Positions 1 through 38,978 of a DNA stretch of 38,978 bases are shown here, one piece after another. The translations under genes and the position numbers were made by a program. How positions within the stretch are numbered: position 1 is the first letter of the stretch; every line of letters starts with the position of its first letter. A model generated the notes under the pieces. It was given only the letters and a program-made list of their open reading frames with translations. It was not told the origin of the DNA and ran no database searches. The stretch is from a virus (lineage: Duplodnaviria; Heunggongvirae; Uroviricota; Caudoviricetes): the IMG/VR virus record IMGVR_UViG_2645728091_000012; one strand, written 5' to 3'.

Positions 1-1020
1 TTAATCCCCCGTGGACACTGCGTGGACACTTACGCCACCTTTCAGCGGATTAAGGGCCACCGCATCCTGCAGGTAATCCGGTGCAAAATGCGCATATGCC
101 ATTGTTTGCTGAATGGTTGCGTGACCAAGAATCTTCTGAAGCGCAATAATGTTTCCTCCGTTCATCACAAAATGGCTGGCGAACGTATGCCGCAGCACAT
201 GTGCAGCCTGGCCTTTTGGTAAATCGGGCTTAACTCTTTTCAGCGCCAGGCAGAATTCCCGGTACTTCACCTCAAACAAGCTGCCTGTTTCTCTGGTTTT
301 GATCGCCTCACAAACTGCCTGCGAAACTGGCACTGTTCTCTTCCGGCCATTTTTGGTTTCAAGAAACGTTACACGGTTATGAACTATCTGTTCACCACGA
401 AGCTTACAGGCTTCACTCCAGCGCGCCCCTGTGCTTAAACACAAAAGCGCAACACGCCAGTAGTCGCCCTCCAGTGTATCGAGCAATAGCGCCACTTCCT
501 TCTGTGACAGGAACGCCATTTCTCGTGGAGATACATAAAGAATAGAAATTCCCCTTACTGGATGTTCTGCATCCCAAAGACCTATTTTTTTCAGCACGGT
601 AAACATTCCGGATAACCGATTCATGTACCTGTTAGCAGATGACGGTTTCAATCCTTCAGCTATCTTTTGAGAACGCCACGCGATAATTTTCAGCTTATCA
701 AGATCCACAGCCTGCATATCAGCGCCAAGCTCATTAATTATGTTGCGCAGTTGTTTTCGGTCTTCTTCCGCCTTACGCCTGTGCTGGCCGTGATACATCC
801 ACCACAACTCAAGCAAATCATTTAGCGTTCGACGATCACGGTAGCCCTGTATATATTCCCGCTTTTCAGCGTTCGCCATGATGTAGCGTTCAGTGGCCAC
901 CGCTACCGATTTTTTGTCAAATACCTTACGCACGCGCTTTCCCTTGCGTCCGTTCGGCCTGATGTCCAGCAAATAACGACCATCTTCGAGCTTCTTAATC
1001 GACATTACGAAGCCCTCCAA
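1..1020 (-). CDS. int: Tyrosine site-specific integrase (P2 Int-like)
   Basis: 339-aa ORF; C-terminal tyrosine-recombinase catalytic region (HVLRHTFASHF...LGHATIQQTMAYAH); sits at prophage edge divergent from cox, adjacent to repressor. Confidence 0.9.
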   Translation of the reverse strand: MEGFVMSIKKLEDGRYLLDIRPNGRKGKRVRKVFDKKSVAVATERYIMANAEKREYIQGYRDRRTLNDLLELWWMYHGQHRRKAEEDRKQLRNIINELGADMQAVDLDKLKIIAWRSQKIAEGLKPSSANRYMNRLSGMFTVLKKIGLWDAEHPVRGISILYVSPREMAFLSQKEVALLLDTLEGDYWRVALLCLSTGARWSEACKLRGEQIVHNRVTFLETKNGRKRTVPVSQAVCEAIKTRETGSLFEVKYREFCLALKRVKPDLPKGQAAHVLRHTFASHFVMNGGNIIALQKILGHATIQQTMAYAHFAPDYLQDAVALNPLKGGVSVHAVSTGD

Positions 1021-1101
1021 TGAACCGCTCTACAATTTCTCCAGCCTCTTTCCAGCAATAATCAGACCAGACAAAAAGCAGGTCTAACCAGTTTTCTGGC
1101 C

Positions 1102-1422
1102 TCAGCGGGATAATTTTTGGATTGTTTCGGTTGAAACGCGATCTCCCTCCGAATTGCAGGAACCATCAAGAGAGAGAGCCGGAGAAATTTGCCCGACCTC
1201 CGGCATCGTTTCATCTGTTGATAACCAATAAGCATACTTCTTAAATTTAGGGTGTTTCGTAACCTTAAGTAAGGCACCCTCTGTTACTTGCTTCCCCCTC
1301 ACCTCATAGTTAGTTACCGTCCCATAAGGCAGCCCAACACAATCCGCAAACTCCTGGCGGGTCATACCTTCTGCTTCACGAATCAGGCGAAATTTTTCAC
1401 CCATGCTTGACAAAGATGCCAT
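1102..1422 (-). CDS. C: Immunity repressor, P2 C-type
   Basis: Resembles P2 C (GLPYGT..YE..G, KYAYWL, GQISPAL). Start chosen at MASLSSM (rc of 1420-1422) because GGAGGA lies ~10 nt upstream; the ORF track start at 1476 is probably too long. Confidence 0.75.
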   Translation of the reverse strand: MASLSSMGEKFRLIREAEGMTRQEFADCVGLPYGTVTNYEVRGKQVTEGALLKVTKHPKFKKYAYWLSTDETMPEVGQISPALSLDGSCNSEGDRVSTETIQKLSR

Positions 1423-1480
1423 ATCGGGCATATCCTCCATCGCAACATGCCACATCGGGCACAAACATAAAAACACTCAA

Positions 1481-1510
1481 ATAAGCCGATATAAGCCATT
1501 TTGAGCCATT
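1481..1510. promoter_or_regulatory. Three tandem 10-bp repeats (ATAAGCCGAT/ATAAGCCATT/TTGAGCCATT) in the C-cox intergenic region; candidate repressor operator over the early promoter
   Basis: Direct repeats with exact 10-bp periodicity between divergent C and cox genes; P2 C is known to bind direct repeats flanking the early promoter. Confidence 0.45.
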
Positions 1511-1535
1511 CGAACGAATTAGGGAGATTACCACA

Positions 1536-1823
1536 ATGAGCGAATCAGAGCTTGGGGGGTTCATTCAGGTAGCACCATATCCACTTGAAGCGGTGCCATA
1601 TCAACTATTCGCCAAGATGATCGGCCGCAAGGAATCCACAGTCAGAACCATGATTGACGCAGCAAAGCTACCGACAATTGACTTTGTGAAACCAGGTTCA
1701 GTAAAGACGCGTGCATCAGAAAACTGGGTATATCTGCCAGCATTTAACGAAGGCATGCGCAAAGCGTTTTTTGAGCAACCGAAAGAACGCCGCGACGCAT
1801 GGTTGTTGTGGCTGGGACTTTAG
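1536..1823 (+). CDS. cox: Cox-like excisionase / early transcriptional regulator
   Basis: 95-aa ORF divergent from C; P2 Cox-like features (IPYQLFAKMIG, YWVYLPA, C-terminal WLLWLGL); good context. Confidence 0.75.
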   Translation: MSESELGGFIQVAPYPLEAVPYQLFAKMIGRKESTVRTMIDAAKLPTIDFVKPGSVKTRASENWVYLPAFNEGMRKAFFEQPKERRDAWLLWLGL

Positions 1824-1829
1824 TCATAA

Positions 1830-2036
1830 ATGACCAGCCATATCATCAGCGCCATTCTGACCCTTGTTTTTATTGAGATAGGCGTAATAGAGATCTATTT
1901 GTTTCGCAAGTTAACGGGACATGAAGAACGCTTTATTGAACTCAGCATTGAATATATCGCCGCTTATACCAAAGGACTTTTCCCGGCAGCTATTGGGGCG
2001 ATGTTTATAGCGTTTGTTATCTGGTTTATCGGGTGA
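1830..2036 (+). CDS. Hypothetical small membrane protein
   Basis: 68-aa ORF immediately after cox, two hydrophobic segments. Confidence 0.4.
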   Translation: MTSHIISAILTLVFIEIGVIEIYLFRKLTGHEERFIELSIEYIAAYTKGLFPAAIGAMFIAFVIWFIG

Positions 2037-2288
2037 GAAACCTGACAACCCACAACTACTGCAATGAGGGTAATTATGTGTGGCATGGACAAATTGGACC
2101 TTATGTTAATTGTAATACTATCAATTAACTTCGGTTACCTCTTAAGCGGCGCAATTCTCATGTGCGGAGGCAAACGAAAATGAACCAGCAGTCCGCAAAA
2201 CGTGAAAACAATGCGATGCGATTTAATCGCAAATATTTTGAGTTCGGCCTCTATGCCGGAATAATTAAATCTGTACAGAGTCTTTAAC

Positions 2289-2630
2289 ATGAAACAGCAA
2301 CGTAATTCACGCTTTCGCAATGGTGCAGAACGCCACGCTAACCGTTTTGCTACCAGTGCATCACGCAGCAACATCCGCTACAGCCTGAGTGATACACACG
2401 CAACGCCGGATGGCTACCCAGTAAAACAAATCGGCGAGCATGCCTGGCTGATTGAGAAAGCTGGAATCGTGATCCACAAATGCCCACACAATCCGTTTAG
2501 CGGAAACCGCATTTTTGCTCTAAGCAGTGGCGACAATCAGTTCGGGCAGGATTTCACATTATACGAAGCACTTCGCACGGTTGATCGTCTGCTTCGCGGG
2601 CAAAGTTTTATTAAACAGGCTGATTTATAA
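2289..2630 (+). CDS. Hypothetical early protein (possibly regulatory)
   Basis: 113-aa ORF in early operon; no motif recognised. Confidence 0.5.
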   Translation: MKQQRNSRFRNGAERHANRFATSASRSNIRYSLSDTHATPDGYPVKQIGEHAWLIEKAGIVIHKCPHNPFSGNRIFALSSGDNQFGQDFTLYEALRTVDRLLRGQSFIKQADL

Positions 2631-2640
2631 CAGGTGCTTT

Positions 2641-2928
2641 ATGACCAAAGACCATGCACAAGGTGTATTTATCCGTTTTATTGATTTTCGCGGTGAACTG
2701 TTATTACGTGCATCCGCTATTGACGGAGTGACTCCGGCGGGTAAAAACGGAGCCGACGAAGCCACTTACGTTTATCTGAACGGCACGCGACTGCTTCTGG
2801 AACTTCCGTACCAGACCGTACGAGAAATCATTAGCGAAGCTGAAAAGGCACGCCAGGCTAATGGCGATGAACCCTATATCGAAATTATTTGTATGGATTC
2901 AGAAGCTGAAATACAGAAAGCAGATTAA
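2641..2928 (+). CDS. Hypothetical early protein
   Basis: ATG at 2641 preceded by AGGTG; the longer ORF-track start at 2527 would overlap the upstream gene. Confidence 0.5.
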   Translation: MTKDHAQGVFIRFIDFRGELLLRASAIDGVTPAGKNGADEATYVYLNGTRLLLELPYQTVREIISEAEKARQANGDEPYIEIICMDSEAEIQKAD

Positions 2929-2936
2929 AGGGCGTT

Positions 2937-3182
2937 GTGATGGGCAAAGAATATAAAACTCTCATTAACAAAGCACTTGAGCGTTTTTATTTTCGCTTAA
3001 GTGCATCAGGCGCTCATGCTGAACGTGCGGCCCGTGACTCATTGACCAGAGCAATCCGAAGTCTGTATGACGTGGCTTTTTACGCTGATGATCTGGATGC
3101 ACTTAACGAACTTTCCGAGCTGATCTGTGCCGCAGAATGCGGGGAACATATTGAACCGTATAAGCTGGGGAATATCGCATGA
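2937..3182 (+). CDS. Hypothetical early protein
   Basis: 81-aa ORF, tightly packed in operon. Confidence 0.5.
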   Translation: MMGKEYKTLINKALERFYFRLSASGAHAERAARDSLTRAIRSLYDVAFYADDLDALNELSELICAAECGEHIEPYKLGNIA

Positions 3183-3378
3183 GTATATTTATCTCATGGC
3201 TTGTTCTGATTATTTCGGTGGCCTGCGCTATTGGGATTATGCGAATTATTCATTCAATAAAAAAGATTGAACGTTTTTTCACTGGCGAATAACAGAGCAA
3301 ATAAAACCACAGATAAAATAAGAAAATGTAAAAACAATCCGCATTAGCGGAGGTATTCGCACACGCCAAGGAGGCGTA

Positions 3379-3582
3379 ATGGCAATTAAGCATTTTCCTG
3401 TCGTTCGTTTTACCTCCAGAGGGCGTGAATACGAAGTCGACGAACGCCTGATTACCACAATCGACAAACACCGTTCGGAAAAGGATGCACACCACATCTA
3501 CCTCACTGACGGCACTTACTTCTGCGCCACCAACGTGGCGCGGGTGAATCTTATCCGACAGGTACAGGAGCCACGCAGATGA
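3379..3582 (+). CDS. Hypothetical early protein
   Basis: 67-aa ORF with AAGGAGG RBS; stop overlaps next start (ATGA). Confidence 0.55.
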   Translation: MAIKHFPVVRFTSRGREYEVDERLITTIDKHRSEKDAHHIYLTDGTYFCATNVARVNLIRQVQEPRR

Positions 3583-3845
3583 CCATTCTGGACTACATCG
3601 CTACCCATCCGGGTTGTAGCGGCGGAGAAATCGCCGCAGCACTGAATACCCCAACCACAGCCATCAATGCTGAGTTACGCCGACTCTGGCGCGGCGGCTT
3701 AGTCATCAGAACAAACCGCAGCACAGGTGGTCGCGCTCGCAAAACTGGAGGCCAGGCTTCTTACCACGTAAACCCGATGCCGTTCGGGTGTAGCAATCCA
3801 CTTACTCACATGTTTAACCAGCTACTGAAGGAAACCAGAGCATGA
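3579..3845 (+). CDS. Hypothetical early protein, possible winged-helix DNA binding
   Basis: 88-aa ORF translationally coupled to both neighbours. Confidence 0.5.
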   Translation: MTILDYIATHPGCSGGEIAAALNTPTTAINAELRRLWRGGLVIRTNRSTGGRARKTGGQASYHVNPMPFGCSNPLTHMFNQLLKETRA

Positions 3846-4141
3846 GCACCATCAATCACCAGAAGCTACGCGAACTGGCATTTGCCCTGCAACGAATGGC
3901 AACGCCTCAAAAATTACTGGTATTTCGCGCAATGCTCTCGCCGTCTGCTGTGCTGGCACTGCTGGATGAGCTGGAGCACGCCAGAACCACGGCTCCTGCC
4001 ATTCGCCTGACGCTCCATCATGAAATCGCTGATTTCTGCGCGACGTTGAAGGCGCCAGGCGAACCGGAAACACCGGAAGCAATACAGCAAGAGCTGCTGC
4101 AACGCATTGACAAGGTTTTTGATTTTTTTCTGAACCAGTAA
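3842..4141 (+). CDS. Hypothetical early protein
   Basis: 99-aa ORF, ATGA overlap with upstream gene. Confidence 0.5.
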   Translation: MSTINHQKLRELAFALQRMATPQKLLVFRAMLSPSAVLALLDELEHARTTAPAIRLTLHHEIADFCATLKAPGEPETPEAIQQELLQRIDKVFDFFLNQ

Positions 4142-4264
4142 GAAACCAGAACATGCACACACAAAAAAACCGCTTGCCATGCCGCAATCAGTCAGGTTAC
4201 ATTTCCGCTGCACCTCACAAAACGGGTGTCGGGTTTCGCAGCCTGCTGACTACACAAGCGCACA

Positions 4265-4284
4265 ACCGCGCCAGCGGTTTTTTT
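4265..4284 (+). terminator. Candidate intrinsic terminator (ACCGC-GCCA-GCGGT followed by T7)
   Basis: 5-bp GC stem, 4-nt loop, 7-T run downstream of the 3379-4141 gene cluster. Confidence 0.4.
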
Positions 4285-4463
4285 GTGCGTACTGTATTGC
4301 CACGTTTTTTTCGCGTCAGAATTATGGCGGGGCGTACGGGGCCGACTTCGGTCGGGCCGGGTTCTTGTGTAGCCGGTACTGCGAACCTCGTACGTCTCGC
4401 CACCCACAGTTTCGCAGCTCTGGATGGTGAGTTTTCACAACTTACTACACAAGGGGCCACACC

Positions 4464-4694
4464 ATGGCAAACCGCAAACCACACCGCGCTATCGCGGAGC
4501 GTCGTCACATCCAGACTGAAATCAACCGCAGACTTTCCCGCGCATCACGCGTCGCGCAAATCATGCACATCAATATGCTGCATGAGCGCAGCCACGCACT
4601 ATCAAACATTTATTCCGCCTCTGTTTTCAGCTATCTGGCGGATGATCTGCACGAGCTTCAACAGCTCATCCAGCAGCAAAACAAACTCCATTAA
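4464..4694 (+). CDS. Hypothetical early protein
   Basis: 76-aa ORF with AAGGGG RBS 8 nt upstream. Confidence 0.5.
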   Translation: MANRKPHRAIAERRHIQTEINRRLSRASRVAQIMHINMLHERSHALSNIYSASVFSYLADDLHELQQLIQQQNKLH

Positions 4695-4766
4695 TTCCTG
4701 TTCCGGGCCTTTCCTGCACCTTGCGGCGGGAGGCCTTCGCACATCTGTAACAAGAGGATTGCCGCA

Positions 4767-5132
4767 ATGATTCTCGCCAACGACTTTCTTGAATACCTGC
4801 TCAACACAGAACGTGATCTTGCCGCTCGCGTGCGTGATCGTTATGACATGTACCAGAAATCCCTGCCTGTACCGCAGCTCGCTGACGGAAAGATTGTTAT
4901 TGATGGTCGCTACATGATTGACAGCCACGAGGGAAATTACAGGCTTTACCGCATTGAAGATGGCACCCCGTCCGTTATTGGCATTTACCAGCGCCCATCC
5001 TCTGCAATCGTCGATGTGATTGCCGACAGCATCCGCATCACACATCGCCATGCCGACACAGAAGACACCGTGCTGGAAATTCAGCGGCTGGCTGCCGTCT
5101 GCCGCGACACCCTGAATGGCATGACGAAGTAA
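4767..5132 (+). CDS. Hypothetical early protein
   Basis: 121-aa ORF with AAGAGG RBS, directly upstream of replication gene. Confidence 0.55.
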   Translation: MILANDFLEYLLNTERDLAARVRDRYDMYQKSLPVPQLADGKIVIDGRYMIDSHEGNYRLYRIEDGTPSVIGIYQRPSSAIVDVIADSIRITHRHADTEDTVLEIQRLAAVCRDTLNGMTK

Positions 5133-5138
5133 ATCACT

Positions 5139-7949
5139 ATGACGGCAGAGTACATCAGGGACTGGCAACAACCGCGCCACGCAGTGGGGCGTGAAGGAAC
5201 GGGGATCCCCGTTCCTGAATCCGCGCTTTCCTCCTGGCTGGATGCCTACCGGGCAGAGAACGAGCGCCGCCAGGAAATGGCTGATGCGGCGTTCTCCGCC
5301 ACGCCGCTGGGCAACCTGATTAATAAAAGCCTGGACGCACAGGAAAAACAGGACAAAACCATCACACTGGCAGGAGACGCCAGAAAACAGGCACGCGGCG
5401 CGGTGGATGAAGCCATGGCCTCGCTGCGCCTGCTGCCGTCCTATCTGCGCGATCCGCTTATTCGCCACCTCTCCTTCCTGCGCAAAAAACAGGAAGCCGA
5501 TCGCCGGAAAGGCAAAAAGAGCTGGCAGGCTGAACGCTACGCGCGCGGAACACTGCGCAAAATATTCGAACGTCTGGACCGCACCGACCACCGCTGGCTG
5601 ACACCGGGTTATCGCTCCCTTGCCGGACGCGAACGCCTGGATGATTTGCTTTACCTGCCGCAGCTCAACCAGTACCAGATACAGACGCTGGCCACCATGA
5701 CGGCGGCGATGTTCAGCAGCACCTTCGAAAAACTCTGCGATGGCTTTGGCGCGACCGATGGCGAACTGACCATGGATGTAACGCTGAAGGCGTATCAGAT
5801 GCTGGCCCGCATGGCGTTACACCTGCACGCCATGCCGCCACATTACGAAGCTCTGAACAAGAGCGATCCGGATACGGAACTGTTACCGGGCGCAATCCTT
5901 CGCCTGACCTGTGCGGAATGGTGGAAACGCAAACTGTGGCTGTTACGTTGCGAGTGGCGGGAAGAACAACTCCGCGCCGCCTGTCTGGTTTCCAGAAAAA
6001 CATCGCCCTATCTGAGCCAGGACGCGTTAAGCGAGTTTCGCGCACAGCGCGAGAAAACACGCGATTTCCTGAAAAGTTTCATTCTGGAAAACGAAGACGG
6101 GTTCACGATTGATCTCGAGACAGTGTATTACGCGGGAGTAAGTAACCCGGTTCACCGTAAGGCAGAAATGATGGCCACCATGAAGGGGCTGGAACTTCTG
6201 GCCGAAGCCCGTGGCGACAAAGCGGTGTTTCTGACCATCACCTGCCCGTCAAAATACCACGCCACAACAGAGAACGGTCATCCGAATCCCAAATGGAACG
6301 GGGCCACCATGCGCGACTCCAGCGATTACCTGGTTAACACGTTTTTTGCGGCGGTCCGCAAGAAACTGAACCGCGACGGCCTGCGCTGGTATGGCATCCG
6401 CACGGTGGAGCCTCACCATGACGGCACCGTGCACTGGCATATGATGGTCTTTGCTCATCCGGAAGAAATCGACACCATTGTGTCCCACACCCGCGATATT
6501 GCCATTCAGGAAGATCGTCACGAGCTGGGTGATGATATTACCCCACGCTTTAAGGCGGAGTACGTCGACGGCTCAAAAGGCACGCCAACCAGCTACATCG
6601 CCACCTACATCGGAAAGAACCTGGACAGCCGCGCCGTAGATGGCATCGACCCGAAAACGGGCAAGCCACGCGTTGACCACGAAACCGGAAAATCAATGGC
6701 CGAGAGCGTGGAACGCGCCATCGGCTGGGCGCGCCTTCACCGTGTCCGCCAGTTCCAGTTCTTTGGTATCCCCTCCCGTCAGGTGTGGCGTGAACTCCGC
6801 CGCCTTGCCAGCCAGATGGCACGCAACCCGGAAGGCCCGCAACGGCTGAAGGATGACGCAATGGATGCGGTACTCGCTGCCGCTGATGCCGGATGTTTTG
6901 CCACCTACATAGAGAAACAGGGCGGCGTACTTGTTCCACGCAAAGACTACCTGATTCGCACCGCCTACGACCTCGCAGATGAGCTGAACGATTACGGCGA
7001 ACAGAGCGTACAGATTTACGGGATCTGGTCGCCGCTCATCGGGGAGTCTTCCCGCGTATGCACGCATCCGGATAACTGGAAGCTGGTAAGACGCAAACCG
7101 GAAGCGGAAGACAGCTCCCACGAAAATGGTTTTGACCTTCAGGGCGGCCCTGCCGCCCCTTGGACTCGTGGCAATAACTGTCCCCGTGTACAGGAAACGA
7201 ACAACAACGGGACAGAACAGCCGGAAGAACGGCCAGCACCGTGGCCGCAGCTCCCTGATGGCGTTGAAGTGAACGAATGGATGCGCTCACTGAAACGGCA
7301 CGAACGCCGGGCGCTGATGCGTTCGCTTCGTGACAAACAGGCAAAAAACAGCAGTGATGAAATGCAGAGCTGGACACAGAGCCGCAAACAGCAGCGGCCT
7401 TTGCCTGATAACCACGAATTACTCGCTAAAGAATGGCGGGAATCTGCCGAATCTCTCGGCCTGCATATCGGTGAACAGCAGATGCAGCACCTGTTACGGG
7501 GCGGCAGCCTGTACGTTGACGGCAGCATCATTGCACCGCAGGGATTTGAAATTGTACGCAAACCGGATACCAGCCCGGACAGCCGAATCACGCAGCTCTG
7601 GCAGCGCCTGAGCCGTAATCACGGCGTAAGCAGCACAGAGATCCGCCATAACCCGGTCGCCAGCTATCTGGAACAACTGGGGGCATCAGACCCCGAAGCC
7701 GCCGCACGTCTGGCATCCACACTTCAGCAGGACCAGAACACCATGAAACCCCCCGTTACCGTGCTTTCTGACATGCTGCGCGCCATCCGTGACACAGAGC
7801 ACGCACAAAGAATCAATGAAACCACTGAACGCGCACGCCGCAAGGCTACTTTGCTCCAAAAGAGAGGCAAACAGCACTTTAGTAATCAAAATGATGATGA
7901 GAAAAAACAATTACAAAGTTGGATATGCCTTTTCCATCATGAGGGATGA
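5139..7949 (+). CDS. A: Rolling-circle replication initiation endonuclease (P2 gpA-like)
   Basis: 936-aa ORF; HUH-type motif (TVHWHMMVF) and gpA-like organisation; position after early operon. Confidence 0.85.
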   Translation: MTAEYIRDWQQPRHAVGREGTGIPVPESALSSWLDAYRAENERRQEMADAAFSATPLGNLINKSLDAQEKQDKTITLAGDARKQARGAVDEAMASLRLLPSYLRDPLIRHLSFLRKKQEADRRKGKKSWQAERYARGTLRKIFERLDRTDHRWLTPGYRSLAGRERLDDLLYLPQLNQYQIQTLATMTAAMFSSTFEKLCDGFGATDGELTMDVTLKAYQMLARMALHLHAMPPHYEALNKSDPDTELLPGAILRLTCAEWWKRKLWLLRCEWREEQLRAACLVSRKTSPYLSQDALSEFRAQREKTRDFLKSFILENEDGFTIDLETVYYAGVSNPVHRKAEMMATMKGLELLAEARGDKAVFLTITCPSKYHATTENGHPNPKWNGATMRDSSDYLVNTFFAAVRKKLNRDGLRWYGIRTVEPHHDGTVHWHMMVFAHPEEIDTIVSHTRDIAIQEDRHELGDDITPRFKAEYVDGSKGTPTSYIATYIGKNLDSRAVDGIDPKTGKPRVDHETGKSMAESVERAIGWARLHRVRQFQFFGIPSRQVWRELRRLASQMARNPEGPQRLKDDAMDAVLAAADAGCFATYIEKQGGVLVPRKDYLIRTAYDLADELNDYGEQSVQIYGIWSPLIGESSRVCTHPDNWKLVRRKPEAEDSSHENGFDLQGGPAAPWTRGNNCPRVQETNNNGTEQPEERPAPWPQLPDGVEVNEWMRSLKRHERRALMRSLRDKQAKNSSDEMQSWTQSRKQQRPLPDNHELLAKEWRESAESLGLHIGEQQMQHLLRGGSLYVDGSIIAPQGFEIVRKPDTSPDSRITQLWQRLSRNHGVSSTEIRHNPVASYLEQLGASDPEAAARLASTLQQDQNTMKPPVTVLSDMLRAIRDTEHAQRINETTERARRKATLLQKRGKQHFSNQNDDEKKQLQSWICLFHHEG

Positions 7950-8134
7950 GATGTGAATCGCTAACCGAATATTGTGTTGAATAGAATGCAATTGATATAA
8001 TTCCCCTTAATTCATTGAAAACTGGATTTTTTGCATAACTATGCAAATATCTATGGACGGCGACGATGTTTTTTATCGGGAAAACTCAAGTGCCATGTTA
8101 AGATTATGTTTATTTTTTACTGAGAAAATCGTGG

Positions 8135-8980
8135 ATGACAAAGCCTTCTCATTTTAGAACCCCTCTTCGTTATCCGGGAGGTAAGGCAAAATTCTTGCCA
8201 CATATTGAACAAATACTCCGCAACAATGATCTCATTGGTGGATGTTATGCTGAACCTTATGCAGGTGGAGCCGGTGTAGCATTAGGTTTGCTCCTTAACG
8301 GTCTTGTTGAAAATATCTTCATAAATGATATTGATCCTGCCCTTTATTCTTTTTGGTTTGCAGTGGTTAATCATAACGATCTGTTATGTGAAATGATTGA
8401 TGAAGTTCCTGTGACTATTGAAAATTGGCATACTCAAAAGGAGATACTCCTAAACAATGATAAATATAGTATGCTTGAAGTCGCATTATCAACTTTCTTT
8501 TTAAATAGAACAAACCGTTCAGGAATACTTAAGGCTGGCGTTATTGGAGGGAAAGAACAAAAAGGACCATGGAAGTTAGATGCAAGATTCAACAAAAAAG
8601 AGTTAATTAAAAGGATTGAACTAATTGGTGCATATAAGGAGAAAATTTACGTATCGAATTTTGATGCTGTAGATTTTCTGCTACACCAAAAAGCATTGCT
8701 ACCCCAAAATAGTCTAATATATCTTGATCCACCTTATTATGTTAAAGGAGCAGAGTTATATAGAAATTTTTATAAACATGATGATCATGTAAAAATCGCT
8801 AATACACTACGGGAAATTCAACTACCTTGGGTTGTGTCTTATGACAATGTGCCTGAAATAAAAAGCATATATCATGAATTCAACATGACTGATTATACGC
8901 TTAATTATACTGCACAAGATAAGAAAAAAGGTCTAGAAATTATCATTTATAATCATGGTATAAAAATCCCTGACATTTAA
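8135..8980 (+). CDS. N6-adenine DNA methyltransferase, Dam/D12 class
   Basis: Motifs seen directly: PGGK near N-terminus, EPYAGGAGV (AdoMet-binding FxGxG-like), FLNRTNRSG, catalytic DPPY; strongly AT-rich compared with flanking phage genes. Confidence 0.8.
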   Translation: MTKPSHFRTPLRYPGGKAKFLPHIEQILRNNDLIGGCYAEPYAGGAGVALGLLLNGLVENIFINDIDPALYSFWFAVVNHNDLLCEMIDEVPVTIENWHTQKEILLNNDKYSMLEVALSTFFLNRTNRSGILKAGVIGGKEQKGPWKLDARFNKKELIKRIELIGAYKEKIYVSNFDAVDFLLHQKALLPQNSLIYLDPPYYVKGAELYRNFYKHDDHVKIANTLREIQLPWVVSYDNVPEIKSIYHEFNMTDYTLNYTAQDKKKGLEIIIYNHGIKIPDI

Positions 8981-8997
8981 ATTTAAGGATGATATAG

Positions 8998-10695
8998 ATG
9001 ATTAAAGAAATTAGTTTTAAAAAATTTAAGAAACTGATAGATATTGACTTCTCATTCAATGAAGACATCAATATAATATCAGGAACCAATGGGACATGTA
9101 AGACAACATTGCTTCATTTAATTAGCAATGGTTTCCAAATGCCACCATCTCGATCACAAAATTATTCAAATAGTAATTGTGTTAGAGTTATAAAATCTAT
9201 AAACAAAATAGCCAACCCCAAAATGGAAGCAATTGTTAGGGAATCAAAAAATTACACCGATCCGGCAGAGGGAACAAAAGGTGTGTTATTTTCTATTAAC
9301 TATTTGGATCATAGCACACTAGACTTCAGAAAGCACAACTCAAAAAATCCAGACGAAGCGCAACGGTATGCTATCAAACCAGTATACCCACGCGGAAAAG
9401 AAAAACAATCACTTCCAGCTAAACCAGTTTTATATCTTGGATTATCGCGACTATTCCCGATTGGTGAAACTAAAGACGACGCCCTTACAAAAATTCCGTT
9501 AAACCTACCAGAAGAGTATGTTGGTTATATATCGAAAATATATAATGAACTTTTGGGCATTAATATTATAAATATAGAATCAAACAATATCGGAGATTTT
9601 AAAGCTGGCCCATTATTTGATACCGATAACCCAGCAATTGATTCTAATACCATATCATCCGGGGAAGACAATATATTCATTATAATCAAGGCATTAGTTA
9701 GCCTTAGGTATTATTTTGAATCACTTATTCAATCCACTGATCAAAAAGAAAGCATTCTGTTAATAGATGAATTTGATGCCACTTTACATCCTTCTTTACA
9801 GATAAGATTATTAGATAAAATTTATCAATACGCAAAAGATTATAAGATTCAAGTATTTTTCACAACGCACAGTCTGACATTGCTAGAATATGCTTTTCAT
9901 AAAAAATACCATGTTGTCTATCTAATTAACAATATTACAAAGGCTCTGCTTTTAGATAATCCTGACATATTAAAAATAACAATGTATCTGAAAACACAAA
10001 CAAAGGATGAGATATACACAAGGAACAAGATACCAGTTTTCACGGAAGATGAAGAAGCTCGCTTTTTATTTAATGAAATACTTGGTTATTGGATAAGCAA
10101 ATATCCAAATTTTGCTATAGTTAGTAATTCATTTCACTTAATTGATTGTTTCATTGGTGCAGACAATTTAAAAACTATTTTTAATGATTCTCATCTTAAG
10201 GAAACCTCGTTAAAATCAATTTGTATTCTTGATGGAGATCACAGCCCTGAGGATCAGAGAGGAATTATATCACTGCCGGGAGAAAAAGCTCCAGAACAAT
10301 TGATATTTGAGCATTGTGAGCACCTTTATAATACCGACGACTCTTCCTTCTGGGAAAATCAGGATATAATTAACAATGGTTTTTCGAAAGAGTTATACTT
10401 ACTCAAGATACGTCCTCAACTACAATCAATTGAAACTGAAATTCAGAAAAGAAAAGACAACCATGAGTCTACATCCGGTTTAAGAAGAAAATTAAATAAG
10501 AAAATATTCAATCAGCATATTGAATTCTTTAGAATGATTACAAGAAACTGGTTAGACAAACCAGAAAATCAGAAATCTCTCCAGTATTTTTACAATGGAT
10601 TACGATCCTTATTCTACCGGGTTACACCAACAAACGGCATTGACAGAAAAATTTGGGATTTTGACTATAACAAAATCATTAAAGAGGATAAATAA
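8998..10695 (+). CDS. OLD-family-like ATP-dependent nuclease: N-terminal ABC ATPase plus C-terminal TOPRIM-like domain
   Basis: Walker A GTNGTCKTT, SSGE signature-like, Walker B ILLIDEFD, H-loop FFTTHS; C-terminal FTEDEE and ILDGD about 55 aa apart, matching the TOPRIM Glu...DxD pattern; 17 bp after the methyltransferase; AT-rich. Confidence 0.65.
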   Translation: MIKEISFKKFKKLIDIDFSFNEDINIISGTNGTCKTTLLHLISNGFQMPPSRSQNYSNSNCVRVIKSINKIANPKMEAIVRESKNYTDPAEGTKGVLFSINYLDHSTLDFRKHNSKNPDEAQRYAIKPVYPRGKEKQSLPAKPVLYLGLSRLFPIGETKDDALTKIPLNLPEEYVGYISKIYNELLGINIINIESNNIGDFKAGPLFDTDNPAIDSNTISSGEDNIFIIIKALVSLRYYFESLIQSTDQKESILLIDEFDATLHPSLQIRLLDKIYQYAKDYKIQVFFTTHSLTLLEYAFHKKYHVVYLINNITKALLLDNPDILKITMYLKTQTKDEIYTRNKIPVFTEDEEARFLFNEILGYWISKYPNFAIVSNSFHLIDCFIGADNLKTIFNDSHLKETSLKSICILDGDHSPEDQRGIISLPGEKAPEQLIFEHCEHLYNTDDSSFWENQDIINNGFSKELYLLKIRPQLQSIETEIQKRKDNHESTSGLRRKLNKKIFNQHIEFFRMITRNWLDKPENQKSLQYFYNGLRSLFYRVTPTNGIDRKIWDFDYNKIIKEDK

Positions 10696-10774
10696 TGTAT
10701 TCTAATAGAATATAAACATCAAAGCTATATTCTTTACACATATCAAGAGTAAAAAATAATTTAACTTTATACAT

Positions 10775-10810
10775 AACGACCTCTTTTACAAATAAGTAGA
10801 AAAGGTCGTT
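10775..10810 (+). terminator. Hairpin downstream of the accessory cassette
   Basis: AACGACCTCTTTTAC / GTAGAAAAGGTCGTT imperfect inverted repeat (13 of 15 pairs) with 6-nt loop, 80 bp after the stop at 10695. Confidence 0.45.
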
Positions 10811-10935
10811 ATAACTCTCATCTCCATAGCATGTAATTTTCTTTGCATATTTTCACATAACAGTCAGGGATGTATTTATAAGCAACGTCGTATACATAGG
10901 CTCAATTTTTCTATAAATAAACACTCCGTTCGGTT

Positions 10936-10962
10936 TGCACAATAGTGCACAAATTTGCACAA
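10936..10962. repeat. Three TGCACAA repeats at 10-bp spacing in the probable cos/packaging region
   Basis: TGCACAA at 10936, 10946 and 10956; lies in the non-coding gap between the accessory cassette and portal gene Q, where P2-type phages carry cos. Confidence 0.4.
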
Positions 10963-11336
10963 TTTTTTTGAACGACTTTTTGCCCTTCCGGCCCGCATGG
11001 CGGCTGGATCCGTCAAGGATCCGTGCGTGCACAAAAAAACGCGTTTTTTCTGCGCGCAGGTGACGGGGGAACAGCCCGCGTTTCAGGGGGTAAATAGCAT
11101 TCCCTGAACGATGTCGCAGAGATAGAACAGAATGGCTGTATTTCTCACGCTGAGCGTGAAAAAGACGTGAGGGCTTTTGATTTGATGGGGTGAAAGGTAA
11201 GGCCGTCAAAATCGCACTGAGACGGCGAGAACATGCAGTCAACGCGGTGGGATTGCGTAAGAGTCTGACTGTCGATGATGGCAATCAGCAGGAAAGCGTC
11301 GTGAAATTATCTGACTGATACAGGAGCTGGAGAGTC

Positions 11337-11359
11337 GGGGCATAAATTTTTTATGCCCC
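11337..11359 (-). terminator. Hairpin downstream of portal gene Q
   Basis: GGGGCATAAA-TTT-TTTATGCCCC stem-loop just past the Q stop codon on the minus strand; no clean U-tract. Confidence 0.4.
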
Positions 11360-11386
11360 GGCGAAGCAGCAGACAAGCGAAGCGCG

Positions 11387-12433
11387 TCAGGATGTGGGCT
11401 GGGTGTCTAACAGTGCGTAAGGGTTAAAGCGGATCACCTCTTCGCCAAGCCAGTCATTGATGTGCTTCATGGCCTCCATGACGGGCATCAGCTCGTTAAT
11501 TGCGTAAACCCGCGCGGCCTTCTCCACATCACCAAACGCACTTTTTTCGCCCGGCATCGCCCCCATCAGTTGCGGCGGAACGCGGTGCGCAGCCAGCACA
11601 TCATCACGGGATGCCGCCTTAACATTCATGAACTCATCCTTTGCGGTGATCTGCTGGAACGGCAAAATTTGCACCCCTTCTTTGCCCCCGTTGGGCGCAT
11701 GAATGAGCACGTTTTTAAATGCACCACCACCACGCGCACCCTGTAACGTTTCTTTCAGGGAGTCCATGCTTTCGCGGTTTACCTGCGCTGCACCGATGTA
11801 GATGATGCACCCGGCGTGGGATCCGTTGTCGTAGTACAGTTTTCTGAACATGTCCGCCGAATGAGAAAGGCTGGCCGAGAGTAATGCGCCAAGATATTCC
11901 GGCATGCCGTAGATTTCCTGGTTAATATCCGGATTCATCAGGTGGCACACTTTGCCAGGGCGAAACTGGAACGCGTCCTTGCCATCCTGCACATACCACC
12001 ATGATTCAAGATCGCTTCCGCGTCGCATGTATTTCGCCAGGGCGTGCCGTAATTTAAGCGGTTCGCCGAGCATATTGCTCCGAAGCTCAAGGAATGCGTT
12101 ACCGAACACAAACCAGTCCAGCGCCAGCGCCGAGAAATCCTGCCGGGAAAGCAGCGGGTGCGGGATGTAGCACCCGAGCAATACATTACGCTTAAAGTAA
12201 AGCGCAGACTGATGCCAGGACGTTTGCCGGGCGGCTCTTGCCAGACTGTACCAGTCCACCGGGGTTTCATACCACCGCCCGTTATCAGCACAGTACATAT
12301 TGTCCAGCAGGTCATGCCCGGTCAGGCGATAAGGACCATCAAATGTGAATGCACTGAGCGATGATTCTTTCCTGAGCGCATCAGCGAGATCAATGCGTGA
12401 ACTCATGCGCACTTTTTTATTTTTTCTGCTCAT
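11387..12433 (-). CDS. Q: Portal protein (P2 gpQ-like)
   Basis: 348-aa ORF, size and position as in the P2 Q-P divergent packaging module. Confidence 0.8.
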   Translation of the reverse strand: MSRKNKKVRMSSRIDLADALRKESSLSAFTFDGPYRLTGHDLLDNMYCADNGRWYETPVDWYSLARAARQTSWHQSALYFKRNVLLGCYIPHPLLSRQDFSALALDWFVFGNAFLELRSNMLGEPLKLRHALAKYMRRGSDLESWWYVQDGKDAFQFRPGKVCHLMNPDINQEIYGMPEYLGALLSASLSHSADMFRKLYYDNGSHAGCIIYIGAAQVNRESMDSLKETLQGARGGGAFKNVLIHAPNGGKEGVQILPFQQITAKDEFMNVKAASRDDVLAAHRVPPQLMGAMPGEKSAFGDVEKAARVYAINELMPVMEAMKHINDWLGEEVIRFNPYALLDTQPTS

Positions 12434-14184
12434 CAGAACTCCATAACCGTAAAACGCTCGTTTTCCCCTTCGCCGCCAATCGGTTCGTTAATGACAGCAA
12501 GCATGGTTGCCCACGCAAGGTCGCCGTGGCTGATCCCCCTCGCACGGTCCGTTTCGTAAGTGATAAAGCCGCCCGGTGTTTTCACCTTACGCACGGCGTT
12601 AAAGGCTGCGACCAGCTCGCGTTCGGCGCGATCATATTCCCACCGCCCGGCACGCATTATTTGCAGCATTTTCAGTACCAGCGACCGTTTTGATGACAGC
12701 GTGAAGGTGTACGGAATAGCAGCAGGGAAAAACCGTTTCACTATCTGATAAACAGCCTCCCCGTTCCCGCCCGTCACATCAATGCCGATGTGTTCCACGT
12801 TGTAGCGACACGTGAACTCTTCAATGACTCTGGCCTGTTCTTCAAACTCCAGCCCCTGAACGCGTCGCGTCTCCACCGTTCGAAAACGGCCTCCAGGAAC
12901 AGCCGGAGGAACCACCACGGACACAGCGCCGCTGTCGCCGTTTCCACTGCTGCCGTTTGCGTCATACCCAATCCATACCGGACGATTCCCCATCGGGCGG
13001 GGAGCAAAAGGTTTCCAGTCTTTCCAGTCGTCGTATCCGTCAACACCGCAGCCAATCAGGATATTCAGGTTAAATGCCGATTCCCCTTCGCGGACAAACT
13101 CACACATATAGAGATTGCGGAACTCGTCTTCGGTGTTTTCATCACGAATTTCGTCAATATCGGTGTGTTTCCAGCCGTGATTAACCACATCTTCCAGCGT
13201 GACAATTTGCCGCCACGTCCGGTCAGGGCAGATAAGCCCGTTATGCAGCGTTTTCCAGTCCACAGAAAAACGCTGGCGTTTATGCGTGGCCTTTTTCTCG
13301 TTCCAGCGGTCGCCATTCCAGTAGGCGTATGCCTCGTGCGTTTCGGTGGATGGCGTGGAGAAGTAGGTGCGCCGCAGTCCGCTGAGGGTTGCCATAGCGC
13401 CAGCCACCTTGCGCAGTTCAGCAAAGCGACTGACCCAGAAAAATTCATCAAAATAAAAATTGCCCGTGTAGGACTGTGCCGTCGCAGCAGAAGTACCAAG
13501 AAAATGCAGCTCTGCGCCGTTGGAGAGGATGATTTTATCGCCCCCTTTCAGCTCCACATCAACTTCAGCCGCAGCCTTCTGAATAATGCTTTTAAACTGG
13601 AACGCCTGACGACGCGACGCAGACAAAAAAATCTGGTTACGCTGGTAAGGTTGTGCCACATCGTCACGCAGCGCCATCAGCAGTGCTTCCTGTGCAAAAT
13701 ACCAGGTCGCCCCAATCTGTCGGGATTTCAGGATCATCCTGTTACGTATCCCGGCTTCCCTGCAAAGGGTCAGGGAGTCAAACCAGCCCCGCTGATGCCA
13801 CTCCAGCCTGCTGATGATTTTTTCCCGCAGTGCGGCAATCTGTTCCGGCGTGAAATGATTTTTGAGTTTTTTCGCCCGGCCTTTCTTTCCTGCGGCCATC
13901 ACATCCGGCTGGCCATCATGCAGCTTTTTAAGCTGCCGGGTCAGCAGGTCTATTTCCTTGAAGTCACCACCTGTTTTATTCTGTTTTTCAGTAAGCTGGA
14001 TGAGGCGCGCATCGATGGACTGCGTGACACGCTGCACGGGTGGCGTTTCATCCCACTGGTCGCGTTTTTTCCACGCATAAATCGTGTTCGGGTTTATTCC
14101 CATCAGACGTGATATTTCTGCGGGCGGATAACCCTGCCAGTAAAGTTGCCGCGCACGCTGGCGCACAAAAGCGTCCTGAATCAT
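12433..14184 (-). CDS. P: Terminase large (ATPase) subunit (P2 gpP-like)
   Basis: 583-aa ORF overlapping Q start; terminase-like size and position. Confidence 0.8.
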   Translation of the reverse strand: MIQDAFVRQRARQLYWQGYPPAEISRLMGINPNTIYAWKKRDQWDETPPVQRVTQSIDARLIQLTEKQNKTGGDFKEIDLLTRQLKKLHDGQPDVMAAGKKGRAKKLKNHFTPEQIAALREKIISRLEWHQRGWFDSLTLCREAGIRNRMILKSRQIGATWYFAQEALLMALRDDVAQPYQRNQIFLSASRRQAFQFKSIIQKAAAEVDVELKGGDKIILSNGAELHFLGTSAATAQSYTGNFYFDEFFWVSRFAELRKVAGAMATLSGLRRTYFSTPSTETHEAYAYWNGDRWNEKKATHKRQRFSVDWKTLHNGLICPDRTWRQIVTLEDVVNHGWKHTDIDEIRDENTEDEFRNLYMCEFVREGESAFNLNILIGCGVDGYDDWKDWKPFAPRPMGNRPVWIGYDANGSSGNGDSGAVSVVVPPAVPGGRFRTVETRRVQGLEFEEQARVIEEFTCRYNVEHIGIDVTGGNGEAVYQIVKRFFPAAIPYTFTLSSKRSLVLKMLQIMRAGRWEYDRAERELVAAFNAVRKVKTPGGFITYETDRARGISHGDLAWATMLAVINEPIGGEGENERFTVMEF

Positions 14185-14227
14185 TGCTCCCCCTGAGTAA
14201 TTACAGGAAGATTACCCGCGCGCGAAA

Positions 14228-14273
14228 CCGTTCTCCTTAACCCCCTGTTCTGACTGTTTTCTTACAACAAAAG
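14228..14273 (+). promoter_or_regulatory. Candidate late-promoter element upstream of gene O (CCGTTCTCC ... ACAACAAAAG)
   Basis: Same two motifs recur upstream of gene D at 33107-33136; lies about 50-110 bp upstream of the O start, where P2-type Ogr-dependent promoters sit. Confidence 0.35.
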
Positions 14274-14338
14274 CCCTTTGTATCAGCCTGTTACGCTTTG
14301 CCATCATGACTGAAGAACCAGTCAGAGGGGCAAAAACT

Positions 14339-15175
14339 ATGACTAATGAAAAAAAGACATCCCGCAAAAAGTTTCGCGTGGCTGTCTCCGGTGTGACGGC
14401 AGACGGGCGCGAAATCAACGGCGACATGCTGAAAGCTGCCGCCACCAGTTATAACCCGTCCGTTTATGGTGCACGTGTGAATATTGAGCACATCCTGTCA
14501 CCACTCCCCGGTAGCGAGTTTTCCGCTATGGGCGATGTTGTGGGGTTGAGCACCGAAGACATAACCGATGGCCCGCTGGCAGGCCGCACGGCACTGTATG
14601 CCGAAATTGAGCCGACCGCTCGCATGATGTCCCTGCTTAACGATGGTAAAAAAATTTACTCCAGTATTGAGCTGGAACCACAGTCAACCATCACGGGAGG
14701 CCCTTACCTGCGCGGGCTGGCAATGACCGACACCCCCGCCAGCCTGGGCACGGAACGTCTGGCCTTTGCGGCACAACAACGTATGCAACTGATGACATTC
14801 AACTGTCAGCAGGGAGACGTGGCGATGTTCACCGCCGCTATGGAGTCAGAACTTATCGAACTCACCGAACAACGTCAGGAAGAAGGCACCCAGTGGTTTA
14901 ACCGCGTTATGGGGATTATTGGCCGTGGCCGCAAAGCGGATGACGCCAGTTTCTCCCGTATTCAGGAAGCGGTGGAAGGTGTCGCAACGTCACAGGCCGA
15001 TATTATCGACCGTTTTAATGCACTGGAAACCCGCCATCAGCAGGACAGCCAGAAAATCACTTCGCTGACCACAGAGCTGACAGCACTGAAGGAAAAACTG
15101 CGCACGCAGGACGGCGATCCGCAGAACCGGTTCACCGCAACGGGCGCAGCCTCCGACCAGCTGGCTGACTTCTGA
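14339..15175 (+). CDS. O: Capsid scaffolding protein (P2 gpO-like)
   Basis: Start taken at MTNEKK (AGAGGGG RBS); gpO-like features (FRVAV.G.T.DGR, RVNIEHI, DTPASLGTE). Confidence 0.8.
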   Translation: MTNEKKTSRKKFRVAVSGVTADGREINGDMLKAAATSYNPSVYGARVNIEHILSPLPGSEFSAMGDVVGLSTEDITDGPLAGRTALYAEIEPTARMMSLLNDGKKIYSSIELEPQSTITGGPYLRGLAMTDTPASLGTERLAFAAQQRMQLMTFNCQQGDVAMFTAAMESELIELTEQRQEEGTQWFNRVMGIIGRGRKADDASFSRIQEAVEGVATSQADIIDRFNALETRHQQDSQKITSLTTELTALKEKLRTQDGDPQNRFTATGAASDQLADF

Positions 15176-15198
15176 TAAGACAAAGGAGCAAATTTTTT

Positions 15199-16251
15199 AT
15201 GAATCTGGTGATGTCAGATAATGCCCGTAACAAGCTGGGCTGCTACATGACGCGACAGGCGTCGATTAACAATATCCCGGTTTCTGGGCTGGTATCGCGA
15301 TTTACCGTGGAACCCTCGGTGCAGCAGCGTTTTGAAAACGCCTCAAAGGATAGCACCGAACTTACAAAAAAAATTAACGTGATCGGTGTGACCGACCAGA
15401 AAGGCGAAAAAGTCCTCATGGACACCACCGGGCCGATTGCGCGCACAAATACCAGTTATGACGGCACAGATCGCCGCAACCCGATTAACGCTGTCGACCT
15501 GAAGTCCCGTCAGTACCAGTGTGAGCAGGTGAACTACGACACGTTTATTTCGTATCCGCAGCTTGATGCCTGGGCGGCGCACAATGACTTCCAGACCCGC
15601 ATCAGCGCACAGATTGCCCGACAGGTGGCGCTTGACCGCATCATGATCGGCTTTAACGGCACGTCACACGCGGAAAAATCCAACTTCAGCACCAACAAGC
15701 TGCTTCAGGACGTTAACGTGGGGTGGCTGGAGCACATCAGAACCAATGCCAGCGCGCGCGTAATGAATGACGTGACGCTGACCTCCCGCAACATGGACAA
15801 CACCGTGGCGCACGCGGGTAAGTATGCGAACGCTGATGCACTGGTTCAGGACGCACGCTCATCCCTGCTGGATGAATGGCACAAGGAAGCTGACGACCTC
15901 GTGGTGATTATGGGGCGCAACCTGTTTAACTCGCTGCGTCTGCCCGTGCTGAACAGCATCAGCGGCCAGAATCCCAATGCGGAATTACTCGCCGGACAGC
16001 TCATCCTGTCATCGCGCACCATTGGCGGGCTGGGTGTGTTCCTTGCGCCGTTCTTCCCGGATGCAACGATGCTGATCACCTCGTTCAACAACCTGTCGAT
16101 TTACTGGCAGAAAGGTTCAATGCGTCGTCTGATGAAAGACGAACCGGAATACAACCGCATCGCCACCTACCAGTCCATCAATGACGCTTATGTCGTTGAA
16201 GACTATGGCAAGTGCGCGATGGTCACTGGCCTGAAGTTCGCCGACAGCTAA
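15199..16251 (+). CDS. N: Major capsid protein (P2 gpN-like)
   Basis: 350-aa ORF with AAGGAG RBS; gpN-like (FTVEPSV), position between O and M. Confidence 0.85.
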   Translation: MNLVMSDNARNKLGCYMTRQASINNIPVSGLVSRFTVEPSVQQRFENASKDSTELTKKINVIGVTDQKGEKVLMDTTGPIARTNTSYDGTDRRNPINAVDLKSRQYQCEQVNYDTFISYPQLDAWAAHNDFQTRISAQIARQVALDRIMIGFNGTSHAEKSNFSTNKLLQDVNVGWLEHIRTNASARVMNDVTLTSRNMDNTVAHAGKYANADALVQDARSSLLDEWHKEADDLVVIMGRNLFNSLRLPVLNSISGQNPNAELLAGQLILSSRTIGGLGVFLAPFFPDATMLITSFNNLSIYWQKGSMRRLMKDEPEYNRIATYQSINDAYVVEDYGKCAMVTGLKFADS

Positions 16252-16296
16252 TCAACTCACAGCGGGCATCATGCCCGCCTGTAACGGAGAGAAAAA

Positions 16297-17097
16297 ATGA
16301 TTACTCCTGCACAGCAACACTGGCAGAACGTGATGGCACAGCGCGCAGGCCGGGCGAATGAAGGCGTGGACCACGCCGCGCGTACCGCGCATGAAGAGGT
16401 GCTGTATCGTCTGCGTCTGGCACAGGCCCGGCTTAAGGGCGTACAGGCCAGAAGCGCGAAAGCCGCCATCAAAAAAGAGTTGTTGCCGGACTTTTCCGGC
16501 TGGATTGAGGGAACGCTGGAGGCTGACGGCGGGCAGCAGGATGAAGTGATTGCCACGCTGATGGTGTGGGCGATTGACTGCGGCGATCTTCCGCTGGCGT
16601 TGCGTATTGGTGCGTATGTGGTCCGTCATAACCTCATTATGCCGGATAACTTTGGCCGTACTGCTGCCACAGTGCTGACCGAAGAAATCTGCAACCCGGT
16701 ACTGACGCAGGCCGGGACGGATGCCGACGCGGATTTGTCCGCCTTTATCGAACCACTGGATACCCTCCGGGAGATTGTCACCGACCAGGACATGCCGGAC
16801 GAAGTGCGCGCCAAATTATGCAAGGCGTGCGCCTTTGCCCGTCGTGGCCTGAGTGATGCGGACAGCATGGCCCTGTCACTGAAGCTGCTGCGCGAAGCAA
16901 TGCACCTGAACCCGAATGCAGGTGTGAAACGCGAGATTGCAACCCTTTCCCGCGCCCTGAAAAAAGCCGATTCCGCAGCCGAACCAGAAGACGCCAGCGC
17001 ACAGCAGGCGCAGGACGAAAGCAGCAAAAGTAAAAAGACAACGCGGAAGCCTGCAACACGAAAAACCACCGCGACGCAGAAGGCGAAGCGCGGTTAA
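16297..17097 (+). CDS. M: Terminase endonuclease/small subunit (P2 gpM-like)
   Basis: 266-aa ORF with basic C-terminal tail, canonical position after N. Confidence 0.75.
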   Translation: MITPAQQHWQNVMAQRAGRANEGVDHAARTAHEEVLYRLRLAQARLKGVQARSAKAAIKKELLPDFSGWIEGTLEADGGQQDEVIATLMVWAIDCGDLPLALRIGAYVVRHNLIMPDNFGRTAATVLTEEICNPVLTQAGTDADADLSAFIEPLDTLREIVTDQDMPDEVRAKLCKACAFARRGLSDADSMALSLKLLREAMHLNPNAGVKREIATLSRALKKADSAAEPEDASAQQAQDESSKSKKTTRKPATRKTTATQKAKRG

Positions 17098-17190
17098 CGA
17101 CTGACCCCGTCAGCGGGCGGCGTGCGCGGTGTTCCGGTTTGACTCCGTGACCGTTTACACCGCGCACCCACCGCCCGATTTTTTTCAGGA

Positions 17191-17694
17191 GTGAACCCCA
17201 TGAGTATGGTTGCCAGAACCAACCCCGGCCCCGCAGAGGACGACATCACCGATACCGATGATGGTGATACCCGTATTTCAGCGGGTGCATTCTGGCCGGA
17301 TATTGTGCTGCGTGAGCTGCGTCTGGCGGTACGACTGCCGGGCCGTGTGACCACCTCCCGTCTGCTGCATACCGCCACCGGGGCTGTGGCACATGTTACC
17401 CGCGAGCTGGAAGCATGGCAGCAGGAACAGCAGGCGGCTGGCCATCAGACGCTGGCCGATGTTCCGGCACCCGTAATTAACGGAGAAAGCGTCAATCTCT
17501 GGCACTGGCGCAATGCGGTTTACACCGCCACACGCGCCCTGATTCTGGAGCGTTACCGCGATGCGGACACAACGGACAAGGGCGACCGCCGGGCGGACGC
17601 ACTGGATATACAGACATCGGATTTGTGGCGTGATGTGAGCTGGGCCATCTCTGACATTCTGTGCCGTCCGCGAATCTTTGCGGAGTTGTGCTGA
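17191..17694 (+). CDS. L: Head completion/stabilisation protein (P2 gpL-like)
   Basis: 167-aa ORF, canonical position. Confidence 0.75.
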   Translation: MNPMSMVARTNPGPAEDDITDTDDGDTRISAGAFWPDIVLRELRLAVRLPGRVTTSRLLHTATGAVAHVTRELEAWQQEQQAAGHQTLADVPAPVINGESVNLWHWRNAVYTATRALILERYRDADTTDKGDRRADALDIQTSDLWRDVSWAISDILCRPRIFAELC

Positions 17695-17894
17695 TGAAAG
17701 TAAAGGCACTGGAAGGCGACACCGTGGATTCGCTCTGTTTCCGGTACTACGGCACGACGCAGGGCGTCACCGAAAAGGTGCTGGATGCCAACCCCGGACT
17801 CTGTCAGCAGGTATTTCTGGACGCCGGGCAGGAAGTGGAGATGCCGGAGCCGGAGAAGAAGAAACGAGAAATGATTCAGTTGTGGGGGGAGTAG
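17694..17894 (+). CDS. X: Tail protein X-like
   Basis: ATG at 17694 overlapping the L stop (TGATG); 66 aa. Confidence 0.7.
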   Translation: MKVKALEGDTVDSLCFRYYGTTQGVTEKVLDANPGLCQQVFLDAGQEVEMPEPEKKKREMIQLWGE

Positions 17895-17896
17895 CA

Positions 17897-18220
17897 GTGA
17901 GCACCATTCAAACAGGGATCACAGAGCAGGTTATTGCATGGCTCTTTGACCACCTGCCAACGGTGTATGCAGTAGGCGCGGCGGTCAGCATTTCCGCGCT
18001 GATGAGTCTTTATGACGGACGAACACTGGTTCAGACCGTAACGGGATCGCTGGCGTGCGGCGTTCTTGCCATGGCCGTGGCCGGGTCGTTGCGCTTCTTC
18101 GGTTTTCCTGAAGATGCCGTGACGTTTATCGGCGCATCAATCGGTTTTATGGGGGCAGAGAAAGCACGCGACAAGGTTATTGCGGCCTTTAATCGCAGGG
18201 TGAAGGAGAAGGACGAATGA
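17897..18220 (+). CDS. Y: Holin (P2 gpY-like)
   Basis: GTG start; 107 aa with hydrophobic transmembrane segments; first gene of lysis cassette. Confidence 0.65.
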   Translation: MSTIQTGITEQVIAWLFDHLPTVYAVGAAVSISALMSLYDGRTLVQTVTGSLACGVLAMAVAGSLRFFGFPEDAVTFIGASIGFMGAEKARDKVIAAFNRRVKEKDE

Positions 18221-18609
18221 GCAACACATTTAAATTCAGCAGCCGGAGCGAAAAGAATTTGCAGGGCGTAAATCCTGATCTGGTGAAAGTGACCCGACGG
18301 GCACTGGAAATCTCGGAAGTGGATTTTGGTATCACCGAAGGGTTGCGCAGCCGTTACCGCCAGAAGCAACTGGTGGCCACGGGTAAGAGCCAGACCATGA
18401 ACAGCCGCCACCTTACGGGGCATGCCGTGGATGTTGTGGCTTATATCGGCAGCCAGGTGTCATGGGAATGGTCGCTGTACGAAAAAATCGCAGCAGCATT
18501 CAGACAGGCCAGCCGGGAACTGAATATTCCGGTGGAATGGGGCGGCGACTGGAAGACCCTGAAAGACGGACCGCATTTTCAGTTACCACACGGAGCCTAT
18601 CCGGCATGA
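18217..18609 (+). CDS. Endolysin, zinc peptidase M15 type
   Basis: SRHLTGHAVD matches the SxHxxGxAxD zinc-binding motif of M15 peptidases; occupies the position of the P2 K lysozyme. Confidence 0.75.
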   Translation: MSNTFKFSSRSEKNLQGVNPDLVKVTRRALEISEVDFGITEGLRSRYRQKQLVATGKSQTMNSRHLTGHAVDVVAYIGSQVSWEWSLYEKIAAAFRQASRELNIPVEWGGDWKTLKDGPHFQLPHGAYPA

Positions 18610-19013
18610 AGCTCTGGCCCACGCTGGGTGTCGCTTTCCTTCTGATTGCCGCATGGGGAACATCCATACGTCTGTCGTGGTCGCTGGGCCGGGAGAACGC
18701 CAGAAACGAAGCGCAGGCCAGCACCCTGAAAAGTACCGTCGACACCCTGAATATCATCAGCACCGGGGTACAGGATATGCAGCAGGTGCTGGCGCAACTC
18801 CGCGTGGAAAATCAGCAACGCAATCAGGACGGAGAAGCCAGACGTGAACAGCTACGCAACGATATTGCAAAAGATGAATGCGCCCACGCTTTGCCTGATG
18901 CTCGTTTTACTGACAGGTTGCGCAGGCACGCAGAACGCGCCACGGCCAGCGCCGTCAGTCCGGCTTATACCGCAGACGCTGACCATACCGGTAACGCCTC
19001 CCCCCTTCCCTGA
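18606..19013 (+). CDS. lysB: Inner-membrane spanin (LysB/Rz-like)
   Basis: N-terminal transmembrane segment then charged coiled-coil-like region; ATG overlaps endolysin stop. Confidence 0.7.
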   Translation: MKLWPTLGVAFLLIAAWGTSIRLSWSLGRENARNEAQASTLKSTVDTLNIISTGVQDMQQVLAQLRVENQQRNQDGEARREQLRNDIAKDECAHALPDARFTDRLRRHAERATASAVSPAYTADADHTGNASPLP

Positions 19014-19164
19014 CACTCCCACATGGGGAAATCTCGGTATATGGGGCGACCGCCTTCTGGATGCACTGGAAACCTGTAACGCGGATAAACGGGCCATTGA
19101 ATTACTGGAACAGCGCAGACTGCAACGACTGAACAACGAGGACAACAACCATGCTGAAAACTGA
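18874..19164 (+). CDS. lysC: Outer-membrane lipoprotein spanin (LysC/Rz1-like)
   Basis: Starts inside lysB in another frame; lipobox LLTGC; proline-rich; extends past lysB end as in P2. Confidence 0.7.
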   Translation: MNAPTLCLMLVLLTGCAGTQNAPRPAPSVRLIPQTLTIPVTPPPFPDTPTWGNLGIWGDRLLDALETCNADKRAIELLEQRRLQRLNNEDNNHAEN

Positions 19165-19618
19165 TTCCCTGCGTGAAGCCATGACCCGTTCATGCCGATG
19201 GTGTCAGGCCAACCCGGAAAAATTCACCATTTTCGTGGAGAGCGGCAACATTGAAACGACCGGAGAAACGCCCTCGTTTGTTTACCGCTATCAGATGGTG
19301 ATGTTTGTCATGGATTACGCCGGGGAGCTGGACGACCTCACGCTGCCGCTGCTGGCGTGGTTATCCGAAAATCAGCCACAGTTGTTGCTCAACCCTGAGC
19401 GTAATCAGGACATCAAATTTTCCGCCGTTATCAATGACGATGACAGCGCCGATCTCCTGTTTACGCTCCCCCTGCGGGAACGCGTTCGCATCACGCGCAG
19501 CAGTCAGGGCACACCGCAGGCAGAACACCTGCCGGAGCCAAAACCCCGCCTGCCATCTTCCGAAGGCGACTGGTCGCATGTATTCCAGGATGTGACGTGG
19601 GGTGAAAGCGATGGATAA
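19151..19618 (+). CDS. R: Tail completion protein R-like
   Basis: 155-aa ORF, canonical position and size. Confidence 0.75.
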   Translation: MLKTDSLREAMTRSCRWCQANPEKFTIFVESGNIETTGETPSFVYRYQMVMFVMDYAGELDDLTLPLLAWLSENQPQLLLNPERNQDIKFSAVINDDDSADLLFTLPLRERVRITRSSQGTPQAEHLPEPKPRLPSSEGDWSHVFQDVTWGESDG

Positions 19619-20246
19619 GGCATTCACCCGCGTGGATGAAACCTTTGAGGCCATCCGCGACAGCCTGAATCAGCAGGCCATCAATAACATCGCCAGAAAG
19701 CTGGCACAGGATTTACGCCGCGCCCAGCAGGCGCGCATCCGGTCACAGAAAGCGCCGGACGGGACCGCATGGACACCACGCAGACGCCGCGTAACCCGGA
19801 TACAGGAGCGCATTCGCTTTATCTGGAATAACGAAGCACGCACGCTGAAAAACTGGCATCACGACACGGGGAAATACGGGCGAACCATTACCGGGTGGGA
19901 TGAGGATAAAAACAATATCCGCACGTTTTACCGGGATGACATCGACCGTTTTCTGGAAATACGCACCCGGCGCATCAACCAGGACAGCACAAAGCGCGTC
20001 CCCATGTTCGTAAAACTGCGCACCGCCCGCTACCTGAAAGCCCGTGCAGATGCTTCCGGTGTGACGGTGGGTTACAGCGGCGTGGCCGCACGTATTGCAC
20101 GCGTTCATCAGTTCGGTGAGCGCGATCAGGTTGCGCCGGGCATTTTCACCGATTACCCGGTACGTGAGCTGCTGGGTATCAGCCAGGCAGATGAGCGCCT
20201 GATTTATAACACGGTGCTGGGCCGGATTGCGGAGGCTGTACGGTGA
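19611..20246 (+). CDS. S: Tail completion / virion morphogenesis protein S-like
   Basis: Overlaps R stop; start could be GTG 19602 or ATG 19611. Confidence 0.65.
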   Translation: MDKAFTRVDETFEAIRDSLNQQAINNIARKLAQDLRRAQQARIRSQKAPDGTAWTPRRRRVTRIQERIRFIWNNEARTLKNWHHDTGKYGRTITGWDEDKNNIRTFYRDDIDRFLEIRTRRINQDSTKRVPMFVKLRTARYLKARADASGVTVGYSGVAARIARVHQFGERDQVAPGIFTDYPVRELLGISQADERLIYNTVLGRIAEAVR

Positions 20247-20824
20247 GCGCAGAACTCATGCGACTGCTGAGCAACATCATCCGTACCGGGATCATCTCTG
20301 AAGTTGATGAGGAATCCTGGTGCGTGCGCGTTCGCAGCGGCGAACTGGAAACAGGCTGGCTGCGCTGGAACACCACGCGCGCGGGAGCCTTCAATGTGTG
20401 GCTGCCGCCATCACCAGGCGAACAGGTGGTAATTGCCTGCATTGGCGGCAACCCGGAAACCGCCATGATAATTGGCAGCCTGTGGAGTGATGCCAGTCCG
20501 GCCCCCGGCAAAAGCCTGAAAGAAATCGTGATCAGCGCGCCGGATGGCGCGGTGTTCCGCTACGACACGGACGCAGGCGCACTGAGCGCCAGCGGCATGA
20601 AAACAGCCACCCTGCAGGCATCCGTCAGCGTGACACTGGATACGCCCGTCGTGGAATGCACAGACCTTCTGAGAACAGCGACGCTTGACGTCACAAAAGG
20701 GGGAAAGATGAGCGGCAATATCACGCACAGCGGCGGCGATTTCACCTCAAACGGCATCACAGTGCATACGCATAAGCACGGTGGCGTTAAAGGTGGCAGC
20801 GATTCGACAGGAGGCCCGCAGTGA
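20243..20824 (+). CDS. V: Baseplate spike/assembly protein V-like
   Basis: 193-aa ORF, position before W-J-I. Confidence 0.75.
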   Translation: MSAELMRLLSNIIRTGIISEVDEESWCVRVRSGELETGWLRWNTTRAGAFNVWLPPSPGEQVVIACIGGNPETAMIIGSLWSDASPAPGKSLKEIVISAPDGAVFRYDTDAGALSASGMKTATLQASVSVTLDTPVVECTDLLRTATLDVTKGGKMSGNITHSGGDFTSNGITVHTHKHGGVKGGSDSTGGPQ

Positions 20825-21171
20825 CAACCCGCTACACAGGAATGAATCCGGACGGGACGGGAAACCTGAACGATATGGAGCACCTGAAACAGTCAGTCAG
20901 GGACATCCTGATCACCCCGCTGGCAAGCCGGGTTATGCGACGGGAATATGGCAGCCTTGTGCCTGATTTGATTGACGAACCCATGAATAACACAACTCGT
21001 CTGCAATGCATGAGTGCTGCCGTGATTGCGCTGACACGATGGGAACCCCGCATTGCCCTGGACGCCATCGACGTTGTCTGGAAAGCGGGAGGCCGCGCCG
21101 GGGTGACGCTGTCGGGCACTGTCATGCAGACCATGCAGAATGTTGAGTTAACCATCACGCTGAAGGAGTAA
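20821..21171 (+). CDS. W: Baseplate protein W (gp25-like)
   Basis: 116-aa ORF, size and position. Confidence 0.8.
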   Translation: MTTRYTGMNPDGTGNLNDMEHLKQSVRDILITPLASRVMRREYGSLVPDLIDEPMNNTTRLQCMSAAVIALTRWEPRIALDAIDVVWKAGGRAGVTLSGTVMQTMQNVELTITLKE

Positions 21172-21174
21172 ATC

Positions 21175-22071
21175 ATGCCCGCCGTTGACCTTTCCCAGTT
21201 ACCGGAACCCGCCATCATCGCGGAGCCTGACTTTGAGGCAATTCTGGCTGACACAAAGGCCATGATGATTGCGGCTTATCCCGCCGAACAGCGTGAAGCC
21301 GTCTCCGCCGCGCTGGAGCTGGAATCGGAACCCCTGAACGTTATCGCCCAGACAACAGCGTTTCGTGAAATGCTGTTACGCCAGCGGGTCAATGAGGGGG
21401 CACGCGCCTGCATGTTAAGCCACAGCGCCGGGACAGACCTGGACAACCTCGCGGGCAATATGAACACAAAGCGCCTGACCATCACTCCGGCAACGGATAC
21501 CACCGACGCAGTGATGGAAAGTGACACCTCGCTGAGACTGCGGGCACAGCGGGCGTACGATGGCCTGAGTGTTGCTGGCCCGTCAGGTGCATACGAGTAT
21601 TTTGCACGCAGCGCCAGCGGTCTGGTGCGTGATGCGCGGGCCATCAGCCCGTCTCCGGCCTGTGTGACGGTTTCCATTCTGTCCACTGAAGGCGACGGCA
21701 CAGCAACGGAGGCGTTGCTTAATACCGTTCGCGCCGTTCTGAATGCAGAGGATACCCGTCCGGTGGCCGACCGCCTGACCGTACAGAGCGCCAGAATCGT
21801 GACATGGCGGCTGAATGCAAAACTGTACTTTTACCCCGGCCCGGAATCCGAACCTATTCTGGCCGCGGCTGAATCGTCGTTCAGGAAGTGGCTGGCTGAG
21901 CAGGGGCTTATCGGTCAGGACGTGGCGTTGTCCGCCATTGCTGCCGCACTGCATGTGCACGGTGTGCAACGCGTGGAGATAATCGAACCCACACAGAATA
22001 TGGCCATCAGCGACATACAGGCGGCGCGCTGTGAGTCATTCACCATCAGCGAAGGTGGGCGCAATGAGTAA
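21175..22071 (+). CDS. J: Baseplate assembly protein J-like
   Basis: 298-aa ORF, size and position. Confidence 0.8.
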   Translation: MPAVDLSQLPEPAIIAEPDFEAILADTKAMMIAAYPAEQREAVSAALELESEPLNVIAQTTAFREMLLRQRVNEGARACMLSHSAGTDLDNLAGNMNTKRLTITPATDTTDAVMESDTSLRLRAQRAYDGLSVAGPSGAYEYFARSASGLVRDARAISPSPACVTVSILSTEGDGTATEALLNTVRAVLNAEDTRPVADRLTVQSARIVTWRLNAKLYFYPGPESEPILAAAESSFRKWLAEQGLIGQDVALSAIAAALHVHGVQRVEIIEPTQNMAISDIQAARCESFTISEGGRNE

Positions 22072-22672
22072 TTCGTTGTTACCACCATCAGCCAGCAATT
22101 TCATGCGTTGTGCCGAAGCCGTCGGAACACGCATTACAGACATTCCGGTAGACCTCAACACGCTGTGGTCGCCGGACACCTGCCCGGTGCATCTGCTGCC
22201 TTATCTCGCCTGGGCGTTTTCCGTTGACCGCTGGGATCGCAACTGGCCGGAAGAGACAAAGCGACAGGTGATTCGTGATGCATGGCTGATACACCGACAC
22301 AAAGGGACCATCAGCGCACTGCGAAGAGCCGTGGAGCCTCTCGGTTACCTGATTGAAGTAAAGGAGTGGTGGCAACTCAACGAGGAGCCGGGAACATTTC
22401 GCATTGTTGTCGGAGTACTTGATCAGGGCATCACCGATGAAATGTATCAGGAACTTGAGCGCCTTATTGCGGATGCAAAACCAGTAAGTCGCCATCTGAC
22501 GGGGCTGGCGATCAGCCTGAGTGTGAACGGAAAGATTTTCGTTGGTACGGGATGCTATCACGGCGATGCCCTGACGGTTTATCCCTACACCCCGGAGTCC
22601 ATTATTGTCGAAGGGGACTATTTCCCTGCCCCGGCCATTCATTTAATTGATAATCTGAGAGTAAACGCATGA
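22064..22672 (+). CDS. I: Baseplate/tail protein I-like
   Basis: ATG 22064 overlapping J stop; same frame as ORF-track 22031 ORF. Confidence 0.7.
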   Translation: MSNSLLPPSASNFMRCAEAVGTRITDIPVDLNTLWSPDTCPVHLLPYLAWAFSVDRWDRNWPEETKRQVIRDAWLIHRHKGTISALRRAVEPLGYLIEVKEWWQLNEEPGTFRIVVGVLDQGITDEMYQELERLIADAKPVSRHLTGLAISLSVNGKIFVGTGCYHGDALTVYPYTPESIIVEGDYFPAPAIHLIDNLRVNA

Positions 22673-24702
22673 CAGTGAAATACTACGCCATTCTGACTAA
22701 TCAGGGCGCGGCACGACTGGCTAACGCGACGATGCTCGGCAGTAAGCTGAATCTGACGCAAATGGCCGTTGGTGATGCAAATGGTGTGTTACCAACACCA
22801 GACCCTGCACAAACAAAACTGATTAACCAGAAACGCATTGCACCGCTGAATCTTCTGAGTGTTGACCCTAACAATCAGAGCCAGATTATTGCGGAGCAAA
22901 TCATCCCTGAAAACGAGGGAGGATTCTGGATCCGTGAGATTGGTCTTTATGATGATGAAGGTGTACTCATTGCGGTGGCAAACTGCCCGGAAACGTACAA
23001 ACCGCAGTTGCAGGAAGGCAGTGGTCGTACCCAGACTATCCGCATGATTCTGGTTGTCACGAACACCGAAGCCATCACGCTGAAAATCGACCCGTCTGTG
23101 GTTCTGGCAACCCGCAAATATGTGGATGATAAAATCTCAGAGCACGAACAGTCACGACATCACCCGGACGCCTCGCTGACCGCAAAAGGTTTTACTCAGT
23201 TAAGCAGTGCAATTAACAGTGAATCAGAAACACTGGCCGCAACACCGAAAGCAGTTAAGGCTGCATATGACCTGGCTGACGGGAAATATACCGCCCAGAA
23301 CGCCACCACAACACAAAAAGGGATTGTTCAGCTCAGTAGCGCCACGAACAGCACGTCTGAAACGCTGGCAGCAACACCAAAAGCTGTTAAGGCGGTAATG
23401 GATGAAACGAACAAGAAAGCACCATTAAACAGCCCGGCACTGACCGGAACGCCAACAACACCAACAGCGCCACAGGGGACTAATAGTACCCAGATCGCAA
23501 GCACGGCTTTCGTTATGGCCGCGATTGCCGCACTTGTAGATTCGTCACCTGATGCACTAAACACGCTGAGCGAACTGGCTGCGGCGCTGGGCAATGACCC
23601 GAATTTTGCGACCACCATGACTAACGCGCTTGCGGGTAAGCAACCGAAAGATGCCACCCTGACGGCGCTGGCCGGGCTTGTTACTGCGGCAGACAGGTTT
23701 CCGTATTTTACGGGGAATGACGTTGCCAGTTTGGCAACCCTGACAGAAGTCGGGCGGGATATTCTTGCGAAATCGACCGTTGCCGCTGTTATCGAATACC
23801 TCGGTTTACAGGAAACGGTAAACAAGGCTGGTAACGCCGTTCAGCGTTCCGGCGATAAAATGACCGGAGAACTGAAAATTGGAACGATGAATGCGCTGCG
23901 AATTTTTAATGATGCCTTCGGTCTTATTTTCCGCCGTTCAGAAGAGTCCCTTCATTTCATCCCTACGGCTGAAGGACAAGGCGAAAACGGTGATATCGGC
24001 CCATTAAGGCCATTCGCTATAAATCTAAGAACAGGTGCTATATATGTCAGCCACGGGGCCAAAATTGAAGGAGGTCTAGCTATTGGTGCTACTGATAACG
24101 CACTGGGTGAAAACTCCATTGTTCTGGGAGATAACGACACCGGATTTAGGCAAGATGGAGATGGTATTATTAGCTTCTATTCAAATGGTTCGCGCATCGG
24201 ACATATTGATGGGTTAGGATTACATCTTTATAAAGATATTGAATCTAATTGCAGCAATTTTAGATTAAAAAGTAATTACCGCCACCACATTACATTCACC
24301 AACGAAGACGGAAGTATTCGTATGTTTTTGTGGAAAGATAACGGTGGTGATGGTGTTCATATTAATAACGGTTCAGATGGTGGTGGTGATTTCATTTTTA
24401 AAACAGATGGGGGATTTGCGCTGGGAAGTGGTGCGCAAGTTGCGTCTAGTGGCGATATTTATGGTTCAGTGTGGGGAAACAACTGGTTAAGCACATGGCT
24501 GCATAATCATGTCGTTCGGGATATTCGTCTTGGCAGCATTGAATATAAAAACGTATGGCGCGACTACGGCTTTGGCGATGCGTCAGGTTATGTTTTAACA
24601 GCCGCAATTAACGGCAATGCGGATGATCTTGTCGACACTGTTGCCAGAAGGCCAATTCAGAAATTGATTGGGGGAATATGGTACAACGTGGGGAGTGTTT
24701 AA
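22669..24702 (+). CDS. H: Tail fibre protein H (constant N-terminal part plus currently expressed variable C-terminal part)
   Basis: 677-aa ORF; internal tandem repeat [13 protein letters not shown] x2; contains recombination site at 23789-23814; AT-rich C-terminal receptor-binding part. Confidence 0.85.
23789..23814. repeat. Left crossover site of invertible segment (gix/hix-like, 26 bp)
   Basis: TTATCGAATACCTCGGTTTACAGGAA matches the reverse complement of the site at 26741-26766 at 24 of 26 positions. Confidence 0.8.
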
Positions 24703-24703
24703 G

Positions 24704-25231
24704 ATGATGCACTTAAAAAATATTACTGCTGGCAACCCTAAAACAAAAGAACAATACCAGCTAACTGAAAAAGCGGGCGTGGTATGGCTCTTTTGCGAAG
24801 ATGGCAAAAACTGGTATGAGGAACAAAAGAATTTTCAGCCAGACACCATAAAAATTGCTTACGATGAGAACAACATCATCGTTGCTGTCAGTAAAGACGT
24901 TTCAACTATTAATCCTGAAGGGCTAAGCATAGTTGAAGTTCCTGATATTACGGCAAATCGTCGCGCAGACAATAACGGAAAATGGATGTTTCTGTATGGT
25001 AAAGTAGTAAAGAGGGAATATACAGAACAGGAACTGCAACAACAGGCCGAATCACAAAAGGCCGCGTTGCTTTCTGAAGCAGAAAGCGTTATTCAGCCAC
25101 TGGAACGCGCTGTCAGGCTGAACATGGCAACAGATGAGGAGCGTAGCCGACTGGAAGCATGGGAGCGCTACAGTGTTCTGGTCAGCCGTGTGGATACGGC
25201 AAATCCTGAATGGCCACAAAAGCCTGAATAA
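24704..25231 (+). CDS. G: Tail fibre assembly chaperone (gpG-like), active-orientation copy
   Basis: Starts [20 protein letters not shown]; paired with H variable part. Confidence 0.8.
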
Positions 25232-25236
25232 AAATT

Positions 25237-25256
25237 AAGGCCCGATAGCGGGCCTT
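25237..25256. terminator. Hairpin between the convergent tail-fibre assembly genes
   Basis: AAGGCCCG-ATAG-CGGGCCTT perfect 8-bp stem; A/T-rich flank on one side. Confidence 0.5.
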
Positions 25257-25259
25257 GTC

Positions 25260-25793
25260 TCATTCTGGTTGTTCTGGAAACGTTACTGGCAGGCTGGAGG
25301 TGTCTGTAGATTCGACTTTCTGCGCATAGAGCATCCACTCGGTTAATTTTTGTTTATTCTCGTCGGAAATGATGCCCAGCCGTAGCTGTGAGTCCCATAG
25401 CTGGGTTTTATCCCTGACAAGTTGCAACAGGCTTTGCTTTTCATTTTCCGCCTGTTGCCTCTGCTCTTCCCCGGTATAAGTTCGCTTTATCACTGCGCCA
25501 TCTTTGAACATCCATTTACCCGAAATATCAGCCCGGCGATTTGCTGTAATATCAGGTAATTCAACGACGCTTGCGCCTTCCGGATTAATTGCTGAAACAT
25601 CCTTTTCAATACAAATAATAACGCCGTTATGGTCATAGGCCATTTTCAATGTGTCTGGCCGGAAATTCTTTTGTTCCTCATACCAGTTTTTTCCATCATC
25701 TGAATAAAGCCATTTGATGTTAAATTGCTTTGTTAGCTGGTATTGCTCTTTTGTTTTAGGATTGCCAGCAGTAATGTTTTTTAAGTGCATCAT
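25260..25793 (-). CDS. Alternative tail fibre assembly chaperone (G')
   Basis: 177 aa; N-terminus nearly identical to G, then diverges. Confidence 0.8.
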   Translation of the reverse strand: MMHLKNITAGNPKTKEQYQLTKQFNIKWLYSDDGKNWYEEQKNFRPDTLKMAYDHNGVIICIEKDVSAINPEGASVVELPDITANRRADISGKWMFKDGAVIKRTYTGEEQRQQAENEKQSLLQLVRDKTQLWDSQLRLGIISDENKQKLTEWMLYAQKVESTDTSSLPVTFPEQPE

Positions 25794-25795
25794 AA

Positions 25796-26740
25796 TTAAA
25801 TACTCCCTGCGTTATACCACGTTCCATTAATGCAATACTGAATTGGCCTTGCCTGAGTTGTATCAATTAATTCATCACGGTTTCCGTTAACTGAACCAGT
25901 AACGACATAACCTGACCTGTCAGACCAGCCAGGACCATTCCATGTCTGAACAGATGACAGACCGCCAAGGCGAATACCTGTAATAAACCTTGAGTTACAT
26001 TCTGCCTGCGTATATGCACCAACATCTCCCGCAGAGGGTTTGCGTGTTGTGGTGTAAAACTCTGACCAGTTAGCTTCAAAGCCATAACCATCACGCGCTG
26101 AACGATAAAAGATACCGCCATTTCTGTAATTCACGCGGAACTGTACAGCAGGGCAACTCCCCGCATTCATATTAAAGTGGAGGATTAATGTCGATGCGCC
26201 ACTGATATCTGCATTATAAACGCCGCTATTCCAGTTCCAGCCAACAGCTTTATCATTTGCAACCCTGCTTCCTGTTTGCCCTAAAGCAAATGCAGGCTGC
26301 TGGTTTTTCGTGTTGTAGTCTCGTCGCCAGCCAGGAGCGTAAGCATCACCATGATTAATATAAGTGAATTGAGCGTTAGTGATTCCGCCGCCGCTGGACG
26401 TACTCGGCGTGGTAACGCGTATGGTCATTGCGCCGCGAGTGCCAATAACTTCCACCACAGCACCTGCAAGACAAATATTTCCGCAACCTGTATCTGTAAT
26501 GACCTTATTGTTTGCATAAGCCCATGAGCCTTTGCACATCCAGTAAGGATGGTTAAATGCTCCCTGACTCTCCAGCCACGAAATAAATTGCGCGGTTGTC
26601 CAGACCTGACTATCACCACCAATATTCAGCCATGCGCTATATGCGCGGCAGGCACCAATATTTTTGGTGAAGGTATCTTTTCCTGGAATATCTGCGCCGT
26701 TCTGGTTTTTCTGTAATGCGCCAGAAGCCTGATTTACCGT
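25796..26740 (-). CDS. Alternative tail-fibre C-terminal variable segment (silent orientation, no own start)
   Basis: Reading the minus strand from the right crossover site is open and in frame with the H constant part after inversion; C-terminus GTWYNAGSI parallels H's GIWYNVGSV. Confidence 0.75.
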   Translation of the reverse strand, partial: TVNQASGALQKNQNGADIPGKDTFTKNIGACRAYSAWLNIGGDSQVWTTAQFISWLESQGAFNHPYWMCKGSWAYANNKVITDTGCGNICLAGAVVEVIGTRGAMTIRVTTPSTSSGGGITNAQFTYINHGDAYAPGWRRDYNTKNQQPAFALGQTGSRVANDKAVGWNWNSGVYNADISGASTLILHFNMNAGSCPAVQFRVNYRNGGIFYRSARDGYGFEANWSEFYTTTRKPSAGDVGAYTQAECNSRFITGIRLGGLSSVQTWNGPGWSDRSGYVVTGSVNGNRDELIDTTQARPIQYCINGTWYNAGSI

Positions 26741-26766
26741 TTCCTGTAAACCGAGGTTTTAGATAA
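26741..26766. repeat. Right crossover site of invertible segment (gix/hix-like)
   Basis: TTCCTGTAAACCGAGGTTTTAGATAA, inverted copy of the site inside H. Confidence 0.8.
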
Positions 26767-26820
26767 TGGCCGTTTCCGGCCTGCATGGCATGATTTGCGC
26801 TTTTGGACGGGAGATTCAGT

Positions 26821-27411
26821 GTGCTGATTGGTTATGTAAGGGTATCAACAAATGACCAGAATACAGACCTGCAACGAAACGCTCTTGTTTGTGCAGGATG
26901 TGAACAAATATTTGAAGATAAATTAAGCGGAACAAAGACAGACCGACCGGGATTAAAACGCGCTTTAAAGCAGCTTCAAAAAGGTGACACGCTGGTTGTC
27001 TGGAAACTGGATCGCCTTGGGCGAAGCATGAAACATCTGATTTCTCTCGTCGGAGAACTACGGGAGCGAGGGATTAATTTTCGCAGTCTGACCGACAGCA
27101 TAGATACATCTTCTCCAATGGGGCGTTTTTTCTTCCACGTGATGGGTGCCCTGGCTGAAATGGAACGTGAATTAATTGTTGAACGTACACTGGCCGGACT
27201 GGCGGCAGCGCGCGCACGGGGGCGCACAGGCGGACGTCGACCGAAGCTGACAAAAGAACAGCATGAGCAAATAGCAAGGCTGATTAAAAACGGTCACGAC
27301 AGAAAACAACTGGCAATAATTTACAGCATTGGTATATCGACAATTTATCGTTACCACCCCGCAGGAGAATCAAGTGGAACAATTGAGAAGAGTAAACAAA
27401 ATAACCGCTAA
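26821..27411 (+). CDS. Serine DNA invertase (Gin/Hin/Pin/Cin family)
   Basis: Begins (V)LIGYVRVSTNDQ with catalytic Ser context; resolvase-type N-terminal domain and C-terminal HTH; next to invertible segment. GTG start at 26821 preferred over ORF-track TTG 26803. Confidence 0.85.
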   Translation: MLIGYVRVSTNDQNTDLQRNALVCAGCEQIFEDKLSGTKTDRPGLKRALKQLQKGDTLVVWKLDRLGRSMKHLISLVGELRERGINFRSLTDSIDTSSPMGRFFFHVMGALAEMERELIVERTLAGLAAARARGRTGGRRPKLTKEQHEQIARLIKNGHDRKQLAIIYSIGISTIYRYHPAGESSGTIEKSKQNNR

Positions 27412-27434
27412 TCTGGCCATTAGCGGTTTTTGTG
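27403..27434. terminator. Bidirectional intrinsic terminator between invertase and gene U
   Basis: AACCGCTAAT-CTGGCC-ATTAGCGGTT stem-loop flanked by A-run upstream and T-run downstream. Confidence 0.65.
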
Positions 27435-27439
27435 TTAAA

Positions 27440-27934
27440 TCAGAACAGCCCTTTAACGGAGCTGGCCGCGCTGTTAAGGGATGATGTGACCTTATCTTTG
27501 AAGCCGGACAGCATATCACTGAACGATGAGGATTGCAGGCGTTCCCGCAAATCCTCATCGCAGCGTTCAAGAGTCAGTGAAAACTCTATCTTTTTCGCCT
27601 TGCCGTAGCGATCAAACTCGGAACGGGTCGTATTCGTTTCAGTCAGTACATACATGCCGTAAATCTGCCCGACACCATCAATCAGAGGCCAGGGGCGTCC
27701 TGTATATGCCTGCGTGGTCAGCAACGAAAGCGACACTTCGCCACCTGTAATTTCAGGATAAAGCACGCCGGAAAGCACGATGCGATCATCACCTGCGCCG
27801 ATATACTGCCAGCTTGCTGAACGGTTAACGCGTTCATTTTTCACATGCCGCCAGCTTTTGTTTTGCTGTAACTGCTGATGCGGCAATGTGCGCAGCTCAA
27901 AAACAAACATGCCGTAGATCATCATCATGGCCAT
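27440..27934 (-). CDS. U: Tail protein U-like
   Basis: 164-aa ORF; gpU-like features (SWRH, YGMYV). Confidence 0.8.
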   Translation of the reverse strand: MAMMMIYGMFVFELRTLPHQQLQQNKSWRHVKNERVNRSASWQYIGAGDDRIVLSGVLYPEITGGEVSLSLLTTQAYTGRPWPLIDGVGQIYGMYVLTETNTTRSEFDRYGKAKKIEFSLTLERCDEDLRERLQSSSFSDMLSGFKDKVTSSLNSAASSVKGLF

Positions 27935-27940
27935 GACTCC

Positions 27941-30763
27941 TCAATCTTTATCGTAAAAACTGCCACGCCCGGCACGGGCGCGCCGTTCCATTTCTGCCCT
28001 GACCATTTCGCCAATCAGTTTCGCCAGTTCGCGGGGATTCTGTGTAACAACGTTATGCAGATGAACATGAATTTCACCGCCAAATCCGGAGGCAACAGGC
28101 TCCCGGTTACGGGAAGTTGCAGGAACTGATGCCACTGGCGATCGTATAGCCTCCGCCACCGGGCGGGAGCTGGCCGCAACAACAGGGACCAGCGCCGGAG
28201 GCAGCGGAGCCGGAACCACGGGTGTGATAGTAATTGCGGGGGCAGGCTTACTGACCTGCGCAATCTTCCGCTCCTGCCACTCCCCACGAACAGCAAGTGC
28301 GCGGGGCAGGTTCTTAAAGACAATATCGCCGGGGCCAATGCGTTTTTTCGTCTCATCAACCAGCTTACCTGTGTTATCAGCAATTTTGCTGAGTCTGCGT
28401 AGCGTACCGGTATTGTTGTCTGTGAGCGGTTTGTTGTCTCTGGGTTTATCGCCTTTTTTGTCGTCGACCTTATCTGACGGGGCCGGGCCGGGAGTCCATG
28501 GTTTCTGAACCATTTTCTTGAGAACCGGATCCCATTCCCACATTACAGGAGCCTTTGAAGCGTTCTCTATTTTCTTTCTCGCCCGTTCCGCTTCATCCGG
28601 AAGCACTCCGAGCTTTTCAAGTATCCACGCCAGTGAATCCATCAATGCTTTTGTTGGCGTCAGGACAAGCTCTATCGCTCCACCGAGTACCCTGCCGAAT
28701 ACCTCGCCAGCACTGGTACATTTATCCAGCGTTTCCTTGCTGGACTCCATCGGTGACAGCAGCGATTTAAACCAGTTAAAGACCTGAATAATCCCATCGC
28801 GCACGACATCAAAAACTGGACCGAACCGTTCAAAGGTTTCGCGCAACGGAGCCAGCCGTTCCATAATCCCACTGAACACCCCTGCATAAAACGCCTTGAT
28901 GGGTTCCCAGTATTTCCAGATGAGAACCGCCGCAGCCACAAACGCAGCAGCAATCAATCCGACCGGGCTGAACAGCGCCCCGATAGCGCCCCCCAGTAAC
29001 GAAACGGAACCCGTCACCATTCCCCATAGTGCTGGCAGGAGCCTGACAGCATTCATTGATCCGGTCAGGAGGGAAAAGCCAAGACGCAGTTTTGCCAGCG
29101 GGCCAGCAAGCACACCAATAGCCAACGACAACGAGCCGACCGTTGCAGTCATCGCCAGCAATGCCCCACCTGCAATCAGTAGCTGGCGCGTCAGTGCCGG
29201 ATGGGCCTGCGCCAGCGCCGTCACCTTTGATACCACCCGCGTGAGCCACTGCGTGACAGAACGCAGCGGACCGTCAATCAGATCTGCAATGCGGATGCGC
29301 AACCCTTCCCATGCACTGCCGAGTGATTTCAGATCGCCGTCAAGGTTGTTGTCCATAACCTTTGCTGTGCGTTCAGCCTCACCGCGCGCGCCTTCAAGTT
29401 CTTTTCTCAGTTTGGGTAAGGAGCCGTCACCCGCTGCATCAACGAGCGCCATAAACGATGTGAAAGCCTCTTCTCCGGCAATGTCCTTAAAGAACGATAC
29501 CCGGTCAACTTCCCCGTATTTGCGGGTGGCTTTATAAAGGTCGGCCAGTACATCCTCCATCGGGCGCATTTTGCCGTTCGCGTCAGAGACAGCCACACCC
29601 AGCTCTTTCAGCGCCTCTGCTGCCGCCTTTGGCGGTGATGCCAGACGAGCCAGGCTGGCACGCATTGCCGTCCCGGCATCACTCCCTCTGATGCCCATAT
29701 TCGCCAGCACGCCCGCCATCGCAGCGGCCTGCTCCAGCGATATTCCCAGCTTACCCGCCACCGGACCTGCATATTTCATGGTTTCGCCCAGCGCGCGAAG
29801 GTCAGTGTTGGTACGGGTAAACGCCGCTGTAAGCGTGTCGCCAACCCGGTCCATCTGGTCAGCAGAGAGGCCGAACTGCGTCAGGATATTTGAGCCAATA
29901 TCCGCCGTCTCGCCGAGATCCATACCGCCAGCCGTTGCCATGCTCAGCACGCCGGGAAGCGCAGCCTGAATGGCCTGCGGAGTAAAACCAGCCATTGCAA
30001 GAAATGCCTGTCCACTGGCGGCATCTCCAGCGGTGAACTGCGTTTCAGAGCCAAGTTTTAACGCCTGCTCACGCAGCGCCTTAAACTGTGGGCTGTTTTT
30101 GTCGATTCGCGTCAGTGCCTGAACGCGGGACATCTCTTTCCCGAACCCAATCGCGGGCTGCAAAAAACGCCCGGCAGCATAGCCGCCCGCCGCTGCCGCA
30201 CCTGTTGCCAGTGCACCACCTGTTTTCAGTTTTCCCGCGGTTTCCTGCGCGCGCGAATACCGCTCACGCGCCCGCGTTACACGCGCAAGCGCCTGCCGTT
30301 CGCGTTCAAGCTGGTTGTTGTACTGTTCGGTGCGTCTGATGGCCTGCTGGATGGTGTTATCGCTGCCTGTCAGGGAAATGCCGTGGCGTTTCAGCTCTCC
30401 GCCAAGTTCCCGCATTTTCTGAATTTCCCGTGTGCGCGATTCATTCAGGCGTTCAAGCCGGGTGCTTAACTGCTGCATCAGCTTTTGTTGTTTTTCGCTG
30501 AGCACTGTACCCGTGCGTTGTAACTGATTAAGGGCGTTAAGCTGGCGTCGTGCTTTCACGATGCCCGCATCCGCTTTACTGACAGCGTCACGGGCGCGCT
30601 CAAATGAACGCGCCTGACGCTCGAGATTTTTGATCGCCCCCTGCGTTCGCTGGATGGAGTCACCAAACTGCCCCATCAGGCGGCGGGCGTTTTCGGCAGG
30701 CCGGGTCAGCCTGTCAACGGCGCTGAAAGCGACCCGGATATCAAGAGTCTTCATTGTCTGCAT
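27941..30763 (-). CDS. T: Tail tape measure protein (gpT-like)
   Basis: 940 aa; coiled-coil N-terminal region, Gly/Ala-rich hydrophobic central region; follows the chaperone genes. Confidence 0.85.
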   Translation of the reverse strand: MQTMKTLDIRVAFSAVDRLTRPAENARRLMGQFGDSIQRTQGAIKNLERQARSFERARDAVSKADAGIVKARRQLNALNQLQRTGTVLSEKQQKLMQQLSTRLERLNESRTREIQKMRELGGELKRHGISLTGSDNTIQQAIRRTEQYNNQLERERQALARVTRARERYSRAQETAGKLKTGGALATGAAAAGGYAAGRFLQPAIGFGKEMSRVQALTRIDKNSPQFKALREQALKLGSETQFTAGDAASGQAFLAMAGFTPQAIQAALPGVLSMATAGGMDLGETADIGSNILTQFGLSADQMDRVGDTLTAAFTRTNTDLRALGETMKYAGPVAGKLGISLEQAAAMAGVLANMGIRGSDAGTAMRASLARLASPPKAAAEALKELGVAVSDANGKMRPMEDVLADLYKATRKYGEVDRVSFFKDIAGEEAFTSFMALVDAAGDGSLPKLRKELEGARGEAERTAKVMDNNLDGDLKSLGSAWEGLRIRIADLIDGPLRSVTQWLTRVVSKVTALAQAHPALTRQLLIAGGALLAMTATVGSLSLAIGVLAGPLAKLRLGFSLLTGSMNAVRLLPALWGMVTGSVSLLGGAIGALFSPVGLIAAAFVAAAVLIWKYWEPIKAFYAGVFSGIMERLAPLRETFERFGPVFDVVRDGIIQVFNWFKSLLSPMESSKETLDKCTSAGEVFGRVLGGAIELVLTPTKALMDSLAWILEKLGVLPDEAERARKKIENASKAPVMWEWDPVLKKMVQKPWTPGPAPSDKVDDKKGDKPRDNKPLTDNNTGTLRRLSKIADNTGKLVDETKKRIGPGDIVFKNLPRALAVRGEWQERKIAQVSKPAPAITITPVVPAPLPPALVPVVAASSRPVAEAIRSPVASVPATSRNREPVASGFGGEIHVHLHNVVTQNPRELAKLIGEMVRAEMERRARAGRGSFYDKD

Positions 30764-31279
30764 TCCCGCTGCGAAGTGCCGCCCGCTCGCGCCAGCTAAC
30801 CACTTCGCCGGGCGTCATCATGAAGATTTCGGCGGGCGACCAGTTAAAAATGGCGGCAATATCCGCCACCAGATCTTCGATGTGCTCAAAGCACACCAGG
30901 GTGATTACGCTGCCGTCTCCTGCACGCTCTTCGCGCCAGAGTCTGGCTCGCTCATAAAATTTACAGCCACAGCGCACAACTGAATAAAATCGCGTGACGA
31001 CATTTTTTTAATCATCACTTCATCCAGTCGTGGCGAGGTCACGCGAGGCAACAGCGTGAACATGGTATCCGCTTTCAGATTCAGCACATCAGACAGCGAC
31101 AGACCACGCAGGGATCCCGCCTGCTCAATAGCCCCGGTGATCTCCACATATGTGATTTTTTCGCCACCACGCTCAATTGGCCGGGAAAGTTTTACACCAC
31201 GTTCGACAGCCATATCCTCACCTGCCGTCACATCATCCGCTACGGTGTTATTCCGGGTTTCAGTATCGATATCTTTCAT
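30741..31279 (-). CDS. Tail assembly chaperone E+E' (-1 programmed frameshift product)
   Basis: -1 frame is open from 31007 to 30741 and overlaps the T start; a run of 7 A on the mRNA (plus-strand T7 at 31003-31009) lies where the -1 frame opens; analogous to P2 E/E' and lambda G/GT. Confidence 0.6.
30905..31279 (-). CDS. E: Tail assembly chaperone E
   Basis: 124-aa ORF between tail tube gene and tape measure gene. Confidence 0.75.
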   Translation of the reverse strand: MKDIDTETRNNTVADDVTAGEDMAVERGVKLSRPIERGGEKITYVEITGAIEQAGSLRGLSLSDVLNLKADTMFTLLPRVTSPRLDEVMIKKMSSRDFIQLCAVAVNFMSEPDSGAKSVQETAA

Positions 31280-31334
31280 CAGTTGTCTCCTTTTCAGTCA
31301 GAGGCGACGCACTGCGCCGCCTGCATATTACTTA

Positions 31335-31847
31335 TCAGCCAAGCCCAAGCGCGGAACGAATGCGGTCAGGCACAATGTCCTTGCCGTCCTTCCGGTAGAT
31401 GTGGTTCAACAGGTCGATTTCCCACAGCGGGCGATCGTTAACGCTCAGCTTGTAGTAGGTGTTTTTGACAGCGTAAGTGTGTGATGTGGCTTCGCCCTGT
31501 TTGGCCTCCCCCATATCAATTTCCGTCACACGCCCGCGCATCTCGATTTCATACAGATCGCTTTCTGCATCGGTGTAGTATTCACCCGCAAAACGCAGCA
31601 GCGTGCCGTCAATCGTGCCGCCATATTTAAGGAACAGCGCACGAACAGCTCCCCCCATGACAAAACTCGCATCAAGCGCGGAGTCGTCCAGACCGAGATC
31701 AATACTTACCGCCCCCATCATGCCACCACCACGATAGCTGTCGGTTTTGCGCGTCAGTTTGGGTGGCGTGACGGATGTCACTTTACCCACTTCGTTTTCA
31801 CCATCCACAAACAACGTAAAAAAGCGAAGATGTTTTGGTACAGCCAT
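31335..31847 (-). CDS. FII: Tail tube protein (gpFII-like)
   Basis: 170-aa ORF immediately after sheath gene. Confidence 0.8.
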   Translation of the reverse strand: MAVPKHLRFFTLFVDGENEVGKVTSVTPPKLTRKTDSYRGGGMMGAVSIDLGLDDSALDASFVMGGAVRALFLKYGGTIDGTLLRFAGEYYTDAESDLYEIEMRGRVTEIDMGEAKQGEATSHTYAVKNTYYKLSVNDRPLWEIDLLNHIYRKDGKDIVPDRIRSALGLG

Positions 31848-33031
31848 CAGGCACCTCCCAGCACCGCAAATGCGGGACCAAAGAATTCATCAGTAAACGA
31901 CTGGTAAAGCTCCATGTCTTCCAGCGGGGGAACAGGCGTATATTTGTAGCGAATACGCACACGCCCCTGACGTAAATTCGTGGTGCCGTTATCCACCACG
32001 TCATACCAGCACGACGCCCCAATCAGTTTCCCGGCAGTAACCAGTGAATCCAGTTTTGCCCTGATGGCACTGATAACATCTTTCACGTTCGCAGGCGTCA
32101 GTGGACTGTCGATGGTTTCAAACTGCGCTTCCGCAATTGAATCAGCCAGCACCTGTGCGGTTCGGGTATACACCTCAAAGATGTAGGCGTTCGTTTCCGG
32201 TGTGCGGTTGCCCCAGAAGCGGAACCCGTTGCGACGAATAATGGTCGTGATTTCTTTGTTGTTGAGGCTGTTGGCATCGCTGTCTTCGGCCTGCAACGAC
32301 CAGAACACATGCCTCGACATCCCCAGCACATTTTTAACCGGAACGTTGGACAGCGATTTGTGCCAGCCCTGCTCATGGTCAATGTACGCACGAAGGCCGC
32401 ACGCATAAGCAGGCGCGGGGAACGTTTCGTTTTTGCCACTTTTCGGGTTGTAGGCGATGAAGTCAGGCCATAAGAGCATCACCTCACGTTCGTTGAATTT
32501 CTGGCGGTAGGTAATCGCCTCAGCCATCGTGTTACAACCATGACATGCGGCATACACAAACGCGCGCAGTTTACCCGCAATCACGCACAGGGATTTTGTC
32601 ACCGCCTCCGTGTCCAGCTCCGGCGCGGCCAGAATACGCGGACGGTATCCGATGCTTTCATCCTGCTCTGCAACAAGCAGCGCATACATCCCCGTATAGC
32701 TGCCGTCAGATTCAGAACCACCGATAACCAGTTGATCCTGCGTCTTTCCGTTTTCTTCTTTGTGTTCAGCCACGCGAACGACGATCACCTTTGTGCTCAC
32801 CTGGTCTGCGATGGCCTTAAGCGCACGATAAAGCGTCCCCGTTGTCCCGCATTTTCCCAGCACGTCATTGACGCGGGTCAGCAGTGTGGGCTTGTTCAGC
32901 GGGAACAGCTTCGCGTCCGCATCATCCGCCGTTGCCACGATACCGATAACGCTGGAATCAACATCGTTAATCGCTGTTACCAGGTCGGTATTTTCCGTAA
33001 CACGGGCACCATGAAAACGAGTTTCACTCAT
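31847..33031 (-). CDS. FI: Contractile tail sheath protein (gpFI-like)
   Basis: 394 aa; gpFI-like (FPLNKP, LRAFVYA, WPDF, GWHKSLSNV, RNGFRFWGNRT, TPVPPLE). Confidence 0.85.
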   Translation of the reverse strand: MSETRFHGARVTENTDLVTAINDVDSSVIGIVATADDADAKLFPLNKPTLLTRVNDVLGKCGTTGTLYRALKAIADQVSTKVIVVRVAEHKEENGKTQDQLVIGGSESDGSYTGMYALLVAEQDESIGYRPRILAAPELDTEAVTKSLCVIAGKLRAFVYAACHGCNTMAEAITYRQKFNEREVMLLWPDFIAYNPKSGKNETFPAPAYACGLRAYIDHEQGWHKSLSNVPVKNVLGMSRHVFWSLQAEDSDANSLNNKEITTIIRRNGFRFWGNRTPETNAYIFEVYTRTAQVLADSIAEAQFETIDSPLTPANVKDVISAIRAKLDSLVTAGKLIGASCWYDVVDNGTTNLRQGRVRIRYKYTPVPPLEDMELYQSFTDEFFGPAFAVLGGA

Positions 33032-33106
33032 AGCTTCAGCCCCTTGTATCCGTTAAATGATTCGGCAACAATCATCACCCACCACGCGCGTAATCTCACC
33101 CCTGCG

Positions 33107-33136
33107 CCGTTCTCCCGACCCGGCGACAACAAAAAG
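33107..33136 (+). promoter_or_regulatory. Candidate late-promoter element upstream of gene D (CCGTTCTCC ... ACAACAAAAAG)
   Basis: Shares both motifs with the element upstream of gene O (14228-14273). Confidence 0.35.
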
Positions 33137-33187
33137 CAGTAACCCCCTCCGCACGCACATGCGACCATGCCGCACAGGGAGGGAAAG

Positions 33188-34297
33188 ATGACCGACACCA
33201 CCATGCAATTGCTCAGTCAGAGCACAGACCCCGTGAAAATGCCGGATTTTGATATTCTCGCGGAGGGTAAAACGCTGTCAGGCGTGGCAGAGCGCCTGAT
33301 GAGCCTGTCACTGACCGACAACCGGGGATTTGAAGCGGACCAGCTCACCATCACGCTGGATGATGCGGATGGTCAGTTGCAGCTACCGCCACGGGGCGCG
33401 CGCCTGACGGTTCTCATTGGCTGGAAAGGCGAACCGCTGACAGAAAAAGGCTCTTACATTGTCGATGAAATCGCACACGAAGGACCGCCGGACAGGCTGA
33501 CTGTTTCAGCCAGAAGCGCAGATTTTCGGGATGAATTTAACGTTAAACGTGAGGTGTCCTGGCATGATGTGACCGTTGAGCGTGTGGTATCCGCCATCGC
33601 TCATCGGTACGGTCTGAAACCGCAAATCAGCGAAATGCTGATGCATATCGAAATCGACCACGCCGACCAGACCGAAGAAAGTGACATGTCCTTCCTTACG
33701 CGCATGGCGGAAATGCTGGGCGCAATCACCACGGTAAAAAGCGGTAATCTGTTATTCATCATGCCCGGCGGTGGCGTGAACGCACAGGGCCAGCCGTTGC
33801 CATCGTTCGCCATCACACGCAGCAGCGGCGATCGCCATCAGTTCCGCATTGCTGACCGCGAGGCGTATACGGGGGTACGCGCTTACTGGCTTGATCTTAA
33901 TTACGGGAAAAAGAAAAAAGTCAGCGTGAAACGCCGCAAACCGCCAAAACCCAAAAAGGAGAAAAGCAGCAGCCGTGAAGGTGATTATATGGAAGGCGCG
34001 GAAGGCAATGTGTTTGTGTTACGCAAGACTTATCAGAACGAGCAGGCAGCAAGACGCGCAGCGGCGGCAAAGTGGCAGCAGCTACAACGCGGAGCCGCAT
34101 CATTCTCCATCATGCTGGCACGCGGACGCGCAGAACTCTACCCCGAAATGCATGGCACGGTAACAGGCTTTAAAAGCGAGATTGATAATCAGGACTGGAT
34201 TATTGCAAAAGCCGAGCACACCATTGATAACAGCGGCTTTACCACACAGCTTGAGCTTGAGGCAAAAATCCCGGAATGGATAGCAGAAACAGAGTGA
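33188..34297 (+). CDS. D: Tail protein D-like (late control gene D family)
   Basis: Start taken at MTDTTMQ (GGGAGGG RBS 5 nt upstream) rather than ORF-track 33167; size and family features match gpD. Confidence 0.75.
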   Translation: MTDTTMQLLSQSTDPVKMPDFDILAEGKTLSGVAERLMSLSLTDNRGFEADQLTITLDDADGQLQLPPRGARLTVLIGWKGEPLTEKGSYIVDEIAHEGPPDRLTVSARSADFRDEFNVKREVSWHDVTVERVVSAIAHRYGLKPQISEMLMHIEIDHADQTEESDMSFLTRMAEMLGAITTVKSGNLLFIMPGGGVNAQGQPLPSFAITRSSGDRHQFRIADREAYTGVRAYWLDLNYGKKKKVSVKRRKPPKPKKEKSSSREGDYMEGAEGNVFVLRKTYQNEQAARRAAAAKWQQLQRGAASFSIMLARGRAELYPEMHGTVTGFKSEIDNQDWIIAKAEHTIDNSGFTTQLELEAKIPEWIAETE

Positions 34298-34365
34298 GCA
34301 ACTTAGACATATTAGCTCAGACTTAAACTGGCAAGTTTACAGTATAGAATTAAACATAAACGACG

Positions 34366-34393
34366 GTCCGCTCCGTGTCAGAAGCGGACTTTG
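34366..34393 (+). terminator. Candidate terminator after gene D
   Basis: GTCCGC ... GCGGAC stem followed by TTTG. Confidence 0.45.
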
Positions 34394-34417
34394 TCATCCC
34401 TATGTAAGGTTGATTGC

Positions 34418-35440
34418 TTAATACGCATTTAATTTAAATTTGTATTTGCCTTCTATGTAATGGATAAATTCAATTATGCTTTTTTCTATCGCATCTAATA
34501 TATGAATATATCCATCCCGATTTAAGGTCCTATCCAACTCAAAGTGATGAACTATCCCATGTCTATATTGTATGATTTCAGAAATTCGATTCTCAAGAAA
34601 ATCAACTGATTTTCCAATTCTTTTTTTCTTATAAAGAATCGCTCTCACATCTATATCCAGCCACTCTTTATATGCTTTATTTAGGTGGGTTAAGTTTTGA
34701 AAAGTGTAATTTCTTGCAATAACACTTTCTATTGAAATATTTCCTTTCTCTATCTCAAGCAGAATATCAAAATCAACTTTTTGCTTATACGATGTTCTTT
34801 TTGCTATTGCGAAAGGATCGTACTTTATAAGTATTTGAAAAGCTCTAGAGAAAAAATATTCAAACATAGCAACCGCAAAAGGTACTAATCCATTATATAT
34901 AACTCTACTGGGATCCATACATTGCATGTAATCAAAGTATTCGGATAAGCCGCCATCTTCCGGTAGGTTTAATTTAATAGAAGGTTCAGGTAAGGCATGT
35001 TTAACAGCGGAAATCTCATGATGGACATGATTAAATATTGAAGAAATGCCACGACTGATCGGACTACTAGAATCCTTCCATAGAGGAGCGTACCTATTTT
35101 TCCCATAATCACCTATAAGTGTTCCACCAAAAAGACTCCGTGCGCCTTTTAGAACATCATTAAGCATTTTTACATCATGCCAACTAGCGCTATATAAATT
35201 ACGCACATGCAATGCCCATTTATTACCAGATATGTGTAGTTCGTCATTTGAAACAGGATATATATCAGCCGAAACTCCATCTGTAGATTTGAAGTCCGTA
35301 TCATCAAACCAAGAGTAATTCAACGTTCCTTGGGGCCATTCCCACAAATGTTTACACCTTTTAAAACCTAAATTTTCAAGGTAATTTTTAAGTTCGTTTC
35401 TAGTTGCTTTTTTAGGGTACAGCGTTATATCTCTTCCCAT
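34418..35440 (-). CDS. Hypothetical accessory (moron) protein; weak HEPN-like Rx4H motif (RHGIVH) near C-terminus
   Basis: 340-aa ORF antisense to flanking late genes, markedly AT-rich, inserted between D and ogr; AT-rich promoter-like flank. Confidence 0.6.
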   Translation of the reverse strand: MGRDITLYPKKATRNELKNYLENLGFKRCKHLWEWPQGTLNYSWFDDTDFKSTDGVSADIYPVSNDELHISGNKWALHVRNLYSASWHDVKMLNDVLKGARSLFGGTLIGDYGKNRYAPLWKDSSSPISRGISSIFNHVHHEISAVKHALPEPSIKLNLPEDGGLSEYFDYMQCMDPSRVIYNGLVPFAVAMFEYFFSRAFQILIKYDPFAIAKRTSYKQKVDFDILLEIEKGNISIESVIARNYTFQNLTHLNKAYKEWLDIDVRAILYKKKRIGKSVDFLENRISEIIQYRHGIVHHFELDRTLNRDGYIHILDAIEKSIIEFIHYIEGKYKFKLNAY

Positions 35441-35631
35441 GCTTTATTCACCTGATATACAATATTTTAAATTTTAACTATTATGAACGTATGAATTTTC
35501 ACATTGGATGTATGGAAGTTCAACAACTATTGAAAGTTCAATTTTCACTCTTCGCACAGAGCGAGCTGTTAGTTGGAATTAGGGATCGTACAATCTAGAA
35601 TAGCGGCAACACCACGTTAAGGGAGGTCGCT

Positions 35632-35892
35632 ATGTTCCGTTGTCCGCTTTGTGCCGCATCTGCCCGTATCCGCACAAGTCGTCCGGAAAATGATTCAAAC
35701 ACCGTGCGGCAAAAATATTACCAGTGTAACAATCTGGAATGCGGCGTATGCTTCTCAACACTGGAAGCTTTCCATAAATTCACATCGAAACACGCCTCCG
35801 GCGTTCACTCTTCAGAAGGTATCCCGTGGCATGAGCTACCAGCTTCACACAGGGGAAACAATCAGATGAGTTTGCCTTTACCTAAGAATTAA
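35632..35892 (+). CDS. ogr: Late-gene transcriptional activator, Ogr/Delta zinc-finger family
   Basis: MFRCPLCAA...RTSR...YQCNNLEC: C-x2-C...C-x4-C zinc finger as in P2 Ogr; AAGGGAGG RBS. Confidence 0.85.
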   Translation: MFRCPLCAASARIRTSRPENDSNTVRQKYYQCNNLECGVCFSTLEAFHKFTSKHASGVHSSEGIPWHELPASHRGNNQMSLPLPKN

Positions 35893-36082
35893 CAAGCAGA
35901 ATTGCCGGAGTAACAAAAAAGCGATAGATTACGCGCGGGTGCCTTTCGGCTGATGGTCGGAGGGAATACCCGAAGGCCAGATGTGGAAAGGCCCCGGAAA
36001 ACACTTTTGTTTAACCGAGGCCCTAACCGTCTACCCTAAGCAAGTGAAAGGTTAGCGCCTCTCCGGAAAAGGAGCAAGTGCT

Positions 36083-36223
36083 ATGTCGCAAAAATCGCTT
36101 ACAGCCATCACGTTCTGCGTGACGGTAATCCTCATCATCTGGATGTTGCACGGTTCGCTGTGCGAAATACGGATGAGTTTCTGGGGAGCGGAGTTTGCGG
36201 CGTTCTTACAGTGTAAGCAGTAA
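36083..36223 (+). CDS. Hok/Gef-family type I toxin-like small membrane peptide
   Basis: 46 aa; hydrophobic N-terminal helix then SLCEIR and EFAAFLQCK, close to the Hok pattern (SLCE..., E.AAF.AC); AAGGAG RBS. Confidence 0.6.
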   Translation: MSQKSLTAITFCVTVILIIWMLHGSLCEIRMSFWGAEFAAFLQCKQ

Positions 36224-36232
36224 GGAAACCGC

Positions 36233-36254
36233 GACGGGGGAGTAATCCCCCGTC
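36233..36254 (+). other. Stable hairpin just past the hok-like stop (GACGGGGG-AGTAAT-CCCCCGTC)
   Basis: Perfect 8-bp G/C-rich stem; no U-tract, so possibly an mRNA 3' structural element rather than a terminator. Confidence 0.4.
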
Positions 36255-36484
36255 AATCGGTTGCCAGGGTAAGGTCGATAAGGCACCCTATCTCACGGCT
36301 CTAAATGCAAAAATTCCATGAAACTGTGGGATTTTTGCATCACTACTGATACAGATCTGACCTTCTTTATGTCTCACTCTATACCAGCTAATCAATTGAC
36401 ACTTATCAATAAAAAAAAATCTGATAAAATCAAAATGTTTTGTAACAAATATCAACTCGTATTGATCCAAAGGAGGCGGATTAC

Positions 36485-36817
36485 ATGGCATTAATCAAAT
36501 GTCCTGAATGCCAGAAAGAGGTGAGCGATTCAGCATTGTATTGCCCTGCTTGCGGTAAACAAATAAAAAAACTTAAGCGTTCATTTTTTGGAAAGCTCAT
36601 TAAGTGGATTTTTATATTATTTAATATTTTTATGATCTATACGCTTTTAGTTGGACTGGGAGGCACTAGTGAAATAATAAATAATGCAACATCCGATGCC
36701 GAAAAAGCCGGTGTAGTTATTGGTACAGGCTTAGGTTTAATTACCATTGGAAGTTTATGGGTTATTGGCGATATCATTATCGGAATTTTAGTGTTTCTTA
36801 CTAAACCAAAAGGATAA
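36485..36817 (+). CDS. Zinc-ribbon membrane protein (hypothetical)
   Basis: CPEC...CPAC zinc ribbon at N-terminus plus two hydrophobic helices; strong RBS AAGGAGGCGG; AT-rich. Confidence 0.6.
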   Translation: MALIKCPECQKEVSDSALYCPACGKQIKKLKRSFFGKLIKWIFILFNIFMIYTLLVGLGGTSEIINNATSDAEKAGVVIGTGLGLITIGSLWVIGDIIIGILVFLTKPKG

Positions 36818-36821
36818 CAAA

Positions 36822-37715
36822 ATGAAAAATATAATTTTTTCTATAGGTGCATCATTTATATCAATTAGTGTACTGCCTGTTCACGCAGCAACTGAACATA
36901 ATAACTTCAATGCAGTACTCCAGTGCCGAGCAATAGAAAATAATAAAGACAGACTTTCTTGTTACGATAAGTCAATACAACCGACTCGAACGAAAGTTGC
37001 TGAAAAATTCGAAAGCAGAGATCAATGCCCTGATGAGAAAGATGATGACAGACGTTTATCTTGTTATGATCGTTTTTTTTCTCCAACATTTACTCCATCT
37101 GTAAACTCAAAATCTAAAACGGAAAAGCTAGTAACAACAGAGGCTCAGCAACCAAATCTTTCTGAGATATCTAAATGCCGAGCAGAAAATGATAAAGAAG
37201 CCAGACTAAACTGCTACGATAAACTATTCCCACAGGATAAAGCTGTTCAAGCTGAATCAAAATTAGAGAAAGCCACAGATGTAGGAAAATGGCACACATC
37301 CATTACTACATCGCCAATTGATGATTCGAAAAATGTAATTTTATCGTTAGAAAGTGATGATTATATCAGAACTCCATTTGGAGAAGCGGTTACTCCTACT
37401 CTGTTTATAGCTTGCCGAGAAAAGAAAACCGAAGTATTTCTTAGTTGGGATGTATATTTAGGCCTTGAACAAACCAGCATGCTTTATCGTCTTGATAAAC
37501 AGAAAGCAGTTGAGCGAAACTGGCTAGTATCTACAGATACAAAGGCTGTTTTTTATAAAGGTAATGACATTGATTTCATCCGAAAACTAGCCAACTCAAA
37601 CAAAATGTATACAAAAATAACTCCTTATAATGAGAGCCCTGTAAGTGCAACTTTCAATTTAAACGGCCTGTCAAACGCGCTAAAACCACTTCAAGCTGCT
37701 TGTAACTGGAAATAG
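36822..37715 (+). CDS. Exported protein with three Cys-pair repeats (hypothetical)
   Basis: Sec-type signal peptide (..VLPVHA/ATE); three repeats of C-x(9-12)-RL[SN]CYD[KR]; AT-rich; 4 bp after previous gene. Confidence 0.6.
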   Translation: MKNIIFSIGASFISISVLPVHAATEHNNFNAVLQCRAIENNKDRLSCYDKSIQPTRTKVAEKFESRDQCPDEKDDDRRLSCYDRFFSPTFTPSVNSKSKTEKLVTTEAQQPNLSEISKCRAENDKEARLNCYDKLFPQDKAVQAESKLEKATDVGKWHTSITTSPIDDSKNVILSLESDDYIRTPFGEAVTPTLFIACREKKTEVFLSWDVYLGLEQTSMLYRLDKQKAVERNWLVSTDTKAVFYKGNDIDFIRKLANSNKMYTKITPYNESPVSATFNLNGLSNALKPLQAACNWK

Positions 37716-37743
37716 CATAAATCATGTGGCTTAGCCACAATCA

Positions 37744-37785
37744 CAGATAACACAAAGCCCGTGAAAACGGGCTTTGTGTTATCTG
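37744..37785 (+). terminator. Strong hairpin after the exported-protein gene
   Basis: Perfect 18-bp inverted repeat CAGATAACACAAAGCCCG / CGGGCTTTGTGTTATCTG with 6-nt loop. Confidence 0.5.
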
Positions 37786-37798
37786 TAACTCGAAAATG

Positions 37799-37817
37799 TG
37801 GTCACTACGTGGACACG
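37799..37817. other. Candidate attR core (imperfect direct repeat of 11-29)
   Basis: GTGGTCACTACGTGGACAC vs GTGGACACTGCGTGGACAC at 11-29 (17 of 19 identical); the left copy overlaps the integrase 3' end. Confidence 0.35.
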
Positions 37818-37982
37818 TGCTGATATAAATCCTTTTATATCAATAAATTAAATCATCATTTTTTTCATCAACAAGGATTTTCACGTTTGTGTTACCTGTA
37901 TGAGACGAGAGTTAACCAGACAAGTGTGCCATAATCTCGCGGCCAGGCATACTTGCGAAGATTTCAGGTATAAGGATACGTA

Positions 37983-38978
37983 ATGATACAACCTATTTCC
38001 GGCCCTCCTCCTGGGCAACCACCAGGTCAGGGAGATAACCTGCCGTCTGGCGCGGGCAATCAGCCTTTATCCAGTCAGCAACGTACTTCGCTGGAAAGCT
38101 TAATGACGAAAGTGACCTCACTGACGCAACAACAAAGAGCAGAACTGTGGGCGGGTATCAGGCACGATATTGGTCTATCGGGAGATTCACCGCTGCTTTC
38201 GCGTCACTTCCCTGCCGCTGAGCATAATCTGGCGCAACGTCTGTTGGCCGCGCAAAAAAGCCATTCTGCCCGCCAGCTTTTAGCGCAATTAGGGGAGTAT
38301 TTACGTCTGGGGAATAATCGTCAGGCGGTCACGGAGTATATCCGTCATAACTTTGGTCAGACGCCGCTGAATCAGCTCTCACCGGAGCAATTAAAAACCA
38401 TTCTCACCCTGTTGCAGGAAGGGAAGATGGTTATTCCGCAACCACAGCAGCGCGAGGCGACCGACCGTCCTTTATTACCGGCGGAGCACAATGCGCTCAA
38501 ACAGCTGGTGACCAAACTTGCGGCAGCAACGGGGGAACCCAGCAAACAGATCTGGCAATCGATGCTGGAACTTTCCGGGGTGAAAGATGGCGAGTTAATT
38601 CCAGCGAAACTGTTTAACCATCTGGTGACCTGGCTACAGGCGCGTCAGACGCTAAGCCAGCAAAATACGCCGACACTGGAATCACTACAGATGGCGCTAA
38701 AACAACCTTTAGATGCCAGTGAACTGGCGGCGTTATCGACATATATCCAACAAAAATATGGCCTTTCTGCGCAATCATTGCTTTCTTCTTCCCAGGCCGA
38801 GGATATTCTTAACCAGCTTTATCAACGGCGGGTTAAAGGGATTGAACCGCGTGATATGCAACCGCTGCTTAATCCTTTTCCACCGATGATGGACACGTTG
38901 CAAAATATGGCAACGCGTCCCGCGCTGTGGATACTGTTAGTCGCGATTATCCTGATTCTGGTCTGGCTGGTTCGTTAA
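37983..38978 (+). CDS. flk: Host gene, Flk-like (flagellar regulator, C-terminal membrane anchor); assignment from memory
   Basis: 331-aa ORF with Pro/Gln-rich N-terminus and C-terminal hydrophobic anchor (ALWILLVAIILILVWLV); outside the phage gene set. Confidence 0.5.
   Translation: MIQPISGPPPGQPPGQGDNLPSGAGNQPLSSQQRTSLESLMTKVTSLTQQQRAELWAGIRHDIGLSGDSPLLSRHFPAAEHNLAQRLLAAQKSHSARQLLAQLGEYLRLGNNRQAVTEYIRHNFGQTPLNQLSPEQLKTILTLLQEGKMVIPQPQQREATDRPLLPAEHNALKQLVTKLAAATGEPSKQIWQSMLELSGVKDGELIPAKLFNHLVTWLQARQTLSQQNTPTLESLQMALKQPLDASELAALSTYIQQKYGLSAQSLLSSSQAEDILNQLYQRRVKGIEPRDMQPLLNPFPPMMDTLQNMATRPALWILLVAIILILVWLVR

Follow-up and report, generated by a model that had tools for sequence, protein, structure and literature searches.

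Between two runs of tightly packed small early genes, the phage genome analyzed here (a single stretch of 38,978 nt, the window) contains an island of about 320 bp (positions 4142-4463). Its presence raises the question of what the island encodes and how it acts on the genes behind it. An initial annotation had described the island as GC-rich and without a credible ORF, and had suggested that it is a structured RNA or a clustered protein-binding array. We conclude that it is very probably an IsrK/C4 antisense-RNA immunity cassette that a P88-like prophage of the P2 family carries in its early operon. The cassette is a known kind of phage regulatory element rather than a new kind: IsrK/C4 systems are known from P4, P1/P7, N15, Gifsy-1, and other lambdoid prophages. 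No description of the cassette in P2-family phages was found in the full-text literature searched, nor in one paper on P2-like diversity.

Comparison with phage records identified the window as a P88-like Xuanwuvirus, a P2-family phage. Up to the island, the genes run in the order int, C, cox, small early ORFs, a MarR-type wHTH gene, and an Ead/Ea22-like ORF; behind it are ORF76, ORF121, a gpA-type replication endonuclease gene, and ParM. ORF121 (4767-5132, + strand) is a conserved hypothetical gene delineated from the ORF list and relatives. The P2 gpA-type replication endonuclease gene (5139-7949, + strand), annotated in a 98%-identical phage record, is distal in the early operon. A scan for tRNAs and tmRNA found none. 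The island is mildly GC-rich (0.58), but its flanks already have values of 0.48-0.57.

Two structured RNAs and six pairing elements

An Rfam scan at gathering threshold covered the whole 39-kb window and returned only two matches, both in the island. The first is a C4 (P4 CI-type) antisense RNA at 4320-4407 on the + strand (RF01695; 83.2 bits versus a gathering score of 45; model positions 1-87 of 87). The second is an IsrK (P4 seqA-type) RNA at 4210-4284 on the same strand (RF01394; 61.9 bits versus 50; model positions 1-77 of 77). IsrK has been equated with P4 seqA and C4 with the CI RNA, and the pair has been called the "IsrK-C4 immunity system" (PMC3632133, PMC4825925). The closing stem of C4 (approximately 4325-4402) encloses two hairpins, and the UUCG-tetraloop hairpin that had been noted before (CCGAC-TTCG-GTCGG, 4342-4355) is internal hairpin 1. 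In a diverse alignment of 15 sequences that takes in lambdoid phages and P4, the consensus fold has 27 pairs, 11 of them with compensatory double changes and none broken. Two of the checks that the initial annotation had proposed for a structured RNA, a covariance-model scan and folding with covariation in homologous prophages, both come out in favor of RNA. That annotation had seen the structure, but had missed the internal promoter and the terminator as well as the relation between antisense elements and targets.

The IsrK-type RNA ends in an intrinsic terminator, AACCGC-GCCA-GCGGTT followed by a T-run (4264-4284, + strand), which was recovered by a separate terminator search, by the IsrK model, and by folding. 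A candidate internal sigma-70-like promoter, TTGCCA-18-TACATT (4174-4203, + strand), ends 6 nt before the start of the IsrK model. P4 PLE and the Gifsy-1 promoter PisrK occupy the same place relative to that start (PMC4825925). We regard a second promoter-like site at 4297-4325 (TTGCCA-17-AATTAT) as a chance occurrence, given that its -35 element is TCGCCA in many relatives and that its start would fall within the C4 stem. A match to STnc410 at 4106-4154 (17.5 bits, E = 0.35) is noise. In the C4 region, a tRNA-like stem followed by GCCACCC is the lone feature that might favor processing by RNase P.

The short repeats of the island are antisense elements and their targets. The 9-mer CTACACAAG occurs directly at 4250-4258 and 4445-4453 and inverted, as CTTGTGTAG, at 4364-4372. 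Its three copies had been reported before, with the first placed at 4249-4257, and a 9-mer present three times on either strand was found in just 2 of 1,000 dinucleotide shuffles of 4142-4463. A second triple had been overlooked: GTTTCGCAGC at 4233-4242 and 4409-4418, complementary to CTGCGAA at 4379-4385. The repeat scan and the covariation-supported fold place the inverted copies in C4, where CTTGTGTAG forms the loop of hairpin 2 (antisense element b', 4364-4372) and CTGCGAA is the core of a single-stranded joiner (antisense element a', 4379-4388). The direct copies are the targets, and like a' and b' they are on the + strand. Within the IsrK-type RNA are a1 (4233-4242, core TTCGCAG at 4235-4241), which is complementary to a' (duplex of -15.2 kcal/mol), and b1 (CTACACAAG, 4250-4258), which is complementary to b' (-12.5 kcal/mol). 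Behind C4 are a2 (4409-4418, core TTCGCAG at 4411-4417), which pairs with a' at -11.3 kcal/mol, and b2 (4445-4456), which pairs with b' at -16.2 kcal/mol and runs from CTACACAAG at 4445-4453 into a Shine-Dalgarno sequence. This sequence, AAGGGG at 4451-4456, belongs to the gene that starts at ATG 4464, and in several types the b2 pairing is 10-11 nt long and enters it. The dedicated c4-a1b1 model (RF03163) scored below threshold here (19.9 bits versus a gathering score of 46.7, E = 0.021). Judged from complementarity, the a1/b1 function is present, but within an IsrK-type scaffold.

Across natural specificity types, the antisense loop and both of its targets co-vary three ways. The window, P88, and Citrobacter phage Shae_phiSM share 91% column identity, and almost all of the differences are in the six antisense and target elements. 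Variability is again concentrated in these elements in 43 unique islands, obtained from 80 IMG/VR loci that were located via the downstream gene. The islands, all from related prophages, comprise at least 5 a-types and at least 10 b-types, which are re-assorted in combination. In all types but one, the C4 element is complementary to both of its targets, over 7-8 nt in the a set and 9-11 nt in the b set. In the exceptional type, b' pairs with b1 via a G-U wobble and with b2 with one mismatch. Cognate duplexes have energies of -11 to -16 kcal/mol, versus -5 and -9 kcal/mol for a heterologous type. An exact-pattern scan of IMG/VR for the C4 specificity of the window gave 39 matches, all 39 in the same phage type; the scan detected no sharing with lambdoid or P4-like elements.

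The long inverted repeat and the IsrK terminator

The perfect 14-nt inverted repeat described in the initial annotation, CACAAAAAAACCGC at 4160-4173 versus GCGGTTTTTTTGTG at 4274-4287, is present in the sequence. A perfect inverted repeat of at least 14 nt arose in 1 of 1,000 dinucleotide shuffles of 4142-4463. The repeat can be extended to 21 nt with 90% complementarity (4157-4177 and 4270-4290). Its right arm overlaps the loop, the 3' stem, and the T-run of the IsrK terminator. The left arm (4157-4177, + strand), identified by the repeat scan and folding, is upstream of the internal promoter, so that only transcripts from the early promoter contain it. We also considered a retron msr/msd origin of the repeat and rejected it: there is no reverse transcriptase nearby, and the terminator accounts for the repeat.

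Partition-function folding predicts very different fates for the terminator in the two kinds of transcript. The probability of the terminator stem is 0.85-1.0 for RNAs that start at 4210 and approximately 0.03 for RNAs that start at or before 4142, even for those ending at 4279, before the U-run. A role of the left arm as a promoter-selective antiterminator is, on this modeling, plausible but unproven. Such an arm was not seen on reading P4 and one lambdoid homologue (L006). Lambdoid phages cross the terminator by N/Q antitermination. No N-like antiterminator is known from P2-type phages, which may explain the extra upstream arm here.

The main alternative is that the long repeat has no RNA function and combines an A-tract UP element with recombination-junction sequence, its match to the terminator being incidental. 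Counted from the predicted start, the A-run of the arm covers -46 to -40, where the proximal subsites of UP elements are found, and it may also serve the internal promoter as an UP-element-like tract. The lengths of the A and T runs vary independently in some contigs, which, like the arm not having been seen on reading P4 and L006, counts in favor of this alternative. Apart from the length of the A-tract, the left arm is invariant in the 43 unique islands; since the arms do not vary in relatives, covariation in the long repeat is uninformative and speaks neither for nor against pairing. Set against this explanation are the rarity of a perfect 14-mer in shuffled sequence, the predicted terminator occupancy of 0.03 with the arm versus 0.85 without it, and two further observations. 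Two different upstream junction families both keep the exact full arm, and a natural loop variant, GCAA, lengthens the perfect pairing to 18 nt. We consider the evidence for and against the explanation without RNA function to be evenly balanced.

The epsilon-like gene and a proposed model of its regulation

The gene directly behind the C4-controlled ribosome site, ORF76 (4464-4694, + strand), is annotated by Pfam family PF25738 as an epsilon-like "derepression protein" (32.5 bits, cutoff 27). BLASTP aligns it with P4 epsilon at 29% identity over 66 aa (E = 4e-9). From these matches, ORF76 is a homologue of P4 epsilon and a candidate anti-repressor. A search for the gene beyond the clade recovered, in the phage collection, Xuanwuvirus records only, and in the species-representative collection one E. 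albertii genome only. The epsilon-like gene is also the most C-rich and G-poor stretch of the early operon, with a C/G ratio of up to 2.15 versus a 95th percentile of 1.71. This peak, exactly over the gene, looks like a Rho entry site (rut-like).

By analogy with P4, P1, and Gifsy-1, we infer promoter use, RNase P processing, Rho dependence, and translation of ORF205, an ORF that spans the island from ATG 4153, and propose the following scheme. In the lysogen, the internal promoter at 4174-4203 would fire constitutively, and most transcripts would end at the IsrK terminator. Read-through RNA would yield stable C4, its 5' end made by RNase P. C4 would then pair with a2 and b2 on read-through transcripts and block translation of the epsilon-like gene, and the untranslated C-rich RNA would be terminated by Rho before ORF121 and gene A. 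In P4 and P1, pairing of the C4/CI RNA is likewise followed by Rho-dependent termination. The short IsrK-type RNA, with its a1 and b1, may compete for C4 or for the C4 segment of the long transcript, and expression of epsilon would be turned on by accumulated IsrK-type RNA or by a flood of target transcripts. During lytic growth, transcripts from the early promoter Pe, the only ones to carry ATG 4153, would cross the cassette. Translation of ORF205 across the cassette, which has its parallel in P4 eta, would keep both termination steps from taking place and would be coupled to that of ORF121, and the arm at 4157-4177 may assist the bypass by pairing with the 3' half of the terminator.

Cassette, epsilon, small ORF(s), and replication gene follow each other in an order that mirrors the P4 left operon (PLE - seqA - CI RNA - seqC - kil/eta - epsilon - orf151 - orf106 - alpha). 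The two Rfam families of the island are also found, in this order, at P4 seqA and CI RNA; the candidate internal promoter is placed as PLE is in P4; and in the P4 sequence the antisense element can likewise pair with two targets, one on either side of it. P4 also has a long ORF, eta (214 aa, Phage_ASH), that begins ahead of PLE and runs across the RNAs, its frame with respect to C4 being that of ORF205, and epsilon and then a replication gene follow downstream. The sequence identity of P4 to the window cassette is low, and other features set the two apart. P4 is a satellite, whereas the window is a complete P2-type (helper-class) phage. P4 has kil, whereas here the first gene under control is the epsilon-like gene itself, whose frame differs from that of ORF205. 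The P4 replication gene is the alpha primase, whereas here it is of the gpA type, and the upstream terminator-complementary arm present here was not seen in P4.

The immI region of P1/P7 (P51 promoters - a1 b1 - c4 - a2 b2 - icd - ant) also has a C4 with a' and b', and the geometry of a1/b1 and a2/b2 in the annotated P1 record is almost identical to that in the window. The offset from a1 to b1 is 14-15 nt, b2 ends 10-11 nt before the start codon, and b2 is just before a small first gene (icd) that precedes the anti-repressor function. P1 and P7 are known for heteroimmunity, and as in the prophages studied here, specificity types differ between relatives. Unlike P1, the window has an upstream target of IsrK type with its own terminator and an epsilon-like gene in place of icd/ant, and its cassette is inside a long early operon rather than in a separate C1-controlled operon. 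Cassettes of Gifsy-1 (isrK - orf45(STnc1160) - anrP) and of Stx and other lambdoid phages share IsrK, C4, a ribosome site overlapped by b2, and an anti-repressor, with approximately 70% DNA identity over the RNA part. The long ORF of lambdoid phages goes on, without a change of frame, to encode a Rha-type anti-repressor domain, whereas here the anti-repressor candidate is the 76-aa epsilon-like protein, encoded in another frame. More generally, the regulated gene is in frame with the long ORF in the lambdoid Rha and P4 kil/eta arrangements and is not here.

The known systems have been described with opposite outputs, with emphasis on repression by C4 in P4 and P1 and on activation by IsrK in Gifsy-1. 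In Gifsy-1, IsrK activates downstream translation in trans and STnc1160 is a processed C4-like RNA (PMC4825925). Expression of both RNAs in Gifsy-1 lysogens is high in every condition that was tested (bioRxiv 10.1101/787010). Activation could also be the main job of the cassette in the window: the IsrK-type RNA would open the ribosome site of the epsilon-like gene in trans, leading to anti-repression of the phage's own C and to induction, and C4 would be mainly a by-product or buffer. IsrK raises translation of orf45-anrP 140-fold in trans in Gifsy-1, and the minimum-energy fold of a transcript starting at 4210 pairs a1 and b1 in cis with a' and b', resembling the inactive "structure A" of Gifsy-1 (PMC4825925). 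P88 itself was obtained after mitomycin C induction (PMC5285337). The C repressor region encodes a short HTH protein, a C repressor (1102-1476, minus strand) without a cleavage domain, and a scan for LexA boxes detected none near any promoter and a single chance match within gene A; the short protein and the lack of a box make an anti-repressor route to induction plausible. However, the large number of re-assorted types suggests that a repressor acting in trans has been selected for its ability to tell related elements apart, as in P1/P7 and P4 immunity, and genetics has defined the C4/CI RNA as the immunity factor of P4 and P1. We regard activation as a possible main function, if a somewhat unlikely one. 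Recognized as an IsrK/C4 riboregulator, the cassette is a testable candidate for how P88-like prophages, whose C lacks a cleavage domain, control an epsilon-type anti-repressor and gene A.

A broader proposal joins several of these features. A helper-class P2-type phage would carry the immunity and epsilon cassette that is otherwise familiar from its satellite P4, together with two features that have no description in P4, P1, or Gifsy-1: a promoter-selective antiterminator arm acting in cis and an out-of-frame read-through ORF that couples into the replication genes. We consider this combination unlikely to hold as a whole. If it were true, the re-assorted types would reflect RNA-level warfare over anti-repressor expression among co-resident P2-like prophages, and their satellites might be a party to it as well.

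The open reading frame across the island and readings without RNA

The statement that the island has no credible ORF does not stand. ORF205 (205 aa; 4153-4770, + strand), assigned as an eta-like read-through ORF from the ORF list, Pfam Phage_ASH, frame, and position, spans the promoter, IsrK, the terminator, C4, and a2/b2, and continues over the epsilon-like gene, which is read in a different frame. Its TGA stop (4768-4770) overlaps the ATG of ORF121 (4767), an ATGA arrangement suggestive of coupling. The start codon, 21 nt before the -35 element and 11 nt after an upstream stop, lacks a clear Shine-Dalgarno sequence. Behind six different upstream genes, an in-frame ATG has been retained at a distance of 1-16 nt from the stop codon, and in P88, Shae_phiSM, and E. 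albertii, as in the window, the ORF has the same start, is 205-206 aa long, and finishes in the ATGA overlap. Nearly all relatives, four species-level relatives among them, have an open frame. An open frame over the island alone is usual for this composition (290 of 1,000 shuffles, not significant); the whole of ORF205 was open in 21 of 1,000.

What appears to be conserved is openness rather than a protein. Polymorphisms in ORF205 show no bias by codon position (17/18/19, versus 20/12/31 in ORF121), which points to selection on openness. Likewise, two compensating 1-nt indels in E. albertii, in a1 and a2, put the middle of the ORF in another frame and leave it open, so that openness is conserved and the amino acid sequence is not. 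We propose that ORF205 is the counterpart of P4 eta and is putatively translated. BLASTP between ORF205 and P4 eta was not significant, and the relationship therefore rests on the Pfam profile, frame, and position. According to PMC10111431, which summarizes Forti et al. 1999, the eta ORF of P4 begins ahead of the internal promoter, only transcripts of the upstream promoter serve for its translation, and this translation prevents immunity-dependent termination.

A protein-coding reading, in which the island is an "Ash family" gene or pseudogene and the product rather than the RNA is functional, has the automated annotation in its favor. PGAP labels the region "ash family protein" or "similar to ash family protein," ORF205 scores 25.0 bits with Phage_ASH (PF10554) over aa 16-109, just under the cutoff of 26, and the frame is open in nearly all relatives. 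Phage_ASH, however, coincides with RNA regions in P4 and in lambdoid phages: it gives 82 bits with P4 eta, over the seqA and CI part, and 43-57 bits with lambdoid Rha ORFs, over the IsrK-C4 part. This exact mapping indicates that the family is the translation of RNA genes, which in turn accounts for the PGAP label. Together with the lack of a third-position excess, the shifted but open middle of the E. albertii ORF, and the preservation of RNA pairing by the existing variation, this makes a functional Ash protein highly improbable. Recognition of IsrK and C4 corrects the annotation and explains Phage_ASH as the translation of two RNA genes.

A set of DNA operators for an early phage protein, as the suggested protein-binding array would require, is the least probable reading and can be set aside almost entirely. 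It would fit a 9-mer that occurs three times within 200 bp, twice directly (CTACACAAG) and once inverted (CTTGTGTAG), plus the a-set, just downstream of genes for MarR-type wHTH DNA-binding proteins, but in the RNA fold, which covariance supports, the middle copies always remain unpaired, in the loop or the joiner, and the arrangement and spacing equal those of the annotated target sites of P1 c4 RNA. What is kept among relatives is complementarity between the antisense loop and its RNA targets, not identity; the G-U wobble type would be a mismatch at the DNA level and argues for RNA-RNA pairing over DNA-site identity. Moreover, a and b are two unrelated motifs that re-assort independently of each other, and both are laid out as direct, inverted, and direct copies, which fits RNA pairing, whereas operators would need two co-evolving proteins.

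The natural panel of types records diversifying selection on RNA-based immunity, and its co-varying combinations (at least 5 x 10) are a ready-made source of orthogonal antisense/target pairs. Overall, the cassette was identified in 1,153 of 5,426 complete E. coli genomes, mostly unannotated or mislabeled as an "ash family protein" gene or pseudogene.

Annotation of the IsrK-C4 cassette as protein

The Pfam profile PF10554 (Phage_ASH, 'Ash protein family') falls on the genes for the IsrK-type RNA and the C4 antisense RNA, in P4 (L008 8168-8812, minus strand), in the Rha ORFs of lambdoid phages and in the window, where the match spans 4198-4479. Because the profile maps onto these RNA genes, RefSeq/PGAP labels the cassette in E. 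coli genomes either as a pseudogene or as coding for an 'ash family protein'. The record for phage P88 (L002) carries a different annotation, a hypothetical protein (4556-4744, minus strand) that is antisense to the C4 RNA and runs right across it; this opposite-strand ORF is probably a spurious call. In an Stx2a phage (L005), an ALIL pseudoknot, the frameshift element of the IS3 family, was identified at 4066-4182 on the minus strand (120.9 bits). The distance between it and the IsrK-C4 cassette of that phage is about 2 kb, and it has no bearing on the finding.

Variation in the cassette and its overlapping genes

Among the aligned relatives, one (L079, IMGVR_UViG_2582580934_000004) has a C4 RNA in which the b' hairpin is duplicated by a 17-nt insertion, in the part of C4 that aligns to window positions 4360-4374. 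The two b' loops are unlike, CTTTGCTCT and CTTGTGTAG, and the targets in this phage are of the CTACACAAG type. This C4 may be an immunity RNA of dual specificity.

In lambdoid phages L006 (1646-2797) and L007 (1641-2792), the long ORF spanning IsrK-C4 goes on, without a change of frame, to encode a Rha anti-repressor domain, and two nested products are therefore expected, like those of eta and kil in P4. The long form would be made from upstream transcripts and the short form from a C4-controlled start.

In three relatives (L091, L098 and L108) the epsilon-like gene lacks 54 nt, with the reading frame kept across the deletion (MANR|RLSRAS), whose length is equal to the distance between two imperfect 20-nt direct repeats (window 4470-4489 and 4524-4543). 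Both overlapping frames, that of the epsilon-like gene and that of the P4 eta-like ORF205, are still open.

DNA damage and plasmid-type maintenance genes

P88 has been recovered after mitomycin C treatment (PMC5285337). Even so, the C repressor region, within 1-1900 of the window, encodes a short HTH protein in which a cleavage domain is not obvious. A scan of the whole window detected no LexA box near promoters; the single match to CTGT-N8-ACAG, at 7178-7193, is within the replication endonuclease gene A.

Directly 3' of gene A, past window position 7949, genes for ParM-type plasmid segregation and for partition/stability were seen in a related phage (L001 8739-10001). The phage of the window is P2-like and also integrase-bearing, and the genes hint at a plasmid-like maintenance option.

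Follow-up and report, generated by a model that had tools for sequence, protein, structure and literature searches.

How nucleases of the OLD type (P2 Old, Gabija and the retron and PARIS effectors) discriminate self from foreign nucleic acid is still debated, and a recent study states that for Gabija the answer is unknown. A two-gene cassette in a P2-like prophage raises the question of whether a dedicated DNA methyltransferase could provide the signal. The cassette is found at positions 8135–10695 of a 38,978-nt Caudoviricetes virus record (IMGVR_UViG_2645728091_000012), the whole of which is referred to here as the window. Gene 1 encodes a methyltransferase and gene 2 a protein predicted to fuse an ABC ATPase to a TOPRIM nuclease. 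It is plausible that this moron of the P2 hotspot is an anti-phage module tied to methylation, resembling a restriction-modification (R-M) system with a restriction component from the OLD family. An OLD-like nuclease genetically locked to one methyltransferase family offers a simple and testable hypothesis of self-marking.

Organisation of the locus

The cassette lies in an AT-rich island with a GC content of 0.29–0.36 across 8001–11000, compared with 0.51–0.60 in the flanks (Table 1). This island occupies the slot of tin and old in phage P2, and its position between a P2-type replication endonuclease and portal/terminase genes agrees with the hotspot location given in an earlier note on this DNA. 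The same note described a two-gene operon, which holds up, with ORFs at 8135–8980 and 8998–10695. A spacer of 17 nt separates them and supplies gene 2 with a ribosome-binding site (AAGGA), which implies co-transcription. A consensus scan of the presumed promoter region (7950–8134) gave no convincing plus-strand sigma-70 site, and the regional count of such sites was not above that of shuffled sequences. Terminator-like sites in the region numbered 4 in the consensus scan, against 2.2 expected.

Table 1. Features of the cassette and its surroundings in the window (aa, amino acids of the respective protein).
Feature	Position	Strand	Basis or detail
P2-type replication endonuclease (gpA)	5139–7949		One flank of the island
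AT-rich accessory island, P2 gpA/gpQ hotspot	8001–11000	.	GC content and flanking genes
Upstream intergenic region, presumed cassette promoter	7950–8134	+	Sequence reading
Gene 1, methyltransferase ORF	8135–8980	+	281 aa
Motif I EPYAGGAG, gene 1	8252–8275	+	aa 40–47
Catalytic DPPY, gene 1	8726–8737	+	aa 198–201
Spacer between gene 1 and gene 2	8981–8997	+	17 nt, AAGGA ribosome-binding site for gene 2
Gene 2, OLD-like ATPase-TOPRIM ORF (predicted)	8998–10695	+	565 aa
OLD-type ABC ATPase domain, gene 2 (predicted)	8998–9951	+	aa 1–318
Walker A, gene 2	9100–9102	+	K35
ABC signature, gene 2			S220/G222
Walker B, gene 2	9766–9771	+	D257-E258
H-loop, gene 2			H291
Predicted TOPRIM nuclease core, gene 2	10024–10332	+	aa 343–445
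Predicted TOPRIM acidic pair, gene 2	10045–10050	+	E350-D351
Predicted TOPRIM DxD, gene 2	10231–10239	+	D412-G-D414
C-terminal helical region and stop codon, gene 2	10333–10695	+	aa 446–565, helices with pLDDT about 90–96
Terminator-like hairpin and T-run, 3' of gene 2	10945–10970	+	Consensus scan, weak evidence
Portal/terminase genes	11387–14184	-	Other flank; portal gene at 11387–12433

The methyltransferase

Gene 1 is a D12-class enzyme, as had been proposed from its motifs, matching Pfam MethyltransfD12 (PF02086) over residues 13–253 with 74.6 bits (cut-off 22; E-value 1.3e-20). Its AdoMet motif precedes DPPY, the order of the alpha class. The original label of 'Dam-family' is too specific, as the NCBIfam dam model (TIGR00571) reaches 70.4 bits, under its cut-off of 114.85, and the nearest solved relative is M.CbeI, an N4-cytosine (m4C) enzyme. 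The PADLOC profiles PD-Lambda-5_B (PDLC04018; 8.7e-122, residues 6–280) and MTase_II (9.1e-108) both match gene 1, which is 53% identical to the methyltransferase of a canonical P2-hotspot PD-λ-5 locus. The family is collinear and averages 54% identity per alignment column, and it lacks a variable segment for target recognition.

PD-λ-5 is a validated defence system that protects against nearly all phages tested and has been termed a compacted 'RM+Abi' system (Vassallo et al. 2022). It required an mrr-deleted host (Vassallo et al. 2022), which indicates that its methyltransferase modifies host DNA; by the same argument, the family of gene 1 is not a GATC Dam. An mrr-deleted host may also be needed for cloning the present cassette.

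The ABC ATPase-TOPRIM protein

The N-terminal region of gene 2 is recognised by Pfam AAA_15 (47.2 bits, cut-off 32.1) and AAA_21 (42.2 bits, cut-off 27), and structurally it matches the heads of SMC, Rad50, PtuA and AriA. It carries a conserved beta-rich insert at aa ~45–220. The C-terminal region is predicted to fold as a TOPRIM domain (pLDDT 88.5, pTM 0.84), followed by helices that belong to regions of 127–153 residues aligning to OLD-type C-terminal domains. Foldseek searches with the full-length model returned retron Eco8 OLD, GajA and TsOLD as the best matches. The architecture first read from the motifs, an ABC ATPase joined to an OLD-like TOPRIM, is therefore upheld at the level of predicted fold.

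Two PADLOC profiles, together with the predicted structure and a fold search, underlie the TOPRIM assignment, with match scores that are moderate, not strong. Positions 312–409 of the HEC-04 profile, covering its validated E/DxD site, match the TOPRIM region of 20 of 20 family members. The profile searches that the earlier note had proposed thus divided: MethyltransfD12, AAA_15 and AAA_21 were matched, whereas the Toprim and OLD models of Pfam were not. Pfam found ATPase domains only, with no TOPRIM, OLD or DUF4435 domain in gene 2, in C-terminal fragments of the 20 members or in divergent representatives. When the family alignment was compared with P2 Old by hhalign, using the full length or the C-terminus only, the Walker B segment alone aligned and none of the TOPRIM did.

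All the motifs originally quoted are present in the translations, namely EPYAGGAG and DPPY in gene 1 and GTNGTCKTT, LLIDEFD, TTHS, FTEDEE and ILDGD in gene 2. Across 130 relatives, with identities down to 18%, no substitution occurs at K35, D257/E258, S220/G222, E350/D351 or D412/D414. Judged by these residues, the catalytic sites of gene 2 are intact, and it is predicted to have metal-dependent nuclease activity.

Linkage of the two genes

The pair is kept well beyond this prophage. The ATPase adjoins this methyltransferase family at 70 of 72 evaluable loci, each from a different species, and earlier spot checks found linkage in 5/5. The two genes are ≤400 bp apart in 64 of the 70 linked pairs, both gene orders occur, and the linked loci come from bacteria of many phyla and from one archaeal MAG. 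Among 5426 complete E. coli genomes the cassette is present in 15, with both genes every time. Besides the P2 hotspot, the pair occurs on ICEs, on islands next to integrases and in temperate phages, of which phiNP, Javan645 and ValB1MD-2 carry pairs with an ATPase identity of only 24–32%. A megablast search of the cassette against the phage collection gave no match. The divergences of ATPase and methyltransferase are correlated (r = 0.42), a value reached by 0 of 999 Mantel permutations. The pairing does not arise by chance and is near-obligate.

Loci L070 and L071 encode the ATPase beside an AbiTii gene and lack this methyltransferase family, showing that the ATPase can persist without that family. 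Two neighbouring ORFs there have no Pfam or PADLOC match and may include a different methyltransferase. A 195-aa methyltransferase call beside an intact ATPase at L013, considered as a natural knock-out, was a gene-calling artefact, the DNA being identical to that of L011.

The methyltransferase is likewise rarely found alone. Among 65 family members in viral contigs, 20 neighbour the ATPase, 33 neighbour PD-λ-5_A and 2 have both as neighbours. The remaining 10 are mostly truncated or on fragments, with about 3 true orphans. A dedicated partner is thus present at 55 of the 65 loci, which does not fit the generic orphan phage Dam that the earlier note had considered as a counter-explanation. 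More distant D12 enzymes have neither the ATPase nor PD-λ-5_A as a partner. Within the family, methyltransferases cluster by partner, with a nearest-neighbour concordance of 98 of 109 compared with 61±6 after shuffling.

Relationship to PD-λ-5

The methyltransferase family acts as a hub which is partnered by the ParB/HEPN protein of PD-λ-5, by the OLD-like ATPase, or by both. The last arrangement is seen at about 24 three-gene loci, which physically unite PD-λ-5 and the ATPase pair. The closest relatives sharing the gene order of the window, L022–L024 (PA-MT-ATP), are three-gene loci. PD-λ-5 can accordingly be reframed around its methyltransferase, a hub that recruits an OLD-like nuclease and a ParB/HEPN protein, singly or together.

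The cassette is a sibling of PD-λ-5. The two have the methyltransferase family in common, as seen in the PD-Lambda-5_B match, along with a two-gene methyltransferase-centred design and an occurrence in the P2 hotspot and other prophage contexts. They differ in that the ParB/HEPN 'A' protein, which has a GmrSD_N/ParB-like N-terminal domain as in Type IV enzymes, is replaced in the window by the predicted OLD-like ABC ATPase-TOPRIM. No window ORF of at least 50 aa matches any PD-λ-5_A profile at E ≤ 0.01, the neighbours of gene 1 being gpA and the ATPase, so the two-component definition of PADLOC would not call the locus PD-λ-5. In relatives from Klebsiella and Salmonella the pair is preceded by proteins of 237–282 aa, which were considered as truncated PD-λ-5_A but have no profile match and look like multi-pass membrane proteins.

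Whether the pair is an already named system has a divided answer. The pair itself is nameless, but its methyltransferase is the PD-Lambda-5_B of a named system and the exact cassette, with the same protein accessions, is listed in Table S5A of Rousset et al. 2022, where it was not assayed.

Comparison with OLD, HEC-04 and R-M systems

OLD nucleases (P2 Old and TsOLD of Class 1, GajA of Class 2, retron Eco8 of Class 3, and PARIS AriA/AriB) combine an ABC ATPase with a TOPRIM domain and an E...DxD site, as is predicted for gene 2, and they are its best structural matches at both full-length and domain level. The founding gene, P2 old, even sits in the same slot, although its TOPRIM has no detectable direct sequence similarity to gene 2. 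The conserved partner is what sets the cassette apart: it is a methyltransferase, where the OLD classes otherwise stand alone or are accompanied by a UvrD helicase or a reverse transcriptase. The family is not stand-alone as in Class 1, given its methyltransferase neighbour. No GajB-like UvrD helicase (Class 2/Gabija) was found between gpA and gpQ or at related loci. For Class 3, 7950–11386 contains no reverse-transcriptase ORF and the similarity to ATPase-Toprim_I-B is only 8.9e-16. The PARIS AriA/AriAB models match only at ~1e-15, over ATPase segments, and no DUF4435 was found. The OLD classes are defined by context and a methylase class is not among them (2023 OLD review), OLD papers of 2025 and 2026 do not mention one, and literature searches for the domain pair or a methylase-linked OLD class gave no match. 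The earlier suggestion that a methyltransferase partner falls outside the recognised OLD contexts is confirmed in these sources.

HEC-04 is a single-protein ABC ATPase-TOPRIM defence system that requires its Walker A and TOPRIM metal residues (Payne et al. 2024). At the sequence level the TOPRIM region has its closest relative in HEC-04, which likewise comes from a methylase-containing neighbourhood (Payne et al. 2024 preprint). However, the full-length match (1.3e-16) is weak and well under family-level similarity, and HEC-04 acts alone and is facultatively embedded in Hma, whereas the gene 2 family is nearly always paired with the methyltransferase.

Classical R-M systems resemble the cassette as mobile two-gene units of a methyltransferase and a nuclease (here predicted), found in both orders. 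The ATPase-nuclease partner recalls the Res subunit of Type III systems. In contrast to classical systems, the predicted nuclease is an ABC-ATPase/TOPRIM and not a PD-(D/E)XK, HNH or SF2-helicase enzyme, and there is no visible specificity diversification in the methyltransferase family. No REase model matched the cassette; Type II likeness is found on the methyltransferase side only, through MTase_II. A further parallel is EcoprrI-PrrC, in which an ABC-ATPase-like anticodon nuclease is embedded in an R-M system, so that an ABC-type ATPase fused to a nuclease is genetically tied to DNA methylation. The 'RM+Abi' logic invoked by Vassallo et al. for PD-λ-5 is of this kind. PrrC differs in having a HEPN nuclease and in belonging to a complete Type I system that has a restriction subunit of its own, while the cassette has no other restriction enzyme to guard.

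Possible mechanisms

In the R-M-like reading, gene 1 would be a constitutively active, site-specific methyltransferase whose mark identifies the prophage and the chromosome in which it resides as self. Gene 2 would be the effector, with its ABC ATPase acting as sensor and motor for a two-metal TOPRIM nuclease licensed by DNA that lacks the gene 1 mark. Most likely, incoming DNA that is unmethylated would be cleaved at the expense of ATP, much as restriction-modification systems do. The placement of the methyltransferase first, with a coupling spacer of 17 nt, fits the safe establishment of a restriction-like system. The pair may be the 'R-M core' of a three-component family of methyltransferase, OLD-like ATPase-TOPRIM and ParB/HEPN protein, of which PD-λ-5 would be the other two-gene subset. 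Some observations stand against restriction. P2 Old and PARIS AriB are abortive tRNases in vivo and not DNases, both proteins of the pair are unusually conserved, unlike R-M families that diversify their specificity, and the ATPase occurs at L070 and L071 without the methyltransferase family.

The main rival, which seems rather unlikely, is a guard or abortive infection system similar to EcoprrI-PrrC. Here the ATPase-TOPRIM protein would be a latent suicide effector, possibly a tRNase, that keeps watch over the methyltransferase, the state of methylation or anti-restriction factors of the phage. It would kill the infected cell or halt its growth and would not restrict the incoming DNA. The tRNA cleavage by P2 Old and AriB, both OLD-type TOPRIM effectors, favours this, as do the low diversification of both partners and the ATPases beside AbiTii. 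OLD-ABC/TOPRIM modules have been described as backup suicidal effectors in the methylation-based BREX and Hma systems, and induced HEC-04 is toxic (Payne et al. 2024). The methyltransferase family also pairs with ParB/HEPN in PD-λ-5, named 'RM+Abi' by its authors, and HEPN domains are typically RNases, which points towards abortive logic. Conversely, near-obligate linkage to a single methyltransferase family across phyla exceeds the facultative embedding of backup effectors. The three-gene loci already have an abortive-type effector in HEPN, leaving the ATPase-TOPRIM as the natural candidate for restriction, and OLD enzymes of Classes 1 and 2 cleave DNA in vitro (2023 OLD review).

The other explanations fit the distribution of the pair less well. 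A selfish addiction module is improbable: loss of the cassette would dilute methylation and leave the remaining nuclease to attack the chromosome, so that the prophage or island is retained with defence as a by-product. The many kinds of mobile element that carry the pair and its tight linkage, as in Type II addiction modules, agree with this, but it is compatible with defence and does not exclude it, anti-phage cargo dominates the P2 hotspot, and the sibling PD-λ-5 is broadly protective. Two independent morons, a stand-alone OLD nuclease similar to Class 1 and an orphan methyltransferase that shields the prophage against restriction by the host, would be in keeping with phages that carry each kind of gene singly and with the lone old of P2. 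This reading is very improbable, having been largely refuted by the cross-phylum linkage in both gene orders, the retention of both genes in all 15 E. coli copies, the near lack of orphans in the partner census and the correlated divergence. A Type IV-like system, in which phage DNA is marked by the methyltransferase and then, once methylated, attacked by the nuclease, is scarcely credible. The GmrSD_N/ParB-like domain of PD-λ-5_A would suit it; however, host DNA is evidently a substrate of the PD-λ-5 methyltransferase, and a nuclease targeting that mark would be self-lethal.

Returning to the R-M-like reading, it is possible, if put forward tentatively, that the pair is the minimal form of an unrecognised class of ATP-dependent R-M systems with an OLD-family restriction subunit. 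It would then represent a fifth, methylase-linked class of OLD nucleases in which methylation is the self/non-self signal, with three-gene versions adding an abortive ParB/HEPN layer. Restriction-modification would thereby be extended to a new nuclease and ATPase chassis.

Distribution and detection

PADLOC has no model for the methyltransferase-ATPase cassette. Four divergent methylase-linked ATPases likewise had no dedicated model in PADLOC and gave generic OLD-ABC matches at around 1e-20. Current defence finders would miss the ATPase-containing forms of a family that is present in bacteria of many phyla, in many temperate phages and in one archaeal MAG. In carrier lineages of E. coli, Klebsiella and Salmonella, the cassette is predicted to affect phage host range.

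The cassette and its position

The island between the P2-type replication endonuclease and the portal and terminase genes holds two adjacent open reading frames at the positions an earlier note had assigned to them, and every motif which that note quoted was found in their translations. The island has a GC content of 29–36% against 51–60% in the rest of the prophage, which bears out its description as AT-rich. Comparison with annotated E. coli relatives and with the P2 reference likewise confirms the proposed hotspot as the gpA/gpQ slot, in which P2 keeps tin and old. The cassette is present at at least 98% identity in 15 of 5426 complete E. coli genomes, always in the chromosome and with both genes kept. 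The replication endonuclease of the window is 936 aa long, compared with 761 aa for P2 gpA (2286 bp, NC_001895).

Features of the window and of related loci
Feature	Position	Strand	Remark
P2-type replication endonuclease	5139-7949		one flank of island
Gene 1 (methyltransferase)	8135-8980	+	281 aa
Spacer gene 1/gene 2		+	17 nt; AAGGA ribosome-binding site inside
Gene 2 (ATPase-TOPRIM)	8998-10695	+	565 aa
Portal and terminase genes	11387-14184	-	other flank of island
Apparent invertible segment	25260-27411
Serine resolvase/invertase	26803-27411
Gene of second AT-rich island	34418-35440	-	340 aa
VasI-type gene	36822-37715		past prophage end
ATPase of L070/L071 (related loci)	about 3971-5737
Upstream protein, L182-L184 and L011-L013 (related loci)	3289-4002		237-282 aa
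Upstream protein, L188 (related locus)	193-1041		237-282 aa

Gene 1 is a PD-λ-5-type methyltransferase

Gene 1 belongs to the D12 class, as proposed (Pfam 74.6 bits, cut-off 22). The accompanying 'Dam-family' label had to be dropped, as a score of 70.4 on the NCBIfam dam model (cut-off 114.85) rules gene 1 out as a Dam orthologue. By far its best match is PADLOC PD-Lambda-5_B (8.7e-122), with a Type II MTase model (PADLOC) second at 9.1e-108. Among solved structures, M.CbeI (7M6B; E 1.5e-17) is the nearest; its depositors describe a DPPY-containing N4-cytosine methyltransferase of the alpha class. Hence family membership does not reveal the methylated base, and sequence by itself leaves the 'adenine' annotation of the family insecure. 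PD-λ-5 is a broad anti-phage system with a methyltransferase acting on host DNA, and its cloning required an mrr-deleted host (Vassallo et al. 2022). This requirement shows that the family enzyme modifies host DNA. Given the specificity of Mrr, it favours m6A at a non-GATC site for the PD-λ-5_B family.

In E. coli, this methyltransferase family is partnered by a ParB/Srx-annotated protein (lambdoid prophage), a 501-aa 'hypothetical' protein (P2 hotspot), or the ATPase. The first two match PD-Lambda-5_A (4e-74 and 5.3e-168, respectively) and their loci are therefore canonical PD-λ-5 loci. Among 65 family loci on viral contigs, 33 carry PD-λ-5_A, 20 the ATPase, two both, and ten neither; three of these ten are cut at the contig start, one has only 1.2 kb of flank upstream, another three consist of a methyltransferase fragment, and the last three appear to be true orphans. 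A generic orphan Dam, the counter-explanation set beforehand, is contradicted by the dedicated partner adjoining 55 of the 65 members. More distant D12 enzymes on viral contigs have neither the ATPase nor PD-λ-5_A as a neighbour. A 'gap' between ATPase and methyltransferase in four loci proved to be a PD-λ-5_A gene, and ~24 three-gene arrangements, differing in gene order, emerged when all loci were scanned with profiles. L022–L024, the closest relatives outside the Enterobacteriaceae clade with the window's gene order, read PD-λ-5_A, methyltransferase, ATPase. PD-λ-5_A is absent from the window and its 71–83%-identity relatives in Klebsiella, Salmonella, and Pectobacterium.

All the methyltransferases belong to a single collinear family, and the canonical PD-λ-5 member, with 53% identity to the window's enzyme, stands as near to it as the ATPase-linked members do. 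Clustering nevertheless follows the partner (nearest-neighbour concordance 98/109 vs. 61±6 shuffled), and ATPase and methyltransferase divergence is correlated (r = 0.42, reached by 0/999 Mantel permutations). Given this clustering and the loci with either or both partners, the family is centred on the methyltransferase, with two types of effector employed alone or in combination.

Gene 2 is an OLD-like ATPase-TOPRIM protein

The ABC-type ATPase at the N-terminus of gene 2 is recovered by AAA_15 and AAA_21 above their cut-offs, and its PDB sequence matches are to PtuA, AriA, retron ATPases, and TsOLD. Pfam gave no match to the C-terminal 250 residues of the window protein or 19 relatives, and hhalign against P2 Old aligned only the Walker B region. 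The C-terminal domain was modelled confidently (pLDDT 88.5, pTM 0.84) with a beta-alpha-beta-alpha-beta-beta-alpha topology, placing E350 after strand 1 and D412-G-D414 after strand 3. In Foldseek, retron Eco8 OLD, GajA, and TsOLD rank above ATPase-only proteins for the full-length model. All 20 C-terminal fragments match positions 312–409 of the PADLOC HEC-04 profile (best 9.5e-10), and the alignment of several relatives to the retron I-B ATPase-Toprim model runs through its TOPRIM part. The defence function of HEC-04, an ABC-ATPase-TOPRIM protein, has been validated and depends on E319/D375/D377 and Walker A residues (Payne et al. 2024). All this supports a TOPRIM nuclease at the C-terminus, and the OLD-like ATPase/TOPRIM reading was accepted, with structural scores that are moderate rather than strong. 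K35, S220, G222, D257, E258, E350, D351, D412, and D414 are invariant across 130 methylase-linked homologues reaching down to 18% identity with the window protein. At the sequence level, both predicted catalytic centres are established as intact and conserved.

Linkage of the two genes

A pattern scan restricted to one genome for each species yielded 80 ATPase loci from Bacillota, Pseudomonadota, Actinomycetota, Spirochaetota, Planctomycetota, Kiritimatiellia, Deferribacterota, Mycoplasmatota, and one archaeal MAG. The pair co-occurs widely: a same-family methyltransferase, 35–58% identical to the window's, flanks the ATPase in 70 loci and lies within 400 bp in 64 of them, usually downstream and sometimes upstream as in the window. 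Seven of the other ten are cut by a contig end and L092 is ambiguous, its upstream side being cut off. Only L070 (Rhizobium) and L071 (Pseudorhizobium) truly lack a methyltransferase of this family; here the ATPase adjoins an AbiTii-domain gene and a 710-aa HerA-like (DUF87) gene, which suggests recruitment into a different system. Near-obligate methyltransferase linkage of the ATPase is thus established. Temperate phages infecting Citrobacter, Streptococcus, and Vibrio carry pairs whose ATPase is only 24–32% identical, as do integrase-adjacent islands and an ICE of E. coli, and the cassette family is established as mobile.

A conserved protein precedes the pair in Klebsiella, Salmonella, and one metagenomic relative. 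Its sequence contains several hydrophobic helices and matches neither Pfam nor PD-λ-5_A; the window does not have it, and it may be an accessory component.

Possible function

The preferred reading, a tentative one, is that methylation by gene 1 would mark self while the OLD-like enzyme would restrict unmarked incoming DNA. As the HEPN protein already supplies an abortive-type effector in three-gene loci, the ATPase-TOPRIM protein would be the natural 'R'. Methyltransferase-first order and tight coupling would allow a restriction-like system to establish itself safely, and OLD Class 1 and 2 enzymes cut DNA in vitro (OLD review), both counting towards restriction. The main rival, a PrrC-like guard or abortive effector, is somewhat less likely. 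In its favour, P2 Old and AriB are tRNases in the literature, and OLD-ABC/TOPRIM modules lying within BREX-like and Hma systems have been described as suicidal effectors in reserve. It also draws on the ATPases of L070/L071, which lack this methyltransferase family, and on the specificity diversification typical of R-M families being seen in neither protein. An addiction role is compatible with either restriction or a guard.

That the genes are two independent morons is largely excluded by the 70-locus linkage, the rarity of orphans, and the correlated divergence. Type IV-like logic is largely excluded too, as the PD-λ-5 methyltransferase modifies the host's own DNA.

Relation to known systems

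The OLD review defines Classes 1–3 by genomic context (stand-alone, helicase, retron) and cites a wider classification scheme. Neither it nor either of two later OLD papers mentions a methylase partner, in line with the earlier note. PADLOC v2 has no model for the gene 2 ATPase beyond generic similarity (1e-16 to 1e-22), and would not call PD-λ-5 at the window because, while the B component is shared, the A component is missing. The pair is only partly unnamed: PADLOC has no model for it, but gene 1 is PD-Lambda-5_B and Rousset et al. 2022 list 'MethyltransfD12 + AAA_15/AAA_21, WP_001581117 + WP_001581118' among P2-hotspot arrangements, these also being the accessions of annotated E. coli copies. 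The cassette is absent from their table of tested systems and their text. It is rated as a variant of OLD-family nucleases and PD-λ-5-type methylase systems, not categorically new; its significance would grow with proof that an OLD-type enzyme restricts DNA in a methylation-gated manner. Table S5A of Rousset et al. 2022 (supplement file 6) also has an entry that parallels the PD-λ-5 design of ParB/HEPN plus methyltransferase in split form and with a C5-methylase.

Other genes of the window

A second AT-rich island (GC about 0.32–0.35) directly past the last P2-like late gene holds a gene whose match to RiboL-PSP-HEPN is weak (1.2e-4, short of the Pfam cut-off) and which may be another defence moron at the prophage end. 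The serine resolvase/invertase (E 1.1e-50) adjoins opposite-strand tail-fibre C-terminus and tail-fibre-assembly genes, and the region looks like an invertible host-range segment. Past the prophage end, an AT-rich gene unrelated to the cassette encodes a VasI-type (type VI secretion) domain (4.3e-25).

Follow-up and report, generated by a model that had tools for sequence, protein, structure and literature searches.

The 38,978-nucleotide stretch of viral DNA analysed here in its entirety (the window; IMG/VR record IMGVR_UViG_2645728091_000012) contains a P2-like tail module in which the genes from FI to U lie on the strand opposite to gene D. This raises the question of whether such an order is an assembly artefact, one of two states of a segment turned over by the neighbouring invertase, or a fixed feature of a phage group, and of how D, parted from U, can be transcribed. 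The reading favoured here, with a probability of about 0.8, is that of one old and fixed inversion, which did not arise from the invertase and in which the promoters of D and FI have one Ogr site in common.

Gene Content and Orientation of the Tail Module

Gene identities and strands were established by Pfam and PHROGs searches, which found all six components of the contractile-tail module of P2-like phages (Peduoviridae), namely FI, FII, E/E', T, U and the hub protein D, at 33-48% identity to the P2 counterparts. The minus strand carries U (27440-27934; PF06995 Phage_P2_GpU, 5.5e-39; phrog_76), the tape measure protein T (27941-30763; PF10145, 2.3e-58; phrog_28), the chaperone E (30905-31279; PF10109, E = 2.1e-4, under the curated cutoff; phrog_103) with the overlapping E' frame (30741-30977; PF06528 Phage_P2_GpE; phrog_1756), the tail tube protein FII (31335-31847; PF04985 Phage_tube, 2.1e-45) and the tail sheath protein FI (31847-33031; PF04984, PF22671 and PF17482; phrog_23, 5e-125). 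The E and E' frames together (30741-31279, minus strand) are predicted to encode the tail assembly chaperone, including an E+E' frameshift product. The plus strand carries the baseplate hub and late control gene D (33188-34297 with its start corrected; PF05954 Phage_GPD; phrog_52), the V-W-J-I-H-G genes and an ogr-type late activator gene (35632-35892; PF04606 Ogr_Delta, 1.1e-12), the product of which is a zinc finger protein with the cysteine motif CX2C-X24-CX4C.

The F operon of phage P2 (FI-FII-E-E'-T-U-D, followed by ogr) encodes the same protein families (D 48%, FI 45% and U 45% identical), has the same internal order from FI to U and relies on the same kind of Ogr-type activator and TGT-N12-ACA-type site. 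In P2, however, a single promoter, PF, serves genes that lie on one strand throughout, and D directly follows U, the annotated coding sequences sharing one base, whereas here the FI-U block (27440-33031) has the opposite orientation, and D forms a separate unit that has a ribosome-binding site and a predicted promoter to itself. Both P2 and RE-2010 are annotated with FI-FII-E-T-U-D-ogr and V-W-J-I-H-G on one strand, and this canonical co-orientation is absent from the window. The searches confirm the strand assignments made in the sequence-only reading, and the gene calls bear out its description of D as separated from U and divergent from FI. Its length for the FI-D gap, 135 bp, had been measured from a spurious upstream ATG; the homology of D to Pfam and PHROGs families begins at residue 8 of the open reading frame starting at 33167, while the ATG at 33188 is kept among relatives, is preceded by the ribosome-binding site GGAGGG and gives a D of the same length as that annotated in phage P88. 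Since D starts at 33188, the gap is 156 bp long (33032-33187).

Distribution of the Inverted Gene Order

Phage P88 and the genus Xuanwuvirus (Peduoviridae), which includes Citrobacter phage PhiSM, are 92-96% identical to the window at the DNA level and collinear with it from the invertase to D, the FI-D gap included, and the strands annotated in P88 are the same. Both P88 and PhiSM are viable phages (PMC5285337; PMC6456863); the papers on P88, SEN4/5 and PhiSM do not discuss the gene order. Only the cargo distinguishes the window from P88: here, D and ogr are separated by a 340-aa orphan gene, and A and Q by a methyltransferase/ATPase pair, while in P88 hok-like genes follow ogr.

The collinear layout, with the invertase followed by U, T, E, FII and FI on the minus strand and then by D, was found with a 7.7-kb query in 13 phage records, P88 among them (88-97% of the query), and in 1104 of 5426 complete Escherichia coli genomes. 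Of 1370 complete E. coli genomes with a match to the FI-D junction, 1355 have it unbroken, and a synthetic P2-type junction leading from U to D, sought in E. coli genomes, was joined in none of 1411. Among prophages of about 20 genera of Enterobacterales, 43 loci were informative (D 64-98% identical). In every one of them U-T-E-FII-FI and the genes D and ogr occupy opposite strands, and V-W-J-I-H, where in range, are on the strand of D, the exception being locus L048. A D homologue is present in 523 phage records. Salmonella phage SEN5 (D 63%) and Klebsiella phage Kp4871-3 (D 73%) also have the inverted order; the canonical order is that of P2, RE-2010, AP3, ENT90, PHL101 and a Ralstonia phage (D 42-53%). 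The window thus displays the trait of the P88-like clade, whose members have U-T-E-FII-FI inverted, with the tail-fibre/cargo region on one side and D on the other, and a gap of about 156-198 bp between the divergent genes FI and D.

The arrangement had appeared unusual and suspect from the sequence alone. P88, the E. coli and other Enterobacterales genomes and the loci of SEN5 and Kp4871-3 amply demonstrate that it is common in related phages; the inversion is real but ordinary, and represents the known, fixed gene order of a large P2-like group comprising P88 and its relatives. P2 does not provide a template for every P2-like prophage, which calls for caution in annotation and quality-control pipelines; since about a quarter of complete E. 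coli genomes possess the FI-D junction, the layout should not trigger flags for rearrangement or misassembly.

Invertase Gene and Edges of the Inverted Block

A gene for a Gin/Hin-type serine DNA invertase (26803-27411, plus strand; Resolvase and HTH_7 domains; PHROG 125) precedes the block; the 5' portion that was queried matches gin of phages Mu and D108 at about 92-96% DNA identity. The H/G tail-fibre segment is bounded by two 26-bp gix-like sites (23789-23814 and 26741-26766), which, with the invertase and alternative H/G C-termini, constitute a system like the Mu G segment with Gin and the P1 C segment with Cin. This system spans only 23789-26766 and does not reach the tail block, which is devoid of such sites and shows no switching. 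The Gin-type invertase would turn over only the H/G segment between its own gix sites, and a preprint describes a P88-type prophage that flips the GpH tail-fibre segment (10.1101/2022.05.07.487787).

The block does begin right after the invertase gene, as had been observed, 28 nt past its stop codon and across a bidirectional terminator-like hairpin (27403-27428; 10-bp stem, T-runs on either strand) located between the convergent invertase and U genes. The hairpin forms the left edge of the inverted block, and for roughly half of the matches in E. coli, similarity to relatives ends here, at about 27434. This neighbourhood is coincidental. The inversion is shared by relatives that lack an invertase and in which a glycosyltransferase or O-acetyltransferase gene takes its slot, and it is present in VG35A2 and O157:H7 MB9-1, neither of which has an invertase there. 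In ENT90, conversely, an invertase-like gene stands immediately before FI, yet the order is canonical. Cryptic gix-like sites, which had been proposed as something to look for at both junctions, were sought with the full 26-mer and with half-sites, and only chance-level matches were obtained: 13-15 of 26 positions at the junctions, with a chance background of up to 16-17 across the window, and 12 half-site matches against 11.2 expected. Cryptic gix or hix sites at the block junctions were rejected on these scans. No long inverted repeats surround the tail block, the only strong ones in the window belonging to the H/G segment.

Origin of the Inversion

The distribution of the order, the relatives that lack an invertase and the lack of gix-like sites at the junctions together point to an old, fixed inversion without any link to the invertase. 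The segment, consisting of the F-operon promoter region and FI-FII-E/E'-T-U, would have been flipped once, long ago, in a phage ancestral to a single clade of P2-like phages (Peduoviridae) that infect Enterobacterales; Xuanwuvirus with P88, Reginaelenavirus, Senquatrovirus and numerous prophages would belong to this clade, and the orientation of the segment would have remained fixed since. Such an event would have cut D off from U and left it facing away from the FI promoter, next to that promoter's upstream side.

Other explanations of the order can be weighed against the same data. That the junctions are assembly artefacts, a concern raised by the sequence-only reading, has their departure from the P2 order as its sole support; both junctions recur, at identities reaching 100%, in sequenced isolates of phages and in complete genomes that were assembled independently and number from hundreds to more than a thousand, which refutes misassembly and leaves this explanation with a practically negligible probability. 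It could also be supposed that the tail block forms another invertible segment, served by the adjacent Gin-type invertase or another recombinase, so that the window presents one of two states. The 28-nt distance from the invertase gene would suit this supposition, as would weak gix-like matches in opposite orientation at the two ends of the block (27436, plus, and 33031, minus; 14-15 of 26). These matches, however, fall inside the chance range, the opposite state was encountered in none of the 1411 E. coli genomes, the orientation is the same in invertase-less relatives and over about 20 genera, and flipping would disrupt a mirror-symmetric promoter region and the convergent terminator; the invertible-segment reading is effectively refuted. 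It is improbable, too, though less extremely so, that the inverted order arose several times or spread via module exchange and not by one ancestral event. P2-like phages are mosaic, other tail-gene rearrangements exist, such as the placement of T upstream of V in PHL101, and Smp131 has rearranged operons (PMC3931495). Against multiple origins stand the clean split in D identity (at least 63% in inverted and at most 53% in canonical genomes), on which the conclusion of a single origin depends, and the FI-D gap, which is homologous throughout the inverted genomes, with identical spacing.

Predicted Late Promoters in the FI-D Gap

The P2 late-promoter consensus is TGT-N12-ACA (PMC3931495). A partially dyad-symmetric element of this type, predicted to be an Ogr/Delta-type activator dyad, is found in the FI-D gap as TCT-N12-ACA (33111-33128), inside GTTCT-N12-ACAACAAAAAG (33109-33136), and agrees with the consensus in five of six defined bases, with TCT instead of TGT. 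At exactly 34 nt from the dyad, predicted -10 hexamers are placed on either side, GATGAT for the FI promoter (33071-33076, minus strand) and, as its mirror, GACCAT for the D promoter (33163-33168, plus strand). In Ogr/Delta/B-dependent late promoters, the activator element is centred about 55 bp upstream of the transcription start. The proposed layout (-10 on the minus strand, 34 nt, TCT-N12-ACA, 34 nt, -10 on the plus strand) would put the starts at about 33064 for FI and 33175 for D, with the dyad about 55 bp upstream of both and a short D leader of about 13 nt.

Conservation was counted in 34 distinct relatives, in which the FI-D gap has largely diverged between elements; the sequences are related, so the counts overstate their independence. 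The N12 spacing of the dyad is kept in all 34 and the right half ACAAC in 33, while the left half reads TGT in 12, TCT in 20 and CCT in 2; the dyad of SEN5 is a perfect TGT-N12-ACA. The FI-side hexamer conforms to xAxxAT in 34 of 34 relatives at invariant spacing, and the D-side hexamer, which follows a conserved CGCGCGCATG-type block, has A as its second and T as its sixth base in all of them, its spacing being invariant in 32; measured as distances of 40, 12 and 36 nt, the spacings are kept in 34, 34 and 32 relatives, respectively. The FI-D gap of SEN5 shares this mirror geometry, and so does the P-O gap of P2, where the dyad TGT-N12-CCA is located 34 nt from the A2/T6 hexamers TAGCCT and GAAACT. 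The P2 promoters PP and PO also serve back-to-back late operons, as in the FI-D layout, although the genes served differ. A scan of the FI-D gap for the sigma-70 consensus revealed no promoter, as expected for activator-dependent promoters.

The conservation among the 34 relatives makes a late promoter of D's own, suggested from the sequence alone, the most plausible interpretation, and one activator site is predicted to be common to FI and D, as are promoter activity, the starts and Ogr dependence. D would now be read from its own Ogr-dependent late promoter, the activator dyad of which also belongs to the FI promoter. The more specific proposal that the old inversion created a bidirectional late promoter, with one Ogr site midway between mirror-image -10 hexamers activating both FI-U and D, stands at about even odds. 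If it is true, the site also activates ogr in those many relatives that have ogr immediately after D, so that late positive feedback is kept, and the divergent design of the P/O type has been copied onto the tail genes.

A doubtful but still reasonable alternative is that the dyad serves the FI promoter only, and that D is transcribed from a weak constitutive sigma-70 promoter or through a separate activator site that went unrecognised, with another role for the conserved D-side block. The P-O gaps of both the window and SEN5 contain a properly spaced hexamer on one side only, which makes one-sided use of a dyad the normal case; on the minus strand, the extension of TGTTGT type is similar to the gene-facing P2 sites upstream of FI and V, and the D-side hexamer GACCAT is weak in the window. 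Yet the A2/T6 pattern of this hexamer and its spacing persist while the flanks diverge, the consensus scan offers no sigma-70-like promoter for D, which cannot be read from its divergent upstream neighbour and so must have a promoter, and the P-O gap of P2 itself shows the two-sided geometry. With the shared site as the preferred reading, the FI-D control region would represent a clean natural case for asking whether one Ogr-type site can drive two divergent late promoters, and would also show how an inversion can split a phage operon without loss of late regulation.

Related Elements in the P-O Gap

The sequence-only reading had described one motif pair in both the FI-D gap and the region upstream of O. 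A late-promoter-type element is indeed common to the two gaps, but the motifs had been mis-paired in the P-O gap, with a spacing of 27 nt versus 10 nt. CCGTTCTCC has two exact matches in the window, at 14228 and 33107, whereas ACAACAAAAG occurs exactly only in the P-O gap, its counterpart in the FI-D gap being ACAACAAAAAG; a search for the pair with an allowed gap of 5-20 nt gave no match because of the 27-nt spacing in one gap and an extra A in the other. The equivalent P-O dyad is GTTCT-N12-ACAACAAAAG (14247-14273), and the core GTT[GC]T-N12-ACA is confined in the window to 14247-14266 and 33109-33128. Exact TGT-N12-ACA was not found in the late intergenic regions of the window, where the sites have TCT; this form was noticed only after the relatives had been aligned.

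The P-O dyad is probably the activator site of the P promoter, with TAATCT (minus strand) at the 34-nt spacing towards P. Towards O, no usable hexamer is present at this spacing, so the P-O gap of the window, unlike that of P2, does not have the two-sided layout. A search for the 34-nt geometry at the O promoter of the window and SEN5, and upstream of V, gave no convincing site, and the 34-nt rule is incomplete, since it leaves the O promoter in the window and SEN5 unexplained. The P-O gap was also footprinted in 80 IMG/VR loci, the O proteins of which are 81-100% identical; the gap DNA is near-invariant, and these loci are too close to be informative. In many of them, CCGTTCTCC reads CTGTTCTCC.

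Organisation of the Tail Genes

The window contains a complete P2-like prophage within an E. coli chromosomal segment, with an integrase gene at 1-1020 (minus strand) and the host genes TagO and flk in the right flank, beyond ogr. Pfam and PHROG searches confirmed all gene names given in the sequence-only reading: tail protein U (27440-27934), T (27941-30763), E (30905-31279) with the E' frame (30741-30977), FII (31335-31847) and FI (31847-33031), all on the minus strand, and D (start corrected to 33188), the Ogr/Delta zinc-finger protein (35632-35892) and a resolvase-family invertase (26803-27411) on the plus strand, which also carries V-W-J-I-H-G (20243-25231). In P2 and Salmonella phage RE-2010, V-W-J-I-H-G is followed by FI-FII-E-T-U-D-ogr on a single strand; since these phages keep all the genes co-oriented, the FI-U block of the window, lying on the opposite strand, is indeed inverted relative to P2, as had been proposed. 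The block also begins right after the invertase gene, as noted earlier, 28 nt past its stop codon, and a hairpin with T-runs on both strands (27403-27428) is common to the convergent invertase and U genes.

The divergent gap between FI and D had been put at 135 bp. Homology to the D family starts at residue 8 of the ORF beginning at 33167 (PHROG search), and the ATG conserved in 34 aligned relatives, preceded by a GGAGG-type ribosome-binding site, is at 33188; the D length in the P88 annotation matches this start. Because D starts at 33188 and not at 33167, the gap is 156 bp long (33032-33187). The 33167 ATG falls partly within the predicted -10 hexamer of D.

Prevalence and Origin of the Inverted Order

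The inversion is real, yet this gene order is ordinary and fixed in a phage clade that is very common. The impression that the arrangement is unusual did not survive comparison: a 7.7-kb query spanning the invertase, U to FI and D was collinear with 13 phage records (coverage 88-97%, identity 92-96%), including Escherichia phage P88, whose annotated strands are the same as in the window, Xuanwuvirus P884B11 and Citrobacter phage Shae_phiSM, and with 1104 of 5426 complete E. coli genomes. Misassembly, raised earlier as something to exclude, can be dismissed as well, the FI-D junction (801-bp query) being intact in 1355 of 1370 matching genomes. The alternative state was represented by a hypothetical P2-type junction in which the last 400 nt of U run into the first 400 of D; matches to both halves occurred in 1411 genomes, though they were adjacent in none of them (0/1411). 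Therefore, the orientation of the block is fixed, without switching, and an assembly artefact is impossible. The clade is already represented by sequenced, classified phages; no comment on the gene order was found in the searched literature. Two otherwise collinear P88-like records, NC_049344.1 (520873) and NC_049341.1 (503458), contain an IS100 element (IS21 family) within the invertase-to-D region, and their annotated tape measure and sheath genes are each split into two entries.

A scan with the D protein, using one genome per species, gave 47 loci, which were classified by tblastn with the window proteins. U-T-E-FII-FI is opposite in strand to D and ogr in all 43 loci with sufficient flank (43/43), and V-W-J-I-H is on the strand of D wherever it is in range, except in Trabulsiella odontotermitis. 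The source genera include Salmonella, Edwardsiella, Serratia, Erwinia, Pantoea, Enterobacter, Klebsiella, Kosakonia, Brenneria, Pectobacterium, Symbiopectobacterium, Rouxiella and others, with D 64-98% identical to that of the window. The inverted layout was also found in Salmonella phage SEN5 (Senquatrovirus, D 63%) and Klebsiella phage Kp4871-3 (Reginaelenavirus, D 73%), while the order is canonical where D is at most 53% identical (RE-2010, P2, Burkholderia AP3, Erwinia ENT90, Mannheimia PHL101 and a Ralstonia phage). This clean split by D identity, together with the homology of the FI-D gap, suggests that the clade's ancestor underwent a single, old inversion. The arrangement is functional, since both P88 and PhiSM are viable and form plaques (PMC5285337; PMC6456863).

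Mannheimia phage PHL101 shows another tail-gene rearrangement in Peduoviridae, with T located upstream of the V-W-J-I-H cluster and not between E and U. Two contigs filed under Firmicutes, from Vagococcus sp. WN89Y (which has the full tail block besides D) and a Planococcaceae MAG, encode D 98-100% identical to that of the window; these matches are probably due to contamination or mis-binning.

Invertase and the Invertible Segment

The neighbouring invertase is not involved in the block orientation. What lies to the left of U varies: collinearity across the invertase-U junction was seen in only 621 genomes, and in most others similarity starts exactly at the U stop/hairpin. E. coli VG35A2 and O157:H7 MB9-1 have a family-9 glycosyltransferase and a serine O-acetyltransferase gene, respectively, in the slot beside U, without the invertase and with the same orientation of the tail block; ENT90 has an invertase-like gene immediately before FI, and its order is canonical. 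The true substrates of the enzyme are 26-bp gix-like sites at 23789-23814 (inside H) and 26741-26766 (before the invertase), and a P88-type prophage in ST131 isolates is reported to invert exactly this GpH tail-fibre segment reversibly (preprint, 10.1101/2022.05.07.487787). The search for cryptic gix-like sites at both block junctions gave best 26-mer matches of 13-15/26, below the chance matches of 16-17 elsewhere in the window, and half-site matches occurred at chance frequency. In its queried 5' portion, the invertase gene is ~92-96% DNA-identical to gin of Mu and D108, which, set against an inversion common to genera with 63% identical D, suggests that the invertase was acquired far more recently than the inversion.

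At 26700-27200, this 5' portion and the end of the invertible segment (23789-26766) next to it are ~92-96% DNA-identical to gin and the G-segment boundary in Mu, D108 and SfMu-like phages, in a setting of P2-like tail genes. The pattern resembles the outcome of a recent exchange of modules between Mu-like and P2-like phages.

Predicted Control Region between FI and D

In the alignment of the FI-D gap from 34 distinct relatives, most of the sequence has drifted freely and three elements are kept. One is a dyad of the Ogr/Delta activator type, whose right half, GACAACAA, hardly varies, whose left half reads TGT (12), TCT (20) or CCT (2) and whose spacing is always 12 nt. A minus-strand hexamer (GATTAT, GAATAT or GATGAT) lies towards FI, and towards D a CGCGCGCATG-type block precedes AATCAT, AACTAT, GATCCT or GACCAT. 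In these two hexamers, predicted -10 elements, positions 2 and 6 are A and T, respectively, in 34/34 relatives, and the distances of 40, 12 and 36 nt are kept in 34/34, 34/34 and 32/34, respectively. The window layout is exactly mirror-symmetric: the dyad TCT-N12-ACA (33111-33128, centre 33119.5) is separated by 34 nt from GATGAT (33076 to 33071, minus strand) and by 34 nt from GACCAT (33163-33168, plus strand). The P2/P4 late element is centred near -55, and the dyad centre lies ~55 bp from both predicted starts, assuming a start ~7 nt beyond each hexamer. SEN5 has the same mirror design, but with a perfect TGT-N12-ACA, the consensus of Ogr-activated P2 late promoters (PMC3931495); it also recurs in the P-O gap of a P2 record (TAGCCT, 34 nt, TGT-N12-CCA, 34 nt, GAAACT).

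From the conserved dyad and hexamers, their invariant spacing and the likeness to SEN5 and the P2 P-O gap, we infer a bidirectional late promoter serving FI and D from a shared site, the sole mildly new element here. The F-operon promoter region may have moved along with its genes in the inversion, which would have set a symmetric activator site beside D, and D would have gained (or kept) a mirror-positioned -10 element. As ogr follows D immediately in most relatives, it too could remain under late control through the predicted D promoter.

Public records often annotate a small 'hypothetical protein' in this gap (window 33011-33187; P88 record 33155-33286), on the other strand in SEN5. These annotations are probably spurious, since the aligned gaps contain indels of lengths not divisible by three and diverge freely between the promoter elements.

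The sequence-only reading had described a motif pair common to the FI-D gap and the region upstream of O. A shared element does exist, but it was mis-paired. CCGTTCTCC has exact matches in the window only at 14228 and 33107, and ACAACAAAAG is exact in the P-O gap, whereas the FI-D gap reads ACAACAAAAAG; that pairing gives spacings of 27 and 10 nt. The true shared element is GTTCT-N12-ACAACAAAAG at 14247-14273 and GTTCT-N12-ACAACAAAAAG at 33109-33136, and its core, GTT[GC]T-N12-ACA, occurs in the window only at 14247-14266 and 33109-33128. It is better described as a P-type and F-type late site than as a motif upstream of O, because the properly spaced hexamer of the P-O gap, TAATCT, points to P, not O; no properly placed activator site for an O promoter was found in the window or SEN5. 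A second GTTCT, 17 nt upstream, makes up the copy at 14228, which reads CTGTTCTCC in many relatives. Three related elements are spaced 17 nt apart in the P-O gap (14228-14273), namely GTTCT (14230), GTTCT (14247) and ACAAC (14264), and only the last two form a dyad.

Cargo Genes

A low-GC (~32%) two-gene cargo is located between replication gene A and portal gene Q (8135-10695, plus strand). The first gene encodes a D12-class adenine methyltransferase (PADLOC PD-Lambda-5_B, 8.7e-122) and the second a 565-aa AAA_15/AAA_21 ATPase with Gabija-, Septu- or PARIS-type likeness (~1e-16); they are probably an anti-phage defence pair in a known variable slot of P2-like phages. A 143-aa ORF between this pair and Q (10853-11284, minus strand) had no Pfam or PADLOC match. 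Another ORF (340 aa, 38% GC; 34418-35440, minus strand) is inserted between D and ogr and runs opposite to both; it had no PHROG or PADLOC match, and its sole Pfam match was a sub-threshold one to HEPN (RiboL-PSP; E = 1.2e-4). The version of the right end with this ORF is common to 60 E. coli genomes.

Follow-up and report, generated by a model that had tools for sequence, protein, structure and literature searches.

Between tail gene D and the late-gene activator ogr of a P2-like E. coli prophage lies a gene that is best described as a solo HEPN moron, probably of the abortive-infection type, whose product carries an apparently novel N-terminal domain and which sits in a real cargo hotspot. 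The DNA analysed, referred to here as the window, is a stretch of 38,978 nucleotides from a tailed virus (Caudoviricetes; IMG/VR record IMGVR_UViG_2645728091_000012), and the gene is called X below.

Gene X and its locus

X (34418..35440, minus strand) is an open reading frame (ORF) of 340 aa with an ATG start, the coordinates including the stop codon. It lies on the strand opposite to both of its neighbours, tail gene D on the left (33167..34297, plus strand; Pfam Phage_GPD, E=2e-17) and ogr on the right (35632..35892, plus strand; Pfam Ogr_Delta, E=1e-12). The GC content across X and its flanks is 0.29–0.40, compared with 0.52–0.60 in the adjoining tail genes; within X itself the value is 0.336, whereas the prophage on its left side has 0.514. 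An earlier inspection of the letters alone (the sequence-only reading) had singled out this low-GC antisense ORF and had noted that D and ogr are adjacent in canonical P2. Both observations hold: in the P2 reference, D occupies 22791..23954 and ogr 24036..24254, and only the 81 bp gap that contains the ogr promoter separates them. X is no chance reading frame, since it is backed by 295 database homologues that match over their full length at 64–87% identity, and by a family of 284 representative clusters at 50% identity.

The protein family and its C-terminal HEPN domain

The 295 full-length homologues come from Escherichia, Pantoea, Proteus, Shewanella, Aeromonas, Pseudomonas, Halochromatium and Methylococcaceae, and essentially all members of the family are 330–350 aa long with the same two-part layout. 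Searches of PADLOC, NCBIfam and PHROGs gave no family assignment for X. PADLOC-DB v2.0.0, which includes PD-T4-2, PD-T4-5, PD-T7-3, ApeA and the Abi families, returned 0 families for X at E<=1, and only two unrelated single hits were obtained when PADLOC was run on 52 relatives. We found no publication on X or mentioning its accession, and X is absent among the DefensePredictor supplement entries listed.

Conservation was mapped on an alignment of these 52 diverse homologues (19–73% identity). Six residues are invariant (G55, D89, E194, F247, R293 and H298), and a further nine are at least 90% conserved (S86, N94, F104, G105, G106, G113, N183, Q248 and H294).

Three independent lines of evidence (profile, conservation of the motif, and fold) place the all-helical C-terminal half of X (aa ~177–333; 34442..34912, minus strand) in the HEPN superfamily. 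The Pfam family HEPN_RiboL-PSP (PF18735) aligns with residues 181–329 (profile positions 29–189 of 191), at a sub-threshold score for X itself (22.5 bits; gathering cut-off 28.4). It matches 38 of the 52 relatives at E<=0.01 (best 4.3e-10), and a precomputed match exists for most close homologues. The second line is the Rx4H motif R293-H-G-I-V-H298 (RHGIVH; 34547..34564, minus strand), which is predicted to be catalytic. The sequence-only reading had taken this motif as a hint of a HEPN-like protein while calling it weak evidence that could occur by chance. Weak it is when considered alone, but no position in the C-terminal half is more conserved than R293 and H298, neither of which varies even in homologues at 19% identity, and the caveat about chance is thereby removed.

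For the third line, the structure of X was modelled using AF2. A first model, built from 20 close homologues, had a pLDDT of 78 with the motif loop below 50, and was replaced by one built from the 52 diverse sequences (pLDDT 93.9, pTM 0.87). The latter consists of an α/β domain (residues 1–~113), a long linker helix (127–149) and an all-helical domain (~166–333) with a HEPN fold (four-helix up-down core), and it superposes on many solved HEPN domains; structures named beside the model are TT1696, HI0074, AF0298 and sacsin, as well as RnlA/LsoA and Csm6. A Foldseek search of the model against the PDB gave no significant match, and the family profile searched against PDB sequences retrieved HepT toxins only, at an insignificant score (E=0.57), in an alignment that sets RHxxxH of X onto the catalytic RNIAVH of HepT toxin 6m6w.

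Some HEPN proteins are non-catalytic binders, so X might instead be a HEPN protein without RNase activity, binding a nucleotide or other ligand or acting as a scaffold, or it might serve a role unconnected with phages, for example in stress response or inter-bacterial competition. The facts that no defence database recognises the family and that many homologues sit in housekeeping neighbourhoods are in keeping with such a role. We nevertheless regard it as quite unlikely: the R and H of the motif, together with E194 and N183, are kept over deep divergence, a signature of catalytically active HEPN families, and a patchy distribution driven by horizontal transfer, with consistently low GC, is atypical of a housekeeping function.

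The N-terminal domain

Apart from RHGIVH, the sequence-only reading saw no recognisable motif in X. The motif is present as described, but the statement overlooks a second strongly conserved domain at the N-terminus. This α/β domain (aa 1–125; 35066..35440, minus strand), in which G55 and D89 are the invariant residues, is conserved as strongly as the HEPN half and is a candidate sensor or regulatory module. It has no match in Pfam, PHROG, NCBIfam or PADLOC. A profile search with the N-terminal domain only recovered just fragments and truncated members of the X family, with no other architecture; because its own family was all that it returned, the search offers no evidence for a sensor module shared with other proteins, and the domain appears to be family-specific. 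An L-PSP/RidA identity was considered and ruled out, as it had neither Pfam nor fold support. X thus does not have the fusion that gave the PF18735 family its name.

The D–ogr junction as a cargo hotspot

We collected 109 loci with close relatives of D, comprising 29 species representatives and the best 80 of 416 IMG/VR hits, and sought ogr downstream of D in each; both genes were found in 105. The junction was empty in 68 of these (D–ogr distance 40–100 bp), while the other 37 carried inserts of 1.0–3.8 kb. The inserts represent at least 16 unrelated cargo types with a GC content of 0.26–0.41, placed in either orientation. X itself was present in two surveyed loci besides the window, three in all. 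It is therefore an insertion, as had been proposed, and across the 105 junctions it is not a gene conserved at this position in all P2-like phages, the situation named beforehand as one that would speak against cargo.

Several of the other cargoes have recognisable relatives. They include a 732-aa KAP NTPase (PADLOC PifA, E=1e-64), a DUF2971 protein (PDC-S31, E=6e-27), a 527-aa protein with GmrSD_N and HNH domains, two different proteins with PIN domains, one DUF3800 protein and one ParA-like ATPase. Multigene inserts were also seen: a pair of 120 and 930 aa (L088), with a HetE-N domain on the 120-aa protein, and a four-gene set (L112) with two radical-SAM proteins. The D–ogr junction behaves as a defence/moron hotspot, and the earlier view that the insertion site and composition of X are typical of defence cargo is upheld by the low GC of the other cargoes and by the PifA-like, PDC-S31/DUF2971, GmrSD_N+HNH, PIN and DUF3800 proteins among them. 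From this context and from its domain content, we infer a defence or exclusion activity for X.

A number of cargoes in the sample are poorly annotated. Those of L046 (229 aa), L010 (384 aa), L039 (478 aa) and L067 (487 aa) have no annotation at all, while those of L079 (186+134 aa), L088 and L112 and the Providencia cargoes of 406–434 aa at L028, L030, L035 and L036 have no or only partial Pfam/PADLOC assignments. With five loci, the 229-aa cargo is the most frequent one sampled. These weakly annotated cargoes are further candidate accessory or defence genes. Two of the surveyed records are assigned to Firmicutes, namely L010 (titled Vagococcus sp. WN89Y) and L031 (a metagenome-assembled genome titled Planococcaceae bacterium UBA3378). 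Their D and ogr proteins share 96–100% and 74–98% amino-acid identity, respectively, with those of this enterobacterial P2-like prophage, and L031 also has X; they are most likely contaminating or misbinned contigs.

The inserted cassette and its handles

Comparison with empty junctions by blastn (L009, L044, L050 and L056) and comparison of the flanks delimit a cassette of ~1.29 kb (~34308..35595; GC ~0.35). Unrelated cargoes share flanking 'handles', which we compared at the inserts of L010, L039, L041, L042, L046, L051, L057, L067, L079, L081, L088, L095, L099, L111 and L112 and which have diverged to 75–93% identity. The left handle (34298-34417), directly after the D stop codon, contains a terminator-like hairpin with a 9-bp stem and six GC pairs (34366..34389), called on both strands by a terminator scan. 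It lies between the converging ends of D and X, just past the X stop codon, and a related hairpin is found at the same place in other D–ogr cargo variants. At the other end of X, a Shine-Dalgarno sequence read from the DNA (AGGTGA; 35448..35453, minus strand) stands 7 nt upstream of the start codon, and an AT-rich 155-bp leader/promoter region (35441..35595, minus strand) extends upstream of it. In that leader, the σ70-like hits of a promoter scan did not rise above shuffled expectation.

The same scan identified a σ70-like ogr promoter, TTGGAA-17 nt-TAGAAT (35573..35601, plus strand), in the right handle (35540-35631). The pattern TTGGnn-17 nt-TA(G/A)A(A/C)T is fixed 59 nt from the ogr ATG in the window and in 13 of 15 other cargo variants, matching the place where the ogr promoter is annotated in P2. 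In empty junctions the -10 hexamer is retained, and D coding sequence stands in place of the -35.

The cassette is also bounded by direct repeats, TAGA/ACTTAGA (the 7-bp form being ACTTAGA), and by an imperfect terminal inverted repeat that is best preserved in L051 (31 nt, 71% complementary). We considered whether the shared flanks are transposon-like ends, that is, terminal inverted repeats with target-site duplications, and rejected the idea, since the inverted repeat is clear in one variant, L051, and degenerate in the window. Much of the conservation of the right handle appears better explained by the ogr promoter than by transposon ends; the repeats may be traces left by a founding event that resembled transposition. 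The predicted elements would allow the cassette to insulate its cargo from transcription of D while supplying an ogr promoter of its own, which would explain why the slot tolerates cargo in either orientation. The shared handles thus suggest an insulated cassette slot.

The same locus bears on the question of whether X serves the phage itself. Because it is antisense between two late-function genes, beside the late activator, and its cassette has an ogr promoter, X could be an RNase or RNA-binding regulator of induction or lytic growth, either modulating D and ogr through its antisense position or shutting off the host. This is very unlikely. The junction is empty in 68 of the 105 close relatives and holds unrelated cargo, in either orientation, in others; X occurs at 64–82% identity in non-P2 contexts and in non-phage islets; and the ogr promoter is part of the handle, not of X.

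Distribution and neighbourhood of X

The cassette was found in 65 of 5426 complete E. coli genomes, once in each and nearly identical, and the exact X protein is present on at least 1000 contigs in a large collection. X resides in prophages, one P4-like island and small chromosomal islets; no copies were found on plasmids. We examined eight independent homologue neighbourhoods: an ssb–ppa islet in Shewanella, a locus in Aeromonas, a P4-like island in Pseudomonas (L007, 7343-11340) with an integrase, AlpA and a DUF927 primase, a lambdoid prophage in Pantoea that also has SIR2_2, and four metagenomic or chromosomal contexts. They have no gene in common. On the Pseudomonas island, the homologue comes directly after MvaT, an H-NS-like xenogeneic silencer, and before a pair formed by a UvrD helicase and a 276-aa protein.

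When X is compared between hosts, nucleotide homology runs from the start codon to a point within the ORF. In every host X is richer in AT than the DNA around it, and it could therefore be subject to silencing of the H-NS/MvaT type. As far as these comparisons go, they show X to be a foreign, AT-rich, single-ORF unit with its own predicted ribosome-binding site and terminator-like hairpin and with no partner gene. The partner search itself was negative throughout: the two upstream ORFs that had seemed possible partners, one in Shewanella and one in a metagenomic relative, bear no relation to one another, no MNT antitoxin gene is present in the window insert or beside the homologues in the eight contexts, there is no ParB neighbour in those contexts, and Rfam identifies no RNA in the insert. 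A HEPN–MNT model for X was rejected on the outcome of this search.

These results are relevant to a toxin–antitoxin-like reading, in which X would be an addiction element, a HEPN toxin neutralised in cis by its own N-terminal domain or by a small RNA or peptide that has escaped recognition. X would then act mainly to stabilise the cassette or prophage by post-segregational killing and not to block phages. The nearest solved structures are the HepT toxins of HEPN–MNT modules, the prophage also has a hok/gef killer gene immediately downstream of ogr, and X does behave as a selfish single-ORF unit. Against this, no MNT gene or other conserved neighbour occurs in the eight contexts, and the flanking DNA is unrelated between hosts, so that no conserved antitoxin ORF or RNA can accompany X. 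Within the cassette, the ribosome-binding site, the 155-bp leader, the hairpin past the stop codon and the lack of any Rfam RNA leave neither room nor conservation for an antitoxin. Plasmid-type addiction would also bring little gain to a chromosomal prophage, and we consider this reading unlikely.

Proposed function

We think it rather probable that X is a lysogenic-conversion gene encoding a self-contained HEPN ribonuclease for abortive-infection or exclusion defence. If X works like HepS, AbiD/F, RnlA and other HEPN systems, dimerisation via the HEPN domains would bring two Rx4H motifs together in a single metal-independent RNase site. The protein would be made in the uninfected lysogen and kept inactive, probably by the N-terminal domain, which is the likely inhibitor as X comes with no antitoxin. 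When a heterologous phage infects, the N-terminal domain may sense a signal from it, either a phage protein or an infection-induced change, and the RNase would be released. Cleavage of tRNA, mRNA or rRNA would then stop translation and abort the infection, protecting the clonal lysogens and their prophage.

A bolder version can be put forward tentatively, and we see it as possible though doubtful: that X founds a new single-protein HEPN Abi family, that its N-terminal domain is a new phage-sensing module and, at the same time, that the D–ogr junction is a dedicated insulated slot where conserved handles, made up of the hairpin, a portable ogr promoter and remnants of terminal inverted and direct repeats, frame the exchange of unrelated defence genes. 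A dedicated slot, if real, would imply a specific mechanism of cassette exchange as opposed to random illegitimate recombination, and the handles, which restore the ogr promoter and insulate the cargo, would be a starting point for learning how hotspot cargo is swapped without damage to the phage. If the defence function is confirmed, X would add a widespread one-gene HEPN immune family of about 284 clusters at 50% identity, present on at least 1000 E. coli contigs, and the junction would become a further site at which to mine P2-like prophages for defence genes. Its sensor domain would be new, and identification of the trigger could reveal another route by which phage infection is recognised. 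Neither solo HEPN defences nor P2 hotspots are new as concepts, so to a specialist X is expected rather than surprising; it is a good experimental candidate, if conceptually an expected one.

Other features of the prophage

The FI-FII-E-T-U tail block lies on the minus strand beside a DNA invertase and an alternative tail-fibre cassette and is inverted relative to P2. D is consequently not the last gene of the F operon, as it is in P2, and begins a rightward unit of its own. The region concerned (25260-33031) comprises the invertase (26803-27411, plus strand; Resolvase+HTH_7) together with minus-strand genes for tail-fibre assembly and for an alternative tail-fibre C-terminus. An invertase with inverted adjacent genes at the Z/fun locus has been remarked upon in the iLund4u preprint, and the arrangement in the window fits that description. 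The D protein in public phage record 500465-2 has 413 aa (1242 bp), whereas the longest in-frame D ORF in the window has 376 aa; a separate 44-aa ORF in another frame lies upstream (33057-33191), where IHE3034 has an annotated pseudogene fragment. The discrepancy at the 5' end of D may reflect a difference in start site or a frameshift.

At the gpA–gpQ hotspot, the window contains a two-gene unit (8135-10695, plus strand) encoding a D12-class adenine methyltransferase (PADLOC PD-Lambda-5_B, E=9e-122) and a 565-aa OLD/ABC-type ATPase (AAA_15/AAA_21; weak PtuA/AriA/GajA-type matches). Counting this unit and X, the prophage has at least two accessory loci of defence type. Another accessory region (35893-37861) lies between ogr and the prophage end. 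In it are a Hok/Gef-type toxin ORF (36083-36223, plus strand), a membrane protein with a zinc ribbon (36485-36817; phrog_6586) and a low-GC TagO/VasI-like protein (36822-37715) that bears a signal peptide. The ogr and hok part is also seen in other P2-like prophages, and the zinc-ribbon and TagO part is present in 236 of 5426 E. coli genomes. Host DNA begins at ~37862 with the pdxB/flk intergenic region, followed by flk. In the early region, Rfam identifies isrK, an Hfq-binding sRNA, and a C4 antisense RNA back to back (4210-4407, plus strand).

Comparison with known systems

HEPN proteins are typically dimeric, metal-independent RNases with composite Rx4-6H sites (PMC3710099). The best family match for the C-terminal domain of X is RiboL-PSP-HEPN (PF18735; Anantharaman et al. 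2013, PMC3710099), with which it shares an Rx4-6H motif of the active type. HEPN domains of this type occur in validated defence systems, namely PD-T4-2_B and a GNAT-HEPN protein. The founding PF18735 members are fused to an L-PSP endoRNase or lie in ParB operons; X does neither, and its N-terminal domain differs from those of the RiboL-PSP-HEPN members. The family has been described as a distant relative of AbiD/AbiF. Like X, the lactococcal AbiD, AbiD1 and AbiF proteins (Abi_2) are single proteins of ~350 aa with a HEPN effector, but X has no Pfam Abi_2 match and the kinship is taken from the literature. HepT toxins of HEPN–MNT modules (Shewanella SO_3166; PDB 5yep, 6m6w and 7ae2) are smaller (~130–140 aa) and always occur with an AMPylating MNT antitoxin. 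X differs from them in having no MNT neighbour, in the replacement of their AMPylated Tyr by F300, and in its additional N-terminal domain and linker helix.

The D–ogr junction shares the logic of the P2 moron loci, a conserved backbone with a slot in which low-GC defence cargo is swapped. Surveys have described P2 hotspots at gpA–gpQ (old/tin) and at Z/fun in the tail genes (Rousset 2022, PMC9122126; NAR 2026, PMC13586616; iLund4u preprint), together with int–att, int–primase and a 'third hotspot between a tail protein and CI'. The D–ogr junction and its handles are named in none of PMC9122126, PMC13586616 and the iLund4u preprint.

In terms of function, comparison with HepS is the most instructive. 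HepS is a 'HEPN Solo' abortive-infection protein encoded, with no inhibitor, by the Gifsy-1 prophage of Salmonella; it is inactive by default, and activation by a phage tail-tip protein leads to cleavage of tRNA anticodon loops and abortion of the infection (PMC13043305). The two proteins have no detectable sequence homology, as a profile search against the PDB at E<=10 came back without HepS, and HepS (~218 aa) does not have the 125-aa α/β N-terminal domain of X. The prophages differ too, HepS belonging to a lambdoid phage and X to a P2-like one, with different slots. Like HepS, however, X is a single gene that occupies an accessory slot of a prophage and is not accompanied by a conserved partner or inhibitor, and by this analogy HepS is its closest functional precedent.
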